Assembly (NCBI GenBank): GCA_038234075.1
Contig: JBBSUV010000003.1
Coordinates: 65,136 to 129,135, forward strand
Source of the DNA: Flavobacteriales bacterium
GTDB taxonomy: Bacteria; Bacteroidota; Bacteroidia; Flavobacteriales_F; PHOS-HE28
Direction of reading: 5' to 3'
DNA length: 64,000 bases
Positions 1 to 64,000 of this stretch are shown piece after piece (positions within the stretch are counted from its first letter, which is position 1; the number at the start of each line of letters is the position of its first letter). The notes below the pieces were generated by a model. It had not been told where the DNA came from, searched no databases, and worked only from the letters and a program-made list of their open reading frames with translations. The position numbers and the translations under genes are program-made.

Positions 1-328
1 AGGTATCGGACGTGGAAGGCACTTCGAAATCGAATCGCATGTTGGGGCGGATGATGCGGCCGTCCACATCGAATTTCACCGTGGACCAAGGGCCTGCGGC
101 AAATGCGAACGGTGCTTCATCCCCCGTGATCAAGCCTCCTTCCTTGGTCAAACGCGCGGCGCCTGCGTCCGGCAATGTCCCACTGATATTGCGGGGGCTG
201 CTACCGATCAGCATCTTCACGCTGTTCTTCACGACATGCTGCTGTGCAGTGGTCATCCATTGCCAGACCAAGAGCCCTGCCCCAACGAGGATGACCAGGA
301 CACCGATGATGCGCAGGAACCTCTTCAC
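1..328 (-). CDS. hypothetical membrane-anchored protein, partial (3' end lies beyond window start)
   Basis: Minus-strand frame is open from the window edge up to GTG(~328) or ATG(~255). The N-terminus carries a hydrophobic helix, RFLRIIGVLVILVGAGLLVW. It is absent from the ORF table because no stop falls inside the window. Confidence 0.3.
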   Translation of the reverse strand, partial: MKRFLRIIGVLVILVGAGLLVWQWMTTAQQHVVKNSVKMLIGSSPRNISGTLPDAGAARLTKEGGLITGDEAPFAFAAGPWSTVKFDVDGRIIRPNMRFDFEVPSTSDT

Positions 329-376
329 GCGGCGAAAGTAACCGGAATACAGGTGGGCTTCAGGGCTGCGCAGCGG

Positions 377-1105
377 TCACACCAAAGCGATATCCTTCTC
401 CTTCACCACCGCCTCCCCGCGTAGCCGCAGGAAGAGCTGAGCCGTGGCCACCACGTCCTTCTTGCAGTAGGTGGCGATGCGTTCAATGTCCTTGTCCTCG
501 TAGTAGACCCGCGCCACGTCAGCACCCGAGATATCGTCCTTGGGCGTGGGAATGCCGAGGATGTGGGTGAGCAGCGCCAGCGAGGTGAAGTTCTTGCGGT
601 CCCCGAAGCTCCACATGGTCATGGTGTCCAGGAAGCCCACTTCCCACGGTTTCAATCCGCCCACGTCGAGCAGCTTCGGCAGCTTGATGCCGTGCACGAT
701 GCAGCGGCGCGCGATCCACGGAAAATCGAACTCCTTGCCGTTGTGGCCGCACAGCCAGTGTTCTTCAGTGCTGTAGTTCTTGTTGAGCATATCCACGAAG
801 CGATGGAGCACTTCGCGCTCGTCATCGCCGTGGAACGAGGTGACGCGCATGGCGTGGCCGATGCCTTCCCGCTTCAGCCCGCCCACACCGATGCAGATGA
901 TCTTCCCGAACTCGGAGAAGATGCCGGCCTTATCGCCGTAAACCTCTTCGGCTGTCTTCCCGCTGCGTTCCTGATCGAAGCGTGTCTTGTCCCCGAAGAG
1001 TTTCGCGGTGCGTTCATCCAGCTCACTGAACTCCTGGACGGCGGGCACGGTCTCGATGTCGAGGAAGAGGATCTTGCTGAGGTCTTTCACGTGGTCGGCT
1101 CGCAT
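377..1105 (-). CDS. RNase-H-like 3'-5' exonuclease (PolB exonuclease-domain-like, COG3298-type)
   Basis: 242-aa ORF with N-terminal ILFLDIETVP (DEDD exo I motif) and downstream acidic/His motifs typical of the predicted PolB-like exonuclease family. Confidence 0.55.
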   Translation of the reverse strand: MRADHVKDLSKILFLDIETVPAVQEFSELDERTAKLFGDKTRFDQERSGKTAEEVYGDKAGIFSEFGKIICIGVGGLKREGIGHAMRVTSFHGDDEREVLHRFVDMLNKNYSTEEHWLCGHNGKEFDFPWIARRCIVHGIKLPKLLDVGGLKPWEVGFLDTMTMWSFGDRKNFTSLALLTHILGIPTPKDDISGADVARVYYEDKDIERIATYCKKDVVATAQLFLRLRGEAVVKEKDIALV

Positions 1106-1153
1106 GTCTTCTTGGTTTTGAGATTTGGCAACCTTGGACTTTTTGTGGGTACT

Positions 1154-1227
1154 GGAGGTAAGGGATGTAAGGGATGTCAGGGAGGGGCTACCATCACCTC
1201 CATCACGCCCTTTACCTCCCTTACCCC
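1154..1227. repeat. GTAAGGGA-type repeat plus inverted copy forming a hairpin immediately 3' of the four-helix-bundle gene
   Basis: GGAGGTAAGGGATGTAAGGGATGTCAGGGAGGGG is followed by CCCTTTACCTCCCTTACCCC, its near reverse complement. It probably acts as a terminator. The left end is a near-perfect inverted match to 1755-1777. Confidence 0.5.
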
Positions 1228-1229
1228 AA

Positions 1230-1625
1230 TCACCTCCGTTTCTTCCGATCCTCCAGACTCACAATGAATTTCAGTAATGCAGTACTCAGGCCATTCAAAA
1301 GGTCGATGGTCGGCTTAGTATCTGCTTCAGTTACAAATCCCTGACCAACGGCGATCAGCAACTGCGTCTCGATCTCCGCGACCGATCCACGGGCGTAGGT
1401 GAGACCGAGTTGAAGAAAACCGACCTTATTCCTGGCCCAACCTTCAGCCACGTTGGATGGCACCGAAACCGCAGCCCTTCTTAATTGTGATGTAAGACCG
1501 TACAACTCATCTTTAGGAAACTTACGGGTCAAGGTATATATCGTGGTGGTCAACGCCATTCCCTGTGACCACACCCAAAGGTCCTTGAACCCTTTCGCCG
1601 GCCGGCCGTCAGGCTCGGATACCAT
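1230..1625 (-). CDS. four helix bundle protein (23S rRNA intervening-sequence protein family)
   Basis: FKDLWVWSQGMALTTTIYTLTRKFPKDELYGLTSQLRRAAVSVPSNVAEGWAR...SVAEIETQL is diagnostic of TIGR02436-type proteins. The start was chosen at MVSEPDG; the upstream in-frame ATGs at 1709 and 1754 are less likely. Confidence 0.75.
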   Translation of the reverse strand: MVSEPDGRPAKGFKDLWVWSQGMALTTTIYTLTRKFPKDELYGLTSQLRRAAVSVPSNVAEGWARNKVGFLQLGLTYARGSVAEIETQLLIAVGQGFVTEADTKPTIDLLNGLSTALLKFIVSLEDRKKRR

Positions 1626-1754
1626 GGAGACCTCCGAACCGGGTTCAAAATATCCCTCCAACAGCCAGTCACGTTCCTGAGGGTCATAGCTTGCAAAGAC
1701 ATCTTCCATTTGTATGTGGGCTTGATGGTCGATCAGTACCAAGGAGAGGAACAC

Positions 1755-1777
1755 CCTCCCTTACTTCCCTTACCTCC
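1755..1777. repeat. terminal inverted repeat partner of 1154-1176, followed by a ~60-bp polypyrimidine (CT) tract
   Basis: The reverse complement is GGAGGTAAGGGAAGTAAGGGAGGG, versus GGAGGTAAGGGATGTAAGGGATG at the other flank. The CT-rich tract runs 1778-1830. Confidence 0.5.
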
Positions 1778-1817
1778 TTCTCATCCCTTCCCTCCCTTTC
1801 TTCCCTACCTCCTTCTC

Positions 1818-2993
1818 TCACTCCGGTTTCTCCGCCGCCAAAGCCCGAGCGATCTCCGTGTACTGGAACACGTCCTTCGGATGGCCCACATCGTTATGCT
1901 CCTCCCACTTCATTCCCGTGCGCACCATGATCAAGCGCTCCTGCGGGATCACCACCACATATTCGCCATGGAAACCGCGGCAGTAGTACATCTGCATGCC
2001 GTCCACCGTTGCGAGCCACCAGTAGTAGCCGTAGCGCGCGTTGGGTTCACCCTTGTCCATCACCTTCGCTGGTGTGATCGATTCCTTCCAGTATTCCTCG
2101 GGAACGATGCGCGTCCCCTTCCACATGCCGCTGTCCAACCACAATTGGCCAATGCGCCCGAAGTCACGCGCTGTGGCGTAGAGGCAGCAGAAGGCCTTGA
2201 AATCGCCATCCTTGCGGTCCTTGCCCCAGTACGCATCGTGCTCGGCGCCGAGCGGCTTCCAGATCTTCTCGCGCACCAGTTCGTCCAAGGGCTTGTTGTA
2301 GATCTTCTGTAGCACATCGCACATGATCTGCGTGCTTCCGCTGATGTAGTCGAACTCCTGCCCGGGTTCTTCGCTGCACGGCTGGTCCATCGCCAGTCGG
2401 CTCACATCGGTCCCATAGTAGCCCTTGGCATTGTCGCTGAACGGGTTGGCACCGCTCTCGCTCCAGTCCAGGCCGGTGCTCATGGTGAGCAGGTTCCACA
2501 AGGTGATCTTCTGGTGGCATCCATCGAACGTGTCGAACTCCGGCAAGTAGTGCCCCACCGGCGTCTGCAGGTCGGTGATCTTGCCCTCCTTCATCGCCAC
2601 GCCCACCAGCACGCTGATGTAGCTCTTCGCCACGCTGAAGCTGTTGCTCACCGAATCTTCGCGCCAGCCGTCGAAGTAGTCCTCGAAGAGCAGGCTGTCA
2701 TCCTTGATCACCACGAAGCCCACGGTGTTCAGCTTTTGGAGCGCGACCACCTGTGCATCGGTGAGTGACAGCTTGCCATAGCGCGGACTCTTTGGCCACG
2801 GCTGCGGATCGTCTGCAGGGATGGTGTTGTAGGGGAAGAAGTTGCGGTCGTCGATCTCCGGTCCTCCGCGCCCTTTCAGGTAGGTGAAGCGCACGCCCTT
2901 CACCAAATGGCCATTACCGGTGACATAGCAGAGGGCGATCAGTATCGCGATGATACCGACGAGCCAGAGGAGGAACTTGATGAGGGTGCGCAT
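1818..2993 (-). CDS. serine hydrolase / beta-lactamase-family protein (class C-like), N-terminal membrane anchor
   Basis: 391 aa with an N-terminal TM/signal (LLWLVGIIAILIALC), an S-x-x-K motif (SVAK) and a YxN-type downstream region. It has the length and organisation of PBP/beta-lactamase-fold esterases. Confidence 0.6.
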   Translation of the reverse strand: MRTLIKFLLWLVGIIAILIALCYVTGNGHLVKGVRFTYLKGRGGPEIDDRNFFPYNTIPADDPQPWPKSPRYGKLSLTDAQVVALQKLNTVGFVVIKDDSLLFEDYFDGWREDSVSNSFSVAKSYISVLVGVAMKEGKITDLQTPVGHYLPEFDTFDGCHQKITLWNLLTMSTGLDWSESGANPFSDNAKGYYGTDVSRLAMDQPCSEEPGQEFDYISGSTQIMCDVLQKIYNKPLDELVREKIWKPLGAEHDAYWGKDRKDGDFKAFCCLYATARDFGRIGQLWLDSGMWKGTRIVPEEYWKESITPAKVMDKGEPNARYGYYWWLATVDGMQMYYCRGFHGEYVVVIPQERLIMVRTGMKWEEHNDVGHPKDVFQYTEIARALAAEKPE

Positions 2994-3394
2994 GGTGGAG
3001 TGTTGCGGTCCGAAAGTAAGTGCCTGAGCGCACTTCTATTGAACACGCTACCTTTGGTATATGCGGAAGCACAAGAGAGAAGCTCGGGAAAAGAAGGTGA
3101 AGAAGACTGCAGGGGAACAATCCGCTCAGCCAGTTCCTAAATTGCTCGATGCCAAGAAATTCCACGGCATTATTCCGTCGTTCTCGAAAATTACGTTGGA
3201 GGAAATGCGCTCTTGGCGCGATGACCGGTAACTTGATCTTCGCAACAAGAAGCTTGAACAAGCGAACTCGCCTGCTCTGAGCGAATTGCTTCACACCAGT
3301 TCCACGTCGAACAGGTCCGCCAGCTACTACTTCAAGCGATGCTCGCCTCTTCCAGCATTACCGCAGATCGAACACGTTCTCGGCGCAGAAGCCT

Positions 3395-6025
3395 TCAAGA
3401 CTCCTCCACCTCCAGCAGCGCCGCAGGAATGAAGAACAAGTCCAGGTCGTGGTCGTAGGCCAGGAACTTATCGCTCCACGCGGGGCCGAACTTTTCCTTG
3501 AAGGAGCGCAAGCCCTTGTAGTGGGAGAAGCGTGCGATGCGCTCATAAGCGAATTTCAAGGCGCGCTCCGGGAGGTCCTTCGCTTGGGTGATGCCGGACA
3601 TGGGCACCAGCCCGAGGTTCACATGCGTGTAGCCTTCCGCCTTGAAGTGCGCGAAGAGCTTCACCATCAGGAAATCGGTGACGTAGCCCGGAGCATCCTC
3701 AACGGTGCGTAACAGGTCATAAGTAGCCTCGCCCGGCACACCGTCCGGAATGATGTTGGTGAAGGCCAACACACGGCCACCTTCATTCTCCACGGTCAGG
3801 ATCGTATCCTGCCGAAGCTGCGCCTCATCGTACACGCCTTGTGAGAAACCCGCTTCCTGCTTACCCGTTGCCAGCCATTCCGTGCTGACGGACTTCAACT
3901 TCTGGAGCACGCCATCGGACACCGGTGCTGGATAGGTCACCAGTACCAGCCCTTCGCGCTCCGCACGGCTCAGGCTATTGCGCAGCGTCTTCTGGTCCTT
4001 GCCCGCCAGATTGAACGAGGTGAGATCGAGCACGGCCTCTTGGCCGATCGGCAGGACCTTCTTGCCCATGGCCTTCAGTCTTGCAGCATCGGTGGCACCC
4101 ACCCGGTAGTACACCGGCCGCAGGTTGTTCTCCCGGCAATTAATGTCGAACGCATGCACCAACGCATCACGCTCCGCATCGGTCGCCGCCGTCGGCATGC
4201 CCAAGACGATCGCATAGCCCTTGGCCGTTCCGTACGAAACGAATCCTTGGCTGCCTTCGGGCAGGAACAGTTGCTTGTCCGCTAACAGCTTGAACTGGTC
4301 CAATGGCGAATCACCCCATTTCTGCAACATCGCCTTGGCCCTTTCGTGTTCCTCGCTGTCCGTGCTGCTGTCAGCGGTCCATGGGCGCCACAAGGCGTAA
4401 AGGCCGAAGGTGATCGCGCAGGCGAAGGCCACGCGCAGGCCCACGATGAACTCCTTGGCGAAGTGCGTATGCGCCACCAGCCCGTCCTGGCCGAATAGGA
4501 AGACGACCTTCAAGGTGTTCGCGATGGACTGGCGCAAGGTGAAGTCGATGTTGAAGTCGCGCCGATCGAGGAAATAAAAGCCCACGATACCGAAGACCAG
4601 CACGCCACCGATCGAGGCCACCAGCACGGTAATGCCGGTGTAGCGCTTGCGCCGATCGCCTTTCACGCGGTACTGAGCGTGTGTATAGAGCAGCACGAGG
4701 ACCATGATCAGTGCCAGGACGGCCCCCATTATGGCGAAGTGCTTACCGAGGTGTCCGACCATCGAGGCCAGCGCCAGCAGCAGTGCGAACCACCACGCCA
4801 GCCGCAAGCCGCGCACCAGCGCCACGGAGACGAAGAGCAGCAGCAACCCGGCAACCAGGATGGTGATCGAACTGGCATCGATGGTGGCCGAGGGGACCAG
4901 CCCGTGCAACACACGCATGCGGTGGGCAGCCGCAGGGCTTGCTGCGGAGACGATGTTCACCACGCCCAGGATCAATGCCATTAACGCAGGCAACAGGCGC
5001 AGCGTGAGGCTGCTGCGGCCGCGGATGAAGCTGAGCACACCCCAGACCAAGGGCAGCCAGAATTCGAACAAGCGGAAGAGTAGTACGGCGGCGAGCGCCT
5101 GTGCTTCATGCACTCCATAACGTGTAAGTACCACGGTCATCGATACCTCGATCGCGCCGAGGCCGCGCAGGAATGGTGAAGCGATCAACAGCAACACCGC
5201 CACCACATAGCCCACCGCCGCCAGCTCCCAATGCCCACCCAGGCCCAAGGCTTGCATCGCCACATAGAGGTGCGCCATGCCCACGAATTCGATCGCCATT
5301 GAGGCCAGAAGCGTTTTCACCACTTCGCTGCGTTTCACATGGCCTTGGCCCATTTCCTCCAGCACAGCGCCCAAGGAGGGATCCAACTTGGTCGCCCAGC
5401 GTGCCGCCCAGCCTTGGTGTGTCAGCGAGCGGACCAGCCACAACAACAAAACGATGAGCAGCACCAATGCGACAAAGGCGTAGGCGATATCGCTGGAAAG
5501 CCCATGGACCAGGAAGAGGTATCCCAGCACAGGGACCGCCACCACCACCACCGTTATCAGGCCAGCGATGGCGTAGATCGTGGAAGCGAAATGGATCACC
5601 GTTGGACGTTCCCCACGCTCCTCCAAACTGCGGGTGAACAAGGCGAGCGAGGTGAAGCCTCCTGCCGGAAGGAAGACGCTCGCCAGGTTTCTCCGCAGGT
5701 ACAGGTTCACCGCCTCGCCCCACGTGATCCTGCCGCCAACTGCGCGGAAGCCATACACATACATCGCCGCCTGCAACAGCACATAGACCACCATCAACAC
5801 CAAGCCGACCAGCACCCAGCCCGGCCTTGCAGCGCTGAGACCGTGGACGATACCATGCAGTTCATGCGGCTCGTGGCGGAAGAAATAGACAGCGAGCAAA
5901 ATGCTCATGATGCCCATTGTCACCTGGAACGCACGGCCCAGGTCCAAGCGCGCCCAAAGCGTTCTTAAGCGGGACATCCAGGGGTTCTGCCGTTTCCGAG
6001 GTTCATGGACCAAAGGCCGATTCAA
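3395..6025 (-). CDS. mprF: bifunctional aminoacyl-phosphatidylglycerol flippase/synthase (MprF family, lysyl/alanyl-PG synthase)
   Basis: 876 aa. There are about 14 predicted TM helices, followed by a C-terminal LPG-synthase (DUF2156) domain, QFKLLADKQLFLPEGSQGFVSYG...GDLLR-like, ending LAYDHDLDLFFIPAALLE. Confidence 0.75.
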   Translation of the reverse strand: MNRPLVHEPRKRQNPWMSRLRTLWARLDLGRAFQVTMGIMSILLAVYFFRHEPHELHGIVHGLSAARPGWVLVGLVLMVVYVLLQAAMYVYGFRAVGGRITWGEAVNLYLRRNLASVFLPAGGFTSLALFTRSLEERGERPTVIHFASTIYAIAGLITVVVVAVPVLGYLFLVHGLSSDIAYAFVALVLLIVLLLWLVRSLTHQGWAARWATKLDPSLGAVLEEMGQGHVKRSEVVKTLLASMAIEFVGMAHLYVAMQALGLGGHWELAAVGYVVAVLLLIASPFLRGLGAIEVSMTVVLTRYGVHEAQALAAVLLFRLFEFWLPLVWGVLSFIRGRSSLTLRLLPALMALILGVVNIVSAASPAAAHRMRVLHGLVPSATIDASSITILVAGLLLLFVSVALVRGLRLAWWFALLLALASMVGHLGKHFAIMGAVLALIMVLVLLYTHAQYRVKGDRRKRYTGITVLVASIGGVLVFGIVGFYFLDRRDFNIDFTLRQSIANTLKVVFLFGQDGLVAHTHFAKEFIVGLRVAFACAITFGLYALWRPWTADSSTDSEEHERAKAMLQKWGDSPLDQFKLLADKQLFLPEGSQGFVSYGTAKGYAIVLGMPTAATDAERDALVHAFDINCRENNLRPVYYRVGATDAARLKAMGKKVLPIGQEAVLDLTSFNLAGKDQKTLRNSLSRAEREGLVLVTYPAPVSDGVLQKLKSVSTEWLATGKQEAGFSQGVYDEAQLRQDTILTVENEGGRVLAFTNIIPDGVPGEATYDLLRTVEDAPGYVTDFLMVKLFAHFKAEGYTHVNLGLVPMSGITQAKDLPERALKFAYERIARFSHYKGLRSFKEKFGPAWSDKFLAYDHDLDLFFIPAALLEVEES

Positions 6026-6666
6026 ATGCTTCGCTCCCGGTTCATGCTTCTATACATGGCCCAAGCGAGGGTGAGCAAATAGACGTAGTAAACAACAAGG
6101 TATGCACGCTGCCAAAGACCGAGCCCCCAGCACAAACCGGCCTTTGCCGCACCAAAGAGCAGCATGAACAGACCGCCAAGCAACAGCGTGGCCCAGGATA
6201 TCGCCCGCAGGCGCGGTCCTTGCACAGGCGGTCTTAAAAGCCACACCAGCGGTAGCAGGTATAACGCGGCAGACCCCATCACGCTCATTGCGGCATGGAG
6301 CTTCCCCATCACCGTTAGCACTCCGTCGCTATGGTTGAACGGGAAGATCCCGGATCCCAAACCCTCTCCGATGGCATAAAGCATAAGGAGCCAGGCAGCC
6401 AAGCTCATCCGCTTTGCCGTTGGCCAGAACGCCTGCTGCAGTCCCCATGCGAACACGAAGAACAGTAACGCAAGGCATAGGCTCCAAACAGTGAACCATC
6501 CAGCGACCGGGCTGCCTGCCGCTCCCAGGATGCTTTCCGACTGCATCACAGGGTTGTATCCGGGATAGGAACCTGCGAGAATTTCGGGGACCACGACGTC
6601 ACCTGCACAGGCCAGCAGACAGGAGATCACGCCGGCTTTGACCCATGCTGAAGAAGGAGCGCTCAT
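6022..6666 (-). CDS. DUF998-family integral membrane protein
   Basis: Hydrophobic 214-aa ORF starting at internal Met (MSAPSSAWVKAG...). The upstream part of the 296-aa table ORF is Arg/His-rich and non-protein-like. There is a 4-bp overlap with the mprF start, which suggests translational coupling. Confidence 0.5.
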   Translation of the reverse strand: MSAPSSAWVKAGVISCLLACAGDVVVPEILAGSYPGYNPVMQSESILGAAGSPVAGWFTVWSLCLALLFFVFAWGLQQAFWPTAKRMSLAAWLLMLYAIGEGLGSGIFPFNHSDGVLTVMGKLHAAMSVMGSAALYLLPLVWLLRPPVQGPRLRAISWATLLLGGLFMLLFGAAKAGLCWGLGLWQRAYLVVYYVYLLTLAWAMYRSMNRERSI

Positions 6667-6782
6667 CGTTGTGAATGATCCGTACAGTGCGCTATGGAAC
6701 GAGGCATCAGAAGGTCGGCAGAAGTGACAAAGTACGGTCCGGATCCATGGAAGCCGCCGGTGACGACCGGTGCACGTCCGGA

Positions 6783-7487
6783 TCACACTACCAGCTCGAC
6801 ATCGAAGAGGTCCGCCAGTTCCAGCTTCAGCCGGTCCTTTACCCCTTGCATGTCGATCAGCCCACCCAGTTCCTTCGCCATGCAGGTGACGCCCTTGTCG
6901 GTGATGCCGCAAGGCACGATGTGGTCGAAGTAACTGATGTCCGTGTTCACGTTGAACGCGAAGCCGTGCATAGTGACCCAGCGGCTGGCCTTGATACCGA
7001 ACGCGCAGATCTTCCGTGCCTTGGCGGGGTCATCGCCATCGAGCCATACGCCGGTCAATCCATCGATGCGCCCTGCCTTGATCTTGTATGCTTCCAGCGT
7101 GCCGATCACCGCCTCCTCCAAGGTTCGCAGGAAGCGGTGCACATCGGTGAAGTGGTGATCGAGGTCGAAGATGGGATAGCCCACGATCTGGCCCGGGCCG
7201 TGGTAGGTGATGTCGCCGCCGCGATCGATCGGGAAGAACTGGACGCCGGCTTCCCGCAGGCCCTCCTCGTTCAACAGGAGATGCGAGGCCTTACCGCTCT
7301 TGCCCAAGGTATAGACGTGCGGATGCTCACAGAAAAGAAGGTGGTCCTCCGTGGGCACTTGCTGCTCCGGCGGCAGGTCGCGGTTGGCCACCTTCCGGTC
7401 GATGATGGCTTGGAATAGCTTCTTCTGGTAGTCCCACGCAGCAGCGTATTCAATGGGGCCGAGGTCTTGAAAATGGATCGTTTTCAC
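6783..7487 (-). CDS. lipB: lipoyl(octanoyl) transferase
   Basis: 234 aa. The motifs HPHVYTLG, RGGDITYHGPGQ and the catalytic Cys region VPCGI are LipB signatures. Confidence 0.9.
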   Translation of the reverse strand: MKTIHFQDLGPIEYAAAWDYQKKLFQAIIDRKVANRDLPPEQQVPTEDHLLFCEHPHVYTLGKSGKASHLLLNEEGLREAGVQFFPIDRGGDITYHGPGQIVGYPIFDLDHHFTDVHRFLRTLEEAVIGTLEAYKIKAGRIDGLTGVWLDGDDPAKARKICAFGIKASRWVTMHGFAFNVNTDISYFDHIVPCGITDKGVTCMAKELGGLIDMQGVKDRLKLELADLFDVELVV

Positions 7488-7863
7488 ACCGCAAAGATCG
7501 GATTGAATGCTTTAACCGCAGAGGAATGCGTTGTTGGTGATGCGCCATTCCAACGCGGCCGCAAGCCCGAATACATCCCGCACGTCATCGCGAAGCCCGC
7601 ATTTGGGGCTGAAGCGATCTCAGGCAACGGAGCTCGATCCCTCTAGCTCGTAATGAACGGGACCTGTCTCCGGAGCCATTCGTCCCTCTATCAGGGGCGG
7701 GTACACTGACGCTCTCAAGTAAGAGATCGCTTCCCGGCTCGGAGGCCGGGACCGAAGACTCCTCGCGATGACTATAGGTGGATCTCGTTGCATGCTTTAC
7801 GATCCGCGTCCTCTGCGGTTAAAATCCTTCCACGATAAAGCCCTCCGTAAATTCGCGGTGCCA

Positions 7864-9702
7864 ATGCCCTCTTCCATAGACGTCCGTGACAAGGTATCCC
7901 TGCTGCCCAACGGGCCCGGGGTGTATCAGTTCTATGACAGCGATGGCAAGATCCTCTACGTCGGCAAGGCCACCAACCTCAAGAGCCGCGTCAGCAGCTA
8001 CTTCGCGAAGAACCACCCCGACGGCAAGACCCGGGCGTTGGTGAGCCACATCGCCGACCTGCGCACCATCGTGGTGGAGACGCCCTATGATGCGCTGTTG
8101 CTGGAGAACTCACTGATCAAGGAATATCAGCCGCGCTACAACATCATGTTGCGCGACGATAAGAGCTATCCGTGGATCCGCATCCGCAACGAGCATTATC
8201 CGCGCATCGAGGGCATGCGCAATCCCGAGGACGATGGCTCGGAATACATCGGCCCCTTCGCCTCCGTGCGCGCAATGCGTACGCTGCTGAAGCTCGTACA
8301 TCAGCTCTATAAATTGCGCACCTGCAACTACGACCTCAGCCCGGCGAACGTCGCCAAAGGCAAGTACAAGCGCTGCCTGGAATACCACCTCGGCAACTGC
8401 AAGGCACCCTGCGAAGGATTGCAGGATGAGGCGGAGTACAACGCGAACGTCGCACAGGCCAGGCAATTGGTGAAAGGACGCATCAGCGGCGTGGTGCGGC
8501 TGCTGAAAGAGCAGATGCACGCCCATGCCGAAAAGCTCGAATTCGAGCAGGCCGAAGAGGTGCGCGATCAGCTCGAGCAGTTGGAGAAGTACCAGGCCCG
8601 CAGCACCGTGGTGAACCCGGACATCGGCGATGTGGACGTGTTCGGGCTGGCGCGGAACACCTTCAGCACCTACGTGAACTACCTGCGCGTGATCGATGGC
8701 GCCATCGTGCAAGGCATCACCATCGAGCTGAAACGCAAACTGGACGAACCGGACGACGAGGTGCTGCAATTCGCCATCGCCGAGCTGCGCCAGCGCTACC
8801 GCAGCAATGCGCCGGAAGCCATCGTGCCCATGGAGCCGGGCATCGACATGCCGGACCTGCGCTTCACCGTACCCCAACGCGGCGACAAAAAGCACCTGCT
8901 GGACCTGAGCGTGCGCAACGCTCAGTACTTCATGCTGGACAAGCAAAAGCAGGAATCACTGGTGGACCCCGAGGCGGCCACCAACCGCATCCTCGAACAG
9001 CTCAAGCAGGATCTGCGCCTCAGCGAGCTGCCGCGCCACATCGAATGCTTCGACAACAGCAACACCCAGGGCACCGACCCCGTGAGCGCCTGCGTGGTCT
9101 TCAAGGACGCCAAGCCCAGCAAGAAGGATTACCGCCACTTCAACATCCGCACGGTGGTAGGCCCGGACGATTTCGCCAGTATGGAAGAAGCCGTGGAACG
9201 ACGTTATGCACGGTTGGTGACAGAGGGCGAACCTCTGCCGCAACTCGTGGTGATCGATGGCGGCAAAGGCCAGTTGCACGCCGCACTGAACGTCTTCGAC
9301 CGGCTCGGCCTACGCGGGAAGATCGCTGTGGTGGGCATCGCGAAGAACCTCGAGGAGATCTTCTTCCCCGGCGATCCATATCCGCTTTACATCGACAAGC
9401 GCAGCACCAGCCTGCGACTGATCCAGCACATGCGCAACGAGGCGCACCGCTTCGGCATCACGCACCACCGCAGCAAGCGCAGCAAGCGCACCGTGCGCAC
9501 TGCTTTGGAGGACATCCCCGGAGTCGGCCCCGGCACCGCGCAGAAATTGCTCAAGCGTTTCGGCTCCATCAAAGGCATCCGTGAAGCGAGCAGCGAAGAG
9601 GTGGTAGCAGAGATCGGTGCGAAGAAGGCGGAGGTGGTGCTGAAGGGGTTGGCTGTGGTATCTTTGAATGAGACCCAAGCCAATGACCAAGCTCGACCTT
9701 AA
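7864..9702 (+). CDS. uvrC: excinuclease ABC subunit C
   Basis: The GIY-YIG N-terminus (PGVYQFYDSDGKILYVGKATNLKSRVSSYF), the UvrBC motif and the C-terminal (HhH)2 are present. The start is placed at the internal ATG 7864. The last ~18 codons are rewritten by the insertion at 9648. Confidence 0.9.
   Translation: MPSSIDVRDKVSLLPNGPGVYQFYDSDGKILYVGKATNLKSRVSSYFAKNHPDGKTRALVSHIADLRTIVVETPYDALLLENSLIKEYQPRYNIMLRDDKSYPWIRIRNEHYPRIEGMRNPEDDGSEYIGPFASVRAMRTLLKLVHQLYKLRTCNYDLSPANVAKGKYKRCLEYHLGNCKAPCEGLQDEAEYNANVAQARQLVKGRISGVVRLLKEQMHAHAEKLEFEQAEEVRDQLEQLEKYQARSTVVNPDIGDVDVFGLARNTFSTYVNYLRVIDGAIVQGITIELKRKLDEPDDEVLQFAIAELRQRYRSNAPEAIVPMEPGIDMPDLRFTVPQRGDKKHLLDLSVRNAQYFMLDKQKQESLVDPEAATNRILEQLKQDLRLSELPRHIECFDNSNTQGTDPVSACVVFKDAKPSKKDYRHFNIRTVVGPDDFASMEEAVERRYARLVTEGEPLPQLVVIDGGKGQLHAALNVFDRLGLRGKIAVVGIAKNLEEIFFPGDPYPLYIDKRSTSLRLIQHMRNEAHRFGITHHRSKRSKRTVRTALEDIPGVGPGTAQKLLKRFGSIKGIREASSEEVVAEIGAKKAEVVLKGLAVVSLNETQANDQARP
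9606..9647. repeat. 42-bp direct repeat copy 1 (inside uvrC 3' end)
   Basis: AGCAGAGATCGGTGCGAAGAAGGCGGAGGTGGTGCTGAAGGG is identical to 10221-10262. Confidence 0.9.
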
Positions 9703-9919
9703 GCAAGCCGCCATCGCCAAGCAGGTGTTCAACACTACGGACGAGCAGGTGCTGGACCAGGTGAAAGCCGTGCTTGAATCGCAGAGCGATACATGGTTCC
9801 AAAGCCTGCCCGCCAAAGTGCGCAAGGACATTGAGGCCAGCTTGGCCCAAGCGGATCAGGGAGAAACGGTGAGCCACAAGGAGGCCATGAAGCAGGTGCG
9901 GGCATCGCGAAAGAAGTAA
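9683..9919 (+). CDS. type II antitoxin (putative addiction-module component)
   Basis: The ORF is 78 aa and Lys/Glu-rich. It lies immediately upstream of a ParE/RelE-like toxin ORF. The start at MTKLDLK overlaps the uvrC stop. Confidence 0.5.
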   Translation: MTKLDLKQAAIAKQVFNTTDEQVLDQVKAVLESQSDTWFQSLPAKVRKDIEASLAQADQGETVSHKEAMKQVRASRKK

Positions 9920-9954
9920 GGTGGACGCCCAAGGCGATCGCCAACTACCTCGAT

Positions 9955-10221
9955 GTGCTGAAGTGGTTGCGTATTCACTGGACTGCCAAAGAGGAGCAGC
10001 GCTTCGTTGATGATGTGGAGAAGACGATCCGGTATATCCTGAAGTATCCGCAGGGCTTCCGTAGTGCTGGCCATGAGCGTTTGCGGGAGGCTCCGATCAA
10101 GCCATACAACCTGCTTCTTTATCGGATCGACGCGAAGGCCATTGTCATCATTGGCCTGTTCGATATGCGCAAGCACCCAAAGACGCTACGGGCGCTGAAA
10201 CGCGGTTGGTATAAAGAATAA
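9955..10221 (+). CDS. type II toxin, RelE/ParE family
   Basis: 88 aa; it resembles ParE-fold toxins (KPYNLLLYRIDAKAIVIIGLFDMRKHP). The frame is open upstream (..VRWTPKAIANYLD) without a canonical start, so the true start is uncertain. Confidence 0.55.
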   Translation: MLKWLRIHWTAKEEQRFVDDVEKTIRYILKYPQGFRSAGHERLREAPIKPYNLLLYRIDAKAIVIIGLFDMRKHPKTLRALKRGWYKE

Positions 10222-10262
10222 GCAGAGATCGGTGCGAAGAAGGCGGAGGTGGTGCTGAAGGG
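10221..10262. repeat. 42-bp direct repeat copy 2; the ancestral uvrC 3' end (..KGLTSVA*) follows it
   Basis: Perfect copy of 9606-9647; begins at the toxin stop codon. Confidence 0.9.
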
Positions 10263-10302
10263 ATTGACCTCAGTAGCGTGACCAAGCCACCACGCTTACC
10301 AT

Positions 10303-10680
10303 TCACGCAAGCTTCAGCCCCTTTATCCCCTTGAAGTGCTTCTGGTTCAAAGTGAGCAGCGAGCAATCGTGTGCCATGGAGGTGGCTGCGATGAGCTGAT
10401 CCGCAAAATGCACTCCCAGATCACGTGCCTCATGCGCCATAATGCCCCTGAAGTGCTGCGAAACCTCCATGGTGAACGGCAGAATGTGGAACTGCTTGTT
10501 CAATTCACGTTGGGTGGCATTGTACTCCGCCCTGTTGCGGACCCCGGCCAGCACCTCCGCCACCACGACATCGCAAAGCACCAGCTGTTGACCGGCCACT
10601 TTTTCCAAGGCCGCCATGGCCCGGGGCTCATTTCTGATACGACCTATCAGGATGTTGGTATCGATCAGGACCGCTTTCAT
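10303..10680 (-). CDS. vapC: PIN-domain toxin VapC
   Basis: 125 aa; MKAVLIDTNILI, conserved acidic residues, and the PIN fold consensus. Confidence 0.8.
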   Translation of the reverse strand: MKAVLIDTNILIGRIRNEPRAMAALEKVAGQQLVLCDVVVAEVLAGVRNRAEYNATQRELNKQFHILPFTMEVSQHFRGIMAHEARDLGVHFADQLIAATSMAHDCSLLTLNQKHFKGIKGLKLA

Positions 10681-10883
10681 GCGCGCTCACGCAATTCCTT
10701 CGCAGTAACGGGATTGTCCTTCCAGATCTCACTCAGCTTGGCGAATGGATCTTTCTCCTTTGCTGCCTCCCGCTCGATCAGTTCCACCACCAGCGCACTG
10801 ATGCTCTTGCCACGACGGCGGCTGAGCTTCCGGGCGGTAAGCTTGAACTTAACGGGAACGGACAGGGTGAGCTTTGTCGTCAT
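10677..10883 (-). CDS. VapB-type antitoxin
   Basis: About 68 aa from MTTKLTLSVPVKFKL. A 4-bp overlap with vapC gives the classic TA architecture. Confidence 0.6.
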   Translation of the reverse strand: MTTKLTLSVPVKFKLTARKLSRRRGKSISALVVELIEREAAKEKDPFAKLSEIWKDNPVTAKELRERA

Positions 10884-10960
10884 CGGAGTTACGTACGTGA
10901 TGACGAAGATACGTAACATGGTTCGCAGGTGTTACTTTGATCGCTGTATCGGACGTTAGC

Positions 10961-11959
10961 ATGCCAAAGGTCTCCGTCATCCTCCCCATCCACAACACGG
11001 CCTCCATGCTCGATGCCGCCGTCGCTAGCATTGCCGCACAGAGTTTCACGGACTTCGATCTGCTATTGATCGACAACGCATCCACGGACGAAAGCAACAC
11101 GATCGCCAAGCGTTGGGCTGAGAAGGATGATCGCATTCACTTGATCGAAGAACCGATCCTCGGCATCGCGCATGCGCTCAACACAGGACTCCTGCATGCT
11201 CAAGGCCGTTACATGGCCCGTATGGATGCCGACGATATCAGCCATCCGGAACGCTTTGCGAAGCAGGTCGCATACTTGGATGAACATCCGGAGATCGGCG
11301 TGTTGGGAACGCAAACAACGTTCAGCACAACCGTGGAAAAGAGCAGTGGCATGCGCTGGTTCACGCAGTGGCAGAATGCCATCCTATCGCCACATGACCA
11401 CTACGTGAAACGCTTCGTGGATGCGCCACTCGCACACCCTACCGTAATGTTCCGCCGCGAGCTGGTTGTACACCATGGGGGCTACAACATCAGTCCACTG
11501 CCTGAGGATCACGAGCTCTGGCTGCGCTGGATGGACGCTGGGGTGCGCTTTGCGAAACTGCCCGAGGAACTGCTCACTTGGAACGACCATGCGCAACGGC
11601 TGAGTCGCACGCATGATAATTACAGCGTGCATGCGTTTTTCACCACCAAGGCAAAGTGGCTCGCCAAATGGATGAAGCGGGAGTTGGATGGTCGTCCCAT
11701 CATCATCGCTGGCACCAGCGCTATGTGCCGCGATCGTGCACGAATGTTGGAGGCGGAAGGGATCAACGTTCACGCCTTCACAGATGTGAAGCCGCGCGTT
11801 GTTCCCAGTTATGCGTTCATACCGCACGGCGAGCTTCCGCCTTCGGGCGAAGCCTTTATCATCTCCTTCATTTCGCAGCGCGGCACCGGTGTTCGCATTG
11901 CGGAATTCCTTGTTTCGCGGGGACTTGTGGAAGGTGAGGATTTCGTTTTAGCGGCATAG
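10961..11959 (+). CDS. family 2 glycosyltransferase
   Basis: KVSVILPIHN, the DxD motif (MDADD) and the GT-A fold pattern are present. The start is placed at internal MPKVSV. Confidence 0.8.
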   Translation: MPKVSVILPIHNTASMLDAAVASIAAQSFTDFDLLLIDNASTDESNTIAKRWAEKDDRIHLIEEPILGIAHALNTGLLHAQGRYMARMDADDISHPERFAKQVAYLDEHPEIGVLGTQTTFSTTVEKSSGMRWFTQWQNAILSPHDHYVKRFVDAPLAHPTVMFRRELVVHHGGYNISPLPEDHELWLRWMDAGVRFAKLPEELLTWNDHAQRLSRTHDNYSVHAFFTTKAKWLAKWMKRELDGRPIIIAGTSAMCRDRARMLEAEGINVHAFTDVKPRVVPSYAFIPHGELPPSGEAFIISFISQRGTGVRIAEFLVSRGLVEGEDFVLAA

Positions 11960-11977
11960 GGTCGTTGACTGGTTAAC

Positions 11978-13390
11978 TTGGCACTATCCATGGAATCCTC
12001 CACAGCCCCATCCTCGTTCAGGACCAATGAACTGGTCGCCCTCCGCACCCATTTCGAAAGCGCTGCCACACGGCCATACCAAGCCCGCCGCGATGCCTTG
12101 AAGGCACTGAGGCGCGCGATGAAAAAGCACGAAGAGGAATTGGTGGAGGCCATGCACGCCGACATGCGTAAGCCACGCTTCGAAGCCTACATGGCGGACA
12201 TCGGTCTGGTGTATTCCGAGATCAGCGATGCACTGGATAACCTGAGTGAATGGATGCAACGCATGGATGTGTCCACACCGATCAGCCTGTGGCCCGCGAG
12301 CAGTGCGGTCCATCCGGAGCCGTTGGGCGTGGTGCTGATCGTCTCTCCGTGGAATTATCCCGTGGTGCTTGCGCTTTCACCGCTGGTGGGTGCCATCGCG
12401 GCCGGGAACTGCGCAGTGTTGAAGCCCAGTAATGAAGCGCCAAGGACCTCTGAAGTTTTAGAGCGGATCACTACCGAAGCCTTCCGCAAAGATCATGTGC
12501 TCGTTGTTCAGGGATCCGGTAGCGCCGTGGTGCCGCCGTTGATCGATGCCTTCCATTTCGATCACATCTTCTTCACCGGAAGCACCAGCGTGGGTCGGAA
12601 GATCCTGGCGCAGGCCGCACCGCAGCTCGTGCCCGTCACCTTGGAGCTCGGCGGAAAAAGCCCGGCGATCGTGGACCGGAAAGCGAACATCGACCAAGCG
12701 GCGAAGCGCATCGCATGGAGCAAATTCTTCAATGCAGGTCAGACGTGCATCGCCACCGATCATGCCTTGGTCCATGCCTCCGCGATGGAGCCCTTCCTCG
12801 CTTCCTTCGCGAAGCACACCGACTACTTCTACGGCAAGGAGCCGCGCCAAAGCCCGCATTTCGCACGGCTGGTGAATGACAAGAACTTCGAACGAGTGAG
12901 AGGGTACCTCGGCGATGGCCGCATCCTGATCGGCGGGGAGTATGATGTGAGTGAACGATACATCGCACCCACCGTGCTGACGGAAGTTCCTCTTGAAAGC
13001 TCGGTGATGAAGGAGGAGATCTTCGGCCCGATACTACCGGTGATCCCGTGGAACGAACCGGAGGAGGTGCTCGCGATCGTGCGCCGGAACCCCACGCCGT
13101 TGGCGCTCTATGTCTTCAGCAAAAGCCGTTCGGCACAGCGCTATTTCACGGAACGCATCGCCTTTGGCGGCGGGTGCATCAACCATTGCCTGCTGCACTT
13201 CGGCAACCCGGAACTTCCTTTCGGGGGCGTGGGCACCAGCGGCATGGGTCGCTACCACGGCAAGCAAAGCTTCGATCTCTTCAGCCACTACAAGGGCATC
13301 GTACGTGCTGGATCCTTACCTGAGCCAGGCATCCAGTATCCACCCTACTCCAGTTGGAAAGAGCGCGTTCTGCGCTGGGCGCTGAAGTGA
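11978..13390 (+). CDS. NAD(P)-dependent aldehyde dehydrogenase (ALDH3-like)
   Basis: 470 aa with ELGGKSP, a catalytic Cys in FNAGQTCIA, and a Glu motif. Confidence 0.85.
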   Translation: MALSMESSTAPSSFRTNELVALRTHFESAATRPYQARRDALKALRRAMKKHEEELVEAMHADMRKPRFEAYMADIGLVYSEISDALDNLSEWMQRMDVSTPISLWPASSAVHPEPLGVVLIVSPWNYPVVLALSPLVGAIAAGNCAVLKPSNEAPRTSEVLERITTEAFRKDHVLVVQGSGSAVVPPLIDAFHFDHIFFTGSTSVGRKILAQAAPQLVPVTLELGGKSPAIVDRKANIDQAAKRIAWSKFFNAGQTCIATDHALVHASAMEPFLASFAKHTDYFYGKEPRQSPHFARLVNDKNFERVRGYLGDGRILIGGEYDVSERYIAPTVLTEVPLESSVMKEEIFGPILPVIPWNEPEEVLAIVRRNPTPLALYVFSKSRSAQRYFTERIAFGGGCINHCLLHFGNPELPFGGVGTSGMGRYHGKQSFDLFSHYKGIVRAGSLPEPGIQYPPYSSWKERVLRWALK

Positions 13391-13394
13391 TCGA

Positions 13395-13631
13395 TCACGG
13401 CTCCACCAACCGCTCCGCGCGTTTCGGCAACAGGCGGTCGCGCACCAGTAGCATGTGCTTCTCGTCGCACTCCAACGAGGCCACGCAGCGGCCCTGCTCC
13501 ATGGTGGTGAAGGTGCGTGGACCCGCAATACCGTTGGTCTGGCAGAATTCTTCCACGTGATGGCAGAAGTGCTCGGCCGTGGGCTTGGCATCCGGTCCGA
13601 GGAAATCCCAATGGAAACGAAGAGTAGGCAT
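13395..13631 (-). CDS. conserved small hypothetical protein (two-Cys motif)
   Basis: 78 aa: MPTLRFHWDFLGPDAKPTAEHFCHHVEEF...CVASLEC. It is compact and divergent from the ALDH gene. Function unknown. Confidence 0.4.
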   Translation of the reverse strand: MPTLRFHWDFLGPDAKPTAEHFCHHVEEFCQTNGIAGPRTFTTMEQGRCVASLECDEKHMLLVRDRLLPKRAERLVEP

Positions 13632-13829
13632 GATATTTCAGATATGCGGCGCAAAGATCTGCATTCAGGCTGACCGGGGCGGATCCAAATAGCCTGCATT
13701 TCATTGCGTCGGTTGCGAGCTTGGCTGCCGAAGGCATGCCGTTGCGGTCCAACTCTTGGCATTCCCTTTGCGCTCTTTGAGTCCTTTGCGGTTAAGATCC
13801 ACCACACTTACCTGTGGTAAATTTGCACC

Positions 13830-15302
13830 ATGTCGAAAAGAACAGCATCACCCGGAAAAGGAAAGGCGGTCAGCCCCTTGTTCCGATCGGCCAACTACAT
13901 CAACGGCGTTTGGAAAAAGACCGGTGATGGCACGTTCAACACCGTGCTGGACAAATACCACGGCACTATGCTGGCCAAACTTCCGCAGGCCACAGCGGAC
14001 CAGATGGAAGAGGCCATCGCCGCCGCCCATGCCAGCAGAGGTACGTTGCACGCGCTGAGCGCTGGCGAGCGCAGTCAAAAGCTGGAGGCATTGGCAAAAC
14101 TGATCGAACAGCGCGCGGATGATCTCGCGATGTTGATCGTGCAGGAGGGCGGAAAACCCATTGGCTATGCCAAAGGCGAGATCGCTCGCTGCATCACCAC
14201 TGTGCGCACCGCAGCGGCCGAGGCGGTCCGCTTCACCGGCGAAATGACACCGATCGACTTCGGAGCCGGTGCAGGGAAAACAGCTTTCACCAAGCGCTTC
14301 CCCATTGGCGTCATCGGCGCGATCACTCCTTTCAACTTCCCGCTGAACCTGGTGCTGCACAAAGTGGCCCCGGCGATGGCCGTCGGCTGCCCCGTCGTAC
14401 TGAAGCCTGCCCATCAGGCGCCCTTGAGCGCACTGGCCCTTGCCGGAATGATGGAAGAGATCGGCTGGCCAAAAGGCGCGTTCAGCGTGTTGACCTGTCA
14501 AACACCCGTTGCCGAGCTGATCGTGAAGGACGATCGCGTGGCCATGCTCAGCTTTACCGGCAGCGACAAGGTCGGCTGGCACCTGAAGGCGTTGTCCGGA
14601 AAGAAGAAGGTGGCATTGGAACTCGGCGGTAACGCTGCCGTGATCATCGACAAGGGTACCGACCTGGCAGCGGCAGCCAAAAGCGTCGCCATGGGTGCCA
14701 ACCTCTACGCCGGGCAAACGTGCATCAGCACCCAGCGCATCTTCGTGGTGAAGGCCGAGTTCGAAAAATTCAAGGTCCTGTTGGTGAAGGAATACAAGGC
14801 GCTGAAAGCCGGAGACCCGGCCGATCCGGCTATTTCTGTCGGGCCGATCATCGACTCGGGGCACTTCGAGCGCATCAGTTCCTGGGTGAAGGAAGCGACG
14901 AAAAGCGGAGCGGAGCTTTTAGCGGGTGGCAAGGCCGTGGATGCCAAGCGCAACGTCTACGCAGCGACACTGCTCACCAAGACCAAGCATTCCATGAAGG
15001 TGGACTGCGCAGAGGTCTTCGGTCCCATCGCCATTGTGGAAGCCGTGAAGGACTTTGCCCAAGGCATCGCACGGGTGAACGACAGCAACTACGGCCTGCA
15101 GGCAGGTGTGTACACCAACAACTTCGAACACGTGAAACAAGCGCACGAAGAGCTGGAGGTAGGCGGGGTGATCATCAACGGTATCCCCGGCTTCCGCATC
15201 GACAGCATGCCATACGGTGGCATCAAGGACAGCGGCCTGGGGCGCGAAGGCCTGAAGTACGCGATGGAAGAGATGAGCGAGCCGCGGTTGATCGTTTACT
15301 GA
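13830..15302 (+). CDS. aldehyde dehydrogenase family protein
   Basis: 490 aa with LELGGNAA, a catalytic Cys in YAGQTCIS, and PFNFPL. Confidence 0.85.
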   Translation: MSKRTASPGKGKAVSPLFRSANYINGVWKKTGDGTFNTVLDKYHGTMLAKLPQATADQMEEAIAAAHASRGTLHALSAGERSQKLEALAKLIEQRADDLAMLIVQEGGKPIGYAKGEIARCITTVRTAAAEAVRFTGEMTPIDFGAGAGKTAFTKRFPIGVIGAITPFNFPLNLVLHKVAPAMAVGCPVVLKPAHQAPLSALALAGMMEEIGWPKGAFSVLTCQTPVAELIVKDDRVAMLSFTGSDKVGWHLKALSGKKKVALELGGNAAVIIDKGTDLAAAAKSVAMGANLYAGQTCISTQRIFVVKAEFEKFKVLLVKEYKALKAGDPADPAISVGPIIDSGHFERISSWVKEATKSGAELLAGGKAVDAKRNVYAATLLTKTKHSMKVDCAEVFGPIAIVEAVKDFAQGIARVNDSNYGLQAGVYTNNFEHVKQAHEELEVGGVIINGIPGFRIDSMPYGGIKDSGLGREGLKYAMEEMSEPRLIVY

Positions 15303-15310
15303 AGTTCCTA

Positions 15311-15438
15311 CCGCAACGACGCTACGACGCAACGAATGCGCAACGCCTGAAACATAGTTGCGCAAAGGCCGCGTTCTCTCGGTTCGGTCTTTCCCTGCAT
15401 TTCGTGGCGTTACCGTTGCGTCGCCGCGTCGTTGCGGT
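15311..15438. terminator. nested palindromic element (3 direct GCAACG plus 3 inverted CGTTGC) between convergent genes; probable bidirectional terminator
   Basis: ACCGCAACGACGCTACGACGCAACG at 15311-15335 is the near-perfect reverse complement of CGTTGCGTCGCCGCGTCGTTGCGGT at 15414-15438. An inner hairpin, TGCGCAACG..GTTGCGCAA, lies between them. Confidence 0.45.
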
Positions 15439-16452
15439 TCAATCCTTCTTCTCCAGCGCATTCACCCGTTCCACCAGCTTATCCAAGTTCCGGAAGTGGA
15501 TGTAGTTCTTGCGGTACTTGCTAGCCTCCCATGCCGGTGAGCCCATGTAGCTCTCGCCCGGCTTGGTGTCCTTGCTGATGCCGCTCTGGGCCGCGATGAT
15601 GGTGCCGTCGGCTATCTTCAGGTGCCCTATGATGCCCACCTGACCGCTGAACATGCAGTTCTTGCCGATCTTGGTGCTGCCCGCCACCACGCCGCCCGCC
15701 GCGTAGTAAGTATTCTCGCCCACCTCCACGTTGTGCGCGATGTGGATCAGGTTGTCGAATTTGACGCCTTTCCGCAGGATGGTGGAACCCAGTGTGGCGC
15801 GGTCGATCGCGCAGTTGGCGCCGATCTCCACATCATCCTCGATCACCACGTTGCCGATCTGTGGGACTTTCTTGCCTCCGCCGGGGCCGACGGCGAATCG
15901 GAACCCATCGCTGCCGATCACCGTGCCGCTGTGGATGATGCAGTCCTTGCCCACCACGCAGTCCGAATAGATCTTCACTCCGGCATAGATGGTGGTGTTG
16001 TCACCAATGGAAACGTTGTCCCCGATGTAGGCTTGCGGGTAGATCTTCACGTTGTTGCCGATCCGTGCATTCTCACCGATGAAGGCCAGCGGACCGATGT
16101 AGCAATCCGTTCCGTGGATCGCACCTTCGGAGATCACCGCCTGTGGAGAAACTCCTTTCTTGTTCCGCTTGATCTGGTCGTACATCTCCAGGACCTTCGC
16201 GAAGGCGCCTTGCGCATCCGCCACCCTTACGAGCGTGGTCTTCACCGGTGCGGTCAACGGAAAATCGTTGCCGATGATCACCACCGAAGCCGTGGTACCA
16301 TAGATGTAGTGCGTGTAGGCCGGGTTGGCAAGAAAGGAGAGCGAACCCGAGCCGCCCTCTTCGATCTTTGAAAGGCGCGAAACGGTGGCTTGCGAGTCCC
16401 CTTCAACCGTTCCTTGAAGGAGTTCAGCGATCTGGGCGGCAGTGAATTGCAT
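15439..16452 (-). CDS. lpxD: UDP-3-O-(3-hydroxyacyl)glucosamine N-acyltransferase
   Basis: Left-handed beta-helix hexapeptide repeats and an LpxD N-terminal domain ([19 protein letters not shown]). The start is at internal ATG 16452; the upstream extension has non-protein-like composition. Confidence 0.85.
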
Positions 16453-16544
16453 GGTGATGGAATGTGGCAACCAAGGTAGGTTCGTTAAACCGTCCGCATC
16501 TTTTTCGCGACCCCGGCGCGGGATACGGGGCGACAACAAATAGC

Positions 16545-16595
16545 GGAGAGGCCACTTGAAAACCGCGCCCAGCGCGATTTTCAAGTGGCCTCTCC
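16545..16595 (-). terminator. rho-independent-type hairpin downstream of the PGI/PMI gene
   Basis: The stem is GGAGAGGCCACTTGAAAA and TTTTCAAGTGGCCTCTCC, with a 14-nt GC loop. A T-rich tail (TATTTGTTG) follows on the minus strand. Confidence 0.5.
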
Positions 16596-16654
16596 AAGAG
16601 CGGATGTCATTCCGGGCCTCGACCCGGGATCGCGACAATGACTGCGAAGAGGAA

Positions 16655-17641
16655 CTACTTCACCTCCGCCAACTTCCCTTTCAGCATGTTGATCACCCCG
16701 ATCTCCGTGGCGTCCACACCCTTTTTCTCCGCGAGATACCAGCTGGCCCAATCGCCGAGGTGGATGAGATACAACTGACGTTCGAGCCGGTCATCGCCCT
16801 TGCTCCAAACCTCGAAGACGTTCGGCGTGTACTTGGCAATGACCTCCTTGTTGATCTCCATCCGCATTTGGCTGCGCTCATGGTCGTCCGCATGGCGGAA
16901 AATGATCACGGCCAAGCTCTTGTCACCACCGGCCCAGCCCACCAGTTCGTTGTGGTTCATTTCCGGGATGGCGTGGTGCCAGCACAGTTCCTTGCTGTTC
17001 TCGTTCAGCTGCTGTCGGAATCGGATGCTCACCGCCTCCGTGGCGGCTTCACTGTAGATGACGACACGCTTTCCGTAGATCTTCCCGGCGAGCTCTTTGG
17101 CCTCGGTCTTGATCGCCTCTTGCCCGGACTTCAGCTTTTCGGCTGCACGGGCCATAGAGGTCTCAAAGTCACTCTTGATGATCCCGAAATGCTTCAGTAT
17201 GAAGAACTGCTGGGTGAGCGAATAGGCCAACATGGTACGTGGCGGATTGCCACCGGGGATCACGATGTGGTCCAAACCTTTCGCCTTGGCTGTCTCCAGC
17301 ATGCTGCCGCCACTTGTGATGCAGACCACACGTGCTCCGTTGTCCATGGCCTGATGCATGGCGGCCAAGGTCTCCTCAGTATTGCCGCTGTAACTGCATG
17401 CGATCACCAAGCTGCCTTTCCCCACATAGGCGGGCAGGTAGTAATTGCTGTACACCTCTATAGGGCAGGTGGCCTCACCCGCCACGACCTGTGCTGCGAT
17501 CCGGCCTCCGATGCCACTTCCGCCGAGGCCCGTGACGACCACATTGGTGTAAGGCCCATTGGGAGCGCCAAGTTTGGCGTTGCGGCCGATCTTAAGCGCT
17601 TCTTGAAGGTGGTCGGGGAAATCACGGATGAGGTCGTACAT
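16655..17641 (-). CDS. bifunctional phosphoglucose/phosphomannose isomerase (SIS domain)
   Basis: 328 aa. Its SIS-domain motifs, [13 protein letters not shown] and [10 protein letters not shown], match the archaeal/bacterial PGI/PMI family. Confidence 0.75.
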
Positions 17642-17746
17642 GATGCTGGCGTCGGAAAATGTGTCTGGTCCGGTGTAAAAATAGGCTGCTCATACGCGCA
17701 ACAGCGGCACAGGTTGTGGAGGCGTCCCCGTTTTGCGCTGGAAAGC

Positions 17747-17793
17747 CATAAGCTCCAAGCCTTAAGCTTGAAGCTTATGGCTTGGAGCTTATG
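17747..17793 (-). terminator. complex hairpin between the TPR gene 3' end and the PGI 5' region
   Basis: CATAAGCTCCAAGC .. GCTTGGAGCTTATG are inverted arms. The loop carries two AAGCTT palindromes. Confidence 0.35.
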
Positions 17794-17827
17794 CGAATAA
17801 CCCAAGCAAGGTGCATTCTATCCGTGC

Positions 17828-19627
17828 TCACTTCGGCACTTCCGTCAGCTCACATTCGGAAGGTTCGATGCTCTTGAGCTCCTTCATCTTCAGGAAGGTG
17901 TCGTTCACCTGCTGGGTGATGCTGGTGCCCGCAGCCAATGCACTCACTTTCTCGAACCAGCACTTGGCCTTCGCACGGTCCATTTCGGTCGTGCTGTACA
18001 GGTAGTAGAGGCCCATGTAGTTGTATGCCTCCTCCAAGTCGGCTTTATGGCTCTCCTGCTCCTCCGGCTTCATCTTGCGGATCACCTCTTCGTAAAAGGG
18101 CTTGGCGCTCCACGATTTCACCTCGGCTGTGTCCATGCCAGCCTGTGCCCGTGCCCGGTAGAGATAGCCTTGGTAGATGTTCGGCTGCTTGGCGATGTAC
18201 TCCGCCCAAGCGCTGTCCGCGGTCTGGTACAATTTGGCGCGGTTCGCCATGGCACCGAGGTAATACCAATCGTTCACTTCAGGTTTACCCCCTTTGTTCC
18301 GCTCGCGCATGGCGGAAACGGCTTTCCCGTAGGCTTTGGCATCCGTGAAGGCCTTGGCTGCTTCCAGGAAGAGATAATCCTTGGCATTGTCCATACGCGC
18401 TGCCTTCAGGTACATCTCGGCGGCAAGGGAGTCGTACGGCGTTAGCGTGAAGCTCACCTCCGAGGAACCATCCGCGTTCTTCTTTGTGCCGGCGTACTTA
18501 GCAACATTCCCGTTCACCTGGGCGGTGCCGTTGGAGTCAATGGTGACAGGCGGGTTCTTCACGAGGTCCTTCGCCAAGCCTTGGTAGATCTTCCCTTGGT
18601 ACTCATAGTCCAAACTGATCACCTTGTCGGCGGGTTGCTGGGCGAAGTATTCCTTCATGGTGGAGTCCGCAGCGGCGAAATCGCCCTTTTCGGTAAGGTC
18701 GAACGCCTTGAGACGCTTCAATACTATGTTCTTCACACCTTCATTCTCAAGCGCTTGGATCTCGCTCAAGCTCTGGTCATACTTCTTCACGAGGAAAAGG
18801 AACTGTGCATTCCGCACGCGCGCACTGGTGCTGCCGCTGTTCAGTTGCAGATACTTCTGCATGTCGGCATTGGCCTTGTCGAAGTCGCGGGCCATGAAGT
18901 AGGCTTCCGCACGCCCACTGTATGCCGGGGCGAAACCTGGATCCAGGGTGATGGCATTGGTGTACTCGTCGATGGAGCTGGGGAAGTTCTTCGCCCGGTA
19001 ATACATGAAGGCCTTGCGCGCGACAGGCTTCGCATTCAGGGGGTCCAGCTGCATGGCCATTTTGTAGTTCTCCAGCGGGGCCGAGCCATCGCGTGGGTTC
19101 CTCTCGAAAAGGGCATCGCCCTTCAGGATGTAAACCTCCGGGTCCTTCGGATAAAGATCGATCGACTTTTGGATCAGAGCAAGCGCCGCCGTGTAGTCAG
19201 GCGACTGACCGGCCAGCAGACCCTCGGCTACTTCCCGGTAGGTGGCTGCGGTCTGAGCTTTACTGTACTTGTTGGTCTTGAGCTCCGCGATCTCCGTGGC
19301 TTTTGCGAACTGCGCCTGCGCCTCGTTGGCCTTGCCTTGGCCTTGCAGCACCTTGCCCAATCCGGCATAGTTCAGCGCAAAGCTCGGGTTCACCTCAACG
19401 CCTTTCCGGTACGCCGCCTCCGCGCTATCCGACCGGTCCTCGGCATAGTAATTCTCGCCCAAATAGAACCACGCCTCTCCGCTGTTCGGAGAACTCTGCA
19501 CGATATGCTTGAACGCTGCCGTGGCCTTCTCGAACTGCTCATTATCGGTCAGCTTGATGGCCTCCGGTAATTGTGCGAATGTGCTGAATGCGATACAGAT
19601 GGACCCAAGGGTCAGGAAGGTCTTCAT
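17828..19627 (-). CDS. tetratricopeptide-repeat protein, secreted (signal peptide)
   Basis: 599 aa with the N-terminal signal MKTFLTLGSICIAFSTFAQ and multiple TPR-like helical repeats (AWFYLGENYY, AYSGRAEAYF and others). Confidence 0.7.
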   Translation of the reverse strand: MKTFLTLGSICIAFSTFAQLPEAIKLTDNEQFEKATAAFKHIVQSSPNSGEAWFYLGENYYAEDRSDSAEAAYRKGVEVNPSFALNYAGLGKVLQGQGKANEAQAQFAKATEIAELKTNKYSKAQTAATYREVAEGLLAGQSPDYTAALALIQKSIDLYPKDPEVYILKGDALFERNPRDGSAPLENYKMAMQLDPLNAKPVARKAFMYYRAKNFPSSIDEYTNAITLDPGFAPAYSGRAEAYFMARDFDKANADMQKYLQLNSGSTSARVRNAQFLFLVKKYDQSLSEIQALENEGVKNIVLKRLKAFDLTEKGDFAAADSTMKEYFAQQPADKVISLDYEYQGKIYQGLAKDLVKNPPVTIDSNGTAQVNGNVAKYAGTKKNADGSSEVSFTLTPYDSLAAEMYLKAARMDNAKDYLFLEAAKAFTDAKAYGKAVSAMRERNKGGKPEVNDWYYLGAMANRAKLYQTADSAWAEYIAKQPNIYQGYLYRARAQAGMDTAEVKSWSAKPFYEEVIRKMKPEEQESHKADLEEAYNYMGLYYLYSTTEMDRAKAKCWFEKVSALAAGTSITQQVNDTFLKMKELKSIEPSECELTEVPK

Positions 19628-19639
19628 TCCAAGTTTGAT

Positions 19640-20602
19640 CTAGTGATGGACGATCTCGATGTTGCGCGGAGGCACAGTGATTGGGGCCACGCCGAGCTTG
19701 AGGATGATGCGTTGTCCTTTATGGTTGGCGACAAAGGAAACAAAACCAGTGCCAAGACCGCTCTTCCCTTCTGTGAGCAGTATGTTCATGGTTCTTCGCA
19801 GAGGATATCGGCCGTCCGCGATGGAGCTTTGGCTGGGTAGAACGGCGTCAGTGCCGCCTGCAGCGGAAACAGGGAGCAGTTTGATCTGCTCACGTAATGC
19901 GAGCGCAGTAGGATCATCCAGATCACTTATCGCGGCGAACGGGATGAATCCGATGGCGCTTTCATCCCGGGAAACCTGTGCGATAACGCTCCTCACATCG
20001 GGTAATGCGCCCCCGCGGATACCTCCCTTCAAGTGCAGAGTGTCCATCAGCATACGCGCAACGCCGCTGCCACTGCCTGCGAAAACCGCCCGCAAAGTGA
20101 CCCCGCCCGAGTTCACCCCAGCGGTGGTGTCGCTGTTCAAAATGGCACGAACCTCAGCCAGGTCCAGCCGAACGATGGGGTTGACCTTGTTCACCACCAC
20201 GGCGATGGCGTCGGTATAAATGGGCACCACGGGCAGTGTATTCAACTTCCGTCGCTGGAAATCGGCCTGCTGGTCGGGTCCATACGCTCCGGAGGTGACC
20301 ACGCACCGCACGCTGTCATTCATCATCGCCTTCAGCAGTTCGCCCTCGCTCATGTACCGGACCTCTACCTCGGCATTGGCATAGATCGCGTTGAAGATGG
20401 TCGCTTCTGCTTCGATCACAGTTCGGCTGTCCACATCCGCCAGCAAAAGCACCTTACCGGAAGTGGGCGTGTCATCCATGCCTGGATCGGGCGCGGTGAA
20501 GCGGCAACCGTGCAACAGCAAGGCACTGGCCACCACGATGAGGCCGGGGATCGCTCTGTTGCGCTGCTCCACTATTCGTTCTCCGCTTGTTTCTGGCGCC
20601 AC
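19640..20602 (-). CDS. PstS-like phosphate-binding periplasmic protein (PBP superfamily) associated with the Ton cluster
   Basis: 320 aa; lipoprotein-like signal (LLLHGC); PstS/PhoT-family C-terminal motifs (AVFAGSGSG...AIGFIPFA...GRYPLRRTMNILL). Confidence 0.6.
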   Translation of the reverse strand: MAPETSGERIVEQRNRAIPGLIVVASALLLHGCRFTAPDPGMDDTPTSGKVLLLADVDSRTVIEAEATIFNAIYANAEVEVRYMSEGELLKAMMNDSVRCVVTSGAYGPDQQADFQRRKLNTLPVVPIYTDAIAVVVNKVNPIVRLDLAEVRAILNSDTTAGVNSGGVTLRAVFAGSGSGVARMLMDTLHLKGGIRGGALPDVRSVIAQVSRDESAIGFIPFAAISDLDDPTALALREQIKLLPVSAAGGTDAVLPSQSSIADGRYPLRRTMNILLTEGKSGLGTGFVSFVANHKGQRIILKLGVAPITVPPRNIEIVHH

Positions 20603-20757
20603 ATGAAGCCTCTCACCACTCCGTAGACCACAAGGACCAGCCCCAAGGGGATCCGGAAGCGTGTGATCTCCGGTGTCAGGAAATTCGTGAACAGGATCAT
20701 AACCCCGGCCAATACATAGACCACGCTCATCGTCAATGCGAAATACTTCATCCTCAC
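20572..20757 (-). CDS. small two-TM membrane protein
   Basis: 61 aa and hydrophobic (LAGVMILFTNFL...LVLVVYGVV). It fills the gap between tonB and the PstS-like gene. There is a 31-bp overlap with the downstream gene. Confidence 0.35.
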   Translation of the reverse strand: MRMKYFALTMSVVYVLAGVMILFTNFLTPEITRFRIPLGLVLVVYGVVRGFMWRQKQAENE

Positions 20758-20760
20758 ACG

Positions 20761-21627
20761 CTATCGGGTCTCAAATCTAATGGGCAAAGTAAGGCGGCAC
20801 CGCACATCGTGGCCGTTCATGCGGGCGGGTTTCCAGCGGGGCATTCGCCGCAAGGTGCGTTCTGCCGCGCCCTTGTAAGCGGCCTGCTGGCCTTTCACCG
20901 CAAGCACATCTTCCACTGACCCGTCCAGTCCCACCGTGAACTGCACGTAGACCACGTCCTTTGCCGCCCCGTCGGAGGGGAATTCCAGATTGCGCCGTAC
21001 CCATTCGGCCAACGCTGACTCGCCGCCTGGGAACAAAGGCACCTCCTGCACCTCGTAGCCGTTCCAGACGTTCCTTCCAAGGTCCGTGCCTGCACCACCG
21101 CTCACGCTCCCTCCGGGATCAGTGGCCGCCCCTTTCCTGCCGCCTCCAAGTAGGCCGGGAAAAGTGACGGCGGTCTGGATCGTATCCACACGAGGAGCTA
21201 CTGAAACCACCGGAATATCCACCACTTCCACCACTTTCGGCTTCTCCGGGTCCGGTTTCACAGGAAGCAATACAGCGGCTTTAGCGGAGGTCGTCGGTTG
21301 CGGTGGTATCGGAGGAAGGTCGATCACGCGGCCGAGATCGACGTCCACCACTATCTGATGAGGCACGTCGGCCACTGGATGCCAACCGATGTGCGCGATC
21401 GCCGTAACGACCACCACGGCTGTGCATATGGAGCCCACAGAGGCCAGAAGGGCGACGCCGACGCGGTTGTTGTAATCCTCCCGTAGGCGATAGGCGCCAT
21501 ACTCCCGGTTGCGGTCAGCGAACACAAGGGCGTTGCGATCGGCGTGAGTCTCATCGTTCCACGAACTACCCGGACCTAATGCAAGACAGAGCAGGACGAA
21601 AAGGACCAATGCAGCGGAGATGAACAT
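20761..21627 (-). CDS. tonB: energy transducer TonB (paralog 1)
   Basis: N-terminal TM, a Bacteroidota YGAYRLREDYNNR motif, a Pro-rich linker and a C-terminal TonB domain (VYVQFTVGLDGSVEDV...RRMPRWKPARMNGHDVRCRLTLPIRF). Confidence 0.8.
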   Translation of the reverse strand: MFISAALVLFVLLCLALGPGSSWNDETHADRNALVFADRNREYGAYRLREDYNNRVGVALLASVGSICTAVVVVTAIAHIGWHPVADVPHQIVVDVDLGRVIDLPPIPPQPTTSAKAAVLLPVKPDPEKPKVVEVVDIPVVSVAPRVDTIQTAVTFPGLLGGGRKGAATDPGGSVSGGAGTDLGRNVWNGYEVQEVPLFPGGESALAEWVRRNLEFPSDGAAKDVVYVQFTVGLDGSVEDVLAVKGQQAAYKGAAERTLRRMPRWKPARMNGHDVRCRLTLPIRFETR

Positions 21628-21868
21628 GAGGGTGCGGTGTTGGTTGAACAGGGTTTCCTTTCACCTGTACAACCGGAGAAGCCGACCGTTCATTGCACCG
21701 ATGACCCGATCGCCACGACCGTTGCTCAAGGACCGACCTGAACTTGGGGCTGGGTCAAAAGGAACTATCCGGCCTAGCCCCATAAAAGGTGCACGGATCG
21801 CCGCCGCTGACAAATGACGCAACACGCGCGTAGCCTTGTGCCGCTCGATGCTTACGATGATAACGACC

Positions 21869-22708
21869 CTACTTCAGCTTGAAGTCCACAGGGATGGTGA
21901 ACCGGCACTTCACTGCCTTGCCGTTCATCTTGCCCGGGCTCCATTTTGGCATGGACTTTACCGCGCGCAAGGCCTCCTTGTCCAGACCGGGGCTTACCCC
22001 CCGGCGCACTTTCACGTCCTCCACACTGCCGTCCTTGTCCACAACGAACTCGATATAGACCTTGCCTTGGATCCCAGCATCGAACTCCATGTCAGGATAC
22101 TTTGTATTGGCATGGAGGTATTCATACATCTTGGCCATTCCACCGGGAAAATCCGGTTGCTCTTGCACGGCGGCCAGGTCATAGGTCTCCTCCTCCACGG
22201 GCGGTGGGGGCGGGGGCGCATCGATCTTTTGGCCTTCCTGCGTGGAGGTGCTTGCAGTGGTCGTACTGAGATCCTCTTGGGTGGGCGGGGGAGCTTCCAC
22301 AGGCGCATCGGCAGCCTCCACTGCCGTGAATTTCACGGTCTCGATCTGCGGCTGCGGAGGAGGCACCACTTCAGGTGGAGGCGGTGGTTCATCCGGCTTC
22401 TCTTCTTGGAAAAGGTCCAAGTTCACGTCCACGATCTTCACTTTCTCCGGCTCCTTATCAGTAGTTCCGAATTTGGAGACCACGAAAGGCGTGCCTACCA
22501 ACAAGGCGAAGAAACCGACAGCGCACAGGATGGCCAGGCCGAGACGACGGTTGTAGTCGAGCCGCAGTTCATATGCCCCATAATCCTTGTGGCGGGTAGC
22601 GAACACCAGATCGTTGCGAAGACCCTGGAGCAGGTTCATCCACGAGGTATCGTAGGTGAGACCCACGCTCAACAGGAGCAGTACGGCTATGATGATCGCG
22701 TAGGCCAT
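21869..22708 (-). CDS. tonB: energy transducer TonB (paralog 2)
   Basis: Same architecture as paralog 1: YGAYELRLDYNRR, a PPPPPEVVPPPQP linker, and a C-terminal TonB domain (VYIEFVVDKDGSVEDVKV...KSMPKWSPGKMNGKAVKCRFTIPVDF). Confidence 0.8.
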   Translation of the reverse strand: MAYAIIIAVLLLLSVGLTYDTSWMNLLQGLRNDLVFATRHKDYGAYELRLDYNRRLGLAILCAVGFFALLVGTPFVVSKFGTTDKEPEKVKIVDVNLDLFQEEKPDEPPPPPEVVPPPQPQIETVKFTAVEAADAPVEAPPPTQEDLSTTTASTSTQEGQKIDAPPPPPPVEEETYDLAAVQEQPDFPGGMAKMYEYLHANTKYPDMEFDAGIQGKVYIEFVVDKDGSVEDVKVRRGVSPGLDKEALRAVKSMPKWSPGKMNGKAVKCRFTIPVDFKLK

Positions 22709-22711
22709 GGA

Positions 22712-23332
22712 TCAGAATTTGAGTTTCTCCGCTTCCACAAGTGTTGATTCGGCCGGCTTTAGACTATCCTGCACGGAATATTTGTCGATCCCGCTGATGG
22801 ACATATCGTCCACGATGTCGATCATGTTCCGGTACTTGGCATCCTTGTCCGGCTTGATGATCACGAAGAGTGCGTCCTTTTCCTTCTGCACGTTCTTCTT
22901 CAGCGAATCATATGCGGCCTGCGTGATCTGGTTCGCATTGAGCCTTCTGCCAAGCTCCTGCACTTGGTCGAAGGTGGTTTTGTTCATGTCGACCAACAGC
23001 GGTGTGATCTTGCTGAAATCCGTGCGGGTCAAGGTCGTGGATTCCGGCTTGAACTCGTCCTTGTAATAAAGGATCTGGTTGTCCTTGGTGAGGAAAAGTG
23101 TGAGCGCGTTGTTCACCTTATCCGGCTTGTTCTCTTTTTCCTTATCAGGAACGGGGAAGGTCAACTGCAATGTTGACGGCTTGTACATGGTGGTGGTGAG
23201 GATGAAGAAAGTGAGCAACAGGAAGGCCAGATCGACCATGGGTGTCATGTCGATCTTGGTGTTGCCCTTCTTGGCCCGCTTCTTCTGGTGCCGGCCGCCG
23301 CCGCCTCCATCCCCTCCTGGTACGTCTGCCAT
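22712..23332 (-). CDS. exbD: biopolymer transport protein ExbD/TolR
   Basis: DMTPMVDLAFLLLTFFILTT motif plus a periplasmic domain. Confidence 0.8.
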   Translation of the reverse strand: MADVPGGDGGGGGRHQKKRAKKGNTKIDMTPMVDLAFLLLTFFILTTTMYKPSTLQLTFPVPDKEKENKPDKVNNALTLFLTKDNQILYYKDEFKPESTTLTRTDFSKITPLLVDMNKTTFDQVQELGRRLNANQITQAAYDSLKKNVQKEKDALFVIIKPDKDAKYRNMIDIVDDMSISGIDKYSVQDSLKPAESTLVEAEKLKF

Positions 23333-23428
23333 GTTTTTTTCAGTGTCTACCCCCGGTCGGCGGGGCGTTGCGTGGTTGCTTCGTTGCTCAGTGGACAGTG
23401 TTCATATATAACGCGGTACACCCAAGGA

Positions 23429-24085
23429 TCATTTTTTTTCAGTCGCCGGTGTCATGATCCGGCTTTCCTCCAGGTCGGTGATCATCTTGAACCGGTTGAT
23501 CGCCACAGTGGGGCTTTGGAAGATCTTGATCACCTTGCTGATAACCGAATAGTTCACATTGCCATCGCCCTTCAACGCCACGATGGGATTCTTCCCTTCG
23601 GCACCGCTGCTAAAGATAAGCTGTGTAACGCGGATCCAGTTCAATAACTGGTTGTCGGTGCTGTCGATCGGGACCCCAGGCGAGGCCCGGTCCATCTCCT
23701 TACGTTCCAAGGGGCTGTCCAGTGACAAGTAGGCCGAAAGTTTTTGCATGGGGATGCCGATGTCGTTGAGGTTCACGAAGCGTTGTTCTTGCTCGGGTCC
23801 CAAGGTCAGGTTGTAGCGTTTGGCCATCTCCTTGATCACCTCGGCGCGCACTTTCTTGTCGGTGAAATCCCAGAACACGCGACCGCTGCTGTCCACGGTC
23901 ACCGTCATCAGGTTCTCTGTGGGGATCGGGCTCTGGCTCATGCTGCTGGGCGTATCAACAACCACGGCCTCCTCTGGACGGAACTGGGCAGTAAGCATGA
24001 AGAAGGTGACCAGCAGGAACCCGAGGTCCACCATCGGCGTCATATCCAGCGAAGGGCTGGTGCGGGGCATCTTGAGCTTCGACAT
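23429..24085 (-). CDS. exbD: biopolymer transport protein ExbD/TolR (second copy)
   Basis: DMTPMVDLGFLLVTFFMLTAQF; start at internal MSKLKMP. Confidence 0.8.
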   Translation of the reverse strand: MSKLKMPRTSPSLDMTPMVDLGFLLVTFFMLTAQFRPEEAVVVDTPSSMSQSPIPTENLMTVTVDSSGRVFWDFTDKKVRAEVIKEMAKRYNLTLGPEQEQRFVNLNDIGIPMQKLSAYLSLDSPLERKEMDRASPGVPIDSTDNQLLNWIRVTQLIFSSGAEGKNPIVALKGDGNVNYSVISKVIKIFQSPTVAINRFKMITDLEESRIMTPATEKK

Positions 24086-24135
24086 GCTGTTGGGGCTAGC
24101 AACGTATAGGCGATACATGCATCGCCCGTAAGTTG

Positions 24136-24948
24136 TTATTTGTGGTTCGCCAAGGTTTGGCTGACGCTGAAGCCGGCCTCATCGATGCCGTGGGTGATGC
24201 CGTCGATCTTGGTGCTGAAGTAATTGAACATGATGATGGCGATGCAGGAACCAGTGATACCGAGGGCGGTGTTGATAAGGGCCTCGGAGATACCGGTGGA
24301 GAGCGCAGTGGCGTCGGGGGTGCCAGCTACGGCCATGGCGTTGAAGGCCCGGATCATCCCGAGCACCGTGCCGATCAGGCCCACGAGGGTGCTGATGGAG
24401 GCGCATGTGGAGATGATCACCAGATTCTTGCTCAACATGGGAAGCTCCAGTGCGGTGGCCTCCTCGATCTCCTGCTTCACGATATTGATCTTCGTCTCTT
24501 TGTCCAAGAGATCGTCGTGCAGCACGGTCTGGTACTTCTCCAGCCCGCTACGCATCACGCTGGCCACGCTGCCGCGTTGCTCGTCGCAGGCCGCGATGGC
24601 CTCGTCCACGCGGTCGGCGGCAAGCAACTGGCGTACGTTGTGCAGGAACTCGTCGATCCGTCCCTTCCCTTTGGCTCGTCCCAAGGTGACAAACCGCTCA
24701 ATGGAGAAGATGATCACCAGTAGCAAGATCGTGATCAGGATCGGAACGATGAAGCCCCCCTTGTGGATCAGGCCATAGGTCTGGTTAGGGGCGAACTTCA
24801 CCGGGTGCCCGTTGATCGGGTCCCCGCCCTCGAAATTCCCTGGATCACCTAGGACGAACATGTAGAACAAGATGCTGACACCAAGTGCCACGGGTATCGC
24901 CAAAGCCACGAACAGGCTTGACATCTTTCCGGATTTGCGTTCGCTCAT
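24136..24948 (-). CDS. exbB: MotA/TolQ/ExbB proton-channel protein
   Basis: 270 aa with three TM helices and the motif TLVGLIGTVLGMIRAF. Confidence 0.85.
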   Translation of the reverse strand: MSERKSGKMSSLFVALAIPVALGVSILFYMFVLGDPGNFEGGDPINGHPVKFAPNQTYGLIHKGGFIVPILITILLLVIIFSIERFVTLGRAKGKGRIDEFLHNVRQLLAADRVDEAIAACDEQRGSVASVMRSGLEKYQTVLHDDLLDKETKINIVKQEIEEATALELPMLSKNLVIISTCASISTLVGLIGTVLGMIRAFNAMAVAGTPDATALSTGISEALINTALGITGSCIAIIMFNYFSTKIDGITHGIDEAGFSVSQTLANHK

Positions 24949-25310
24949 GTATTGTTGGTTTCGAAGTTGAAGGTAGCTCGTGGGTTCGTTCGTCCGATGT
25001 TCGATGCCTTACCTCGACGGCTATTGCCGAGGGGGGCGCAAACATAGCAAGTACATCGTTTTCCAGAACCGTGTGCTGCGAATGTTCACATAGGACCCCC
25101 CCCTCGTGGGCCGGTCGGAACTGAACGCGTGTCCGCACCGATCCTTGCCCGAAGCGTGGAACACTCCCGGAATACGGTGGGTTCTGATCAAGCATCGGTT
25201 GCGCGCGACCGAGGTTCGCGTTGCTGTCCACTGCCTCAATATGCGGTGCGCCCATTTCAGGCATCCAACTATCCGTGCATTATTTGGGTCGGATATATTT
25301 TCCATGTAAA

Positions 25311-25318
25311 GTAAATTT
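25311..25318 (+). promoter_or_regulatory. Bacteroidota-type -7 element TAnnTTTG upstream of the pirin gene
   Basis: TAAATTTG lies 20 nt upstream of the ATG at 25339, inside the AT-rich patch of a 390-bp divergent intergenic region. The -33 TTG is only weakly matched. Confidence 0.3.
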
Positions 25319-25338
25319 GTACTACCAGCGACTACATC

Positions 25339-26079
25339 ATGAACACATCAACATCCTCCCTGCAGACCATTCTTCACACAGCCGATACCCGTGGCCATGC
25401 CGATCACGGATGGTTGAACGCTTGGCATTCCTTCAGCTTCGCCAACTGGTACAACCCGGAGCGCATGCACTTCGGCGCGTTACGCGTCCTGAACGACGAC
25501 ACGATCGCCGCAGGCAAAGGCTTCGGCACGCATCCTCACGATAACATGGAGATCATCACCATCGTGATGGAAGGCGCTCTCATGCACAAGGACAGCATGG
25601 GCAACGAAGGCATCATCAAGGCCGGTGACTTGCAAGTGATGAGCGCCGGCACCGGAGTCCGTCACAGCGAGTTCAACCCCGATCCGGAGCACAGAAGCAA
25701 GCTCTTCCAAGTGTGGCTTTTCCCCAGCGAGCGTGGACTGGCGCCGCGGTATGACCAGATCACGCTGGACCCGAAGGAGAGGGTGAACAAGTTCCAACAG
25801 ATCGTTTCCCCGGATCCGGACGATGCCGGAACATGGATCCATCAAGATGCTTGGTTCCAGCTCGGCAAGTTCGATGGCGGACGCACAGAGCGCTACACCA
25901 TCAAGCGATCTGGCCATGGAGTTTACGCGCTTGTAGTTTCCGGCAGTGCCGGGATCCAAGGTCAAAAACTGAACACACGCGATGCGATCGGCGTTAGCGG
26001 GGTGGAGGAACTGGAGATACATATCGGGAGCGACGGGGCGGAGCTGCTGCTGATCGATGTGCCGATGGAATTGAACTGA
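25339..26079 (+). CDS. pirin-family cupin protein
   Basis: The HPH..E metal-binding motifs are present (GFGTHPHDNMEIITIVMEGAL). The ORF is 246 aa. Confidence 0.85.
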   Translation: MNTSTSSLQTILHTADTRGHADHGWLNAWHSFSFANWYNPERMHFGALRVLNDDTIAAGKGFGTHPHDNMEIITIVMEGALMHKDSMGNEGIIKAGDLQVMSAGTGVRHSEFNPDPEHRSKLFQVWLFPSERGLAPRYDQITLDPKERVNKFQQIVSPDPDDAGTWIHQDAWFQLGKFDGGRTERYTIKRSGHGVYALVVSGSAGIQGQKLNTRDAIGVSGVEELEIHIGSDGAELLLIDVPMELN

Positions 26080-26105
26080 GCACAAACCAAGACAACAAAC
26101 ACAAC

Positions 26106-26684
26106 ATGAAAGACCAAGCTGAAATGACCGCTGCGGAAACCGCCAATTCGAAACGTGTGAAGTGGACGATCGATCCCGCGCACAGCGAGATCCAGTTCAA
26201 GGTGAAGCACCTGATGATCACCACCGTCACGGGCAGCTTCCAGAAATTCGATGCCGACATCGAAGTAGCCGGTGATGACCTGAGCACGGCCAAGGTGGAG
26301 TTCTCAGCTGATATCAATAGCATCACCACCAACAACGAGCAGCGGGACGCGCACCTGAAGACGGCGGATTTCTTCAACAGTGAAAAGAACCCCAAGATCA
26401 CCTTCACCGCTACTGGCGCGGAATCCGTGGACCACGACGGAAGCTGGACCCTCAGGGGCGACCTCACCATGAGCGGTATCACCAAGGCGGTGAAGCTGGA
26501 TGTGGAATGGGGCGGCGTGATCAAGGACCCGTATGGCAATACGAAGGCCGGGGTGAGCATTCACGGTAAGATGAACCGCAAGGATTGGGGTATCAATTGG
26601 AACGCAGCCTTGGAGGCAGGCGGGGTGATGTTGAGCGACGAGGTGCGCATCGCCTGTGAATTGGAATTGGTGAAGCAGGGCTGA
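26106..26684 (+). CDS. YceI-family periplasmic protein
   Basis: IDPAHSEIQFKVKHLMITTVTGSF is the YceI-like lipocalin signature. Confidence 0.8.
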   Translation: MKDQAEMTAAETANSKRVKWTIDPAHSEIQFKVKHLMITTVTGSFQKFDADIEVAGDDLSTAKVEFSADINSITTNNEQRDAHLKTADFFNSEKNPKITFTATGAESVDHDGSWTLRGDLTMSGITKAVKLDVEWGGVIKDPYGNTKAGVSIHGKMNRKDWGINWNAALEAGGVMLSDEVRIACELELVKQG

Positions 26685-26713
26685 GGTTGGAGGATGGTCG
26701 GAGATATGTGAAA

Positions 26714-26757
26714 AGTCAGGAGTCGGGAGTCATGAGTCCGACTCTCCACTCCTGACT
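26714..26757 (+). terminator. hairpin after the YceI gene
   Basis: AGTCAGGAGT...ACTCCTGACT is a perfect 10-bp outer stem with an imperfect inner stem. Confidence 0.35.
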
Positions 26758-26786
26758 CAGACCTGCACTCCCCCTAACTTCACCGC

Positions 26787-27530
26787 GTGAAAAAGATCAA
26801 CGACACCACCATCGCCCTCCTGATCGACGGCGATAACGCGGCACCGCGCCGCCTCGCTCCTATTTTGGAGGAAGTCTCGAAGAAGGGCACCATCACCATC
26901 CGCCGCATCTATGGCGATTGGACCACCACTGGCATGAGCGGCTGGAAGGACCTGCTGAACGCCAACGCCATCCAGCCCGTGCAGCAATTCGCTTACACAA
27001 AGGGCAAGAACAGCACCGACAGCGCGCTCATCATCGATGCCATGGACATCCTCCACGGTGGTATGGTGGACGCCTTCTGTATCGTTAGCAGCGACAGCGA
27101 CTATACCCGTCTCGCGACCCGCTTGCGCGAGGCCGGCCTGTACGTGATGGGCGTAGGTGAGAAAAAGACCCCCGATGCCTTCGTGCAGGCCTGCGAACGC
27201 TTCATCTATGTGGAGAACCTGGATGTGCAGGACGAACCTCGTGCAGCTGCCAAGAAGAACGGCACACGGGCCAAAGCCCCCTCGGCCCCCTTGTCCGGCA
27301 ATGCTTCGCTGATGAAAAAGCTGCGCAAGGCCTTCATCGTGGCCAAAGGAGAGGAGGAGGAAGCCTCGCTGAGCCTTGTGGGCCAAGCCCTGCGTCGGTT
27401 GGACCCGGGCTTCGATCCGCGTAGCTACGGCCACGGCTCGCTCTCTTCCTTGATCAACGCATTGAAGGATCAGGTGGAGACCCGCCGCGAGGAGAAGGGG
27501 AATACGGTTATGATGCGGCTCAAGGGGTGA
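26787..27530 (+). CDS. NYN (LabA-like) RNase-domain protein with C-terminal OST-HTH/LOTUS domain
   Basis: GTG start; ALLIDGDNA...CIVSSDSDYTRLATRLREAGLYVMGVG (NYN); C-terminal ASLSLVGQALRRLDPGFDPRSYGHGSLSSLI (OST-HTH). Confidence 0.7.
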   Translation: MKKINDTTIALLIDGDNAAPRRLAPILEEVSKKGTITIRRIYGDWTTTGMSGWKDLLNANAIQPVQQFAYTKGKNSTDSALIIDAMDILHGGMVDAFCIVSSDSDYTRLATRLREAGLYVMGVGEKKTPDAFVQACERFIYVENLDVQDEPRAAAKKNGTRAKAPSAPLSGNASLMKKLRKAFIVAKGEEEEASLSLVGQALRRLDPGFDPRSYGHGSLSSLINALKDQVETRREEKGNTVMMRLKG

Positions 27531-27626
27531 GGGGGAATTTGAAGCGCCTCTATTCGGGAAGAGTCTATCTGGTGCGAGTGTCAATTCCCGAAAGTCGACC
27601 CGCTAAACCCGCTACCTTGGTCAAGC

Positions 27627-27865
27627 ATGCCCAAACTGTTACAGAAGAACGGCTTCAGCTTTTACTTTTGGAGCGAGGAAGGCAACGAACCACCGCACGT
27701 GCATGTGAGCAAAGGCGAAGGATTGGCCAAGTGGTGGTTGACACCGACGCTTCGAGCAGAATACTCGAACGGCTTCAAGAAATCGGAACAACGACAGATC
27801 AAGGAGCTTATCGAAGAACAGCCTTCATCAAAGCTTGGGAAAAGTACTTCAACGCACATGGATGA
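27627..27865 (+). pseudogene. DUF4160-family gene disrupted by a 1-nt frameshift (or fused in frame to the downstream DUF2442)
   Basis: The N-terminus, MPKLLQKNGFSFYFWSEEGNEPPHVHV..IKELIEEQ, is in frame 0. The expected C-terminus, AFIKAWEKYFNAHG*, is in the -1 frame and ends at 27865. The two frames join at about 27818, where CAG|CC lacks one base. Confidence 0.5.
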
Positions 27866-28232
27866 CGTTCGCGCCACTGATCCGCTTGACCGCTTGATCA
27901 TCGAGGAAGGACTGCGCATCAAAGGGATCCAGCCGGTCCCCGATGGTAGTGCCTTGGTGCTGAAGCTGACCAATGGCGCCACCGTATTCGCGCCGCTGGA
28001 TGATGTGCCGCAATTGGCCAAGGCCAGTAAAAAAGACCGGCTTGCTTACAAGTTGATCGCCAGTGGAACAGCCATCGGTTGGGAAAAGCTGGATGTGCAT
28101 TTGTCCTTGAAGGGCTTCCTCACTTCCGTGGTCCGGAGCGAGGTGATCCGGCGATTGACCGAACCAACACACGGGCCATTTGTTGCCCAAGCACGGAAAC
28201 CCGCACCTGTCCGGACCCGCAAAAAGAATTGA
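27858..28232 (+). CDS. DUF2442-family protein
   Basis: ORF beginning MDDVRATD; core LRIKGIQPVPDGSALVLKLTNGATVFAPLDDV...IGWEKLDVHLSLKGFL matches the DUF2442 pattern. There is an ATGGATGA overlap with the DUF4160 stop. Confidence 0.55.
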   Translation: MDDVRATDPLDRLIIEEGLRIKGIQPVPDGSALVLKLTNGATVFAPLDDVPQLAKASKKDRLAYKLIASGTAIGWEKLDVHLSLKGFLTSVVRSEVIRRLTEPTHGPFVAQARKPAPVRTRKKN

Positions 28233-28237
28233 CCATC

Positions 28238-29545
28238 ATGCGCTATACACCCCTCTCCGCCGCCACCTATCGTGAACACCGTGCCCGTTTCCGCAAGGCC
28301 ATGGAAAAGGGTGGTCTCGCTGTCTTCCACAGCAACGACATCATGCCCACCAGCGCGGACGGCTCCATGCCGTTCCACCAAGCGGCGGATATTTTTCACC
28401 TCAGCGGCATCGATCAGGAAGAGACCGTGTTGCTGCTCTTCCCGGATGCTTTCGACCCGAAGGACCGCGAGATCCTTTTCGTGCGGGAGACCAGCCCGAG
28501 CATCGCCATTTGGGAAGGTGCGAAGCTGACACAGAAGCAGGCCACAGAGCTCAGCGGCATCGCAACCGTGCTGTGGACCAGCAGCTATGAGGCCACCTTG
28601 CAGCGCTTGCTCCCGCAGGCCAGCAGCATCTACCTCAACAGCAACGAGCACCTGCGCCAAAGCAACGAGGTGGAAACACGCGAGGAGCGCAAGAACAAGG
28701 AGTTGCGCGACAAGTACCCTTTGTATGAGGTGAAGCGCAGCGCACCCACCATGCACCGCATCCGTTCGCGGAAAACGGAGGAGGAGATCGCACAGATCCA
28801 GAACGCCGTGAAAATCACCGCCAAGGCGCTACAGCGAGTGCTCCACTTTGTGAAGCCCGGTGTGAAGGAATATGAGATCGAGGCGGAGATCACATACGAG
28901 TTCCTGCGCAACGGCTCGCGCGGCCATGCCTACACGCCGATCATCGCCAGCGGGCACAACGCTTGCGTGCTGCACTACATCACCAACGACGATACCTGCA
29001 AGGACGGAGACATGATCCTGATGGACTTCGGCTCTGAATACGGCGGATACGCCAGCGACCTTACGCGCAGCATTCCGGTGAACGGCAAGTTCACCCCGCG
29101 CCAACGCGATGTGTACAACGCCGTGCTGAATGTGCAAAAGGAAGCAACCAAGCTGCTCCTTCCGGGCGTCTTCCTCGCCGACTACCACAAGCAGGTGGGC
29201 GAGCTGATGGAGAAGGAACTGATCGGCCTCGGCCTGTTGAACAAGGCCGCTGTGGCGAAGCAGGATCCGGAAAAGCCGCTGTACAAAAGGTACTTCATGC
29301 ACGGCACCAGCCACTTCCTCGGCCTTGATGTGCATGATGTTGGCCTCTGGCACGAGCCGATCGTTGAAGGCATGGTCTTCACCGTGGAACCGGGCATCTA
29401 CATCCCCGAGGAGAACCTCGGCATCCGCATCGAGAACAACATCGTGGTGACCAAGAACGGCCAGGACGATCTGTTCAAGGATATTCCACGTGAGGTGGAC
29501 GAGATCGAGGCGCTGATGGCGCAGGGGAAGAAGGTTGTGGCATGA
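28238..29545 (+). CDS. pepP: Xaa-Pro aminopeptidase (M24B)
   Basis: 435 aa from internal ATG; pita-bread fold metal ligands (DGDMILMDFGSEYGGYASDLTR, HGTSHFLGLDVHD, EPGIYIPEE). Confidence 0.85.
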   Translation: MRYTPLSAATYREHRARFRKAMEKGGLAVFHSNDIMPTSADGSMPFHQAADIFHLSGIDQEETVLLLFPDAFDPKDREILFVRETSPSIAIWEGAKLTQKQATELSGIATVLWTSSYEATLQRLLPQASSIYLNSNEHLRQSNEVETREERKNKELRDKYPLYEVKRSAPTMHRIRSRKTEEEIAQIQNAVKITAKALQRVLHFVKPGVKEYEIEAEITYEFLRNGSRGHAYTPIIASGHNACVLHYITNDDTCKDGDMILMDFGSEYGGYASDLTRSIPVNGKFTPRQRDVYNAVLNVQKEATKLLLPGVFLADYHKQVGELMEKELIGLGLLNKAAVAKQDPEKPLYKRYFMHGTSHFLGLDVHDVGLWHEPIVEGMVFTVEPGIYIPEENLGIRIENNIVVTKNGQDDLFKDIPREVDEIEALMAQGKKVVA

Positions 29546-29893
29546 TCCACCGGCACTCCACACTGGAGCAGATCGAAAGGGATTTCTGGCCCGCTGGGGA
29601 ATATCCAACGGGATTGGTAAAGCGATGTCATGAGGTTGCGGAAGGTGCCGCTCAACCGGCTCACGGTGGAGGACCTCCGTCTATTGATCGGGCAGGGCAT
29701 CGGTCTTCAATACCTTGTTCCCATAGCACTTGAGTTTCTCGAAGTAGACCCATTGGTGGAAGGTGACTATTTCCCAGGGGACCTATTGAAGAACGTACTG
29801 GCTGTGAAAGATGCATATTGGCACGAACACGTGGAACAAAAGCTCGCACTCGAAAGAATAGCTGCTCCTGTTCTCGACCGATTGAAGAAGTAG
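29542..29893 (+). pseudogene. CdiI-like contact-dependent-inhibition immunity protein, frameshifted
   Basis: The N-terminal part (MIHRHSTLEQIERDFWPAGEYPTGLVKRCHE) is in frame 1. The C-terminal part (LRKVPLNRLTVEDLRLLIGQGIGLQYLVPIALEFLEVDPLVEGDYFPGDLLKNVL) is in frame 2. The two frames switch near 29640. The ATG overlaps the pepP stop as ATGA. Confidence 0.45.
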
Positions 29894-29942
29894 TTGTCTC
29901 ACGCTCCACTTCCTCCCCCTTATCTTCGCAAGAGCAACCACA

Positions 29943-30200
29943 ATGGAAACAAGCCTGCGCATCAAGGTATCGGAATTGGACATGGATCTTTTGAACAAGA
30001 TCAAACGCTTGTTCGATAAGGACCGTGAACTCACGCTGACCATCCGCTCCAGCACGGATTTCGAGCTGACACGGTCGGAAAGCAAGAAGGTGTATCTCCA
30101 GCGCTTGGACAAGGCGATCAAGAACCTTGAAAAAGGAAATGCGGTAACGCTTTCAGAGGCTGATCTGGATGCCTTGGTGATCGAGCGCCTCAAGGCATGA
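29943..30200 (+). CDS. yefM: type II antitoxin Phd/YefM family (copy A)
   Basis: 85 aa upstream of and overlapping a YoeB toxin; 97-98% identical to the 50790..51047 copy. Confidence 0.7.
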   Translation: METSLRIKVSELDMDLLNKIKRLFDKDRELTLTIRSSTDFELTRSESKKVYLQRLDKAIKNLEKGNAVTLSEADLDALVIERLKA

Positions 30201-30466
30201 AACGCATCATCTTCGAGCAGAATGCCTATGAAGATTTCTGCGATTGGGGAATCTATGACAAAGCACGGTACATTAAGATCCACGACCTGATCAAGGCTAT
30301 CCTTCGGGAACCCTTCAAAGGAGTGGGCAAACCGGAACCATTGAAGGGAGCGCTCAAAGGCTATTGGTCCCGGCGGATCGATGAAAAGCATCGGCTGGTC
30401 TACCGAATGACCAGTGAAGGGTCTGTTGAGATAGTGAGCTGCAAAGGGCACTACGGGGATAAGTGA
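30197..30466 (+). CDS. yoeB: type II toxin YoeB/Txe family (copy A)
   Basis: 89 aa; motifs PFKGVGKPEPLKGALKGYWSRRIDEKHRLVY...GHY. Confidence 0.8.
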   Translation: MKRIIFEQNAYEDFCDWGIYDKARYIKIHDLIKAILREPFKGVGKPEPLKGALKGYWSRRIDEKHRLVYRMTSEGSVEIVSCKGHYGDK

Positions 30467-30553
30467 AGAAGTCCTTGTGCTCACCCGGTCCGGCGAACAA
30501 CGGTAGCGTGTGAGCAATACCTTTCACTCAGGAGTGCTTACATTCCGGGATCC

Positions 30554-33307
30554 ATGCCTACATCCGAACCCACTCAAGAGCATTTTAATGCCACCCGGCT
30601 TCGCACGCATACGTGGGACCATCTGAAAACAGCCGTCTCCGAGTTGGCGGTGGCCAAGTCCGGCACGAGCGGATCCGTGAGCGAGGTGGACGCATTACTC
30701 GAGGATCTGCAAGTGATCGAACAGTACTGGGCCTTTCCCGGAAGGGATGCGGTCCAGGGCCTTCGCAACATGCTTGCACGCAAAGAATATGCGGCACTGG
30801 AATCGCGGGTTTTGAAACTTGTGCGCACGTTGGTGAGCGGCCAGGTCCGGTTGAACACGGGCGAACAGGAGGAGCATGCACTGGACCACGAGGATGATAG
30901 CCAGGAACGCCCACGCACGAAGTATTTCGAGGTGCTCTTCGTGGACGACCTGAGCGAGAAGGAGGAACGCGAGCTGAAGGCGAACCTCGCCGATGTCAGG
31001 GAGCCCAACGATCCCTTCACTTATGATGTCATCGTGGTGCCCACGGTGCAGGACGCCCTCATCGCGCTGCTCTTCAACTCCAACATCCAGGCGTGTGTGA
31101 TCCGATACGGCATGCCCTTCGCCTCGGAAAACGCCAAGGGGTTCCTGAAGGACTACATCCGTGCTATCACAGAGGTGGACCTCAGTGATCGCAACAAGGC
31201 GGACATGGGGCCACTTCTCGGCAAGCTCATGCGCTGGTTCCGCCCGGAGGTGGACCGCTACTACGTCACCGACACGCCCGTGAGCGACCTGAAAGACACG
31301 ACGGTGCAGAACTTCCGCCGGATCTTCTACCGTCAAGAGGATCATCAAGAACTGCACCTCAACCTGCTAAGAGGTGTGCAGGAGAAGTACGATACGCCCT
31401 TCTTCACGGCACTGATGGACTACAGCCGCCGGCCAATGGGCGTGTTCCATGCCATGCCGATCTCGCGTGGCAACTCGGTGTTCAAGAGCCGTTGGATCCA
31501 GGACTTCGGTGACTTCTATGGTCGCAACCTCTTTCTCGCGGAGACCTCCAGCACCAGCGGTGGATTGGACTCGTTGCTTCAACCGACCGGCCCGCTGAAG
31601 AAGGCGCAGGAACGCGCCGCGCGCGCTTTCGGGGCACAATTCACCTACTTCGCCACCAATGGCACAAGCACTAGCAACAAAATCGTGCTCCAAGCGCTGG
31701 TGGAGCCGCACGACATGGTGCTGATCGACCGCGATTGCCACAAGAGCCACCACTACGGCTTGGTGCTTTCCGGCGCCTACCCGGTTTATCTCGACAGCTA
31801 TCCGCTACCGGACTACAGCATGTACGGGGCGGTGCCGTTGGAGGTGATCCGGGAAAAGCTGCTCGAGCTGAAACGTGCCGGACGCCTTCACCATGTGAAG
31901 ATGCTGCTGCTCACCAACTGCACCTTCGACGGCGTGGTTTACAACGTGCAGCGCGTGATGGAACAGGTGCTCGCCATCAAGCCGGACATGATCTTCCTCT
32001 GGGATGAGGCTTGGTTCGCCTTCGCGGGCTTCAGCTACATCTTCAAGCAGCGCACCGCCATGTTCAGCGCCGCTCGCCTGCACCGCAAGTACCACAGCGA
32101 TGCCTACCGCGAGGAATACAACGCACACATCGCCTCATTGAAAAAGGGCGAAGAGCCGCGCATGCCCGACCCCGACAAGGTGCGCATCCGCGTCTACGCC
32201 ACGCAGAGCACGCACAAGACACTTACGTCCATGCGCCAGGGCAGCATGATCCACATCTGGGATGAGGACTTCCGCCGCAAGAGCGAGGACAGCTTCCACG
32301 AGGCCTACATGGCGCACACCAGCACCAGCCCCAATTACCAGATCCTCGCCAGCCTCGACGTGGGCCGCAGGCAAGTGGAATTCGAGGGCTACGAGCTGGT
32401 GGAAAAGGCGATCGAGCAAGGCATGCTGCTGCGCCATAAGATCAACGACCACCCCAAGCTGCGGCGCTATTTCGACGTGGTGACCTTGGAAGACCTCGTG
32501 CCCGCCAAGTTCCGTCCCAGTGGGCTGAGGGAATATTATACCAAGGAGAAAGGTTGGAACAGGATCGAGGAGGCTTGGGCGAACGACGAGTTCACCGTGG
32601 ACCCCACCAAGATCAACCTGTACACTGGCAAGACGGGCGTGGACGGTGACACCTTCAAGAACCGGTACTTGATGGACAAGCACCAGATCCAGGTGAACAA
32701 GACCTCGCGCAACAGCGTGTTGTTCATGACGAACATCGGCACCACGCGCGGCTCCGTGGCCTACCTGATCAAGGTGCTCCTCACCATCGCCGACGAGCTG
32801 GAGGCGCGCAACAACGCGCTGAACCACGCCGAGAAGCAACTGCACATCGCACGCATCCGTTCACTCACACAGGAAACGCCACCACTACCGGATTTCAGCC
32901 GCTTCCACGATTCCTTCCGCGCAGTGCCCGGTGTGCCCGGCGGCGACCTGCGCAAGGCCTACTTCCTCTCCTACAACGAGCTGAACTGTGAGTATGTGAA
33001 GATCCGCGATTGCCATGGTAGGATGTGCGATGGGCGTGAGCTCGTCTCGGCCAGCTTCGTCATCCCCTACCCGCCCGGCTTCCCCGTGTTGGTGCCCGGC
33101 CAAGTGGTGAGCAAGGACATCCTCGACTTCCTCATCGCCATCGACGTGAAGGAAATACATGGCTATCGCGAAGATCTGGGCCTGCGCGTGTTCAACGATC
33201 ATGCGCTGGGAAGGCAGCGGACCGGGACCGCTATGGGCGGAATGCGGATCCCAGCGCCGCAGGAAAACGGTAACTCTACAAGTTCGAGCAAGAAGAAAAA
33301 AGCATGA
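30554..33307 (+). CDS. fold-type I PLP-dependent Orn/Lys/Arg decarboxylase family protein with long N-terminal extension and receiver-like wing domain
   Basis: 917 aa. The OKR_DC_1 major domain has TNGTSTSNKIVL and the PLP-lysine motif YATQSTHKTL. A receiver-like wing domain is present (YFEVLFVDD...DVIVVPTVQDALIALL). An extra ~130-aa N-terminal segment precedes it. Confidence 0.75.
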   Translation: MPTSEPTQEHFNATRLRTHTWDHLKTAVSELAVAKSGTSGSVSEVDALLEDLQVIEQYWAFPGRDAVQGLRNMLARKEYAALESRVLKLVRTLVSGQVRLNTGEQEEHALDHEDDSQERPRTKYFEVLFVDDLSEKEERELKANLADVREPNDPFTYDVIVVPTVQDALIALLFNSNIQACVIRYGMPFASENAKGFLKDYIRAITEVDLSDRNKADMGPLLGKLMRWFRPEVDRYYVTDTPVSDLKDTTVQNFRRIFYRQEDHQELHLNLLRGVQEKYDTPFFTALMDYSRRPMGVFHAMPISRGNSVFKSRWIQDFGDFYGRNLFLAETSSTSGGLDSLLQPTGPLKKAQERAARAFGAQFTYFATNGTSTSNKIVLQALVEPHDMVLIDRDCHKSHHYGLVLSGAYPVYLDSYPLPDYSMYGAVPLEVIREKLLELKRAGRLHHVKMLLLTNCTFDGVVYNVQRVMEQVLAIKPDMIFLWDEAWFAFAGFSYIFKQRTAMFSAARLHRKYHSDAYREEYNAHIASLKKGEEPRMPDPDKVRIRVYATQSTHKTLTSMRQGSMIHIWDEDFRRKSEDSFHEAYMAHTSTSPNYQILASLDVGRRQVEFEGYELVEKAIEQGMLLRHKINDHPKLRRYFDVVTLEDLVPAKFRPSGLREYYTKEKGWNRIEEAWANDEFTVDPTKINLYTGKTGVDGDTFKNRYLMDKHQIQVNKTSRNSVLFMTNIGTTRGSVAYLIKVLLTIADELEARNNALNHAEKQLHIARIRSLTQETPPLPDFSRFHDSFRAVPGVPGGDLRKAYFLSYNELNCEYVKIRDCHGRMCDGRELVSASFVIPYPPGFPVLVPGQVVSKDILDFLIAIDVKEIHGYREDLGLRVFNDHALGRQRTGTAMGGMRIPAPQENGNSTSSSKKKKA

Positions 33308-35034
33308 GCAAGAAGAATTTGAAAAAGGCCGCGGCGACCAAAGTGAAGCCTGCTCCAGCCAATAAGAAGGTCGTTGCAAAGAAGAAAGCGGCCACCCCTT
33401 CTCGAGCGATCACCAAGGCCGTGGCCCAAAAGCCACCCGTGGCGAAGCGGGCCGCTGCCAAAAAGAAGGCCGGCCCCGCTGCCCGAACGGCCACCAAGGC
33501 CGTGGTCAAAAAGCGCCCTGTAGTGAAGCGCGCTGTCGCCAAAAAGAAGGCCGGTGCACGCAAGAAGAAAACCGGTCCTTCAGTCCTGCGCGGCGTCAGT
33601 GACATCCGGCGTTTTTTCCACCGCAACGAGACGCCGATCTACTTCATCAGCGCCACCAACTTCAATCTGCTTGGCGCGGACGAATGGATCAAGGGCTTCA
33701 AGTTCATCACCTACATCGACTGCTTCGATGGGATGCATCCCAACCTGATGAGCCCGCAGAACGAGCAGCCGCACGCCGAGTTCCAGAGCATCGAGGACAT
33801 CAACAACTACCTGCTCACCCACAGCACGGTGAAGGACTACATCGAGAAGCGGAAGAAGGGGAAGAGCGCGGGAAAGGCCCTCTTCCTCATGTTCGACGAG
33901 GAGACTGAAAAGCGTGCGCGGAAGCTGGGCTTGGACGTGATCTTCCCCAGCGCCAAGATGCGCACCTTCATGGACAACAAGGTGAACACCAACCGCGTGG
34001 CTGAGAAGGCCGGCGTGCCCTGTGTGCCCTATGTGCTCAGCCCGGTGAAGAACTATGCGCACCTCAATAAGGTGTCGGCGAAGCTTGGCAACGACCTCGT
34101 GTTGCAAACGCCCTTCGGCGATAGCGGCCATACCACCTTCTTCATCAGCAACGAGACGGAATACCGCAAGTATGCCAAGGAGATCGAGGCCGAGAAGGAG
34201 TGCAAGATCATGAAGCGCATCAATTGCCGCGGCGCGGCGATGGAGGCTTGCGTCACGCACCACGGTACGATCGTGGCCCCGCTCATGACCGAGCTGGTGG
34301 GCTTCAAGGAACTGACCCCGTACAAGGGAGGCTGGTGCGGCAACGAGATCTATGCCGAGGCCTTCACGCCCACCATCCGCCGCAAGGCCCGGAAATATGC
34401 GCAGCTCTTCGGCGACCAGCTCCGCAAGGAAGGCTACAAGGGCTACTTCGAGCTGGACTTTCTCATCGACCAGGACAATGGCGAGATCTACCTCGGCGAG
34501 TTGAACCCGCGCATCACCGGCGCCAGTAGCATCACCAACCACGCGGCCTTCGCCATGAGCGACGCGCCGCTCCACCTTTTCCACATCCTGGAATGGATGG
34601 ACAGGCCATACACGCTGAACGTGAACGGGCTGAACCGCCGCTGGGCCAATGCCGAGAACATCGACTCTTGGGGCCAGATGGTGATCAAGCACACCGTGGA
34701 CGACATCCGCAGCGTTACTGAGGCGCCTCGTAGCGGCATCTGGCACATGCGGCCCGACGGTAGCATCCAGTTCCTGCGCATGGACACCCATCGCCGCTAC
34801 GTGGAGACCGAGGACGAGGCCTTCTTCCTTCGCATCACACGCGTGGGCGACTGGCTTTACGAAGGTGCCGACATGGGCATCCTCGTGATGCGCGGCCGGA
34901 TGATGACCGATGAATTCGAACTGCTCGAGCGTTCCAAGAAATGGCTGAAGGCGATCAAGGCGCAGTACAAGAGCGTGTCGCCCGGGGAGGATAAGACCGG
35001 GCCTTTAGAGATCGGTGGTTTCAAGATGATGTGA
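33304..35034 (+). CDS. ATP-grasp family ligase with ~110-aa histone-H1-like Lys/Ala/Pro-rich N-terminal tail
   Basis: 576 aa. The N-terminus is made of KKAAATKVKPAPANKKVVAKKKAA.. repeats. The ATP-grasp core follows (VLQTPFGDSGHTTFFI..., GYFELDFLIDQDNGEIYLGELNPRITGAS). The ATG overlaps the decarboxylase stop as ATGA. Confidence 0.65.
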   Translation: MSKKNLKKAAATKVKPAPANKKVVAKKKAATPSRAITKAVAQKPPVAKRAAAKKKAGPAARTATKAVVKKRPVVKRAVAKKKAGARKKKTGPSVLRGVSDIRRFFHRNETPIYFISATNFNLLGADEWIKGFKFITYIDCFDGMHPNLMSPQNEQPHAEFQSIEDINNYLLTHSTVKDYIEKRKKGKSAGKALFLMFDEETEKRARKLGLDVIFPSAKMRTFMDNKVNTNRVAEKAGVPCVPYVLSPVKNYAHLNKVSAKLGNDLVLQTPFGDSGHTTFFISNETEYRKYAKEIEAEKECKIMKRINCRGAAMEACVTHHGTIVAPLMTELVGFKELTPYKGGWCGNEIYAEAFTPTIRRKARKYAQLFGDQLRKEGYKGYFELDFLIDQDNGEIYLGELNPRITGASSITNHAAFAMSDAPLHLFHILEWMDRPYTLNVNGLNRRWANAENIDSWGQMVIKHTVDDIRSVTEAPRSGIWHMRPDGSIQFLRMDTHRRYVETEDEAFFLRITRVGDWLYEGADMGILVMRGRMMTDEFELLERSKKWLKAIKAQYKSVSPGEDKTGPLEIGGFKMM

Positions 35035-35157
35035 GCGCAGGCGTACCACAAGGTTTTTATACCACGAAGGACGCTAAGGACACGAAGGAAATAGTAGACC
35101 AAAGGAGAGAACGAATGATGACGAGTGCCGAACTGTTGAACTGTGCACTTCCCGTTA

Positions 35158-35544
35158 ATGACTGCTGACGAACTTTCCCATATTGTGATAGGACGGGCCA
35201 TTGCGGTTCATAGCGACCTAGGGCCGGGATTGTTCGAGAAGATCTATGAGAAGGCGTTGGCCTATGAACTGAGGAATCTGGGCTTTGCTGTTCAAGACCA
35301 GTTGGAGCTGCCTGTGATCTATAAGGGCCAGAACTTGGATATGGGATATCGGCTTGACCTTCTGGTTGAAGGGAAGTTGATCATTGAGGTGAAGGCGATA
35401 TCGGCATTTGACGAGATACACATGTCGCAAGTCCTGACCTATCTTAAACTCCCCGGTTGTACCCTTGGTCTCCTGCTTAACTTCAATGTGGGCCAAATGA
35501 AAAAAGGGATCAAGCGGATTGCTTTGGGTGATCCGAACAAATGA
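35158..35544 (+). CDS. GxxExxY protein (PD-(D/E)XK-like)
   Basis: It carries the GLFEKIYEKALAYEL motif and LDLLVEGKLIIEVKA. Confidence 0.75.
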   Translation: MTADELSHIVIGRAIAVHSDLGPGLFEKIYEKALAYELRNLGFAVQDQLELPVIYKGQNLDMGYRLDLLVEGKLIIEVKAISAFDEIHMSQVLTYLKLPGCTLGLLLNFNVGQMKKGIKRIALGDPNK

Positions 35545-35663
35545 TGCGATCAAGAACCCGAACATTCTCATGAGCGTATTTTTCGCTGATATTCTCCGTC
35601 CATTCATGAGACTTCGCCTCACTCCTTCGTGTTCTTCGCGTCCTTCGTGGTAGTCATTCCCTC

Positions 35664-36656
35664 ATGTACATCCATCTAAAACTCATCCACGAACCGCTTC
35701 CCTCAGAGCGTTGGCTGCGGTTCTTCAACCGCGTCTGGCCGCTCTACCTTGACTGGTTCGTGAGCGAGGGCCATGGAAAGCGCGCAGAGCTGCCCGAATG
35801 CCGGAACGCCTTGGCCGTGCACATGCCGGAGCTTCTGCCCTTTTACGACCGCATGTGCGAGCTGGCCGGTGGCGGTGACCTCGAGTCGCGCTTCCTGAGC
35901 ATGTGGTGCCCGCCCGCCTACATGGCCGGCTGCTCTCAGGCCGCATGGGTGCGCGGCAATCCCACCTTGGTGCGCAACTATGATTACGATCCGCGCCTTT
36001 TCGATGGGCGCATGCGCTATACCGAATGGCTGAAGCCGGTGATCAGTATACAGGACAGTGCGTGGGGCGCGCTGGACGGCATGAACGTCGACGGACTTGC
36101 AATTGCACTGGCTTTCGGTGGAAGGAAGGTGAGCGGAGTCGGCTTCGGCATCCCGCTGGTGGTGCGCTATGTGCTGGAGACCTGCTCCACCACTGCAGAG
36201 GCGATGGCCGCCCTCAGCCGCATCCCCGTGCACATGAGCTACAACGTGATCGCCTTGGACAAGGACGGGAACTACGCGGTGGCCTACCTCAACCCCGATC
36301 GGCCCGCCAAAGTGGTGAAGAAGCCCGTGTGCACCAACTTCCAGGAACAGGTGGAATGGGACGAATACGCCGCCTTCACCCAGACCTTGCAGCGGAACGA
36401 CTACCTGGAGGATATGCTGCGCGACGAGAATGTGGACCGTGCCCAATTGATGAAACGCTTCCTGAAGCCGCCCCTCTATCACCAGCAATACCTCCGCGGC
36501 TTCGGCACCCTCTACAGCGTGGCCTACGATCTCAAACGCAGGAAAGCCCGTGTCTTCTGGCCCGATCAGCATATCGAGGTCGGCTTCAACGACTTCGTAG
36601 AGCAGGACCTGAAGGTGGTCCTTTTGCGGCCTGCGGGACGCTATATGGCCAAATAG
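35664..36656 (+). CDS. C45-family autoproteolytic Ntn-hydrolase (acyl-CoA:6-APA acyltransferase / choloylglycine-hydrolase-like)
   Basis: 330 aa. The AGCSQAAW processing site has a Gly-Cys nucleophile. The C-terminus is a CGH/AAT-like fold (NVIALDKDGNYAVAYLNPD). Confidence 0.6.
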   Translation: MYIHLKLIHEPLPSERWLRFFNRVWPLYLDWFVSEGHGKRAELPECRNALAVHMPELLPFYDRMCELAGGGDLESRFLSMWCPPAYMAGCSQAAWVRGNPTLVRNYDYDPRLFDGRMRYTEWLKPVISIQDSAWGALDGMNVDGLAIALAFGGRKVSGVGFGIPLVVRYVLETCSTTAEAMAALSRIPVHMSYNVIALDKDGNYAVAYLNPDRPAKVVKKPVCTNFQEQVEWDEYAAFTQTLQRNDYLEDMLRDENVDRAQLMKRFLKPPLYHQQYLRGFGTLYSVAYDLKRRKARVFWPDQHIEVGFNDFVEQDLKVVLLRPAGRYMAK

Positions 36657-36694
36657 GCACTTCCGTGCGGCACGCATGAAATATCTTCGCCGAC

Positions 36695-39352
36695 TTGCTG
36701 TTCTTACAGCACGCTGAAATGCGCCGTTCCTCCATCCGATATCTCCTGCCCGCGCTGGTCATTTTGACCGTGGTGGCCTGCTCGACGAACAAGGACGCTT
36801 TCCTCAACCGCACTTTCCACCGGTTGGTGACCCGCGACAACGGCTGGTTCAATGCCAACGAGAAGCTGAAGGAGACCGTGGCGGCCATGCAGAAGTCCCA
36901 TGCGGACGACTACGATCAGGTACTCCCCATCTTCGTTAACGGCACCAAAGAGGAGGCGACCAGCATGACCCCCGAACTGGAGATCTGCATCGAGAAGTGC
37001 GCTACCGTGATCGACCGCAACTCCATGGATATCGGCGGCAAGGAGAAGAACAACTGGATCCCCGATGCTTGGTTCGTGATCGGCAAAAGCCACTTCTACA
37101 AGCAACGCTACTTGGACGCCCTGCGCACCTTCGACTACATCGGAAGGCGCTACAAAGGCGACGACAAGCAGATGGAGGCCAAGATCTGGCTGGCACGCAC
37201 GGCCATTGAACTGGAGCAATATTCCAAGGCCCAAAGCACGCTGGATGAGGTGAAGGGACAGAAGGTGTTGCCCAAGAAATTCCCACATGATCAGCTCAGC
37301 GCCGTGCAGGCCGATGTGGACATCCACCGCGGGAAGGTGGACGATGCCATCCTCAATCTGGAACATGCCGTGCAGATCGCGAGCAAGAAGAAGGACCGCA
37401 TCCGTTGGTCCTTCATCCTCGCACAGCTCTATCAACTGAAGGGCCAAGAGGACAAGGCCATCGCCACGTACAACAAGGTGGCCCACATGGGGGCGCCCTA
37501 TGAGATGGCCTTCCACGCCCAGATCTTCCAAGCACTGGCCTTCGACCGCGGCGACAGCAAGAACCTGCGTAAAAAGCTGGCCCGGATGCTCCGCGACGAG
37601 AAGAACGTGGACCACTTCGACATCATCCACTATGCCTTGGCGGACCTGGACCTGAAGGAGAACAAGCGGGACAATGCCATCGTCCAATTGAAGATGAGCG
37701 CGCGGACCAGCACCGTGGACACCCGCCAAAAAGCCAAGAGTTTCCTGAAGCTGGCCGACCTCTACTTCGACGATAAAAAATACCCGCCGGCACAGCAGTA
37801 CTACGACAGCACTAGCACCTTGCTGGCTGAGGACAACATTCGCTTCGACGAGGTGAAGACGCGAGCCGAAGTCCTTGGCGACCTGGTGGTCCAGCTGAAC
37901 GTGATCTCCCGCGAGGACAGCCTGCAGGCCTTCGCCAAATTGGACCCCGAGGAGCGGAAGAAGCGGATCCAAAGCCTTATCAAAGATCGGGAGCGCCAAG
38001 AGGAGGTGGACCAGCAAGCCGCTGATGATGCCCGGGACGTTGTGGCGAGCACGCCTCTGACGCCAAAAGGCCAAGGGACGCCCGGTGCTGGGGGTGCTTG
38101 GTATTTCTACAATCCAACCCAAGTGGCACGCGGTATCGCCGACTTCAAGAAGAAGTGGGGCAACCGACCGAACGACGATGATTGGCGCCGTGCGGACAAG
38201 AGCGGCACCGCCTTGGTGGACGTGGCCGAGGAAGAAGAACCCGACACGGTGGCAACCACTTCTGCCGCAGCCGCCACCGGCGAACCGGCCTGGAAAGATC
38301 CCGAGAATTACCTCAAGGAGGTCCCCACCAACGATGCGATGCTCGACTCCAGCAACTCCAGGATCTGCGAGGCGCTCTACCTCTCCGGGATGATCTACAA
38401 GGAGAAGCTGAAGGATGTGGACAACGCCATCGAGAGCTTCCAGGTGCTGAACGACCGCTTCGAGGATTGCCGCTATACCCCCGAATCCTACTACCAGCTC
38501 TACCGCATCTATCTCGCCAAAGAGAAGGCCGGCAACTTCATGGACTTCGGCGGGGCCAGCTCGAAGCACTATTCAGACATCATTCTTGAGCGCTGGCCCG
38601 ATTCGGAGTTCGCCCGCTTGGTCCGGAACCCGGACCAACTGCAGGCCGACGAAGCCACGCGGATCGCGGAGGCCCAGGCTTACGACCAGCTTTATGGCCA
38701 GTTCAAGCAAGGCGCCTACAACGGTGTGATGGCCACCTGCGAAGGGGTGATCGCAACCGAGCCCCGGAACCACCTTCTTCCGAAATACGCACTGCTGAAG
38801 GCGATGTCCATTGGCGGACTTCACCTGATGGGTCCCTTCCGCGACGCTTTGAGCCGTGTAAGGGATGACTATCCCAGTACCGATGAGGCCAAAGCCGCCA
38901 TCGCTCTGCTCGCCAACCTGGACAAGATGGCCGGCAACCAAATACGGGATACCACCTCCGTCCTCACGCCGGAGGGTCCCTCTTACGATACCGGCAAGGG
39001 CGACCACTATGTGGTGTTGATGGTACCCGACAGTGCAGGCCCCATCGCCAGCGTGAAGACCGCCATCAGCAACTTCAACCAGCGCTTTTTCCGGAACCAA
39101 CCCATCGAGGTGAAGGCCAGCATCTGGGACACCAGGACACAGGTCGTCCTCATCCGCCTGTTCCAGACCAAGGAGCTGGCCATGACCTACTACGATACGT
39201 TCAAGAACAACAAGGGCGACCTCGCAGGTCTCAACGACCAAGGCTTCCCCCTGTTCGCGATCAGCAGCGGCAACTACCAGCTTTTCTATGTGGCCAAGGA
39301 CGCTGACGGTTATGAGGATTTCTTCAGCAGGACCTACCTCGACGGGAAGTAG
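36695..39352 (+). CDS. TPR-repeat lipoprotein, SprE/PorW-family-like T9SS/gliding component
   Basis: 885 aa with a lipoprotein signal (LLPALVILTVVAC) and long TPR/helical repeat arrays. Its size and architecture match SprE (Flavobacterium) and PorW (Porphyromonas). Confidence 0.5.
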   Translation: MLFLQHAEMRRSSIRYLLPALVILTVVACSTNKDAFLNRTFHRLVTRDNGWFNANEKLKETVAAMQKSHADDYDQVLPIFVNGTKEEATSMTPELEICIEKCATVIDRNSMDIGGKEKNNWIPDAWFVIGKSHFYKQRYLDALRTFDYIGRRYKGDDKQMEAKIWLARTAIELEQYSKAQSTLDEVKGQKVLPKKFPHDQLSAVQADVDIHRGKVDDAILNLEHAVQIASKKKDRIRWSFILAQLYQLKGQEDKAIATYNKVAHMGAPYEMAFHAQIFQALAFDRGDSKNLRKKLARMLRDEKNVDHFDIIHYALADLDLKENKRDNAIVQLKMSARTSTVDTRQKAKSFLKLADLYFDDKKYPPAQQYYDSTSTLLAEDNIRFDEVKTRAEVLGDLVVQLNVISREDSLQAFAKLDPEERKKRIQSLIKDRERQEEVDQQAADDARDVVASTPLTPKGQGTPGAGGAWYFYNPTQVARGIADFKKKWGNRPNDDDWRRADKSGTALVDVAEEEEPDTVATTSAAAATGEPAWKDPENYLKEVPTNDAMLDSSNSRICEALYLSGMIYKEKLKDVDNAIESFQVLNDRFEDCRYTPESYYQLYRIYLAKEKAGNFMDFGGASSKHYSDIILERWPDSEFARLVRNPDQLQADEATRIAEAQAYDQLYGQFKQGAYNGVMATCEGVIATEPRNHLLPKYALLKAMSIGGLHLMGPFRDALSRVRDDYPSTDEAKAAIALLANLDKMAGNQIRDTTSVLTPEGPSYDTGKGDHYVVLMVPDSAGPIASVKTAISNFNQRFFRNQPIEVKASIWDTRTQVVLIRLFQTKELAMTYYDTFKNNKGDLAGLNDQGFPLFAISSGNYQLFYVAKDADGYEDFFSRTYLDGK

Positions 39353-39415
39353 GCTGATCCAAAGAGGATATTACCTTCGCATCTTCCACATCCCGCCCCG
39401 TAAAGCCCGATCACC

Positions 39416-39916
39416 ATGTTCCGGAACGATAAAGCCCACGAAACCATGACCAAGCCCAGCGAACCCGTCAGCCCCGGCAAGATCAACAGCATCATGGAAG
39501 GCACCGTCATCGAGGGCGAAGTGCGTTCCGACAGCAATGTCCGCATCGACGGAAAGGTGAAGGGCACCATCAACGTGCGGGGTCGCCTCATCGTGGGCGC
39601 CACCGGCATCGTGGAGGGCAACGTGACCTGCCAGAGCAGTGACATCGAAGGCACCGTAAAGGGAAAGATCAACTGCCAGGACCTGCTTTCGCTGAAGGCC
39701 ACTGCCAAGTTGGACGGCGACATCATCACGAAGAAATTAGCCATCGAACCCGGTGCTGAGTTCACCGGCAATTGCAACATGGGCGGTGGAGGTTCCATCA
39801 AGGAGCCGGAACCCGTGCGGCTCAGCACCTCTTCGGAGCGGTCGACCGGCAGCGGATCGATCGGTAGCGGCCCAAGTGCCAGCTCCCGGCCCGAGCCCGT
39901 GAAGGCCTCCCTTTGA
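39416..39916 (+). CDS. bactofilin (polymer-forming cytoskeletal protein)
   Basis: Beta-helical repeats (VIEGEVRSDSNVRIDGKVKGTINVRGRLIVGATGIVEGNVTC...) and a C-terminal Ser/Gly-rich tail. Confidence 0.8.
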   Translation: MFRNDKAHETMTKPSEPVSPGKINSIMEGTVIEGEVRSDSNVRIDGKVKGTINVRGRLIVGATGIVEGNVTCQSSDIEGTVKGKINCQDLLSLKATAKLDGDIITKKLAIEPGAEFTGNCNMGGGGSIKEPEPVRLSTSSERSTGSGSIGSGPSASSRPEPVKASL

Positions 39917-40353
39917 TAGGTGGCTCCATAGGTATGCCTGACCCCGTCCCGATGCCTGAGGCAGATCGCATGGCCTATCGGTCCCTGATCGCCGTTCTCT
40001 TATTCACCGTCGCCGTGGGTGCAGCCACCTATGCGATCTGCTTGCTGGCCCATTGGCCCTTCGGCTTGCCGCAGCTGGCTATGCTCGCGTTCTTGGCCGT
40101 ACTCACCGCTTCCCTACATCTGTGGCAGGAGAATGCGATGGTCACTGACCCCAAGGGCTTTATGTTCCGCTTCATGATCGGCCTGGTGCTGAAACTCGGC
40201 AGCGCTTTGGTGGCCGTGGTGGTCATCCTCATGCTCTTTCCCCGGGAAAAGGCGGTACCCCTCTCACTCACCTTTGCTGCACTCTATCTGGCCTTCCTTG
40301 CTTTCTCCACGGTCCGGCTCAGTGCCCGCTCACGCAACTTGCCGCGCCCATGA
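39913..40353 (+). CDS. 4-TM membrane protein (ATP-synthase-operon associated)
   Basis: 146 aa, hydrophobic; ATGA overlaps at both ends (bactofilin stop and AtpZ start). Confidence 0.5.
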   Translation: MIGGSIGMPDPVPMPEADRMAYRSLIAVLLFTVAVGAATYAICLLAHWPFGLPQLAMLAFLAVLTASLHLWQENAMVTDPKGFMFRFMIGLVLKLGSALVAVVVILMLFPREKAVPLSLTFAALYLAFLAFSTVRLSARSRNLPRP

Positions 40354-40577
40354 GCGCCGAGGACCCGGCCTCGAAGCGGAAAAGGGCGGCGAACAGCTAT
40401 ATGCGCCTCAGCGGCATCGGCTTCCAAATGGCCGCCATCATCGGTATCGGTGCCTATGGCGGCTGGTGGACCGATCAGCGCACCGGTTGGGAATTCCCCG
40501 TCCTGACGCTCGTGGGATCGCTGGGCGGCGTGGCCATCGCCATGTACATCCTGTTCAAGGAAACCCGCGTCCGTTAA
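40350..40577 (+). CDS. AtpZ/AtpI-family protein
   Basis: 75 aa; NSYMRLSGIGFQMAAIIGIGAYGGWWTD...LVGSLGGVAIAMY. Confidence 0.7.
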   Translation: MSAEDPASKRKRAANSYMRLSGIGFQMAAIIGIGAYGGWWTDQRTGWEFPVLTLVGSLGGVAIAMYILFKETRVR

Positions 40578-40692
40578 GGGCGAAGTGCCCTTACCGGGAA
40601 GAGGAATGTTTTCCGTGTGCGCCATTGAAGGGGCTTGCTTACATTTGCGCCCGCTAAAGAGGGGGTAAACACCCCACGATCCTCAAAAATCC

Positions 40693-41790
40693 TTGATGCG
40701 CGCCGTATTCCTCGCCTTTTGCATGCTGATCGCCGGATGGTCGGTCGCGCAACCCGACGGGCACGCTGATCAGCATGAGGCCGTTGCCGAAGGGCATACC
40801 GGATCCGAGCAGTCGGCCGAGTTCAACGCTGGTGAGCTCATCATGGGCCACATCGCCGATGAGCATGGCTGGCACATCGCAGGCGACCTCTCCCTTCCTC
40901 TGCCTGTGATCATCTACGATACCCGCAGCGGCCTGCACGTCTTCAGCAGCGCACGTTTCGAGCACGGCCATGCCACCTACGAGGGCTATAAGCTCCACGA
41001 AGGCAGTATCGTGGCCGTGGACGCCACAGGCAACATCGACGAGGCCGGATCAAAGGCTATTTGGGACATCTCCATCACCAAGAACGTGGTCTCCATCTTC
41101 CTGGTCATGATCGCCTTGGTGTGGGTGTTCACCAGCGTTGCGCGCTCCTATGCCAAGCGGGTAGGCCAAGCGCCCAAGGGGCTGCAGTCCTTCATGGAGC
41201 CGATCATCATCTTCGTTCGTGACGACGTGGCCAAGGGCGCTATCGGCCCGCATAAGTATCAGCGGTTCATGCCCTACCTACTTACGATCTTCTTCGTGAT
41301 CCTCTTCGCCAACCTGATCGGCTTGATCCCCTTCTTTCCGGGCGGAGCGACCCTCACCGGTAACATCGCCATCACCCTCACACTCGCACTTTTCACCTTC
41401 GTGATCGTCACGGTGAACGGCAACAAGAACTACTGGCGCCACATCGTCGCGATGCCCGGCGTACCTGGATGGGTGCTGTTCATCCTTACGCCGGTTGAGA
41501 TCCTGGGCATGTTCCTGAAGCCTTTCGTGCTCATGATCCGGTTGTTCGCCAACATGGCCGCCGGGCACATCATCTCCCTCAGCTTCTTCAGCCTCATCTT
41601 CGTATTCGGCGCTACCAACGCGTTGGCCGGCTACGGTGTATCCGTCGTCAGCCTAGCGTTCACCATCTTCATGTTCTTCCTGGAACTGCTAGTAGCATTC
41701 ATCCAGGCCTACGTCTTTACCTTCCTCTCGGCCCTCTACATCGGTGCCGCCATGGAAGAACACCACGAACACAAAGAATCAATCGTCTAA
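40693..41790 (+). CDS. atpB: F0F1 ATP synthase subunit a
   Basis: 365 aa; it has the Bacteroidota N-terminal extension and LIRLFANMAAGHII. Confidence 0.9.
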   Translation: MMRAVFLAFCMLIAGWSVAQPDGHADQHEAVAEGHTGSEQSAEFNAGELIMGHIADEHGWHIAGDLSLPLPVIIYDTRSGLHVFSSARFEHGHATYEGYKLHEGSIVAVDATGNIDEAGSKAIWDISITKNVVSIFLVMIALVWVFTSVARSYAKRVGQAPKGLQSFMEPIIIFVRDDVAKGAIGPHKYQRFMPYLLTIFFVILFANLIGLIPFFPGGATLTGNIAITLTLALFTFVIVTVNGNKNYWRHIVAMPGVPGWVLFILTPVEILGMFLKPFVLMIRLFANMAAGHIISLSFFSLIFVFGATNALAGYGVSVVSLAFTIFMFFLELLVAFIQAYVFTFLSALYIGAAMEEHHEHKESIV

Positions 41791-41803
41791 ACCAACCCTC
41801 AGC

Positions 41804-42046
41804 ATGTTTCTTTCAGCCCTCCTCGACATTGGCACTGGTTACGGTATCGCAGCCCTCGGCGCCGGTCTGGCAGCCCTTGGTGCCGGCGTAGGCATCGGAC
41901 GTATCGGCGGTGACGCCGTGCAAGCCATGGCACGCCAACCGGAAGCCATGAACGACCTCCGCGCCAACATGATCCTCACCGCGGCATTGGTGGAAGGCGC
42001 TGCCTTCTTCGCCATGGTGGTGGGCCTGCTGGTGGTGCTGAAGTAA
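41804..42046 (+). CDS. atpE: F0F1 ATP synthase subunit c
   Basis: 80 aa; GIAALGAGLAALGAGVGIGRIG...ALVEGAAFFAMV; start at internal ATG 41804. Confidence 0.9.
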   Translation: MFLSALLDIGTGYGIAALGAGLAALGAGVGIGRIGGDAVQAMARQPEAMNDLRANMILTAALVEGAAFFAMVVGLLVVLK

Positions 42047-42104
42047 GCCGCCGTCGGCATCCCCGACGCGTTCATTCCTCTTCGTTCACCTCAACGCAAC
42101 AGCC

Positions 42105-42614
42105 ATGCTGCTCGCCAGTCTTGTAGAACCCGCATTCGGCCTGATCTTCTGGATGACACTTTCCTTCGGGATCGTGTTCTTCCTGTTGGCCAAGTTCGCG
42201 TGGAAGCCCATCCTCAAAGCGCTCCACGAGCGTGAGAGCTCCATCGAGGACGCCATCGGCGAGGCCCGCAAGGCCCGTGAGGAAGTGGATGCCATGAAGG
42301 CCGGCAACGAGGACCTGCTGCGCGAAGCACGCGCCGAGCGCGAGCAGATGCTCAAGGAGGCCCGCGACATCCGGGACAAGGAGATCGCCGAAGCCAAGGG
42401 ACGCGCAAAAGCCGAAGGCGATGCGATGCTCGCCCGTGCCCGCGAAGAGATCCGCAACGAGAAGAACGCCGCCATCACGGAGATGAAGAACCAAGTTGGT
42501 GAACTCAGCATCGAAGTGGCTGAACGCATCCTCCGTGAAAAGCTCGGTGACAAGGCCGCCCAACAGGCCCTGCTGGACAAGGTGATGAAGGAAAGCGACC
42601 TGCACTTGTCATGA
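42105..42614 (+). CDS. atpF: F0F1 ATP synthase subunit b
   Basis: N-terminal TM plus a long charged coiled coil. Confidence 0.85.
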   Translation: MLLASLVEPAFGLIFWMTLSFGIVFFLLAKFAWKPILKALHERESSIEDAIGEARKAREEVDAMKAGNEDLLREARAEREQMLKEARDIRDKEIAEAKGRAKAEGDAMLARAREEIRNEKNAAITEMKNQVGELSIEVAERILREKLGDKAAQQALLDKVMKESDLHLS

Positions 42615-43171
42615 TCGTATCCCCCGTCGCATACCGCTACGCCCACTCCCTGATGCAACTCGCACAGGAGAAAGGTGAAGTGGAGGCCGTGCGCGAGGAC
42701 ATGCTCCTGGTGGCTTCCACCTGTGCCGAGAACCGGGACCTAGAAGTCATGCTGAACAGCCCGGTGATCAAGGCGGAAAGCAAGAATAAGGTGCTGAGCC
42801 GCGTGTTCGGCGGACATATCGGGCACATGACCGAACGCTTCATCGCGATCCTGGTGCGCAAAGGCCGCGAAGGCCTATTGGCCGAGATCGCCGAAGGCTT
42901 CCAGAACGTGTACCGCCAAGAGCACAACATCCTGATGGCGGAGGTGCGCAGCGCCATCCCTCTCAACGATGAGAGCCGCGCACAAGTGAAGAAGATGGCC
43001 GAGGAACGCCACCCCGGCAAGTCCATCCTGCTCACCGAAACGGTGGACCCGAGCCTCATCGGCGGTGTGGTCATCCGCATCGGCGATGAGCAGATCGACG
43101 CCAGCGTAAGTCGCCGCCTGAGCGACCTGCGCCGTAAATTTTCAGAGAATCCCTACATCCCCGAGATCTAA
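42611..43171 (+). CDS. atpH: F0F1 ATP synthase subunit delta (OSCP)
   Basis: 186 aa; ARRYAHSL-type N-terminus ([12 protein letters not shown]). Confidence 0.85.
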
Positions 43172-43182
43172 AGAGATCCATC

Positions 43183-44760
<1,578 letters not shown>

Positions 44761-44912
44761 ATGAGCCGCAGAGACGCAGAGGCGCAGAGGATGAACCGTG
44801 ACATTAACGTGTCTGGATCCCCACTGCATTTCTCCGTGTCTCCGTGTCTCTGTGGTTTAAACTTCTCTTCTCCGCGCCTCAGCGCCTCCGCGTTTAAAAC
44901 TCTTCCCTCTTA

Positions 44913-45800
44913 ATGGCCAGCCTGAAGGAAGTCCGCAGTCGGATCGTTTCGGTGAACAGCACCAAGCAGATCACCGCCGCCATGAAGATGGTGAGCGCGG
45001 CCAAGCTGCGCCGTGCGCAGGACGCCATCATCCGCATGCGGCCTTATGCCGAGAAGCTGAGCGTGCTGTTGAGCAACGTGAGCGCTTCCTTGGACGGCAA
45101 TGAGAACAAGTTCGCGCAGGAGCGTATCGTGAAGAACGTCCTCTTCGTGGCCATCGTGAGCAATCGTGGTCTGGCCGGTGCCTTCAATACGCAGGTGTTC
45201 CGCCTGATCCGCAAGGCCACTGCAGCAGCGGAAGCCCGCGGGGAGCGCGTACATGTGCTCTCCTTGGGCAAGAAGGCTGCCGACCTCTATCGCCGCACGC
45301 CGTGGCACGCTTCGGGCTTCCCGGAGAACCTGGCAGCGCTGTATGACGGCCTGAACTTCGACAAAGTATCACCCGTAGCTGAAGCCATCATGGCCAAGTT
45401 CGCTGACGGCGAATACGACCGCGTGGAGCTCTTCTACAACAAGTTCAAGAACGCCGCCTCCCAGGTCGTCACCGAGGAGCGCTACCTGCCCATCGAGCCG
45501 CCACAAGCGGCCGCTGAAGGAAAAGGCGCCAGCGTGAAGACCGACCACATCATGGAGCCGGACCGGCAGACCATCGTGGAGGAGATCATCCCCAAGAGCC
45601 TGAAGATCCAGCTCTACAAAGCGATGCTGGACAGCTTCGCCTCCGAGCACGGCGCCCGCATGACCGCCATGCACAAGGCCACGGACAACGCGGACGACCT
45701 CCTGAAGGACCTTCGCTTGACCTACAACAAGGCCCGCCAAGCGTCCATCACCAATGAGATCCTGGAGATCGTGGGCGGTGCTGAGGCTTTGAAGGGGTAG
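44913..45800 (+). CDS. atpG: F0F1 ATP synthase subunit gamma
   Basis: 295 aa; MASLKEVRSRIVSVNSTKQITAAMKMVSAAKLRRAQ. Confidence 0.95.
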   Translation: MASLKEVRSRIVSVNSTKQITAAMKMVSAAKLRRAQDAIIRMRPYAEKLSVLLSNVSASLDGNENKFAQERIVKNVLFVAIVSNRGLAGAFNTQVFRLIRKATAAAEARGERVHVLSLGKKAADLYRRTPWHASGFPENLAALYDGLNFDKVSPVAEAIMAKFADGEYDRVELFYNKFKNAASQVVTEERYLPIEPPQAAAEGKGASVKTDHIMEPDRQTIVEEIIPKSLKIQLYKAMLDSFASEHGARMTAMHKATDNADDLLKDLRLTYNKARQASITNEILEIVGGAEALKG

Positions 45801-45974
45801 GTTTCACCTATTTCTGATTGCCATGCACAGTACAACAGTTGTGTCATGCCGTACTTCGATGCCGAACCTCATGTATGAGTTCCAATGATGAGTATAAAAC
45901 ACATTGGAAGCCATCGGATCGATCAGGCTAGAAATAGCAGATAAGCGAGGTATGTCGAAGCCAACAGGGCATTA

Positions 45975-47105
45975 CTAATCTCTACGCTTATTAACCTCTG
46001 CTTCCATCCGGGCTAGATTCACGCTCTTGCGATCATTGTCAGCCTTTAGGATTTTAGTGAGCTGTTGCACAAACATTGATGTATCTGCATAATAGTTCGG
46101 ATAGGCCTTCTTAAGGGCTTGGACAGACCCTGCCGATACAAGCACCACTTGGACACCTTTCTTGCCTCTGGTGCGTTCTTCCGCCTCCTCATATCGCTCA
46201 GTTGCTATGGCACTCTCTCTTTTAGAGAAGCCCGTCACAGTGAGGATTTTGCTATCCGGATCAAGTACCATCAAGTAGTACTCAGCTCGTTTAAGTTCAG
46301 GAGGAAGCTTGAAGAGCGCACTGAAGTTCATGAGCTTCGCTGCCACATTCAAATGCAAAGACAGACTAGCTGTTTCCTTTATCAATTCAACTGGATCAGT
46401 GGGTACTCCTTCAATTGCACTTTCAGTCTTTTCCTCAATCGCAAAAACCGAACTAACCAGCTGAAAGAATCGGTCCCATTCCGGTTCGCCTCTGCCGCTC
46501 TTGATCGCCGTTCCGTTCATAGTATCAACCGTCTCCACAGCAGTTGCCCAACAGTGCTGAAGGTGAGTTCGGAGTTGAATTTCGACTAGCTGGTCATCAA
46601 AAACATCGGTGGAGGATCCTTTGTATTTGTAAATGAGGTGGACACTCCTGTATCCGGATTTCTTCGGCTTAATCAAGTAGTTGTCAATCTTGACCAACTC
46701 ATGATCAATTGTTGCCGTCGACCGGTAGTAGTTCAGAATATCATTCACTTGCTTCATGTCTGATACAATGGCCCTACATCCGGCTATATCCTGCATTCGC
46801 TTCAGGCTCATGTGCTGTTGCTCCCGCAGTTTATTCAGTATTGAGGGTGTCCGCTTGAGTCGTTGAGCAACAATCGCTGTCCGACCGAACTTCCTAGCAA
46901 CCCAACGAAGTGTTACTTGGAATGTGTTCATCGGATAACTGTGGCAAGCCCTCCAATTGTCAAGTACTTCTTGTGCGTAAAGCCTTTCAGCCTCAGTAAT
47001 ATCCTCAGTTATCAGGAGCTTCCCAGCCTTTTCGATCTGATTGCGAGAATACTTACGCTCTGCCCAGTTTGCCATACTCCTTAGTGTCTTGGCAAGATAG
47101 AACAA
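45975..47105 (-). CDS. RelA/SpoT-domain nucleotidyltransferase with C-terminal extension (fused toxSAS / CapRel-like defence candidate)
   Basis: 376 aa in a locally low-GC segment. The synthetase motifs are DIAGCRAIV, SGYRSVHLIY and EIQLRTHLQHCWA. There is no hydrolase domain. The C-terminal domain is ~170 aa and uncharacterised. Confidence 0.7.
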   Translation of the reverse strand: MFYLAKTLRSMANWAERKYSRNQIEKAGKLLITEDITEAERLYAQEVLDNWRACHSYPMNTFQVTLRWVARKFGRTAIVAQRLKRTPSILNKLREQQHMSLKRMQDIAGCRAIVSDMKQVNDILNYYRSTATIDHELVKIDNYLIKPKKSGYRSVHLIYKYKGSSTDVFDDQLVEIQLRTHLQHCWATAVETVDTMNGTAIKSGRGEPEWDRFFQLVSSVFAIEEKTESAIEGVPTDPVELIKETASLSLHLNVAAKLMNFSALFKLPPELKRAEYYLMVLDPDSKILTVTGFSKRESAIATERYEEAEERTRGKKGVQVVLVSAGSVQALKKAYPNYYADTSMFVQQLTKILKADNDRKSVNLARMEAEVNKRRD

Positions 47106-47126
47106 TGCATCGTGAATATCCCATCT

Positions 47127-47192
47127 CCCACGCTCGGCTGGGTCAACAATATTTCCAGGCGCTCGGCTAAACGATAACCTCCCGGACCTGCC
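47127..47192 (+). repeat. island direct repeat copy 1 (~70 bp)
   Basis: CCCACGCTCGGCTGGGTCAACAATATTTCCAGGCGCTCGGCTAAACGATAACCTCCCGGACCTGCC. It is the most divergent copy and lies just 5' of the RelA/SpoT gene. Confidence 0.7.
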
Positions 47193-47399
47193 ACATGCCG
47201 TCCGGCGAACCGTCGGCCATCAAGGTCACGACATCAAGGTGCTCTCCCCCTCCGTCCCGCCGTTCGTTCTGAAAGCGCTTACACAGTTGGGATATGCCTA
47301 GAGTACGAGTGAAGAAGCTCGCGCCAGAGAGGGGGTGAAGACGTACGAGCTAGGACAGACTTGCAACTCGTAATGCTGATCCGAGGGCACGGGTCCAGA

Positions 47400-48650
47400 T
47401 CATTTGACTACAACGGTTTGCACCACTGTACTACCCGCATTCTGGACGCGCAACGAATACGTGCCCTTGGCAAACCTTGAAAGGTCGATCAACCGAATGT
47501 TTCTGGTCCCATTGCCGTTGAAGACCTCATTCTGCACCAACTGCCCCTTCACGTCGAAGACTTGCAGTGAGACCAAGCCCGACAGCTCTGTTTCCAATGT
47601 GAACTGGCCGGCATTAGGATTTGGGTAGACCCGGACGTTCCCGTTGACCGACATTTCATTCCCGTTGATCCCTTCACCGAGATCAACTGTGGTACAAAGG
47701 CCAGCGGTGTTGATGCATCCGTCCACATCGACATAGGTATAGGTCACACTGTGGGTTCCAACACCCGCCATTCCAGGGTCGAAAGTGCTACCGGATACCC
47801 CTGGGCCGATAAAGATACCTCCAGCAGGAACCCCAATCAATTCAACAATGCCATCAGTTGTGGTGTAAGATGCATCTAGACCAGTAAGGGAAACCGGCGT
47901 CTGACTACGACACGGGGATGCGGGCGTACCAGAGAACAGCCCCGTGATTTCTTGTTGGGATAATGCCCGGTCCCATATGCCAATATCGTCGATCAGTCCG
48001 CCAAATCCATCGAAGCCGGATATCGATTTCCTACCAATGTTCCAAGTTGTAGTAGTGCTTAATGGTGCATTGTTAATGCCTGTGTCTGTAAGGACACCAT
48101 CAATATATAGCGCGGCCTCACCGGCATTATAGTCAGAAGTGAATAAAATGTGGTGCCATTCGTATTTTGTAATTGCGAAAGTGGATGGCCATACTTGAGA
48201 ACCGGACGCGGCATATGAACATTTGATTGTTACCGTCGAGCCTATATCACTATTTACTATTATCCCTGGCTCACCGGAGGAGATTACTCTCGAATTGCTT
48301 GTAGCTGCGTCAAACCACACCCAACAGGAGATTGAGATTCTATCTGGCGACAGTTGGGGTAACGTACCTAAATCAATATAGTTGGAGCTGCTTAAGGAGT
48401 TGGGCCAGCTATAGGCACTATTCGAACTCCCAAAACGATCACTGGTTAGTGTGAGGGCTCCATTCACAGTTCCGTTATTCCCTGATCCGCTTTCATCATT
48501 CGCATCACCATTGAATGGCCACCAACCAACAAGGCCATTGGTGGGGATATAACTAGGGACTTGCGCAAACGCAAGGTTTGACAATACAATGATGGCAAGT
48601 GTTGCTAAGAGTGTCCTTCTTGCTCCCATTTTGGGTTTGTTTTGTTTCAA
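47400..48650 (-). CDS. secreted LamG/concanavalin-like domain protein with type-A T9SS C-terminal sorting domain
   Basis: Signal peptide (LLATLAIIVLSNLAFAQ), a LamG-like region, and a C-terminal Por_Secre_tail (VYPNPNAGQFTLE...GTYSLRVQ). Confidence 0.65.
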   Translation of the reverse strand: MKQNKPKMGARRTLLATLAIIVLSNLAFAQVPSYIPTNGLVGWWPFNGDANDESGSGNNGTVNGALTLTSDRFGSSNSAYSWPNSLSSSNYIDLGTLPQLSPDRISISCWVWFDAATSNSRVISSGEPGIIVNSDIGSTVTIKCSYAASGSQVWPSTFAITKYEWHHILFTSDYNAGEAALYIDGVLTDTGINNAPLSTTTTWNIGRKSISGFDGFGGLIDDIGIWDRALSQQEITGLFSGTPASPCRSQTPVSLTGLDASYTTTDGIVELIGVPAGGIFIGPGVSGSTFDPGMAGVGTHSVTYTYVDVDGCINTAGLCTTVDLGEGINGNEMSVNGNVRVYPNPNAGQFTLETELSGLVSLQVFDVKGQLVQNEVFNGNGTRNIRLIDLSRFAKGTYSLRVQNAGSTVVQTVVVK

Positions 48651-48747
48651 TCAGATTGGTGGGGACTATACGGTTTTGGCTGGAGAGATAATCCAACATT
48701 GGTCGAATGTAGTGCAATGACGTACAAGCGAGCAAATTACCCTCGAA

Positions 48748-48822
48748 CCCCACGCTCGGCTGCGTCATCAATAGTTCCCGGCGCTCGGCTCAACGATAAC
48801 CTCACAGACCTGCCGAGTGCCC
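48748..48822 (+). repeat. island direct repeat copy 2 (~75 bp)
   Basis: CCCCACGCTCGGCTGCGTCATCAATAGTTCCCGGCGCTCGGCTCAACGATAACCTCACAGACCTGCCGAGTGCCC, followed by a GC hairpin. Confidence 0.75.
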
Positions 48823-49002
48823 AGTTCTTTTCCGCCGAGCCTGCCCCGGAGCCGCATCCGGGGGCGGGCTCCGCCGATCTTGCCATTCAATCTCTCCTTC
48901 CTTAGGGCATGCGCGTGGTCCGAGGCATATTGGACCCGCCCAGCGTCAAGAACAACCCCTTAACTTTACGTCTCAACCATCCGTCAGACTGACCAACAAG
49001 CC

Positions 49003-49242
49003 ATGACCACTCTAGAGCTAAGGGCCGAGATCAACCAGTTGCTGAGCCACGAGAACAACACTTCCGTGCTGGAGGCGATACGTATGCTTTTGCGCAGGGA
49101 AGAAGCGGATGTTGATGATGACTTCACCGATGAGGAGATCGCCGAGCTCGAGCAACGCCGCGCGCGCTATCTGAGCGGAGAGAGTAAGCCCCATACCGTG
49201 GAAGAATCCATGCGTCTTGCACGCGAAGGGTTCAAGCGGTGA
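49003..49242 (+). CDS. type II antitoxin (addiction-module component)
   Basis: 79 aa; acidic; 4-bp overlap with downstream ParE-like toxin. Confidence 0.55.
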   Translation: MTTLELRAEINQLLSHENNTSVLEAIRMLLRREEADVDDDFTDEEIAELEQRRARYLSGESKPHTVEESMRLAREGFKR

Positions 49243-49529
49243 ATTTCACGGTTCAAGTCCTACCGGAAGCTACTGAGGAGGTCGGGGTGATCTTCGGCTA
49301 TTATGAAGACAAAAAATCCGGTTTGGGGAAACGCTTTCAACAAGCACTGAACGCGTGTTACGAGGATCTGGCGCTCGATCCGTGGAGGCAGAAGCGCAAG
49401 GGCGTTTTCCGGCATGCCATGATCCAAAAGTTCCCCTATCGCGTGGTGTATGAAGTTCATGGCAAACGTGTGATCGTTTACCAAGTGCGCCACACCAGCC
49501 GCAAACCCAGTAAGAAGTTCGGGCCGTAA
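49239..49529 (+). CDS. type II toxin RelE/ParE family
   Basis: 96 aa; KFPYRVVYEVHGKRVIVYQVRHTSRKP. Confidence 0.65.
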   Translation: MNFTVQVLPEATEEVGVIFGYYEDKKSGLGKRFQQALNACYEDLALDPWRQKRKGVFRHAMIQKFPYRVVYEVHGKRVIVYQVRHTSRKPSKKFGP

Positions 49530-49554
49530 TCACAGGCTGACCAAGCCGCTGAGG

Positions 49555-49628
49555 AGACCCCATCCCCGCGCTCAGCTGGGTCAACAATAGTTCCCGGTGC
49601 TCGGCTCAACGATAACCTCACAGACCTG
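49555..49628 (+). repeat. island direct repeat copy 3 (~74 bp)
   Basis: CCCCGCGCTCAGCTGGGTCAACAATAGTTCCCGGTGCTCGGCTCAACGATAACCTCACAGACCTGCCGAGTGCCC, followed by a CCGCC..GGCGG hairpin. Confidence 0.75.
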
Positions 49629-49801
49629 CCGAGTGCCCGGCTCCTGTCCGCCTCTGGCGGGCTCTGCGATACGGATATGAGTGTTGAAGATGGCCGGTGG
49701 CCGCAAGAGTTGGGCACTCGGGAACTCCGGATGAGACTCCGGGGCCGAGCGCCGGGTTCAGAGAGACTCTGCGTTCCGGACGGGCCAAACTGTCATAGCA
49801 C

Positions 49802-50110
49802 TCAACGCCTTCTTTCTTCAAACCGGCTTTTCAGGTCCATCCTTTCGTGTAGGACCCTGATGATCTCGATCTCCAGTTCGTTCAAGGCCATGAAGAATAC
49901 GATATGCCGACCGGTGCGCACTCCTTTCAGGCCCGCACGGATCTCGTCATAGTTCCTGCCTGAACCAGGGTTGTCGGCCAATTCTTGAAAAGCATCCAAA
50001 AAATCCCGGTAGTATTTGTCTGCTTGCTTTTCTGACCATCGATCGAATGTGAAATTCCAGATGTCCCCTAGATCTCCGATAGCCTTGTTAGAGAGGATAT
50101 ACCTACCCAT
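49802..50110 (-). CDS. parE: type II toxin ParE
   Basis: 102 aa; MGRYILSNKAIGDLGDIWNFTFDRWSEKQADKYYRDF...GRHIVFF. Confidence 0.75.
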   Translation of the reverse strand: MGRYILSNKAIGDLGDIWNFTFDRWSEKQADKYYRDFLDAFQELADNPGSGRNYDEIRAGLKGVRTGRHIVFFMALNELEIEIIRVLHERMDLKSRFEERRR

Positions 50111-50354
50111 TCGTTCCCCTCTTGGCCTTCAGTTCCGCAAGATGTTCCTTCGGATCGAAGTCCTTGGCGAGCCCACTCTGCACGCCCTCTTCAATGGCCA
50201 TGCGCAAAGCAGATATTTTACTCTCCTCTTCCTCCAATAACCGCAGCGCGGCGCGGATCACCTCGCTGATATTCCCGTAGCGGCCTTCGGTTACGCTCCG
50301 TTGAATGAACTGCTCATAATAGGAGCCGAGTGAAACGGGGGTGTTCTTGCTCAT
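50103..50354 (-). CDS. parD: type II antitoxin ParD
   Basis: 83 aa; GRYGNISEVIRAALRLLEEEE; 8-bp overlap with parE. Confidence 0.75.
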   Translation of the reverse strand: MSKNTPVSLGSYYEQFIQRSVTEGRYGNISEVIRAALRLLEEEESKISALRMAIEEGVQSGLAKDFDPKEHLAELKAKRGTNG

Positions 50355-50523
50355 TGTTCAATGCTTCCATCCCAAAGGTAACGTGCTTAGGGACATTCCG
50401 GCAGTCTTCAGCCTGCTGCGCGGAACCACCCCGTTCCTTCCTCTTGGATAGCTTCGCCTTTCGAGGCCGGTCACAAAATGTGACCACCTTATGAAACGCT
50501 GGCCTCCGATATGGAAGCCCTCG

Positions 50524-50793
50524 TCACTTATCGCCGTAGTGCCCTTTGCAGCTCATTACTTCTACCGATCCTTCACTGGTCATTCGATAGACCAACCGGT
50601 GCTTTTCATCGATCCGTCGGGACCAATACCCTTTGAGTGCTCCTTTCAATGGTTCCGGCTTACCCACGCCTTTGAAGGGTTCGCGCAGGATAGCCTTGAT
50701 CAAGTCGTGGATCTTGATGTACCGCGCTTTGTCGTAGATGCCCCAGTCGCAAAAATCATCGTAGGCGTTCTGCTCGAAGATAATGCGCTTCAT
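50524..50793 (-). CDS. yoeB: type II toxin YoeB/Txe family (copy B)
   Basis: 89 aa; 2 aa substitutions relative to copy A. Confidence 0.8.
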   Translation of the reverse strand: MKRIIFEQNAYDDFCDWGIYDKARYIKIHDLIKAILREPFKGVGKPEPLKGALKGYWSRRIDEKHRLVYRMTSEGSVEVMSCKGHYGDK

Positions 50794-51047
50794 GCCTTGA
50801 GGCGCTCCATCACCATAGCGTCCAGATCAGCCTCTGAAAGTGTGACGGAGTTTCCTTTTTCAAGGTTCTTGATCGCCTTGTCCAAGCGCTGGAGGTAGAC
50901 CTTCTTGCTTTCCGAGCGTGTCAACTCGAAATCCGTACTGGAGCGGATGGTAAGCGTGAGCTCGCGGTCCTTGTCGAACAAGCGTTTGATCTTGTTCAAC
51001 AGGTCCATGTCCAACTCCGATACCTTGATGCGCAGGCTTGTTTCCAT
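50790..51047 (-). CDS. yefM: type II antitoxin Phd/YefM family (copy B)
   Basis: 85 aa; 3 aa substitutions relative to copy A. Confidence 0.7.
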   Translation of the reverse strand: METSLRIKVSELDMDLLNKIKRLFDKDRELTLTIRSSTDFELTRSESKKVYLQRLDKAIKNLEKGNSVTLSEADLDAMVMERLKA

Positions 51048-51153
51048 TGGGCTTAACTCTTGCGAAGATAGGAGATCATCCCAAGGGCCTGAAGATCCAA
51101 CTTCGCAAGGTTATCGTTACTCCCTCCGTGTTGGTAGTCCTTCCGCAAGCGAT

Positions 51154-52137
51154 TTAGAACGCACTACTGGTCATCCTTCTTGAGCGACCCGAGATCGTTC
51201 CGTAATACACGATCGAGAATTCGAATGCGCCGTTGTTGTTCGTGTAGGTGCGCAGCGGTGAGGTATTGATGTCGTAGCTGAAGCGGTACATGTTGTTACC
51301 GTGCTTGATGCCGACCTGTGCGATAACAGCATCATCCAAACGATAGGAGCAGCCTGCCACCACGCCATACACACCGTTCATCAGCGCCACCTGGCCTAAG
51401 AGGCCGGCCTGGATCATCTGGTCCGGGCCTTGGCGCATGTAGAGCCCTTGCGGGATGATGTCCACACCTTCGGCTACCGTGATGTACGCACCCGCGTTCA
51501 CCGAATAGCGGATCGGCAGGTCGCTCTTCTCCTCGCGGAAAATGGATTCGTCCGGCGTGGTGACGTGGAAGAGCGCGAAGTTCCCGAAGGGGTTGATCAT
51601 CTTGTTCCTGTTGGTGGAACGATAGGCCACACCAGCACCGAGGTCCAGCATCATCCTTCCCTTCTTCTGGAACGCTTCCCCTGAGGGCAGGTCGTTGTCA
51701 AAATGGTCCCGGTCGTACTGGGCGTCCCAAACCAACTTGTTGTCGTTCACCTTCTTGTAGATCAAGCCCAGGTTCACTCCCGCTGAAAGCGTATAGTACT
51801 TGGATGACGAGACGTTGTACGCGCCGGTAAAGCCCGCCTGGAAGTTGTTCAACACGTTGGCCATGTTGTAGTTGTTCAGGTAGGCCCCGAAGCCGTACTT
51901 CCTGTCCATGGACATGTCCACCGCGAAGGCCGTGGTGAGGAAGTTGCTCGCCAAGCTGTTCCACTGGCTCCGCAGGTTGCTGCTCACCCGGAAGTCGCTG
52001 TTCTCATACATGCCCGTGAGCGCCGGGTTCAGGAGTACCGAGGCCGCATCGTACTGGCTCAGCTGTGCATCCTGGGCACGCGTGGCACCAGCTCCGAAGA
52101 GCATGATCGCCAAGAGGAGGGTTGCTTTCGTTCTCAT
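51154..52137 (-). CDS. T9SS PorP/SprF-family outer-membrane beta-barrel protein
   Basis: 327 aa with a signal peptide, FAVDMSMDRKYGFGAYLNNYNMANV and a terminal aromatic residue. It lies immediately downstream of a type-B-CTD giant adhesin, as with sprB-sprF. Confidence 0.75.
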   Translation of the reverse strand: MRTKATLLLAIMLFGAGATRAQDAQLSQYDAASVLLNPALTGMYENSDFRVSSNLRSQWNSLASNFLTTAFAVDMSMDRKYGFGAYLNNYNMANVLNNFQAGFTGAYNVSSSKYYTLSAGVNLGLIYKKVNDNKLVWDAQYDRDHFDNDLPSGEAFQKKGRMMLDLGAGVAYRSTNRNKMINPFGNFALFHVTTPDESIFREEKSDLPIRYSVNAGAYITVAEGVDIIPQGLYMRQGPDQMIQAGLLGQVALMNGVYGVVAGCSYRLDDAVIAQVGIKHGNNMYRFSYDINTSPLRTYTNNNGAFEFSIVYYGTISGRSRRMTSSAF

Positions 52138-52150
52138 TGTTCTGTTCTCT

Positions 52151-55100
52151 TTAGCGGATCAAAGTCACTTTACCCGAGCGGTCAAAGTCCTGGCCTTCCA
52201 CCGATGTGGCGACGACCGTGTAGACGTACACCCCGTTGATCTCCGGCTTCCCGTTGTGGGTGCCGTCCCATCCGAACTCAGGGTCGCTGGTCTCGAAGAC
52301 CATTTCGCCCCAGCCGTTGAAGACCTTCAGTTCCATGGTCTTGAAGGGGCCACCGCGGACGAAGAAGACGTCGTTCACTCCATCGCCGTTCGGGCTGAAA
52401 GCGTCCGGTAGTTTCGGTGGCACGATCTTGTTCTCGGTGATCGCGATGAGCATGGAATCGGAGGCGGTGCAGCCTGCAGCATTGGAGACCGTCTGCACGA
52501 TGATGTACTGACCTCCCTGGGTATAGGTGTGCGTGGGATCCTGGGAGAGCGAACCCTGACCATCACCGAAGTTGTAATGCCAGCCGTTGCCTCCGAAGGA
52601 ATTGTCCTCGAACACGATCGACTCACCAGTGAAGGCATCCCCGGTGAAGGAGAAGCCTGCCGTGGGTGCGAACATCACCTCCACTACTTGGCTGGTGGTG
52701 GCGCTACAGCCGTTCTGTGCGAATACTGTGAGCGTTACCGGATACTGTCCCGCTCCAGCGAAGGCGTTGCCAGCCTGTTGACCAGCTGCAGTGCTGCCGT
52801 TGCCGAAGTCCCAGTTCCAGCCGATGATGGGCGAACCCGTGGTGGTGCTGGCATCGGTGAAGGCCGTGTTCGATCCTGCACAAGCGTTGCCGAAGTTGAA
52901 GGCAGCGTTCAGCGGGTTCACGAACGACAGCTTCACGGTATCCACCGCTGCGGCGCAGAAGAGGTCACCCGTGGTGGTGAGGAACAGTTCCACTTGTTGC
53001 AATTGGGAGTCGCCGGTGCTGGGCTGGTAGGTGGCATTGGCCGTGGTGTTGTTCGGCAGGAAGATGCCGGAACCGTTGGTGGTCCATTGCAAGCCCGTGG
53101 CGCCGTTGTAGATACCTGCCAGCTGCACATCCGCCGAGGCGTCGCAGGTGGTAATGTCCGTGCCTGCGTTCACCGTGGAAGGCTGGTGCATGTTCACTGC
53201 CAGCGTATCGGTGTGCGCGGGGCAGCCCATGTTACCGGTGGTGGTGAGCACGAAGCTCAGTTGCTGGAACACCAGGTCCGGTGCGCTCGGCACGTAGCTC
53301 GCGTTCAAGGCATCGGCATTCGGCAGGAAGGTGCCTGTGCCGTTCGTGGTCCACGTGCCACCGCTCACTCCTGTGATGTTTCCGGCCAGTTGGACGATGC
53401 CACCATTGGCACACACGTCCAGGTCAACACCAGCGTTCGCGATCCGTGTGGGGCCCACTCCGATGAAGAGCGAATCCGATGCGTTGCCGCAGGTGCCCGT
53501 GCCGTAGGCCGTGAGGATCAGGTGTACGCCACCTGCGATGCTGTCATTGGCCGTAGGTGTGTAAGTAGCGTTCAGCGTATTGGCATTGGGGCTAAAGGTG
53601 CCCGTGCCTGCGGTGATCCATCGCACCAACGAATCGTTCTGCGCGGTGCCATTCAGTTGGATCGGCGACAGGCCATTGCAGAGCAACAGGTCCGTGCCGG
53701 CGTTCACCGTTGGTGGCACATGGTAGCTCACCACCAAGGTGTCCTTTCCGGCGGGGCAGCCCGCGTTGTTGGTAGTGCTCAGCACCAGGGAAATGTCACC
53801 GATCACGAAGTCCGCTGGGCCCGGGATGTAGGTGGCGTTGAGCGCCATAGCTGAAGGGCTGAAGGAACCCGTACCCGTGGTGCTCCACATGCCCGTGGTG
53901 GTACCTGCAACTGCGCCGTTCAGCGAAATGTTAGGCGCCGTGCTGCAAGTGATCACGTCTTGACCGGCCTGTGCAGAGAGCCCGCCGCCGAAGGTGATGG
54001 TGAGTGCATCCGACACCGCGCTGCAAGGCAGGGTGCCCGTGGTGGTCACGGTGAGCGTCACGGTTCCCAGTGTGCTATCAGCTACGCTTGGGTAGTAGAG
54101 CGTGGCCAAGGCATTGGCATCGAAGAAGGTGCCCGTGCCCGAAGTCGTCCACGTACCGCCAGGCGCATTGGCTGCATTGGCGGCCAACTGTACAGGTGCG
54201 CTCGTGCAAGCGACCACATCGCTACCGGCCATGATGTTCGGCACGGCCCGCAGGTTCAACGTCATGGCATCGGAGGAAGCCGCGCAGGAGCCGTTGGTGA
54301 TCGTAGTGATCGTCAACTGCACTGAACCCGCTGCGATATCCGCATTGCTGAGCGTGTAGGTAGCGTTCGGATCCGTGTTGTTGCTGAAGGATCCCGAGCC
54401 GGAAGTGCTCCACTGGATGCCTTGTGCTCCGCCGCTGAAGTTGCCCGCGAGCTGGGCGATCGGTGAGTTGACACAGAGGCTCTGATCCGGACCGGCGTAA
54501 GCAAAGCTGGTGTTACCGAAGGTCAGCGTCATCTGATCGCTACCGCTGGGGCAAGTGCCCGTGTTGGTAGCGGTGAACGTGAGCACAACCGAGCCGTTGG
54601 CCACATCGGCCGCGGAGAAGAAGTACTGCGCGTTGAGCACATCGGCATTGGGCTGGAAGGTGCCCGATCCGGTGGCTGTCCAAGTGCCCGAAGGCGATCC
54701 GTTCTGAACGGTGCCCAACAGATTGGCATGGTCGGAGAGCACACACACGCTCTGGTCCGGCCCAGCGCTCACGATGATTCCAGCGGTGAGATAGATCGTC
54801 ATCGCATCGCTCACCGCGCCGCAGTTGCCGTTGTTCAAGGAGGTGAGCGTGAAGTTGATCTGACCCGCAGCGATGTCCGCAGCACTTGCCGTGTACGTGG
54901 TGTTCAGTGCACCTGCGTTGGCGATGGTGCCGGTGCCTGTGGTGGTCCACTGGCCCACCGTGGTGATGCCGGATATCATTCCGCTCAGGTTGAACTGGCT
55001 CACTTGGTCACAGTAGGTCTGGTCCGCTCCTGCGTTCACATAAGGTGCTGGTGTCAGCTGCAGCGTCATGGCATCGCTGGCGTTGTTACAGCTGTTCACC

Positions 55101-58100
55101 GCGTTCAGCGTCAAGGTCAGCGAGCCGATGGCGGTGTCGATGTTGCTGGGAATGTAGGTGGGCGTCAGCACGCTGTTGCTCGGATAGAAGGAACCCGTGC
55201 CGGAGGTGGTCCACTGCACTTGGGTGGCATCGCCGCTGAGCGTTCCAGTGAGCTGCACCGTGGCGTTGTTCGCGCAGAAGCTCAGGTCCGGACCAGCGTT
55301 CACGTTGCCGGAAGGTTGGATGGCGATATACACCGTATCCACAGCCGCGGTGCATGCACCGGTGTTGGTGGCGGTGAGCACCAGCCTCACACCGTGTGCT
55401 AAGGAATCCTGGGCGCTGGCGTGGTAGATGTTGGCGAGCGCATCAGCCGGGTTGGCGAAGCTGCCCGATCCCAACGTGCTCCACACGCCGGTGGAAGAGG
55501 CACCGCTCACTTGGCCATTGATCAGCACGTTCAGGTTACCGAAGCAGACCACTTGATCGGCCCCAGCATTCGCGCTGGAGACCGGCACGATGGTCACGCT
55601 CATCTGATCCATGGCATTGTCACAGCTGTTCACGCTCCAGGTGAAGGTGAGCGTGCCTTGGGTCGCATCGCCCGGAGCCACTTGGTACACCGCGTTCGCA
55701 GCACTGGCGTTCGGGTTGAAGGAACCTGCACCGTTCGTGGTCCAGTGACCTTCAGTGGCGTTACCGCTGATGCTACCGGCCAGTTGCACGGTGGCTTGGC
55801 TTGCGCAGATGCTTTGGTCAACACCGGCGTTGGCGACGGCGTTCGGAAGGATGGTCAAGGTCATCATGTCCGACACCACGTTGCAGAGACCGTTGTTGGT
55901 GGAAGTCAAGGTGAGATCCACAGTGCCGTTGAGTGAATCCAGTGCACTGGCCATGTACGTGGCATTCAGCGTGGTGGCGCTCGGGAAGAAGGTGCCTGTG
56001 CCGCTGGTGGTCCAGGTACCGGTGGTGGATCCACCTTGCACGCTGCCCGTCATCGGCACTTGCAGTGCACTGGAACAGGTGGTGACGTCCGGACCGGCGC
56101 TCACCACAGGGGCGGGCGTTACGGCGAGCATCACTTGGTCCACTACGGAGAGGCAGTTGCCATTGCCAGTGGTGGTGAGCGTAAGCGCCACGCTGCCGGT
56201 CTGCAGTTCGAAGCTCGAAGGCACGTACTGTGCGTTCAGTGTCTGTGCGTTCGGCGTGTAGCTGCCGAGGCCACCGCTCCATTGTGCGCCACCGGCCACC
56301 GTGATCGCACCGTTCAGCGTTACCAGCGGGTTGTTGGCGCAAACGTCCATGTCCATACCGGCATTCACTGTGGGCGCTGGCGTGAAGGTGATGGCGAGAG
56401 TATCGCGCACAGCGAAGCAATTGCCGTTGCCGGTGGACGAGAGATAGAGGTTCAAGCTACCCGAAGCGATCTCCAATGCCGTGGGCGTGTACACGGGACT
56501 GAACACGTTGTTGGAAGGGCTGAAGGTGCCGCTTCCACCGGACCATGCACCACCGTTCGCGTTGTCCACGTTTCCGCTGAGCTGCACTGCCGCGTTGTTG
56601 GCGCACACAGCCTGATCCATGCCGGCATTCACCACAGGTGCATCGGTGAAGTAGACCGTCATCTGGTCGACGACTGCAGCACAGAATGTGGTGCCCGTGG
56701 AAGACAGCGTGAAGGTGATGGAACCTGCCGTTACCTCCGCCTCAGTGGGCGTGTACTGCAGCGCCAGCGAGGTGTTGTTCGGGAAGTAGTTGCCATTTCC
56801 TCCGGTCCATTGGCCGCCCGAGGCGTTGCCCACAAAGCCGTTCAGCTGGAAGTTCGGGTTGTTGCCGCAGATCTGTTGATCCGGTCCGGCGTTCACCACA
56901 GGAACAGGATCCACGATGATCACGAGGCTGTCGCGCACCGCATTGCAATTCCCGTTGCTGGTGGAGGTGAGCACCAAGGACATCTGTCCAGCGGCGATCT
57001 CAAGCGCAGTAGGCTGGTAAGTGGCGTTCAGCGTCTGGGCGTTAGGCGTGAAGACACCTGCACCGCCGCTCCACGCGCCGCCATTGGCCACGGTGATCGC
57101 ACCGGCCAATTGCACCTCGGAACTGTTGGCGCACACATGAGCATCCAAGCCCGCATTCACGATTGGCGCCGGAGTAAAGTCCAAGCGCACGGAATCGCGG
57201 GAGGCCAAGCAGCCGCCGTTGCCGGTCGAGGTGAGATAGAGCCACAATCCGCCTGCGCCTACTTCAGCAGCGCTCGCCGTGTACACCGCGTTCAGTGCAG
57301 TGGCATTCGGACTGAAGGATCCAGCACCGCCGCTCCATGTACCGCCGGTAGCATTGGTCACCTGGCCATTCAACGAGGCAGCGATGTTGTTGGCGCAAAG
57401 GGTTTGTGCGGCACCGGCCTCCACTACTGGAGCGGCGGTGATGTTGATGGTCACTTGAGCACTCACTGCATTGCAAAGTCCGTTGCCGGTGCTGGTCAAG
57501 GTGACCGTGGCCGTGCCTGCAATTACTTCAGCAGCGGAAGGTGTGTAGATGGCGCTCAGGCTGTTCGCATTGGGCGAGAAGCTGCCTGCACCGGTCCATG
57601 TTCCGCCCGTAGCGTTCTGCACCGATCCGGCCAGTTGCACACTCGGGTTGTTCGCGCAGGACTGCATGGGTTGACCAGCGTTCACCACTGGTGCTGGCGC
57701 GATGGTCACCACCATCTGGTCGTTCACGGCGCTGCACAGCGCATTGCCCACTGTCGTCAAGGTCAACGTGACAGTGCCTGCGGAGATCTCCGCTGCGGTC
57801 GGTGTGTACACTGCATTCAGGATGCCGCTGTTCGGCGAGAAGCTGCCCGCTCCACCGCTCCAGATGCCGCCCGTAGCTACGGTAACAGATCCGTTCAATT
57901 GCAAGGTGGCGTTGTTCGCGCAGATGCTCGCGTCCAGTCCAGCGTTGGCCGTGGGCGCAGGTGTGAAGGTGTAGGTCACTTCGTCGGTTACCGCCGTGCA
58001 ACCGCTGTTGCCCGTGGTGGTAAGCACCAGCGTGGCGCTCCCTGCGGCGATCTCACCTTGTGAAGGTGTGTACACCGCGTTCAGTGCATTGGCGTTCGGG

Positions 58101-61100
58101 CTGAAAGTTCCTCCTCCGCCGCTCCACGTTCCGCCATTGGCGACGGTGACACTGCCGGCCAATTGGATAGCCGCATTGTTCGCGCAACGCACACCATCCA
58201 CACTGGCGTTGGCCGTCGGCGAAGCGGTGAAGGTGATCAGCACTTCATCAGATACCGGCACACAATTGCCGTTACCGATAGTGGTCAAGGTCAAGGTCAT
58301 GGTACCGGCTGCGATCTCCGTTGCGGTCGGGATGTACACCGCGTTCAGCGATGCGATGGAAGGCGTGAAAGTGCCTGCACCACCGCTCCATTGTCCGCCA
58401 CCAGCACCGCTAACGGAACCACCGAGCTGCACTTGTGCATTGTTCGAGCAGACGAAGAGGTTGTTGCCCGCGTTGGCGGTTGGCGAAGCAATGATCGTGA
58501 TCGTCATCTGGTCGTTCACCGCGTTGCACAAGCCGTTCTGGGTGGTCGTGAGCGTGAGCGTTGCAGTACCCAGGGCCACCTCAGCAGGATTGGGGTGGTA
58601 GGTCGCGTTCAGCGTGTTCGCATCGGGCGACCAAGTGCCACCGCCGCCGCTCCATACACCGCCAGTGGCGATGGTCACCGCGCCGTTCAGGATAACTGAA
58701 GGATCGTTGGCGCAGACGGTGCGGTCCACTCCTGCATTCACCGTTGGGCTTTGCGAGAAGTAGATCGTCATGGCATCGTTCACCGGTGTGCAGGTGCCGT
58801 TGCCAGTGCTGGTGAGGGTAAGCGTCACTGAGCCATTCGCGAGTTCAGTAGTGCTTGGGGTGTACACCGCATTCAGCGCGTTGATGCTTGGTGAGAAGCC
58901 GCCCGTGCCACCGCTCCAGCTGCCGCCCGTGGCGTTGCTGATGGAGCCGGTCAGTTGGACACTGGAGTTGTTCGAACAAACCGTGCGATCGATACCAGCC
59001 TCCACAACTGGTGCAGGTGCGAGGGTGATCACCACTTGATCGGACACGACGTTGCAAGTTCCGTTGTTCGTGGAGGTCAGTGTCAATGTGACGGTGCCTG
59101 CGGCGATCTCACCCAAGGTCGGGGTGTAGGTAGCGTTCAGGTTGTTCGTGCTGGGGTTGAAAGTGCCCGAGCCGCCGCTCCACACACCGCCACCCGCGTT
59201 GTTCACGACACCAGCCAGTTGTGCGGTTGGGTTATTGGCGCACACGGTGAAGTTGTTGCCGGCGTTCACAACCGGTGCAGGAGAGATCGTGATCACGATC
59301 TGGTCTATCACCGGATTGCTATTGCCATTGCCCACGGAGGTGAGCGTAAGCGTCACGCTACCTGCGGCGATCTCGGCCGCTGAGGGATAGTAAGTGGTGT
59401 TGAGTGAAGTGTTGTTCGGCGTGTAGCTGCCGGTGCCGCCACTCCAGATACCACCCGTTGCGATGGTCACGCTGCCACTTAGGACAACGACCGCATTATT
59501 GCCGCAGATCACTTGGTCCGGACCGGCGTTGGTCGAGGGCGCATCGCTGAAGGTGATGATCATGGCATCGGTGGCCGCAGCGCAGGAACCGTTGCCCGTG
59601 GTGGTCAAGGTCAAGGTCACGCTGCCGGAAGCGATCTCCGCTGGCGTGGGCGTGTACACCGCGTTGGTGGTCGTGTTGTTCGGGTTGTAAGTACCCGCGC
59701 CGCCGGACCATACCATACCGCTGGCGATGGAATAGGAACCAGCCAAGGTGGTCGCTGCATTGTTGGCGCTTACAGATTGGTCAACGCCTGCATTGGCTAC
59801 CGGAGCCGTGGTGAAGGTGATCTGCACTTGGTCGGATACCGCTGCGCAATTGCCGTTGCCAGTGGTCGTGGCAGTTAGCGTCACCAAGCCGTTGGACACC
59901 TCGATCGTCGAGGGTGTATAGGTGATGTTCTGTGCGGTGCTTCCTGGTGAGTAGAGGCCGCTTCCACCGGACCACTGCACGCCAGTGGCCACCGTGATGG
60001 CGGCGCTCAGCATCGCGCTACCGTTGTTCCCGCAGAGGGTCTGGTCCACACCGGCGTTCACTGTCGGTGCAGGCGTGATAGTGAAGTGCACCTGGTCCGT
60101 TACCGGGTTGCAGGTGCCGTTTCCGGCCGAGGTGAGCGTGAGTGTGAAGCTACCAGCGGTGATCTCTGCCGCATTCGGTGTGTAGGTTGCATTGAGTGTG
60201 ATGCTGTTCGGGCTGTACGTACCGTTGCCGCCGCTCCAAACCCCGCCCACTGCTCCGTTCACGCTTCCGTTAAGGGTGACTGCTGGCGAATTCGCACAGA
60301 CAATGCCATCCAGTCCTGCGTTCACGATCGGCGCAGGTGTGTACGTGATGATGCGGGTATCGCTGGCAGGTGTGCAGTTGCCGTTGCCCGTGGTGGTCAA
60401 GGTGAGCGTCACCATGCCCGCAGCGATATCGCCAGGTCCGGGGTTGTAGGTCGCGTTCAATGTGTTCGCGTTCGGCGTGAAGCTGCCGGTGCCACCGGTC
60501 CAAGTACCGCCAGTTGCGATCACCACGCTGCCGTTCAGGGCCACGCTGCCATTGTTCGCGCAACGGGTCACATCAGGTCCTGCGTTCGCGGAAGGCGCAT
60601 CGGTGAAATTGAGCACCACTTGATCGATAGCCGCATTGCAAAGGCCGTTGCCGGTGGTGGTGAGCGTAAGCGTTACGCTGCCGTTGGTGATCTCCATCGC
60701 TGTCGGCGTGTAGATCGCGCTCATGTTCGTGGTGCTCGGATCGAAGGTGCCGTTGCCGCCGCTCCAGATTCCGCCAGTTGCCACGGTGAAGGCACCGGAC
60801 AGGGAGGTCACTGGATTGTTGGCGCAAAGCACACGATCAGAACCGGCGTTCGCCGTAGGTCCGGGAGTGATCGAATAGGAAACTTGATCGCTCACTGCGG
60901 TGCAATTGCCATTGCCCACCGTGGTAAGAGTTAGTGTGACGCTGCCTGCAGTACGCTCCGCAGCGCTGGGCGTGTAAGTGGCGTTGAGTGTGCTACTGTT
61001 CGGGCTGTAGGTACCGGTTCCTCCGCTCCAGATGGCTCCGGAAGCACCGTTGACAACACCGGCCAAGATGAGCGCCGAGTTATTCGCGCAGACCGTTCCG

Positions 61101-64000
61101 TTCATGCCGGCATCCACCGTGGGTGCTGGCGTGAAGTTGATCAGCTTGCTATCCGATACCAGACCGCAGTTGCCGTTGCCGGTGCTGGTCAAGGTGAGGA
61201 TCAGCGAACCTGCGGCGAGTTCCGAAGGCGTTGGTGTGTAGACCGCATTCAGCGTGGTGTTGTTCGGGGTGAAGGATCCCAGACCGCCGCTCCAGATGCC
61301 GCCCGTGGCCACCGTTACGGTTCCGTTCAAGGACACGTTCGCATTGTTCACGCAGACCGTTGCATCCGTTCCGGCATTCACCGTGGGTGCTGGCGTGAAT
61401 GCCAAGGTGATCGCATCGGAGACAGCCACGCAGTTGTTGTTGCCGGTGGTGGTGAGTGTGAGCGTAACCGAGCCGTTGGAGATCTCATCGGCAGTCGGCG
61501 TGTAGGTGGCGTTCATGTTCGCCGCGCTTGGGCTAAAGGTGCCCAAGCCACCGCTCCATGCGGCACCGGTAGCTACCGTGAATCCGCCGACCAAGGTGGC
61601 CGTCGCATTGTTGGCGCAGAGGCTCTGGTTGGGGCCGGCGTTCACCGTTGGTGCAGGTGTGATCGTCCAGGTCACCTGATCGCTCACTGCACTGCAGAGG
61701 CCGTTACCGGCAGAAGTCAATGTCAAGGTCACCGTGCCTGCGGTACGTTCCGCAGCGGTCGGTGTGTAGATCGCGTTCAGCGTTGAACTGTTCGGGCTGT
61801 AGGTGCCGTTGCCACCGCTCCAGATAGCGCCGGTAGCTCCATTCACGCTACCGACCAGTTGCATGGCAGGTGCGTTCGCACAGACCGAAGCATTCAGTCC
61901 CGCATTCACAGTGGGTGCGGGAGAGAAAGTGATGAGTTTGCTGTCCGAAGTTGCTCCGCAGTTACCGTTGCCGGTGCTGGTGAGCGTAAGGTTCAAGGTG
62001 CCGCCCGCGAGTTCTGCAGGAGTTGGCGTGTAAGTAGCGTTGAGGTTCGTGTTGTTCGGGGTGAAGGAACCGGCACCGCCGCTCCATACACCTCCAGTAG
62101 CGATGCTCACGCTGCCACTCAATGCCACGCTCGCATTGTTCACGCAGACAGTAGCATCAAGACCTGCATTCACCGTCGGGGCAGGTGTGAAGTTCAACAT
62201 CACCGCATCGGACACTGCCACGCAATTATTGTTGCCGGTGGTGGTCAAGGTCAGCGTCACGGATCCATTGGAGATCTCCCCCACAGTGGGCGTGTAGGTG
62301 GCGTTCACGTAAGAAGCGCTCGGGCTGAAGATGCCCAGGCCGCCGCTCCAAACAGCGCCGGTCGCCACACTGAAGCTTCCGTTCAAGGTCGCCATGGCGT
62401 TGTTCGCGCAAAGGCTTTGATCGGCCCCGGCATTCACTGTCGGTGCAGGTGTGATCACGTAGGTCACCTGGTCGTTCACTGCATTGCACTGGCCGTTGCC
62501 GGTGGTGGTCAACGTGAGGGTGACGGTGCCGGCCGTGCGCTCAGCGGCGCTCGGTGTGTACACCGCATTCAAGGTCGTGTTGTTAGGGTTGTAAGTGCCC
62601 GTTCCGCCAGTCCATGTAGCACCCGTTGCGCCATTCAAAACACCAGCCAAAGTGATCGCGCTGGAATTGGCGCAGACCGTTCCGTTAGGACCGGCATTCA
62701 CCGTAGGAGCTGGGGTGAATGTGATCTGTTTGCTGTCGGTTACAGGCGAGCAATTGCTGTTGCCTGTGGTCGTCAATACCAAGTTCACGATCCCGTTGGC
62801 GATCTCCGTCGCGGTCGGGGTGTAAGTGGCGTTGAGGGCCGCGTTGTTCGGCGCGAAGGATCCGGCTCCGCCGCTCCACACACCGCTGGTCGTACCCGTC
62901 ACGCTGCCGTTCAGCACCACACTCGCATTGTTCGCGCAGCGGGTCACATCCGCACCGGCGTTTGCCGTGGGTGCTGCGGTGAAACTCAACACCATGGCAT
63001 CGGAAACCGCAACGCAGTTGTTGTTGCCGGTGGTGGTCAACGTCAATGTCACTGAACCGTTCGCGATCTCTACAGCCGTTGGCGTGTAGGTCACGTTCAT
63101 GTTCGATGCACTCGGGCTGAAGGTGCCCAAACCACCGCCCCAGGTAGCACCCGTGGCCACCGTGAAACTTCCGTTCAAGTTCGCCACGGAGTTGTTCGCA
63201 CAAAGGCTCTGGTTCGCACCAGCGTTCACCGTTGGTGAAGGCGTGATCACGTACGTCACTTGGTTGCTCACCGCGTTGCAAATGCCATTGCCGGTGGTGG
63301 TCAGTGTGAGTGTTACCGTACCCGCCGTGCGCTCAGCTGCGCTCGGTGTATACACCGCGTTCAAGGTGGTGTTGTTCGGATTGAAGGTGCCCGTGCCGCC
63401 GGTCCAAGTGGCACCGGTGGCTCCGTTCATCACACCGGCCAAGTTGATCGCACTGGCATTGGCGCAGACCGTTCCGTTAGTACCGGCACTCACCGTAGGA
63501 GCCGGCGTGAAAGTGATCTCTTTGCTGTCCGTTGTAGCTGAGCAATTGCTGTTGCCCGTGGTGGTCAATACCAAATTCAAGATCCCTGCGGAGATCTCTG
63601 CTGCGGTCGGCGTGTAGGTCGCATTCAGCGCTGCGTTGTTCGGGGTGAAGGATCCGGCACCGCCGCTCCACACACCACCGGTTGCGATCGTCACGCTTCC
63701 GTTCAACACCACGTTCGCATTGTTTGCGCAACGCGTTACATCCACACCGGCATTCGCAGTAGGTGCTGCTGTGAAGCTCAACACCATCGCATCAGAAACC
63801 GCAACGCAGTTGTTGTTGCCCGTGGTGGTCAACGTCAGGGTAATGGAACCGTTCGCGATCTCTGCAGCTGTAGGCGTGTAGGTCGCATTCACATTGGAAG
63901 CACTTGGGCTGAACGTGCCCATCCCACCGCCCCACGACACACCCGTGGCTACGGTAAACCCGCCTGCGAGTGTCGCCACTGCATTGTTCGAGCAAAGGCT
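52151..64000 (-). CDS. giant SprB-like gliding-motility cell-surface adhesin, C-terminal ~3950 aa (gene continues beyond window)
   Basis: The protein is about 38 tandem ~95-aa repeats of the form C.NN..L.G.V..ATGG.WSGG.G.F.PN...LNA.YTP...E...G...L.LT.TGNG.C. Two PKD-like domains follow. The type-B T9SS CTD is PDAFSPNGDGVNDVF...GVYVY...GKVTLIR. The first Met in the ORF table is internal. Confidence 0.8.
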   Translation of the reverse strand, partial: SLCSNNAVATLAGGFTVATGVSWGGGMGTFSPSASNVNATYTPTAAEIANGSITLTLTTTGNNNCVAVSDAMVLSFTAAPTANAGVDVTRCANNANVVLNGSVTIATGGVWSGGAGSFTPNNAALNATYTPTAAEISAGILNLVLTTTGNSNCSATTDSKEITFTPAPTVSAGTNGTVCANASAINLAGVMNGATGATWTGGTGTFNPNNTTLNAVYTPSAAERTAGTVTLTLTTTGNGICNAVSNQVTYVITPSPTVNAGANQSLCANNSVANLNGSFTVATGATWGGGLGTFSPSASNMNVTYTPTAVEIANGSVTLTLTTTGNNNCVAVSDAMVLSFTAAPTANAGADVTRCANNASVVLNGSVTGTTSGVWSGGAGSFAPNNAALNATYTPTATEIANGIVNLVLTTTGNSNCSPVTDSKQITFTPAPTVNAGPNGTVCANSSAITLAGVLNGATGATWTGGTGTYNPNNTTLNAVYTPSAAERTAGTVTLTLTTTGNGQCNAVNDQVTYVITPAPTVNAGADQSLCANNAMATLNGSFSVATGAVWSGGLGIFSPSASYVNATYTPTVGEISNGSVTLTLTTTGNNNCVAVSDAVMLNFTPAPTVNAGLDATVCVNNASVALSGSVSIATGGVWSGGAGSFTPNNTNLNATYTPTPAELAGGTLNLTLTSTGNGNCGATSDSKLITFSPAPTVNAGLNASVCANAPAMQLVGSVNGATGAIWSGGNGTYSPNSSTLNAIYTPTAAERTAGTVTLTLTSAGNGLCSAVSDQVTWTITPAPTVNAGPNQSLCANNATATLVGGFTVATGAAWSGGLGTFSPSAANMNATYTPTADEISNGSVTLTLTTTGNNNCVAVSDAITLAFTPAPTVNAGTDATVCVNNANVSLNGTVTVATGGIWSGGLGSFTPNNTTLNAVYTPTPSELAAGSLILTLTSTGNGNCGLVSDSKLINFTPAPTVDAGMNGTVCANNSALILAGVVNGASGAIWSGGTGTYSPNSSTLNATYTPSAAERTAGSVTLTLTTVGNGNCTAVSDQVSYSITPGPTANAGSDRVLCANNPVTSLSGAFTVATGGIWSGGNGTFDPSTTNMSAIYTPTAMEITNGSVTLTLTTTGNGLCNAAIDQVVLNFTDAPSANAGPDVTRCANNGSVALNGSVVIATGGTWTGGTGSFTPNANTLNATYNPGPGDIAAGMVTLTLTTTGNGNCTPASDTRIITYTPAPIVNAGLDGIVCANSPAVTLNGSVNGAVGGVWSGGNGTYSPNSITLNATYTPNAAEITAGSFTLTLTSAGNGTCNPVTDQVHFTITPAPTVNAGVDQTLCGNNGSAMLSAAITVATGVQWSGGSGLYSPGSTAQNITYTPSTIEVSNGLVTLTATTTGNGNCAAVSDQVQITFTTAPVANAGVDQSVSANNAATTLAGSYSIASGMVWSGGAGTYNPNNTTTNAVYTPTPAEIASGSVTLTLTTTGNGSCAAATDAMIITFSDAPSTNAGPDQVICGNNAVVVLSGSVTIATGGIWSGGTGSYTPNNTSLNTTYYPSAAEIAAGSVTLTLTSVGNGNSNPVIDQIVITISPAPVVNAGNNFTVCANNPTAQLAGVVNNAGGGVWSGGSGTFNPSTNNLNATYTPTLGEIAAGTVTLTLTSTNNGTCNVVSDQVVITLAPAPVVEAGIDRTVCSNNSSVQLTGSISNATGGSWSGGTGGFSPSINALNAVYTPSTTELANGSVTLTLTSTGNGTCTPVNDAMTIYFSQSPTVNAGVDRTVCANDPSVILNGAVTIATGGVWSGGGGTWSPDANTLNATYHPNPAEVALGTATLTLTTTQNGLCNAVNDQMTITIIASPTANAGNNLFVCSNNAQVQLGGSVSGAGGGQWSGGAGTFTPSIASLNAVYIPTATEIAAGTMTLTLTTIGNGNCVPVSDEVLITFTASPTANASVDGVRCANNAAIQLAGSVTVANGGTWSGGGGTFSPNANALNAVYTPSQGEIAAGSATLVLTTTGNSGCTAVTDEVTYTFTPAPTANAGLDASICANNATLQLNGSVTVATGGIWSGGAGSFSPNSGILNAVYTPTAAEISAGTVTLTLTTVGNALCSAVNDQMVVTIAPAPVVNAGQPMQSCANNPSVQLAGSVQNATGGTWTGAGSFSPNANSLSAIYTPSAAEVIAGTATVTLTSTGNGLCNAVSAQVTINITAAPVVEAGAAQTLCANNIAASLNGQVTNATGGTWSGGAGSFSPNATALNAVYTASAAEVGAGGLWLYLTSTGNGGCLASRDSVRLDFTPAPIVNAGLDAHVCANSSEVQLAGAITVANGGAWSGGAGVFTPNAQTLNATYQPTALEIAAGQMSLVLTSTSNGNCNAVRDSLVIIVDPVPVVNAGPDQQICGNNPNFQLNGFVGNASGGQWTGGNGNYFPNNTSLALQYTPTEAEVTAGSITFTLSSTGTTFCAAVVDQMTVYFTDAPVVNAGMDQAVCANNAAVQLSGNVDNANGGAWSGGSGTFSPSNNVFSPVYTPTALEIASGSLNLYLSSTGNGNCFAVRDTLAITFTPAPTVNAGMDMDVCANNPLVTLNGAITVAGGAQWSGGLGSYTPNAQTLNAQYVPSSFELQTGSVALTLTTTGNGNCLSVVDQVMLAVTPAPVVSAGPDVTTCSSALQVPMTGSVQGGSTTGTWTTSGTGTFFPSATTLNATYMASALDSLNGTVDLTLTSTNNGLCNVVSDMMTLTILPNAVANAGVDQSICASQATVQLAGSISGNATEGHWTTNGAGSFNPNASAANAVYQVAPGDATQGTLTFTWSVNSCDNAMDQMSVTIVPVSSANAGADQVVCFGNLNVLINGQVSGASSTGVWSTLGSGSFANPADALANIYHASAQDSLAHGVRLVLTATNTGACTAAVDTVYIAIQPSGNVNAGPDLSFCANNATVQLTGTLSGDATQVQWTTSGTGSFYPSNSVLTPTYIPSNIDTAIGSLTLTLNAVNSCNNASDAMTLQLTPAPYVNAGADQTYCDQVSQFNLSGMISGITTVGQWTTTGTGTIANAGALNTTYTASAADIAAGQINFTLTSLNNGNCGAVSDAMTIYLTAGIIVSAGPDQSVCVLSDHANLLGTVQNGSPSGTWTATGSGTFQPNADVLNAQYFFSAADVANGSVVLTFTATNTGTCPSGSDQMTLTFGNTSFAYAGPDQSLCVNSPIAQLAGNFSGGAQGIQWSTSGSGSFSNNTDPNATYTLSNADIAAGSVQLTITTITNGSCAASSDAMTLNLRAVPNIMAGSDVVACTSAPVQLAANAANAPGGTWTTSGTGTFFDANALATLYYPSVADSTLGTVTLTVTTTGTLPCSAVSDALTITFGGGLSAQAGQDVITCSTAPNISLNGAVAGTTTGMWSTTGTGSFSPSAMALNATYIPGPADFVIGDISLVLSTTNNAGCPAGKDTLVVSYHVPPTVNAGTDLLLCNGLSPIQLNGTAQNDSLVRWITAGTGTFSPNANTLNATYTPTANDSIAGGVHLILTAYGTGTCGNASDSLFIGVGPTRIANAGVDLDVCANGGIVQLAGNITGVSGGTWTTNGTGTFLPNADALNASYVPSAPDLVFQQLSFVLTTTGNMGCPAHTDTLAVNMHQPSTVNAGTDITTCDASADVQLAGIYNGATGLQWTTNGSGIFLPNNTTANATYQPSTGDSQLQQVELFLTTTGDLFCAAAVDTVKLSFVNPLNAAFNFGNACAGSNTAFTDASTTTGSPIIGWNWDFGNGSTAAGQQAGNAFAGAGQYPVTLTVFAQNGCSATTSQVVEVMFAPTAGFSFTGDAFTGESIVFEDNSFGGNGWHYNFGDGQGSLSQDPTHTYTQGGQYIIVQTVSNAAGCTASDSMLIAITENKIVPPKLPDAFSPNGDGVNDVFFVRGGPFKTMELKVFNGWGEMVFETSDPEFGWDGTHNGKPEINGVYVYTVVATSVEGQDFDRSGKVTLIR

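Follow-up and report, generated by a model that had tools for sequence, protein, structure and literature searches.

Foreign, strain-variable DNA fills the 5.35-kb interval that separates atpG, an ATP-synthase gene, from the secretion gene sprF; it encodes an anti-phage protein of the CapRel type, a secreted protein of the LamG kind and three toxin–antitoxin (TA) pairs. The interval probably represents a chromosomal hotspot of horizontally acquired cassettes, flanked by two conserved genes that would at first have been direct neighbours, an island that would have been built up stepwise and whose parts would function as their families predict. This is a real yet ordinary defence/addiction hotspot: its kind is ordinary, its site is unusual, and it has no recombinase gene of its own.

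The window (the whole 64,000-nt stretch analysed) contains the following features. The atpG open reading frame (ORF) ends at 45800 and the sprF ORF, on the minus strand, ends at 51154, so the interval spans 45801–51153. After sprF comes the giant CHU_C adhesin of PorP/SprF (52151–63979).

44913–45800, plus: atpG (ATP synthase gamma), conserved left flank (Pfam ATP-synt, 4.9e-95)
45801–51153, unstranded: variable low-GC interval (island), from GC, tetranucleotides, absence in genome L014 and different content in relatives
45975–47075, minus: CapRel-type fused toxSAS toxin–antitoxin, 366 aa from ATG
47126–47199, plus: J1a, copy 1 of a ~75-nt junction repeat, between CapRel and LamG (repeat family D1)
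47400–48629, minus: LamG/concanavalin-like protein with a T9SS type-A C-terminal sorting domain, 409 aa (Laminin_G_3, 3.9e-25)
48748–48821, plus: J1b, copy 2 of the repeat, between LamG and the antitoxin/ParE module (repeat, pattern and profile searches)
49003–49242, plus: putative antitoxin of TA module 1, 79 aa (Unstab_antitox, 1.1e-3, sub-cut-off; operon geometry)
49239–49529, plus: ParE/RelE-superfamily toxin of TA module 1 (ParE_toxin, 2.1e-8)
49564–49637, plus: J1c, copy 3 of the repeat, between two convergent ParE genes (repeat, pattern and profile searches)
49705–49760, minus: partial inverted J1 copy that pairs with J1c (inverted repeats I3 and I4)
49802–50110, minus: ParE toxin of TA module 2, lineage-specific (ParE_toxin, 1.5e-16; unmatched in sister genomes)
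50103–50354, minus: ParD antitoxin of TA module 2 (ParD_antitoxin, 7.9e-26; TIGR02606, 2e-25)
50524–50793, minus: YoeB toxin of TA module 3 (YoeB_toxin, 2.8e-30; TIGR02116)
50790–51047, minus: protein in the antitoxin position of TA module 3, 85 aa, unclassified family (4-nt overlap with YoeB)
51070–51112, plus: remnant of a duplicated atpG fragment, matching atpG 45580–45620 (BLAST, nhmmer)
51154–52137, minus: PorP/SprF, conserved right flank (PorP_SprF, 3e-36; TIGR03519, 5.9e-48)

A foreign and variable interval

The initial annotation described a GC drop between the atpG stop and the PorP/SprF gene over a ~5.3-kb segment. All the genes it named there are present, and the drop is borne out by windowed GC and by k-mer composition. 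GC is 0.512 in 45801–51153, compared with 0.586 ± 0.014 (minimum 0.562) in segments of 5353 nt from the rest of the window (z −5.5), and the tetranucleotide L1 distance is 0.333 versus 0.138 ± 0.014 (z 13.9). GC3 is 0.49–0.58 in the island genes measured (CapRel, LamG, at 0.49, and ParE2), against 0.80–0.84 in atpA, atpG and sprF. The GC drop is greatest in the atpG-proximal half (CapRel 0.468, LamG 0.487) and milder in the TA half (0.51–0.54).

One relative (L014) has an empty site, in which sprF directly follows atpG with only 7 nt between the two stop codons, the arrangement that the initial annotation had suggested looking for. Sister genomes (about 92% nucleotide identity) have identical flanking genes and, in swapped order, two of the TA modules, and lack CapRel, LamG and ParDE. 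Homology with them stops at 45803/45804 (atpG stop +3) and resumes exactly at 51154 (sprF stop); within the interval, TA module 1 is 84% identical over 48953–49541. The atpG-proximal slot in the sister genomes is occupied either by a HEC-01 candidate defence pair (HEC-01A/B matches of 5e-63 and 4e-16), a system without protection in published assays, or by a GEVED T9SS secreted protein. Island content differs in L084–L091, L095–L100 and L003. The relatives' islands are also low in GC (0.515 versus 0.617) and hold other genes; an identical gene set with native GC is not what relatives have at this place.

The antitoxin/ParE and YoeB modules are older residents common to the sisters, and CapRel, LamG and ParD/ParE are lineage-specific, showing that the island is not one insertion. 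The earlier picture of a defence/addiction island beside a conserved operon stands in all its elements, with the qualification that more than one insertion was involved.

We give practically no credence to the idea that the DNA is native, or chimeric through assembly, and owes its low GC to intergenic sequence and to short genes under weak constraint. A higher AT content is common in intergenic DNA and small TA genes, and the source contig is metagenome-assembled, but GC3 is about 0.50 in the two long genes as against about 0.8 in native ones, the tetranucleotide deviation adds to this, and relatives show both the empty site and alternative cargo. In addition, a Logan assembly made independently (L083) matches 45638–48812 at 100% identity, from the atpG 3′ end across the atpG–CapRel–LamG junctions to the second J1 copy, and the island is thus not a mis-assembly.

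CapRel, LamG and the toxin–antitoxin pairs

We infer the functions of CapRel, the TA modules and the LamG protein from homology. As judged by sequence and a structural model, the RelA/SpoT protein is a full-length homologue of the fused toxin–antitoxin CapRel. Its open frame reaches up to a TTG at 47105, and the 366-aa gene call is seen in P0036. The protein has a RelA_SpoT Pfam domain (1.3e-18), matches the PADLOC model PDC-S33 (1.3e-119) and aligns with PDB 7ztb_A over residues 15–351 (E 1.5e-40); its AF2 model (pLDDT 91.5) has 7ZTB/9ERV as top Foldseek matches. Conserved equivalents in the homologue are R79, R116, Y155, V338, L339, A351, Y352 and Y355. All functionally mapped CapRel residues are kept except one interface position (A341, Ser here), and the YxxY autoinhibition motif does not vary among 38 homologues. 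The fused toxSAS candidate of the initial annotation is upheld by this full-length homology and by the conserved catalytic and autoinhibitory residues. The nearest homologue, 65% identical, likewise lies in a low-GC patch of another high-GC genome.

There is very little chance that the protein is an ordinary small alarmone synthetase (SAS), making (p)ppGpp for the stringent response, rather than a TA defence protein. The RelA_SpoT domain, weaker structural matches to RelQ/RelP (E about 1e-9) and an NCBIfam YjbM match would all fit such an enzyme, but the YjbM score is far under its cut-off (56 versus 320 bits) and the best full-length match is CapRel, including a C-terminal antitoxin domain absent from SAS enzymes. 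The invariant YxxY motif, the match to a PADLOC defence-candidate model (1e-119), the foreign composition of the gene and its absence from sister genomes also argue against it.

CapRel SJ46 is a prophage-borne fused toxSAS toxin–antitoxin (Zhang et al. 2022, PMC9712102), and CapRel has already been reported in Bacteroidetes. Like CapRel SJ46 (PDB 7ZTB/9ERV), its top structural match, the island protein is a single ORF of ~370 aa in which a toxSYNTH domain at the N terminus precedes an antitoxin/sensor domain at the C terminus. The two align end to end and have in common the YxxY motif, the G-loop tyrosine, the arginines that coordinate ATP and four of five interface residues. The proteins differ in that identity is only ~31%, in the serine at interface position 341, and in setting, an enterobacterial prophage for CapRel SJ46 and here a chromosomal hotspot of a Flavobacteriales genome that lacks an integrase gene of its own. 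Between the variable sensor regions of the two there is no sequence relationship, so that the phage trigger is not predictable. From its family, the protein would be an autoinhibited tRNA pyrophosphokinase, its ATP site being blocked by the YxxY motif of the C-terminal pseudo-zinc-finger domain. A phage protein that bound to it would open the enzyme, leading to pyrophosphorylation of tRNA 3′ ends, arrest of translation and abortion of the infection.

The LamG-like T9SS substrate is recognizable both from its Laminin_G_3 domain and from its sorting domain (Por_Secre_tail 3.7e-12, TIGR04183 6.4e-13), as first annotated. Its closest non-self homologue is 49% identical, and family membership predicts export to the cell surface by the type IX secretion system.

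Among the three TA modules named in the initial annotation, ParD/ParE is supported for both partners. In the antitoxin/ParE module the toxin is secure (35 bits versus a cut-off of 23), but the Unstab_antitox match of the 79-aa ORF (19.4 bits) is below the Pfam cut-off of 23.3; the end of this ORF overlaps the ParE start by 4 nt. The module labelled YefM/YoeB contains YoeB (TIGR02116, 92 bits versus a cut-off of 51.8), but its partner is YefM by position only: the 85-aa protein has no Pfam or NCBIfam match and is no recognizable YefM/Phd family member. In homologous loci it always precedes YoeB. This module is mobile, with a second copy at 29921–30469 and further loci in other genomes. A PADLOC scan, also suggested at the outset, matches CapRel alone to a defence model and leaves the other seven of eight island proteins unmatched. 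The three type II pairs (two ParE-type and one YoeB-type) would be expected to serve as addiction modules that stabilize the interval, and may possibly be further abortive-infection modules.

Insertion scars and proposed assembly

J1 has three copies in the island and none elsewhere in the 64 kb (pattern search, three matches versus 0 expected; nhmmer E 2e-26). J1c is 94% identical to the single sister-genome copy. J1 is present once, at the variable-slot edge, in L081, L084–L087, L089 and L090 and once in a 163-kb metagenome contig, and is not detected in L088 or L091. The three copies are mutually ~10% diverged, as much as between species, and bear mostly private substitutions, with no mosaic pattern marking crossovers; the J core is not where the shared TA modules begin or end. 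Alternatively, J1 could be a regulatory element that was simply co-duplicated. The DNA fold of J1c with its inverted copy has an energy of −51 kcal/mol, with a z of only −1.8.

The atpG 3′ end is a recurrent insertion point. Its duplications flank inserts in L004 (68 nt) and L095–L100 (203 nt, 92% identical), relative to which L003 is the uninserted state. The 43-nt atpG remnant in the island (BLAST 34 nt, 91%, E 1.3e-5; nhmmer atpG 3′-end profile, E 5e-5) sits precisely on the boundary of the YoeB module, where L095 has its 203-nt duplicate. No integrase or transposase is found among the island genes and 20 other ORFs scanned, which include most of the window's larger ORFs.

We propose that cassettes arrived in several separate events, each inserting at the atpG stop codon or immediately behind it and displacing older ones in the direction of sprF. 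The YoeB module would be the oldest resident, having entered with the atpG 3′-end duplication of which 43 nt survive. The antitoxin/ParE module and then LamG, each between two of the three diverged J1 copies, would be newer, and CapRel, which adjoins atpG and has the lowest GC, would be the latest arrival. Cassette GC does not fall monotonically with this order. The likeliest route would be recombination, by a single crossover at the atpG 3′ end and J1 anchors, of DNA circles that had been excised or imported, together with whole-interval replacement through homologous recombination in the conserved flanks. Because the island encodes no recombinase, this would be the host general recombination system or an enzyme encoded elsewhere.

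It is unlikely that the island is instead what is left of a single integrative element (prophage, ICE or IME) that targeted the atpG 3′ end, was acquired once and then eroded. An integrase acting on a gene end classically leaves duplications like those of the atpG 3′ end, CapRel SJ46 is prophage-borne and IS3 genes lie beside the L004 insert, but the sisters share only some modules, in another order and with different atpG-proximal cargo, which would require several independent gains and losses. The range of cassette GC (0.47 to 0.54) and the between-species level of J1 divergence also speak against one acquisition, and the island has no recognizable phage, conjugation or integrase gene, intact or fragmentary. 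Still less probable is an integron-like cassette array without integrase (CALIN), with the J repeats as attC sites and the integron integrase encoded elsewhere. Chromosomal integrons typically carry TA cassettes, the repeats between cassettes all have a single orientation, and module order is shuffled relative to sister genomes with no inversion. A YCAACRATAA core recurs in constant orientation in all junction types, and J1c has GCTCAAC and GTTGGGC 112 nt apart, fitting the R″/R′ consensus. However, complementarity of R″-spacer-L″ with L′-spacer-R′ in the J regions is 9–10 of 14, within the random-window background (mean 6.7, sd 4.4, maximum 13), J1 single strands fold no better than shuffles (z −0.4 to −1.3) and Rfam gives no match. 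Moreover, the repeat bears no constant relation to the genes, which occupy both strands, the homology of the modules does not end at a GTT core, and the 20 other window ORFs scanned include no integrase.

Relation to known hotspots and arrays

The island shares with chromosomal integron arrays and CALINs, such as the Vibrio superintegron with its TA cassettes, one- or two-gene cassettes separated by single-orientation repeats, interspersed TA modules and an order that varies among relatives. It differs in that its repeats fail the attC structural test, its genes lie on both strands, and neither intI nor an attI/Pc platform was found for it. Cis-mobilisable elements of streptococcal ICE sites lack an integrase and accrete in tandem at the 3′ end of a conserved gene. 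Here too, the direct repeats that bound inserts copy the target gene 3′ end, and successive elements without recombination genes stack at one site. Unlike in streptococci, no cognate ICE or integrase was found for the atpG site, its repeats are long (68–203 nt) and diverged (92% identical), and the later cassettes would have used J1 rather than the atpG end.

Core defence hotspots with conserved flanking genes, as in P. aeruginosa (cDHS, PMC10250203) and E. coli (PMC10121019), are another close counterpart. These likewise have a fixed core flanking pair and strain-variable, low-GC content that includes defence genes, with no obvious membership in any one mobile element, and transfer via flank homology has been proposed for them, as we do for the island. 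The island is far smaller, at about 2–5 kb in every genome examined compared with a 26-kb median for known core hotspots, and is dominated by TA modules and secreted-protein genes. Unlike those hotspots, it also has explicit scars, the atpG 3′ duplications and J1, that indicate how cassettes came in.

The interval between atpG and sprF

The interval under study, 45801–51153, is bounded by the end of the atpG ORF (45800) and that of the minus-strand PorP/SprF (sprF) ORF (51154), as delimited by ORFs and Pfam matches. The initial annotation described a visible drop in GC content here, which the composition bears out: GC is 0.512, compared with 0.586 ± 0.014 (minimum 0.562) in all other 5353-nt windows of the 64 kb (z −5.5), and the tetranucleotide profile lies 13.9 s.d. 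from the rest of the window. GC3 is 0.50 in the RelA/SpoT gene and 0.49 in the LamG gene, and 0.80–0.84 in atpA, atpG and sprF. Mis-assembly of the region is ruled out by L083, an independent Logan assembly that matches it at 100% identity between the atpG 3′ end and a point past the LamG gene. Elsewhere in the window, GC dips locally to 0.486 at 35001–35622, where the ORF 35218–35622 (134 aa) has no Pfam match.

Genes of the atpG–sprF interval
45975–47075/47105, minus strand, RelA_SpoT protein, CapRel homologue (Pfam RelA_SpoT, 1.3e-18)
47400–48629/48650, minus strand, Laminin_G_3 (LamG) protein ending in a type-A T9SS sorting domain (Pfam, NCBIfam)
49003–49529, plus strand, 79-aa ORF and ParE-family toxin, module 1 (Pfam)
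49802–50354, minus strand, ParD/ParE, module 2 (Pfam, NCBIfam)
50524–51047, minus strand, 85-aa ORF and YoeB, module 3 (Pfam, NCBIfam)

Species-representative genomes were scanned with atpG, which gave relatives at 70–82% protein identity. At the locus L014 the stop codons of atpG and sprF are 7 nt apart and the same giant adhesin follows sprF, so that the direct atpG–sprF junction that the initial annotation proposed to look for does exist; L014 is an empty site. Two unrelated genes separate atpG from sprF in L003. A closer set of sister genomes (L084–L091), reached through homologues of the 85-aa antitoxin, is 92–93% identical to the window in the atp genes, with hotspot flanks that are 87–93% identical. 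Homology between window and sisters ends at position +3 of the atpG stop and restarts exactly at the sprF stop. Common to the sister intervals are the antitoxin/ParE module (84% identical) and the YoeB module (89%), in swapped order and unchanged orientation, together with extra partial YoeB copies. The sisters lack CapRel, LamG and ParD/ParE, and their atpG-proximal cargo is of two types: an ABC-ATPase and TOPRIM-like pair that PADLOC assigns to HEC-01A/B (5e-63 and 4e-16), or a GEVED protein of 725 aa whose T9SS tail is weak. HEC-01 is a candidate system, and the published test of it showed no protection. The content differs again in L003 and in L095–L100, a further group of loci.

The same genes at native GC content in relatives would have spoken against an island; instead, the sister islands differ in content and are likewise low in GC (0.515 versus 0.617). 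Since close relatives fill the same slot with different foreign cargo, the interval behaves as a core-gene-flanked hotspot, with conserved flanks, content that varies among relatives and defence systems among that content. In carrying different foreign cargo in one slot among relatives, it resembles the core-gene-flanked defence hotspots described previously (PMC10250203). The interpretation as a defence/addiction island beside a conserved operon is thus upheld, and the interval is a small hotspot of an ordinary type. It is modestly unusual in having the atpG 3′ end as its target, in the absence of any recombinase and in its locus-specific junction repeat. The one site exists in empty, scarred and differently filled states, and these show how such a hotspot is assembled beside an essential operon without a mobility gene of its own, a clean example that holds no surprise and overturns no current view.

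The right flank comprises the PorP/SprF gene and a giant repetitive adhesin (52151–63979) directly upstream of this PorP/SprF partner. The adhesin exceeds 3942 aa in the open frame of the window, reaches about 6640 aa in the sister genomes, and contains PKD repeats and a CHU_C type-B T9SS domain.

The CapRel homologue and the LamG protein

PADLOC places the RelA/SpoT protein, over its full length, in the candidate family PDC-S33 (1.3e-119). Its best matches among all PDB sequences are 7ZTB and 9ERV (residues 15–351 against chain positions 11–368, E = 1.5e-40), and the small alarmone synthetases in the PDB match only its central 110 residues, at about 1e-9. [quoted passage not shown] The alignment to 7ztb_A extends to residue 351 of 376 and chain position 368 of 373, placing the C-terminal antitoxin domain in the same ORF. 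The start of the protein is the downstream ATG (47075), not the start of the longer ORF (47105).

Residues that matter for activity and autoinhibition in CapRel SJ46 (R79, R116, Y155, A77, V338, L339, A341, A351, Y352 and Y355 in SJ46 numbering; PMC9712102) are largely retained. The ATP-coordinating R79 and R116 and the G-loop Y155 are R, R and Y in the window protein, the autoinhibitory YxxY motif (Y352, Y355) is kept (KKAYPNYY here, KKAYPNYF in SJ46), and so are the docking-interface residues A77, V338, L339 and A351, with A341 replaced by Ser. The family-alignment equivalents R72, R101, Y142, Y325 and Y328 are invariant across 38 diverse homologues. An AlphaFold2 model (pLDDT 91.5) has a C-terminal module of three strands and a helix, and returns 7ZTB and 9ERV as the top Foldseek matches over ~355 columns (TM 0.67/0.71); the high rmsd to both is consistent with a closed model being compared with an open crystal form. 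Judged by sequence and predicted fold, the protein is a CapRel, with a full-length match that substantiates its earlier listing as a fused-toxSAS candidate, and it is predicted to act as an abortive-infection sensor–effector.

The CapRel-homologue family has 5978 taxonomically scattered matches, and the best non-self homologue is 64–65% identical. Because CapRel has previously been reported from Bacteroidetes, the window protein adds to a known family and does not represent a new kind. The locus contributes a CapRel-type sensor that is well supported and comes from an uncultured Flavobacteriales lineage of high GC. As its sensor domain is unlike the studied enterobacterial ones, it should help in finding out what proteins of this type recognise in the phages of Bacteroidota. 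At L092/L093 (3529–8357) the closest homologue (65%) lies in a 0.45-GC patch of a contig of ~0.60 GC. Its neighbours are a DUF3800 gene and, on the other side, a gene for GEVED T9SS cargo, so that CapRel adjoins T9SS cargo in a second instance.

The neighbouring LamG protein ends in a sorting domain (Por_Secre_tail 3.7e-12, TIGR04183 6.4e-13; residues 341–416), and its N terminus, MGARRTLLATLAIIVLSNLAFAQ, resembles a signal peptide when read by eye from the unscored sequence. With these two marks of type-A T9SS cargo, the second of them putative, the protein is predicted to be a surface or secreted T9SS substrate. Its nearest relative is just 49% identical.

Toxin–antitoxin modules and duplicated atpG ends

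The island genes named in the initial annotation are all present, with reservations about two of the antitoxins. In module 2, ParD (7.9e-26) lies directly upstream of ParE (1.5e-16), and the two overlap by 8 nt. The toxin of module 1 exceeds the Pfam cut-off for ParE (35 versus 23 bits), and its 79-aa antitoxin reaches 19.4 bits for Unstab_antitox, below the cut-off of 23.3; the two genes overlap by 4 nt, as fits a toxin–antitoxin operon. The toxin of module 3 is a YoeB protein (PF06769, 2.8e-30; TIGR02116, 92.2 bits, cut-off 51.8). Its 85-aa partner, which had been called YefM, has no Pfam or NCBIfam match at E ≤ 0.01, and none of its 35 homologues carries a precomputed Pfam domain. The protein is no recognisable member of the YefM/Phd family, and only its position marks it as an antitoxin. 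All three pairs, two of ParE type and one of YoeB type, are predicted to be addiction modules, which would lend stability to the interval.

Found at several unrelated loci, the YoeB module is itself mobile. The window contains a second copy at 29921–30469. This copy lies in a second small accessory patch (26787–30469, GC about 0.52), which holds the following genes.

Genes of the second accessory patch
26787–27530, NYN and OST-HTH protein
27627–28232, DUF4160–DUF2442 fusion
29630–29893, orphan CdiI_3 contact-dependent-inhibition immunity gene
29943–30466, second antitoxin/YoeB copy, inverted relative to the island copy, 89.6% nucleotide identity

The same antitoxin/YoeB module occurs in a distant genome (L106, 4069–7107; L107, 243–3257) beside a PF10136 'SpecificRecomb' protein of 661–669 aa, where it also adjoins an NTP_transf_2 (MNT-like) gene.

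Several relatives carry duplications of the atpG 3′ end around their inserts. In L095–L100 a 0.69-kb insert consisting of the YoeB module only (about 9599–10493 in the atpG-forward orientation of L095) lies between 203-nt repeats of the atpG 3′ end that are 92% identical to each other, and L003 is the uninserted allele of this site. L004 has a 1.85-kb insert with a 68-nt stretch of the atpG 3′ end directly repeated on either side. This insert (10880–12803 of JBATND010000063.1; GC 0.51 versus 0.62) contains an ORF of 517 aa that neither Pfam nor PADLOC matches and that may encode a defence or mobility function not yet characterised; IS3-family orfA/orfB lie downstream. A full duplicate of the atpG 3′ end was not found in the window, which has only an internal remnant: 43 nt at 51070–51112 match atpG 45580–45620 (BLAST E = 1.3e-5, nhmmer E = 5e-5). 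The remnant begins where the YoeB module ends, at 51070, an end point set independently by the sister comparison and by the copy at 29921–30469, and it corresponds in position to the L095 duplicate of atpG.

Junction repeats and a possible route of insertion

A junction repeat of ~75 nt, J1, has three plus-strand copies, at 47126, 48748 and 49564 (three matches against zero expected), and no other copy in the 64-kb window. Copies 1 and 2 bracket LamG, and copies 2 and 3 bracket the antitoxin/ParE module. A single copy, 94% identical, marks the inner edge of the variable slot in L084–L087, L089, L090 and the metagenome locus L081; none was detected in L088 and L091. J1 is present once on a 163-kb metagenome contig of a sister-like relative. 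The repeat is absent from viral contigs and from 80 atpG loci of other species, and a metagenome scan gave one true match (L081) and one chance match (L082). Related junction sequences in relatives, J2 and J3, share the core YCAACRATAA with J1, and this core occurs four times in one orientation in the L084 interval and nowhere else in that 20-kb locus. The window copies of J1 are ~10% apart, equal to the divergence between the window and the sister species, so they are not recent local duplications; they may have arrived with their cassettes. No crossover mosaics were seen among them.

The duplicated atpG ends and J1 are both handles on the question of whether hotspots of this type grow through general recombination at short anchors or through a hidden site-specific system. 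On the simplest reading of the scars, the YoeB module entered through a Campbell-type event at the 3′ end of atpG, with duplication of about 220 nt of that gene. The duplicate would then be mostly deleted, and newer arrivals would insert between atpG and the older YoeB module. As a working idea, J1, in common with the atpG end, might provide the short stretch of homology that anchors insertion by a single crossover.

No recombinase was found in the window regions covered. Every main ORF of the interval is assigned and none is a recombinase, which argues against an island-encoded integrase, and Pfam scans of 20 further ORFs, most of the larger ones in the window, yielded housekeeping functions only and no integrase, transposase or resolvase; an integron integrase is likewise absent from the island genes and these 20 ORFs. 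J1c, one of the copies, has heptamers that fit R″/R′ of an integron attC site, for which we looked for R″/L″ and L′/R′ inverted boxes in a bulged hairpin of 55–141 nt. The best paired R and L box score is 9–10 of 14 at every junction, inside the random-window background, and the J1 folds do not exceed those of shuffles, so the J repeats are rejected as attC sites of an integron cassette array or of its integrase-lacking form (CALIN). ARAGORN found no tRNA gene in the window and Rfam no match at gathering thresholds, indicating that the island is not tRNA-targeted and that J1 is no known RNA. That the J repeats travel with the YoeB module is excluded by the presence of this module at other loci without them. 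It is improbable, in our estimate, that the J repeats with their YCAACRATAA core, together with the 3′ end of atpG, are the recombination sites of an undescribed, integrase-unlinked cassette-exchange platform of uncultured Flavobacteriales. Such a platform would be like an integron in function and differ from it in its sites and in having its recombinase in trans; if real, it would move defence genes, toxin–antitoxin modules and genes for T9SS cargo into a single slot of the chromosome.

J1 could have a different role. On the minus strand the core reads TTATYGTTG, which is close to the Bacteroidetes −7 promoter box, and five of seven core copies lie upstream of a minus-strand gene. Together these suggest that J1 is possibly a promoter; a sigma-70 promoter scan is uninformative for Bacteroidota. 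J1 is not supported as a stable hairpin or terminator; its single-strand folds are no better than those of shuffles. Better folding than in shuffles is confined to J2 of the relatives (DNA fold z −3.0). J2 (L081, 1015–1110 and 1580–1670; L084, 10734 and 11298) forms a ~20-bp interrupted hairpin around a CAACAATAA core and marks a tandem duplication of 564 nt; it truncates a gene at the YefM position as well as a second YoeB-like gene.

Follow-up and report, generated by a model that had tools for sequence, protein, structure and literature searches.

A probable fused CapRel-like toxin-antitoxin gene in a variable chromosomal slot of a Flavobacteriales bacterium

Within the window, a 64,000-nucleotide stretch of contig from a Flavobacteriales bacterium, the gene at 45975..47075 on the reverse strand (366 aa plus stop) most probably encodes a single-polypeptide (fused) CapRel toxin-antitoxin defense protein, in which tRNA pyrophosphorylation would be auto-inhibited until released by a phage protein. 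We give this reading a probability of roughly 80%. Matches to CapRel(SJ46) (PDB 7ZTB) and to the PADLOC model PDC-S33 identify the coding sequence, whose product is an ordinary, intact representative of CapRel, an already known family of single-protein anti-phage toxin-antitoxin systems.

The maximal reading frame, 45975..47105 on the reverse strand, is a real ORF whose 376 aa are counted from a TTG in the ORF listing. The true start is probably the ATG at 47075, yielding a 366-aa protein that begins MANWAERKYS, because an identical recorded protein (P0001) is 366 aa long and that methionine is the first position in the family alignment of 119 sequences. The 10 extra codons that run from the upstream TTG (47076..47105, reverse strand) are probably untranslated, given that the ATG is the start both in homologues and in the database copy. 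The frame is uninterrupted and retains 35 of 35 family-invariant residues in the alignment of 119 homologues, and the same gene, with the same neighbor, is also found on an independent assembly (L002).

Domain content agrees with the initial annotation, which had described a synthetase-only RelA/SpoT protein of 376 aa with the characteristic motifs. RelA_SpoT (PF04607; aa 81-188 of the 376-aa ORF, E = 1.3e-18) is the sole Pfam match at E <= 1, and the motifs read D96-I-A-G99-C-R101, G141-Y142-R-S-V-H146 and E165-I-Q-L-R-T-H-L-Q-H-C-W-A177. No HD, TGS or ACT domain was found by Pfam at this threshold, and a long RSH enzyme (Rel/RelA/SpoT) was rejected on that basis.

Sequence kinship points to CapRel, with signals well beyond what chance would give. 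A phmmer search of the PDB recovered CapRel(SJ46) (7ZTB/9ERV) at E = 1.8e-40, aligning query residues 5-341 with chain residues 11-368, and BLASTP against CapRel(SJ46) gave E = 1e-47 with 32% identity overall; in the C-terminal part, identity is ~22-24%. In the same phmmer comparison, RelQ/RelP matched the catalytic core only (about query 58-190, ~1e-9), as did RelA chains (E ~0.2 from the single sequence). A family profile searched against the PDB placed CapRel at 1.2e-77, RelQ at 7e-20 (core only) and FaRel2, the one relative with a FaRel name to be recovered, at a marginal 0.095, and did not detect Tas1. Of the earlier proposal that the protein is CapRel/FaRel-like, the CapRel-like, fused half therefore stands, on full-length homology, structure, individual residues, the absence of a neighboring antitoxin gene and defense-hotspot context, and the FaRel-like half falls on the profile values. 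A FaRel/Tas1-type (pp)pApp synthetase was likewise rejected as the family, given these FaRel2 and Tas1 results and no adjoining immunity or hydrolase ORF.

The family itself is large: a homologue search yielded over 6,000 sequences at E <= 1e-5, and relatives are encoded on at least 169 viral contigs. PDC-S33 matches the window protein over its full length at E = 1.3e-119 and CapRel(SJ46) at 7e-87; because both proteins match the same model, PDC-S33 in effect represents the fused CapRel family, judging from these profile scores. No mention of PDC-S33 was found in the literature searched, and both it and PHROG 4773, which matches over the full length (E = 3e-101), are unnamed computational groupings without an attached function.

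The architecture follows that of CapRel(SJ46) (PDB 7ZTB, 9ERV; Zhang et al. 2022, PMC9712102), which is of like length (373 vs 366 aa here; the initial annotation had cited the 373 aa correctly) and shares the order of N-terminal helices, toxSYNTH domain, anchor-1, pseudo-zinc-finger domain (pseudo-ZFD), YXXY switch and C-terminal helix. The N-terminal helical extension (aa 1-63; 46887..47075, reverse strand) is modeled by AF2 as helices at 11-21, 28-44 and 46-63, and carries the near-invariant residues W41, R42, H45, P48, N50, T51, F52, Q53 and R57. In FaRel2, N-terminal helices bind tRNA (PMC11782079), and by analogy with tRNA-targeting toxSAS enzymes the extension may be a tRNA-docking element. 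The toxSYNTH catalytic domain, which holds the Pfam RelA_SpoT match, follows at aa 64-187 (46515..46886, reverse strand); its R72 and K74 (beta1), D96, G99 and R101 (beta2), G-loop Y142, E165 and Q167 are invariant in 119 homologues.

The remainder of the protein is no new domain: it is the usual antitoxin/sensor region of CapRel, divergent at its surface. Anchor-1 (aa 188-255; 46311..46514, reverse strand; AF2 helices 198-214, 228-242 and 244-253) is a variable link between the catalytic domain and the sensor. The pseudo-ZFD occupies aa 256-316 (46128..46310, reverse strand), with AF2 strands at 266-272 and 277-283, a helix at 285-301 and a last strand at 309-314 that contains the interface residues V311 and L312. 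The YXXY neutralization motif, Y325-P-N-Y328 (46092..46103, reverse strand), aligns to Y352/Y355 of CapRel(SJ46), and both of its tyrosines are invariant in the 119 homologues. Finally, a C-terminal helix extends anchor-2 (aa 336-366; 45978..46070, reverse strand; AF2 helix 329-365), although its last ~20 residues are missing from most homologues (gap fraction 0.78-0.90 at aa 351-366 in the family alignment).

Residue by residue, the window protein shares with CapRel(SJ46) the ATP-site arginines, the catalytic Asp, the G-loop Tyr, the YXXY motif and the Val/Leu/Ala of the interface. Ten positions map from SJ46 to the window protein as A77 to A70, R79 to R72, D111 to D96, R116 to R101, Y155 to Y142, V338 to V311, L339 to L312, A351 to A324, Y352 to Y325 and Y355 to Y328, and all ten show little or no variation across 119 homologues. 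A further interface residue of SJ46, A341, corresponds to S314, serine being the commonest residue there in the family. Mean column entropy is 1.30 bits in the catalytic domain and 0.98 in the YXXY switch, compared with 1.99 in anchor-1 and 2.07 in the pseudo-ZFD. This is the pattern described for CapRel, in which core and switch are conserved and the anchors and pseudo-ZFD are variable (PMC9712102), and a divergent sensor surface is normal for the family.

The predicted structure leads to the same relatives. The full-length AF2 model (pLDDT 92.9, pTM 0.88) comprises a toxSYNTH domain, helical anchors and a pseudo-ZFD of beta-beta-alpha-beta topology, as described for CapRel(SJ46) (PMC9712102). 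Foldseek ranked 7ZTB/9ERV at the top (E ~1e-23, 355 columns, TM 0.65-0.73, rmsd 8.5 A); the large rmsd is compatible with a closed model, for which it would be expected against the open crystal forms. RelQ/RelP (5DEC, 6EWZ, 6FGK) matched at E ~1e-8 with rmsd ~3 A over ~180 residues, covering the synthetase core only. When the C-terminal fragment was modeled alone, CapRel chains were the only significant PDB matches (E = 8e-5 to 2e-4), with a moderate superposition on 7ZTB/9ERV (query-normalized TM 0.38-0.44, rmsd 6.6-7.9 A). The initial annotation had regarded the C-terminal ~170 aa as an unknown, possibly novel sensor domain and had suggested comparing it with the pseudo-ZFD. This comparison identified CapRel, and the novelty of the domain was not upheld: the region can be aligned with the anchors, pseudo-ZFD and YXXY switch of CapRel, and its isolated model and its sequence both match CapRel only.

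Two structural differences from CapRel(SJ46) concern the sensor region. Around beta6 and the beta6-beta7 loop, a region that contacts the capsid protein in CapRel(SJ46) (PMC9712102), the pseudo-ZFD has ~15 fewer residues, and the window protein has the extra ~20-aa C-terminal helical tail. The setting also differs in that the host is a member of the Flavobacteriales, as the AtpA cluster indicates, and the gene is chromosomal and not in a recognizable prophage, whereas CapRel(SJ46) belongs to Salmonella phage SJ46.

From the characterized homologues, we infer that the window protein is auto-inhibited, acts on tRNA, is triggered by phage and aborts infection. The N-terminal toxSYNTH part (aa ~1-187) would act as a pyrophosphokinase. 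In the resting cell, the C-terminal anchors, the pseudo-ZFD and the Y325-P-N-Y328 switch would fold back and hold toxSYNTH off in cis, with the YXXY element blocking the ATP (pyrophosphate-donor) site that R72 and R101 form. On infection, a protein made by the phage, perhaps jointly with one from the host, would bind the variable anchor/pseudo-ZFD surface and keep the protein open. The opened enzyme would then move pyrophosphate from ATP onto the tRNA 3' CCA end; translation would halt and the infection would abort.

A fused system is also consistent with the solitary position of the gene. As the initial annotation had noted, there is no plausible separate antitoxin ORF, the 174-bp downstream and 294-bp upstream spacers holding only ORFs of 41 aa or fewer. 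CapRel(SJ46) likewise lacks a separate antitoxin gene, and homologues elsewhere are also solitary genes. FaRel2/ATfaRel2 and PhRel/ATphRel share the logic of a pseudo-ZFD-type YXXY antitoxin that blocks the ATP donor site of a toxSYNTH that pyrophosphorylates tRNA; unlike the fused protein here, they consist of a toxin and an antitoxin encoded by two genes, whose products form hetero-oligomers (PMC11782079).

The gene lies between atpG and sprF, in DNA that close relatives lack. Blastn against relatives L083-L085 showed ~90% identity up to 45803 and then a break, and the segment 45804..48952, which includes the CapRel gene together with a LamG/T9SS-tail gene, has no counterpart in them. The two genes have GC3 values of 0.50 and 0.49, respectively, vs 0.81-0.85 in flanking genes, and are compositionally foreign. 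In the close relatives, the atpG-sprF slot instead holds HEC-01A/B-like candidate defense genes. The CapRel gene is recently acquired DNA in a variable defense slot. No tRNA genes or Rfam families, sought as marks of an island boundary, were found in the whole 64-kb window.

A repeat of ~75 nt marks the cassette boundary. Its first copy (47126..47200) lies upstream of the CapRel gene, ~50 bp from its start, and in relatives the HEC-01 cassette is bordered by this element as well (L083 14680-14758). The repeat is not genome-wide, and a metagenome scan returned two matches, of which one lies in the same hotspot and the other appears to be fortuitous. A structured RNA or attC-like site was rejected, as the folds differ between copies and are no better than those of shuffled sequences, with the exception of one copy on one strand. 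The atpG-sprF interval may be a cassette-exchange hotspot in which defense genes are swapped at this lineage-specific repeat.

This neighborhood also bears on an alternative in which an intact fused toxin-antitoxin serves as a selfish addiction or island-stabilizing module, or responds to stresses other than phage. Three classical type II toxin-antitoxin pairs (ParE/antitoxin, ParE/ParD and YoeB/antitoxin) adjoin the gene, and many homologues are solitary genes in housekeeping neighborhoods; they often occupy ordinary chromosomal contexts, e.g. following a T2SS operon, and not defense islands. A fused, cis-acting antitoxin, however, cannot give the usual post-segregational killing by differential decay, and what relatives carry in the slot instead is a candidate defense pair. 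The sensor region is variable, as expected of a host-phage interface, and the three tested CapRel members (SJ46, Ebc and Kp) all defend against phages (PMC9712102, PMC11578894, PMC13423816). We therefore regard a role outside phage defense as improbable.

Quite improbable, too, is a fused, auto-inhibited toxSAS that makes an alarmone, either (pp)pApp with ATP depletion or (p)ppGpp, in place of pyrophosphorylating tRNA. Acceptor specificity is not directly readable from sequence, and by profile the core lies nearer to RelQ than to the tRNA-targeting FaRel2. Against this, CapRel(SJ46), by far the closest characterized relative and matched over its full length, pyrophosphorylates tRNA (PMC9712102). 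Moreover, the donor-site block by a pseudo-ZFD and YXXY, the neutralization predicted here, is reported to accompany tRNA-targeting toxSAS enzymes, and (pp)pApp-making toxSAS are instead paired with Tis1-like acceptor-site blockers (PMC11782079). Neither a Tis1-like gene nor a hydrolase gene adjoins the CapRel homologue, and Tas1 escaped the profile.

That the gene is an inactive remnant, horizontally acquired and since deprived of expression or function, is very improbable. No sigma-70-type promoter or intrinsic terminator was detected near the gene (the sole match lies inside it on the wrong strand) in a scan that does not cover Bacteroidota promoters, and the C-terminal tail is unusual. Set against these points are the intact frame with its full complement of invariant residues, the highly confident AF2 model and the recurrence of gene and neighbor on an independent assembly.

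A housekeeping small alarmone synthetase of the host is barely credible, despite RelA_SpoT being the only Pfam match and a weak similarity to NCBIfam YjbM, since that score (56 bits) is far under the cut-off of 320, the gene is compositionally foreign and absent at this locus in close relatives, and the C-terminus matches CapRel only. RelQ/RelP (~210-240 aa) share the synthetase core fold but lack the ordered N-terminal extension, the anchors, the pseudo-ZFD and the YXXY motif; their product is (p)ppGpp, and the C-terminal helices by which they tetramerize have no counterpart here. Their alignments end near query residue 176-190, and the fused reading survives the comparison with these oligomerization helices that the initial annotation had raised.

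Returning to the fused CapRel reading, the trigger itself invites a more tentative proposal. The sensor surface may recognize a type of trigger new for CapRel, such as a Flavobacteriales phage protein or a phage-host complex, with the atpG-sprF slot acting as a cassette-exchange hotspot; we consider this combination unlikely but worth naming. A new trigger type is possible because the surface formed by anchor-1, the short pseudo-ZFD and the extra C-terminal helix has the low C-terminal identity to CapRel(SJ46) given above. CapRel(Ebc) of Enterobacter chengduensis, a member of the same fused family with an enterobacterial host and a different sensor surface, senses the T7 Gp0.4-FtsZ complex and not a capsid protein (PMC13423816), and a non-capsid trigger is therefore plausible here. 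Under this proposal, if true, the protein would provide the first demonstration of a working CapRel in Bacteroidota.

Overall, current understanding is unchanged by this gene, as earlier work has already described the CapRel family, how it acts and how widely it occurs, Bacteroidetes included. The locus is nonetheless a clean natural example of defense-gene replacement, CapRel vs HEC-01, in one chromosomal slot. If active, the protein would carry CapRel biology that rests on experiment beyond enterobacterial prophages and into an environmental lineage of Flavobacteriales, and would offer a divergent sensor domain for studying how the pseudo-zinc finger diversifies against phage proteins.

The protein encoded at 45975-47105 (minus strand) is a CapRel-like fused toxin-antitoxin, as the initial annotation had proposed. 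The ORF exists and, read from an upstream TTG, encodes 376 aa; an ATG at 47075 lies ten codons inside it. Because P0001, an identical 366-aa protein in public databases, starts at this ATG and an alignment of 119 homologues begins at the same methionine, we adopt a coding sequence of 45975-47075 (minus strand) and 366-aa numbering. The three synthetase motifs described earlier are all present (DIAGCR, GYRSVH, and EIQLRTHLQHCWA), Pfam detects RelA_SpoT alone (E = 1.3e-18) and no HD, TGS, or ACT domain, and NCBIfam similarity to RelQ/YjbM is far below threshold (56 bits versus a cut-off of 320). No ORF longer than 41 aa lies in the spacer on either side of the gene; there is thus no separate adjacent antitoxin gene, likewise as first noted.

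In a search against all PDB chains, the window protein matched CapRel(SJ46), the characterized fused system of Salmonella phage SJ46 (7ZTB and 9ERV), at E = 1.8e-40, with residues 5-341 aligned to 11-368 of the 373-aa chain; matches to the housekeeping synthetases RelQ and RelP in the same search were confined to the catalytic core (~1e-9). BLASTP against the SJ46 protein from the phage record gave 32% identity (E = 1e-47). A family profile built from the 119 homologues matched CapRel(SJ46) over its whole length (1.2e-77), RelQ over the core only (7e-20), and FaRel2 at just 0.095, and it did not find Tas1. A FaRel-like identity, offered as an alternative, is therefore unsupported, and the C-terminus does not show the match to RelQ/RelP-like synthetases that had also been considered. 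The protein further matches PHROG 4773 (3e-101) and, over its full length, the unnamed PADLOC candidate PDC-S33 (1.3e-119). Since CapRel(SJ46) also matches PDC-S33 (7e-87), this candidate amounts to the fused CapRel family, and its centre is closer to the window protein than to the type member.

Structure prediction places the C-terminal region in the same family. An AlphaFold2 model of the full-length protein with the family alignment was confident (pLDDT 92.9, pTM 0.88) and runs from N-terminal helices through a five-stranded synthetase core, then three anchor helices, to the strands and helix of a pseudo-zinc-finger domain (pseudo-ZFD; strands 266-272 and 277-283, helix 285-301, strand 309-314), followed by a short helix, the YPNY segment, and, at the C-terminus, a long helix. 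This modelled topology is that of the published CapRel pseudo-ZFD and anchors (PMC9712102). Foldseek against the PDB returned 7ZTB and 9ERV first (E ~1e-23, 355-358 aligned columns, TM 0.65-0.73), followed by RelQ/RelP at 1e-8 with the core alone covered. The rmsd to the CapRel crystals is 8.5 A, as would be expected if the model is closed and the crystals are open. The C-terminus had been suggested to be a novel sensor domain. When residues 200-366 were modelled alone (pLDDT 89.6), CapRel chains were the sole significant PDB matches (E = 8e-5 to 2e-4; best non-CapRel match 0.23), with moderate superposition (query-normalised TM 0.38-0.44); we therefore assign the region as the CapRel antitoxin/sensor rather than a new domain.

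The C-terminal region does differ from SJ46 in its surface: identity is ~22-24%, ~15 residues are missing around beta6 and the beta6-beta7 loop, and a tail of ~20 residues, absent from most homologues, is added at the C-terminus. Family-wide, the catalytic domain and the YXXY switch have low column entropies (1.30 and 0.98 bits), and the anchors, pseudo-ZFD, and tail have high ones (1.99, 2.07, and 2.84). The same pattern of conserved core and variable sensor is described for CapRel, where it is explained by an arms race against the phage triggers (PMC9712102).

In CapRel(SJ46), G-loop Y155 and the YXXY neutralisation motif (Y352/Y355) have been mapped, and substitutions at interface residues A77, V338, L339, A341, and A351 cause constitutive toxicity (Zhang et al., PMC9712102). 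The window equivalents of the mapped residues are R72 and R101 at the ATP site (R79 and R116 in SJ46), Y142 (G-loop), and Y325/Y328 (YXXY), with A70, V311, L312, S314, and A324 at the interface; the catalytic Asp is D96. Across the 119 homologues, every one of these positions is invariant apart from A70 (Ala/Val) and S314 (Ser/Gly/Ala). By homology (PMC9712102), we infer that the resting protein would be closed and its YXXY element would block the ATP donor site between R72 and R101; that binding of a phage protein to the anchor/pseudo-ZFD surface would keep it open; and that the opened enzyme would pyrophosphorylate tRNA 3' ends and stop translation. Donor-site blockers of the pseudo-ZFD/YXXY type go with toxSAS enzymes that target tRNA, and Tis1-like blockers of the acceptor site with (pp)pApp synthetases (PMC11782079); this rule indirectly supports a tRNA substrate here. 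Known triggers include a major capsid protein and the small protein Gp54 for SJ46 (PMC11578894) and, for CapRel(Ebc), a Gp0.4-FtsZ complex (PMC13423816). Because they differ among members, the trigger of the window protein is not predictable.

The protein database contains more than 6,000 relatives; relatives also occur at a minimum of 565 loci in species-representative genomes, spanning many bacterial phyla and DPANN archaea, and on at least 169 viral contigs. Bacteroidetes are already among the CapRel-bearing phyla in the literature (PMC9712102). In the homologues sampled, the gene stands alone, and its neighbourhoods vary. DPANN-type archaeal MAGs (Woesearchaeota, Nanoarchaeota, and Micrarchaeota) commonly encode full-length fused homologues of ~40% identity, and one Methanobacteriota MAG also encodes one (archaeal loci L003, L023, L032, L038, L043, L044, L047, L051, L057, L061, L063, L065, L067, L069, L073, L075, and L077-L079). 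P0080, a 438-aa homologue from Cupriavidus sp. BIC8F, has an extra DUF2188 domain (PF09954), possibly a variant sensor or extension. The closest homologue, P0002 (64% identity; contigs L086/L087, 7245-8357), is directly followed by a DUF3800 gene; the contig is Bacteroidota-like and encodes a T9SS-tail protein nearby.

The window's AtpA falls in a 90%-identity cluster whose annotation is Flavobacteriales bacterium MAGs. The CapRel gene is compositionally foreign (GC 0.47; GC3 0.50, versus 0.83 for atpA, 0.85 for atpG, and 0.81 for sprF). Its neighbours include T9SS components, and the adjoining gene for a LamG (Laminin_G_3) protein with a T9SS C-terminal sorting domain (47400-48629, minus strand) is equally foreign (GC3 0.49). 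The two are also neighbours on L002, an independent assembly, suggesting joint acquisition. In three related genomes, the DNA is ~90% identical until 3 nt past the atpG stop, and identity resumes at 87% from sprF on. There, the counterpart of window 45804-48952 encodes a 190-aa protein and an AAA_15/AAA_21 ATPase (L083 12527-14578; also L084 and L085) that match HEC-01B (4e-16) and HEC-01A (6e-81) in PADLOC. CapRel and this HEC-01-like pair, itself a candidate system, represent a natural exchange of defence genes at a single chromosomal position. The window slot also holds three consecutive type II toxin-antitoxin pairs (49003-51047): an Unstab_antitox-like antitoxin with ParE (plus strand), ParD/ParE (minus strand), and YoeB (minus strand) with an upstream 85-aa partner (50790-51047) that lacks a Pfam or PADLOC match and may represent an antitoxin family not yet assigned. 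In relatives, the slot has two or three copies of YoeB. Given the HEC-01-like cargo and the three pairs, we place CapRel in a hotspot of variable defence and toxin-antitoxin content between atpG and sprF.

A ~75-nt repeat (minus-strand core GGCACTCGGCAGGTCTGTGAGGTTATCGTTGAGCCGAGCGCCGGGAACTATTGTTGACCCAGCCGAGCGTGGG) occurs three times in the window, always within this slot: upstream of CapRel (47126-47200), upstream of LamG (48748-48822), and between two toxin-antitoxin pairs (49564-49637). It is also found upstream of the HEC-01 ATPase gene in relatives (L083 14680-14758) and on contig L173 (~838-858), and it is almost missing from the metagenome collection. No consistent fold was found for it; it looks like a cassette boundary or portable upstream element. 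Adjoining PorP/SprF, a giant minus-strand ORF (52151-63979; at least 3,942 aa) with ~90-aa repeats and PKD/CHU_C-type domains at its end runs past the window; like its counterparts in relatives, it probably encodes an SprB-like protein of gliding or adhesion, ~6,600 aa long.

Overall, the window protein is a new, uncharacterized member of a well-described family, only mildly unusual in its divergent sensor surface, Flavobacteriales host, and cassette-like hotspot.

Follow-up and report, generated by a model that had tools for sequence, protein, structure and literature searches.

The accessory genes of one Flavobacteriales locus are separated by three repeats of a single orientation, which raises the question of whether a recombinase acting on these repeats brought the modules in, by serial site-specific integration as first suggested, or whether the modules were joined in some other way. 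In the 64-kb window (the whole stretch of DNA analyzed), the 21-mer GCTCGGCTCAACGATAACCTC was found exactly three times at up to three mismatches, always on the + strand (at 47161, 48783 and 49599), versus an expectation of 0.01 in shuffled sequence, which bears out the preliminary description of three same-orientation repeats at these sites. The full copies are ~85-89 nt long, rather than the ~70-75 bp initially given, and start ~1.6 kb and then ~0.8 kb apart. The most diverged copy, c1 (47120-47200, + strand), lies between the minus-strand genes for a LamG protein and a RelA_SpoT-domain protein (PDC-S33). The second, c2 (48748-48836, +), comprises a 5' half-copy, CGCTCGGCTGCGTCATCAATAG, and then a hairpin (48780-48821), and the third, c3 (49558-49652, +), begins 29 nt past the stop codon of a plus-strand ParE gene. 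Identity between c2 and c3 is 93.3% over 75 nt and 89.9% over 89 nt, so that the earlier figure of ~95% was slightly high; c1 is 89.4% identical to c2 and 87.7% identical to c3.

The repeats lie in an island with a GC content of 46-55%, versus ~61% in its flanks, that sits between two convergent core operons. On the left is atpG (44913-45800, +), which closes the ATP synthase operon, and on the right is porP/sprF (51154-52137, -), after which comes a giant CHU_C/PKD adhesin gene (52151-63979, -). Between them are five modules: a 366-aa RelA_SpoT-domain protein (45975-47075, -), which PADLOC matches to the phage-defence candidate PDC-S33 (E 1e-119); a LamG-domain protein with a T9SS C-terminal sorting domain (47400-48629, -; Laminin_G_3 and Por_Secre_tail); the 79-aa antitoxin A79 (49003-49242) with a 96-aa ParE toxin (49239-49529), together at 49003-49529 on the + strand; a ParD antitoxin (50103-50354) with a ParE toxin (49802-50110), at 49802-50354 on the - strand; and the 85-aa antitoxin A85 (50790-51047) with a YoeB toxin (50524-50793), at 50524-51047 on the - strand. 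Our domain calls agree with the earlier statement that the repeats divide RelA/SpoT, LamG, antitoxin-ParE and ParDE, and the copies sit at module boundaries. Missing from that account were the low-GC island, the third toxin-antitoxin (TA) pair (YoeB with A85) and an inverted hairpin copy, d, discussed below. The copies are intergenic and lie 3' of minus-strand modules, with c3 also 3' of the plus-strand ParE; c2 falls between divergent gene starts and c1 just upstream of a promoter region. The nearest full-length homolog of the LamG protein is 49% identical and one partial match reaches 70% over 54% of the query; at the locus of one LamG homolog (L020) the context is unrelated and no elements were found. 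At the right edge of the island, a 42-nt fragment (51070-51110, +) matches an internal stretch of atpG (45580-45621) at ~85% identity. It prompted us to consider an integrative element replacing the 3' end of atpG, which we rejected as there is no identity discontinuity along that gene.

Comparison of the same slot between genomes confirmed that the locus is a site of gene gain, loss and reordering between close relatives. Homology stops 3 nt past the atpG stop codon and resumes at 51154, on the porP/sprF side. A single atpG...porP pair encloses four different contents: PDC-S33, LamG, A79-ParE, ParDE and YoeB-A85 in the window; HEC-01B/A, a YoeB fragment, YoeB(xN)-A85, A79-ParE and a 65-aa ORF in L007-L012 and L019; GEVED proteins in L013; and a 221-aa ORF plus T9SS cargo in L014-L018. 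The locus is thus a defence/TA hotspot, with the same conserved flanks and different accessory sets in close relatives, and the PADLOC matches in it are PDC-S33 in the window and HEC-01A/B in the relatives. A79-ParE and YoeB-A85 stand in swapped order in the window and L007, and TA modules in the relatives' slot are reordered, duplicated or truncated. A c-type copy lies directly to the right of the defence system in both settings (c1 by PDC-S33, and u800 by HEC-01 in the sister species), and the DNA from the atpG stop codon to c1 or u800 is wholly different between the two. Compared with L007, the window has an insertion at the orthologous site, made up of c3 plus ~90 nt. In seven independent assemblies of the sister species, the locus holds a comparable array with elements of this family. 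In the relatives, the A79-ParE module has another variant of the element on its upstream side and no element downstream, and its homologs in more distant Flavobacteriales (L005 and L006) have no elements around them. Since the module occurs with a different element or with none, the repeats are not fixed cassette ends, and the element-free copies in L005 and L006 also led us to reject the repeat as a part of this TA module. We likewise rejected the 65-aa ORF of L007 as a ParD or ParE remnant, having found no similarity.

The elements form a family of hairpin sequences 85-120 nt long. A profile built from six elements matched only inside this slot, and always on the + strand, in the ~450 kb searched (64 kb of the source genome and ~20 kb per relative), and neither the remaining 58 kb of the window nor the DNA flanking the relatives' slots contained a copy. 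Among 185,579 species genomes (GTDB representatives), scanned for exact 20-mers, the sole match was a chance one in a Chromatiaceae coding sequence, a 20-mer scan of JGI metagenomes returned one true match, to a relative's orthologous locus, plus the same chance Chromatiaceae sequence, and searches of IMG/VR (three patterns) and of phages and plasmids (blastn) found nothing similar. Dispersed copies, which according to the preliminary description would have spoken for a genome-wide REP/MITE-like element instead, were thus absent from the 64-kb window, the relatives' loci and the public scans. Within the slot, there are at least four contexts in which the DNA on either side of an element is non-homologous. 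Two candidate relationships were rejected: a CAACRATAA core shared between reassorted arms (c-type and u-type arms align as homologs that differ by indels, and the variant in L013 is explained by an internal deletion), and a fourth family member 3' of a second YoeB at ~30.5 kb, whose similarity is not significant (p 0.03-0.9).

The internal layout reported at the outset, two direct half-sites (GCTCGGCT) and one inverted half-site (GCCGAGTGC), is visible in the repeat. Half-sites 2 and 3 pair as a hairpin in c2 and c3, with a 10-bp stem and a 22-nt loop (which includes CAACGATAAC in c2), and in c1 the 3' arm has degenerated to GCCACATGCC. Over the 39 nt from GCTCGGCT to GAGTGCC, which take in the loop, c2, c3 and another species' copy do not differ at all, versus 84-92% identity in orthologous flanking DNA. 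A C-to-T change in the c3 stem leaves only a G.T wobble on the + strand, and the conserved CAAC is located in the hairpin loop, away from the stem base. Folds of single repeat copies are unexceptional (z about -1.2). The GC hairpins described behind copies 2 and 3 were both recovered, one directly after c2 and outside the shared repeat (48837-48875, +) and a smaller one after c3. The inverted hairpin copy d (49713-49757, -) has the same stem, GGCGCTCGG/CCGAGTGCC, with a different 21-nt loop, and a decayed ortholog in L007; together c3 and d form a long-range palindrome of ~165 nt (-108.9 kcal/mol, z -3.3). The variant element u1024 folds as a long two-box hairpin (z -3.3). The element ends form a 9-bp imperfect inverted repeat, GCGCTCGGC / GCCGAGTGC, and possible 4-bp target-site duplications border c2 (CCCA/CCCA) and c3 (CCCG/CCCG) and are absent at c1 and u800. 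No Rfam family was found, either at gathering thresholds across the whole window or in E-value mode across the island. None of the hairpins has a U-tract or was picked up by the terminator scan; the promoter scan found nothing on the repeats, using a sigma-70 consensus that does not fit Bacteroidota promoters.

We found no tyrosine or serine recombinase, integron integrase or transposase among the 44 ORFs of the window, in alignment scans that each gave the best 25 families, and none among the called genes of the relatives' 20-kb loci. The recombinase-free span around the island extends 45 kb leftward and 13 kb rightward. An associated recombinase is therefore lacking in the 64-kb window and at the relatives' loci, which the preliminary description had itself named as grounds for abandoning its proposal. 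The part of that proposal in which the repeats delimit cassettes is supported by their single orientation and their place at module boundaries, whereas the part that invokes serial site-specific integration is unproven, with microhomology at several breakpoints and no recombinase in the window or the relatives' loci. Tandem accretion at a regenerated att site, also suggested, is not borne out: the repeat copies neither a tRNA nor the end of a flanking gene, it was not found at the atpG or porP stop codons where homology with the relatives ends, and there is no integrase at either edge of the island. The window holds no tRNA or tmRNA, so that the repeat is not a tRNA-derived att site. A scan for attC heptamer pairs (RYYYAAC/GTTRRRY) across 45800-51200 on both strands gave four strand-specific listings representing two sites, versus a shuffle mean of 1.2; one lies inside the LamG coding sequence and one around c3 (49604/49715, 112 nt apart), with none at c1 or c2. 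The L candidates flanking the c3 pair, CCTCACAG and GGTGGCCG, are not complementary, and the folds consist of one 22-nt loop closed by a 10-bp stem and, downstream, an unrelated hairpin, without a site-spanning imperfect palindrome. As first noted, then, the repeat does not fit canonical attC, and this failure, together with the lack of an integron integrase in the window, speaks against the integron-like cassette array put forward at the same time. The spacing agrees with the CALIN pattern of at least two same-orientation sites within ~4 kb and cassettes between them. No dif-like 11-6-11 palindrome was seen in the repeat on inspection, and there is no GTAG or CGTC tag at the hairpin foot and no Y1 transposase in the window.

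The ends of elements are also where rearrangement breakpoints fall. In u1024, the left end abuts three different truncated genes (YoeB', A85' and a T9SS signal-peptide stub), and a perfect 564-bp tandem duplication, whose copy number varies between assemblies, starts at this same end. Each of the three u1024 junctions shows 2-5 nt of microhomology, and in L013 the hairpin carries an internal deletion. Given the microhomology at these three junctions and the gene truncation at element ends, the breakpoints resemble products of illegitimate or hairpin-stimulated recombination more closely than those of a precise site-specific exchange.

We tentatively suggest, with a probability of about 0.45, that the repeats are locus-specific junction elements that serve as portable recombination joints in a defence/TA hotspot, the joining probably being driven by homology or by the hairpin and not by a linked integrase. 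Each of the three, a partial 5' duplicate followed by a hairpin with a stem of 10-13 bp and a 22-nt loop, would belong to a small family private to one hypervariable slot in a clade of uncultured Flavobacteriales. Modules may enter by exchange in which the conserved flanks and the shared ~85-120-nt elements supply the homology, and the hairpins may provoke illegitimate events, through template switching or slippage at the stem base, that would duplicate, delete or truncate neighbouring modules. The three copies in the window could have arisen by at least two acquisitions or rearrangements beside the copy that is also found to the right of the defence system in relatives. Such a process would need no dedicated linked recombinase, and the elements may double as insulators or terminators between modules. 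Arguing against elements that merely provide homology, the invariant 39-nt hairpin points to recognition of the sequence by a protein, or to a function as RNA, since passive patches of homology need no such conservation. In addition, c3 has the look of a discrete, sharp-ended insertion, and some module joints (YoeB/ParD and PDC-S33/atpG) bear no element.

There is a small but appreciable chance that the elements are instead recognition sites of an unlinked, trans-acting site-specific recombinase, forming an integron-like or att platform with non-canonical hairpins and precise insertion and excision. The grammar of the locus is integron-like, in that, along the minus strand, most modules are followed at their 3' side by one element, always in a single orientation, and the non-homologous flanks, the invariance of the hairpin and its loop across copies and species, and the shuffling of module order between genomes all fit, with the G.T wobble retained in c3 hinting at single-strand structure. 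However, the recombinase is missing from the 45 kb to the left, the 13 kb to the right and the relatives' loci, breakpoints truncate genes and show microhomology without clean site-to-site joins, A79-ParE is found with different elements or none, and viral contigs, phages and plasmids contain no similar sequence. A previously undescribed integron-like platform in Flavobacteriales, in which a distant recombinase reads the 39-nt hairpin as ssDNA without R/L boxes and shuffles defence, TA and T9SS cassettes, would be a long shot; the slot would then offer the cassettes a safe harbour, flanked by two convergent essential operons. Chromosomal integrons typically carry TA cassettes, and whereas a complete integron has IntI adjacent, a CALIN is an attC cluster that lacks the integron integrase. 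It is nevertheless very improbable that the array is a CALIN, left by a canonical integron, with the repeats as its attC sites: same-orientation sites 0.8-1.6 kb apart, TA cassettes and the c3 heptamer pair are set against the lack of an R''/R' pair at c1 and c2 and of complementary L boxes at c3, a pair count near that of shuffles, the conserved CAAC in the loop rather than at the stem base, mixed gene orientations, genes with their own upstream regions, no IntI, and the great rarity of integrons in Bacteroidetes (PMC9024848).

Another reading makes the repeat a cis-acting RNA or DNA expression element (terminator, insulator, mRNA stabiliser or operator), whose several copies would be maintained by selection and play no causal part in the rearrangements. 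Its intergenic position 3' of modules and its conserved hairpin are compatible with this. REP palindromes, which are extragenic, usually tagged with GTAG or CGTC and often located downstream of genes, are a known case of such sequences working as RNA elements (PMC3733652). Still, we consider this unlikely, as there is no U-tract and no terminator-scan or Rfam match, single copies fold ordinarily, the position relative to genes is inconsistent (c1 and c2), and the coincidence of breakpoints with element ends would be left unexplained. Rather improbable as well is a MITE or REP/REPIN-like element that landed three times, mobilized by a transposase elsewhere (e.g. RAYT or IS200/IS605-type). In its favour, the units are discrete and sharp-ended, c3 is inserted relative to L007, there is a 9-bp imperfect terminal inverted repeat, the inverted doublet of c3 with d resembles a REPIN, and CCCA or CCCG borders c2 and c3. 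Yet no copy lies beyond the slot in 58 kb of the genome or in the relatives' flanks, none of the 185,579 species genomes has a true match, the possible target-site duplication occurs in only two of four copies, the window encodes no transposase, and the GTAG/CGTC tag is missing (criteria of PMC3733652). Finally, the contig is metagenome-assembled, and mis-assembly could have joined unrelated fragments at a shared repeat. Logan assemblies of run SRR24807090 match 45638-48812 and 49609-50880 at 100% identity and end inside c2 and c3, as repeats would cause them to do, so that the path from c2 through A79-ParE to c3 lacks an independent contig. These same contigs nonetheless give atpG-PDC-S33-c1-LamG-c2 (part) and c3 (part)-d-ParDE-YoeB, and the seven sister-species assemblies show a like array at the same locus, making an artefact hardly credible.

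Defence and TA genes cluster in chromosomal hotspots. To our knowledge, the mechanics by which modules enter and are shuffled outside integrons and prophage or satellite sites are poorly understood, especially in Bacteroidota, which have almost no integrons. The locus offers a compact and tractable case, with two conserved flanks, at least four alternative contents among close relatives and a private hairpin family right at the joints. Should the elements only supply homology and fragile hairpins, it would exemplify recombinase-free modular evolution of a defence island; should an unlinked recombinase recognise them, they would belong to a new cassette system. Under either reading, Flavobacteriales metagenomes can usefully be searched for such slots with the repeat as a marker, and the alternate occupancy of one slot lends circumstantial support to PDC-S33 and HEC-01, both candidate defence systems.

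Several known systems resemble this locus in part. Integrons and CALINs share with it same-orientation structured repeats, modules of 0.8-1.6 kb, TA and defence cargo, shuffled order and, for CALINs, the lack of a local integrase, but here c1 and c2 have no R''/R' at the stem base, the repeats have neither L boxes nor a site-spanning palindrome, genes are found on both strands, gene truncation and microhomology mark the junctions, and the host belongs to the Flavobacteriales, in which integrons are almost unknown. In Acinetobacter pdif modules, TA or resistance genes are bounded by inverted pairs of 28-bp XerC-spacer-XerD sites and the recombinase is encoded elsewhere; the small modules, often TA pairs, bounded by short sites are alike, whereas the repeats here are direct, ~85 nt long and, on inspection, without the 11-6-11 layout. 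Tandem accretion and CIMEs at att sites similarly have direct repeats parting successive low-GC accessory pieces beside a core gene, but our locus has no copy of a tRNA, atpG or porP 3' end, no integrase at its edge and no replacement of the atpG 3' end. The REP, BIME and REPIN elements of Proteobacteria are short imperfect palindromes, at times in inverted doublets; the repeats here too are extragenic and palindromic, and the inverted doublet of c3 and d likewise forms a larger hairpin. REPs are known hot spots for duplications and rearrangements; they measure 20-40 bp and number tens to hundreds of copies per genome, whereas the family described here is 85-120 nt long, untagged and seen at one locus only. 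In the minimal mobile elements of Neisseria, alternative gene sets in one slot are swapped by homologous recombination between flanks without a dedicated recombinase, and small repeats of the dRS3/Correia type mark the borders of variable regions. We know of no natural transformation in this Flavobacteriales host, and the repeat appears restricted to a single locus, unlike the genome-wide families of Neisseria, but alternative gene sets between conserved flanks, with small repeats at their borders, are common to both.

The 21-mer GCTCGGCTCAACGATAACCTC occurs, with up to three mismatches allowed, at three sites in the 64-kb window (47161, 48783 and 49599), all on the plus strand, compared with 0.01 occurrences expected from shuffles. 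The three same-orientation repeats reported in the preliminary description are thus real. Alignment and BLAST placed them at ~47120-47200 (c1), ~48748-48836 (c2) and ~49558-49652 (c3), all plus strand, giving a unit of ~85-89 nt rather than the ~70-75 nt first proposed. The ~95% identity stated for the second and third copies was slightly high: c2 and c3 are 93% identical over 75 nt and 90% over 89 nt, with c1 being 89% identical to c2 and 88% to c3.

All copies lie within a 5.3-kb island of 46-55% GC (45.8-51.15 kb), flanked by DNA of ~61% GC and bounded by the stop codon of atpG (+) and that of porP/sprF (-). This slot is the terminator-to-terminator gap of two convergent core operons. Judging by its T9SS genes, and by NCBI-named AtpG proteins almost identical to its own, the host belongs to the uncultured Flavobacteriales. 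Starting from atpG, it holds a RelA_SpoT protein (45975-47075, -) that is a full-length match to the PADLOC phage-defence candidate PDC-S33 (E 1e-119), a LamG protein with a T9SS sorting domain (47400-48629, -), the 79-aa antitoxin A79 with ParE (49003-49529, +) and ParD with ParE (49802-50354, -), in agreement with the earlier gene assignments (RelA/SpoT, LamG, antitoxin-ParE, ParDE). Directly beyond ParDE we found a third toxin-antitoxin (TA) pair, YoeB with the 85-aa antitoxin A85 (50524-51047, -). A second A85-YoeB pair, 88.6% identical to this one in nucleotides, lies outside the hotspot (29630-30466, +) and adjoins a CdiI_3-type immunity ORF; CAACGGTAG in its 3' flank was considered as a member of the repeat family and rejected, the similarity not being significant. 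The island's right edge (51070-51110) holds a 42-nt fragment with ~85% identity to an internal part of atpG (45580-45621), in direct orientation and directly followed by an inverted AACGATAACC motif; nothing in the identity profile along atpG points to replacement of its 3' end. Adjoining porP/sprF, a giant CHU_C/PKD-type T9SS adhesin (52151-63979, -; >3,942 aa) runs off the window. It contains ~24 tandem domain repeats of ~264 nt (88 aa) with 60-75% identity, and its orthologs in relatives range from ~3,000 to 6,600 aa, so that repeat number is variable. Amid housekeeping genes, the window also carries a 23S rRNA intervening-sequence-protein family ORF (9856-10176 region) and a PolB-like 3'-5' exonuclease ORF (377-1105).

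A copy consists of the core, TTCCCGGCGCTCGGCT-CAACGATAACC-TCACAGACCTGCCGAGTGCCC, preceded on its 5' side by a partial duplicate of it, CCCCATCCCC-GCGCTCGGCTGGGTCAACAATAG. The cores of c2 and c3 form a hairpin with a 10-bp stem (GGCGCTCGGC / GCCGAGTGCC, one G.T pair) and a 22-nt loop, while the 3' stem arm of c1 has decayed. The c3 stem carries one substitution, C to T, at which pairing is kept solely as a G.T wobble, on the plus strand. Folds of single copies are unexceptional (z about -1.2). At 49713-49757, 75 nt 3' of c3, lies an inverted copy, d, with the same stem and an unrelated 21-nt loop; c3 and d jointly form a palindrome of ~165 nt (-108.9 kcal/mol, z -3.3). The hairpin core, 39 nt from GCTCGGCT to GAGTGCC with the loop included, is identical in c2 (48783-48821), c3 (49599-49637) and a copy from a sister species (locus L007, 13123-13161), in orthologous DNA that is otherwise 84-92% identical (8-16% different). 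Beyond this shared 39-mer the right flank of c3 reads GGCTCCTGTCCGCC. The invariance of the 39 nt suggests purifying selection or recent conversion.

We compared the slot among relatives using contigs carrying AtpG homologs with 89-94% identity to the AtpG of the window, and found it to be hypervariable. In seven assemblies of the sister species (L007-L012, L019; AtpG 94%) it holds HEC-01B and HEC-01A (PADLOC), a truncated YoeB, one or two YoeB with A85, A79-ParE and a 65-aa ORF, and in L013 (AtpG 94%) two GEVED-domain genes, a truncated T9SS gene, a truncated YoeB, A85, A79-ParE and the 65-aa ORF. L014-L018 (AtpG 89%) hold nothing but a 221-aa ORF and a T9SS cargo gene, and at 85% AtpG identity (L021) synteny is gone. 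Homology between the window and relatives ends 3 nt past the atpG stop codon and restarts at the stop codon of porP. Between these points the window and the relatives have only the A79-ParE and YoeB-A85 blocks in common, in reversed order. The place adjoining atpG is taken by PDC-S33 in the window and by HEC-01A/B, an AAA_21 ATPase and a DUF4276-like protein, in L007 (10930-12858, -), an alternate occupancy that lends circumstantial support to both being defence genes. The locus is a hypervariable defence/TA slot. In L014, where it has no TA genes, family-related debris follows atpG (10890-11440; e.g., ACACTCGGCTGGGTCAATACCCGTTCCCC and GCTCGGC-TTTTT-GCCGAG), along with a 55-nt internal direct repeat. 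Such debris hints at a long residence of the elements in the slot.

Within the sequence searched, the hairpin family is private to the slot. We searched the window and 20 loci (~450 kb in total, ~20 kb per relative) with a profile HMM of six elements, every filter disabled; it matched only inside the slot, on the plus strand every time, and a motif and stem scan concurs. In the sister species, u800 is a single c-type copy, 94% identical to c2 and c3, that lies directly right of HEC-01A, the relative position of c1 beside PDC-S33. The 120-nt variant u1024 lies 3' of each YoeB and forms a long hairpin of two boxes (CCCGCCAGTC-TT-CCCGGCC ... GGCCGGG-GC-GACTGGTGGG, z -3.3), and the variant u2385 lies upstream of A79-ParE, where c2 stands in the window. 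In public collections, scanned for exact 20-mers, the sole match among 185,579 species-representative genomes was a chance one in a Chromatiaceae coding sequence, and JGI metagenomes yielded the orthologous locus of the sister species, the same chance sequence and nothing else. No match was found in IMG/VR, phage genomes or plasmids, nor was there an element beside the A79-ParE module of more distant Flavobacteriales.

Element copies stand at module joints in one orientation, which bears out the proposal that the repeats delimit cassettes. Read on the minus strand, one element lies 3' of most modules; no element stands at the YoeB|ParD and PDC-S33|atpG joints. Rearrangement junctions fall on the ends of elements, to which breakpoints, duplications and deletions are anchored. 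Three different truncated genes border on u1024 at its left end, (T/C)CCCCGCTCCCGCCAGTC: the 3' half of YoeB, a truncated A85, and a T9SS gene that is reduced to its signal-peptide stub and is intact in L014. Each of these three junctions shows 2-5 nt of microhomology between the interrupted gene and the C-run. The same end bounds a perfect 564-bp tandem duplication (u1024-YoeB-A85'; L007, 13308-14440), of which most assemblies have two copies (L007-L011, L019) and one assembly of the same species, L012, has one. In L013 the u1024 hairpin is internally deleted. Compared with L007, the window has c3 and a further ~90 nt inserted between the stop codon of ParE and d.

We infer, with a probability of about 45%, that the elements are portable recombination joints whose hairpins themselves provoke illegitimate events. 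Modules would be exchanged by recombination, with the conserved flanks and the shared 85-120-nt elements as homology, and neighbouring modules would be duplicated, deleted or truncated in illegitimate, microhomology-mediated events triggered by the hairpins. Alternatively, an unlinked site-specific recombinase may recognise the elements, a reading favoured by the grammar of the array, which resembles that of an integron, and by the 39-nt hairpin, which is invariant with its loop included. No mobility gene is linked to the slot: neither Pfam scans of 44 window ORFs (best 25 families per batch in alignment mode, which could mask a very weak hit) nor precomputed Pfam calls for the relatives' loci revealed an integrase, resolvase or transposase, the content being housekeeping, TA and defence genes. 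The preliminary description had counted the lack of an associated recombinase against its proposal of serial site-specific integration; none was found in the window or the relatives' loci. Such integration may or may not have taken place, and we consider recognition by an unlinked enzyme unlikely. Integration at a regenerated att site with tandem accretion is not supported: the window has no tRNA, neither atpG nor porP carries a repeat copy at its end, no integrase was detected and identity along atpG is continuous. By inspection, there is no dif-like 11-6-11 site of the Xer/pdif type. A purely regulatory role of the element, as an RNA or terminator, is quite unlikely in our view, and Rfam has no family matching it. 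As for mis-assembly, the MAG assembly is the sole support for the order c2 - A79-ParE - c3, and two Logan contigs from an independent assembly (run SRR24807090) are 100% identical to 45638-48812 and 49609-50880, ending within c2 and c3, respectively, as expected from an exact repeat of 39-40 nt splitting the assembly graph; an artefactual array is hardly credible.

Being palindromic and extragenic, with an inverted doublet and sharp ends, the element resembles REP/BIME/REPIN sequences or MITEs, but it is two to four times longer than REPs and lacks GTAG/CGTC tags (PMC3733652). Possible target-site duplications flank two of the four copies, and the genome-wide dispersal that would have told against the cassette proposal was not seen, with no copies outside the slot in ~450 kb. 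These data do not place it in either group, and a locally biased MITE or REP is very unlikely. The placement of an element on the 3' side of most modules, in minus-strand reading, is integron-like. We tested the array as an integron or a CALIN, a cluster of attC sites lacking the integrase. Its genes run in both directions, and IntI is absent. RYYYAAC ... GTTRRRY pairs are absent from c1 and c2; of the two pairs found, the one at c3 has no complementary L boxes and the other falls within the coding sequence of LamG (shuffle mean, 1.2). The conserved CAAC is in the hairpin loop, not at the stem base, and integrons are nearly unknown in Bacteroidetes (PMC9024848). Membership in attC/CALIN is rejected on these grounds, and a canonical CALIN is extremely improbable. 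That Flavobacteriales have an integron-like cassette platform which is independent of attC and is operated by a recombinase acting in trans is very doubtful; such a system, if real, would be of great interest. We regard the array as junction repeats in a variable gene slot, nearest to CALINs in grammar and to REP/BIME-type palindromes in substance.
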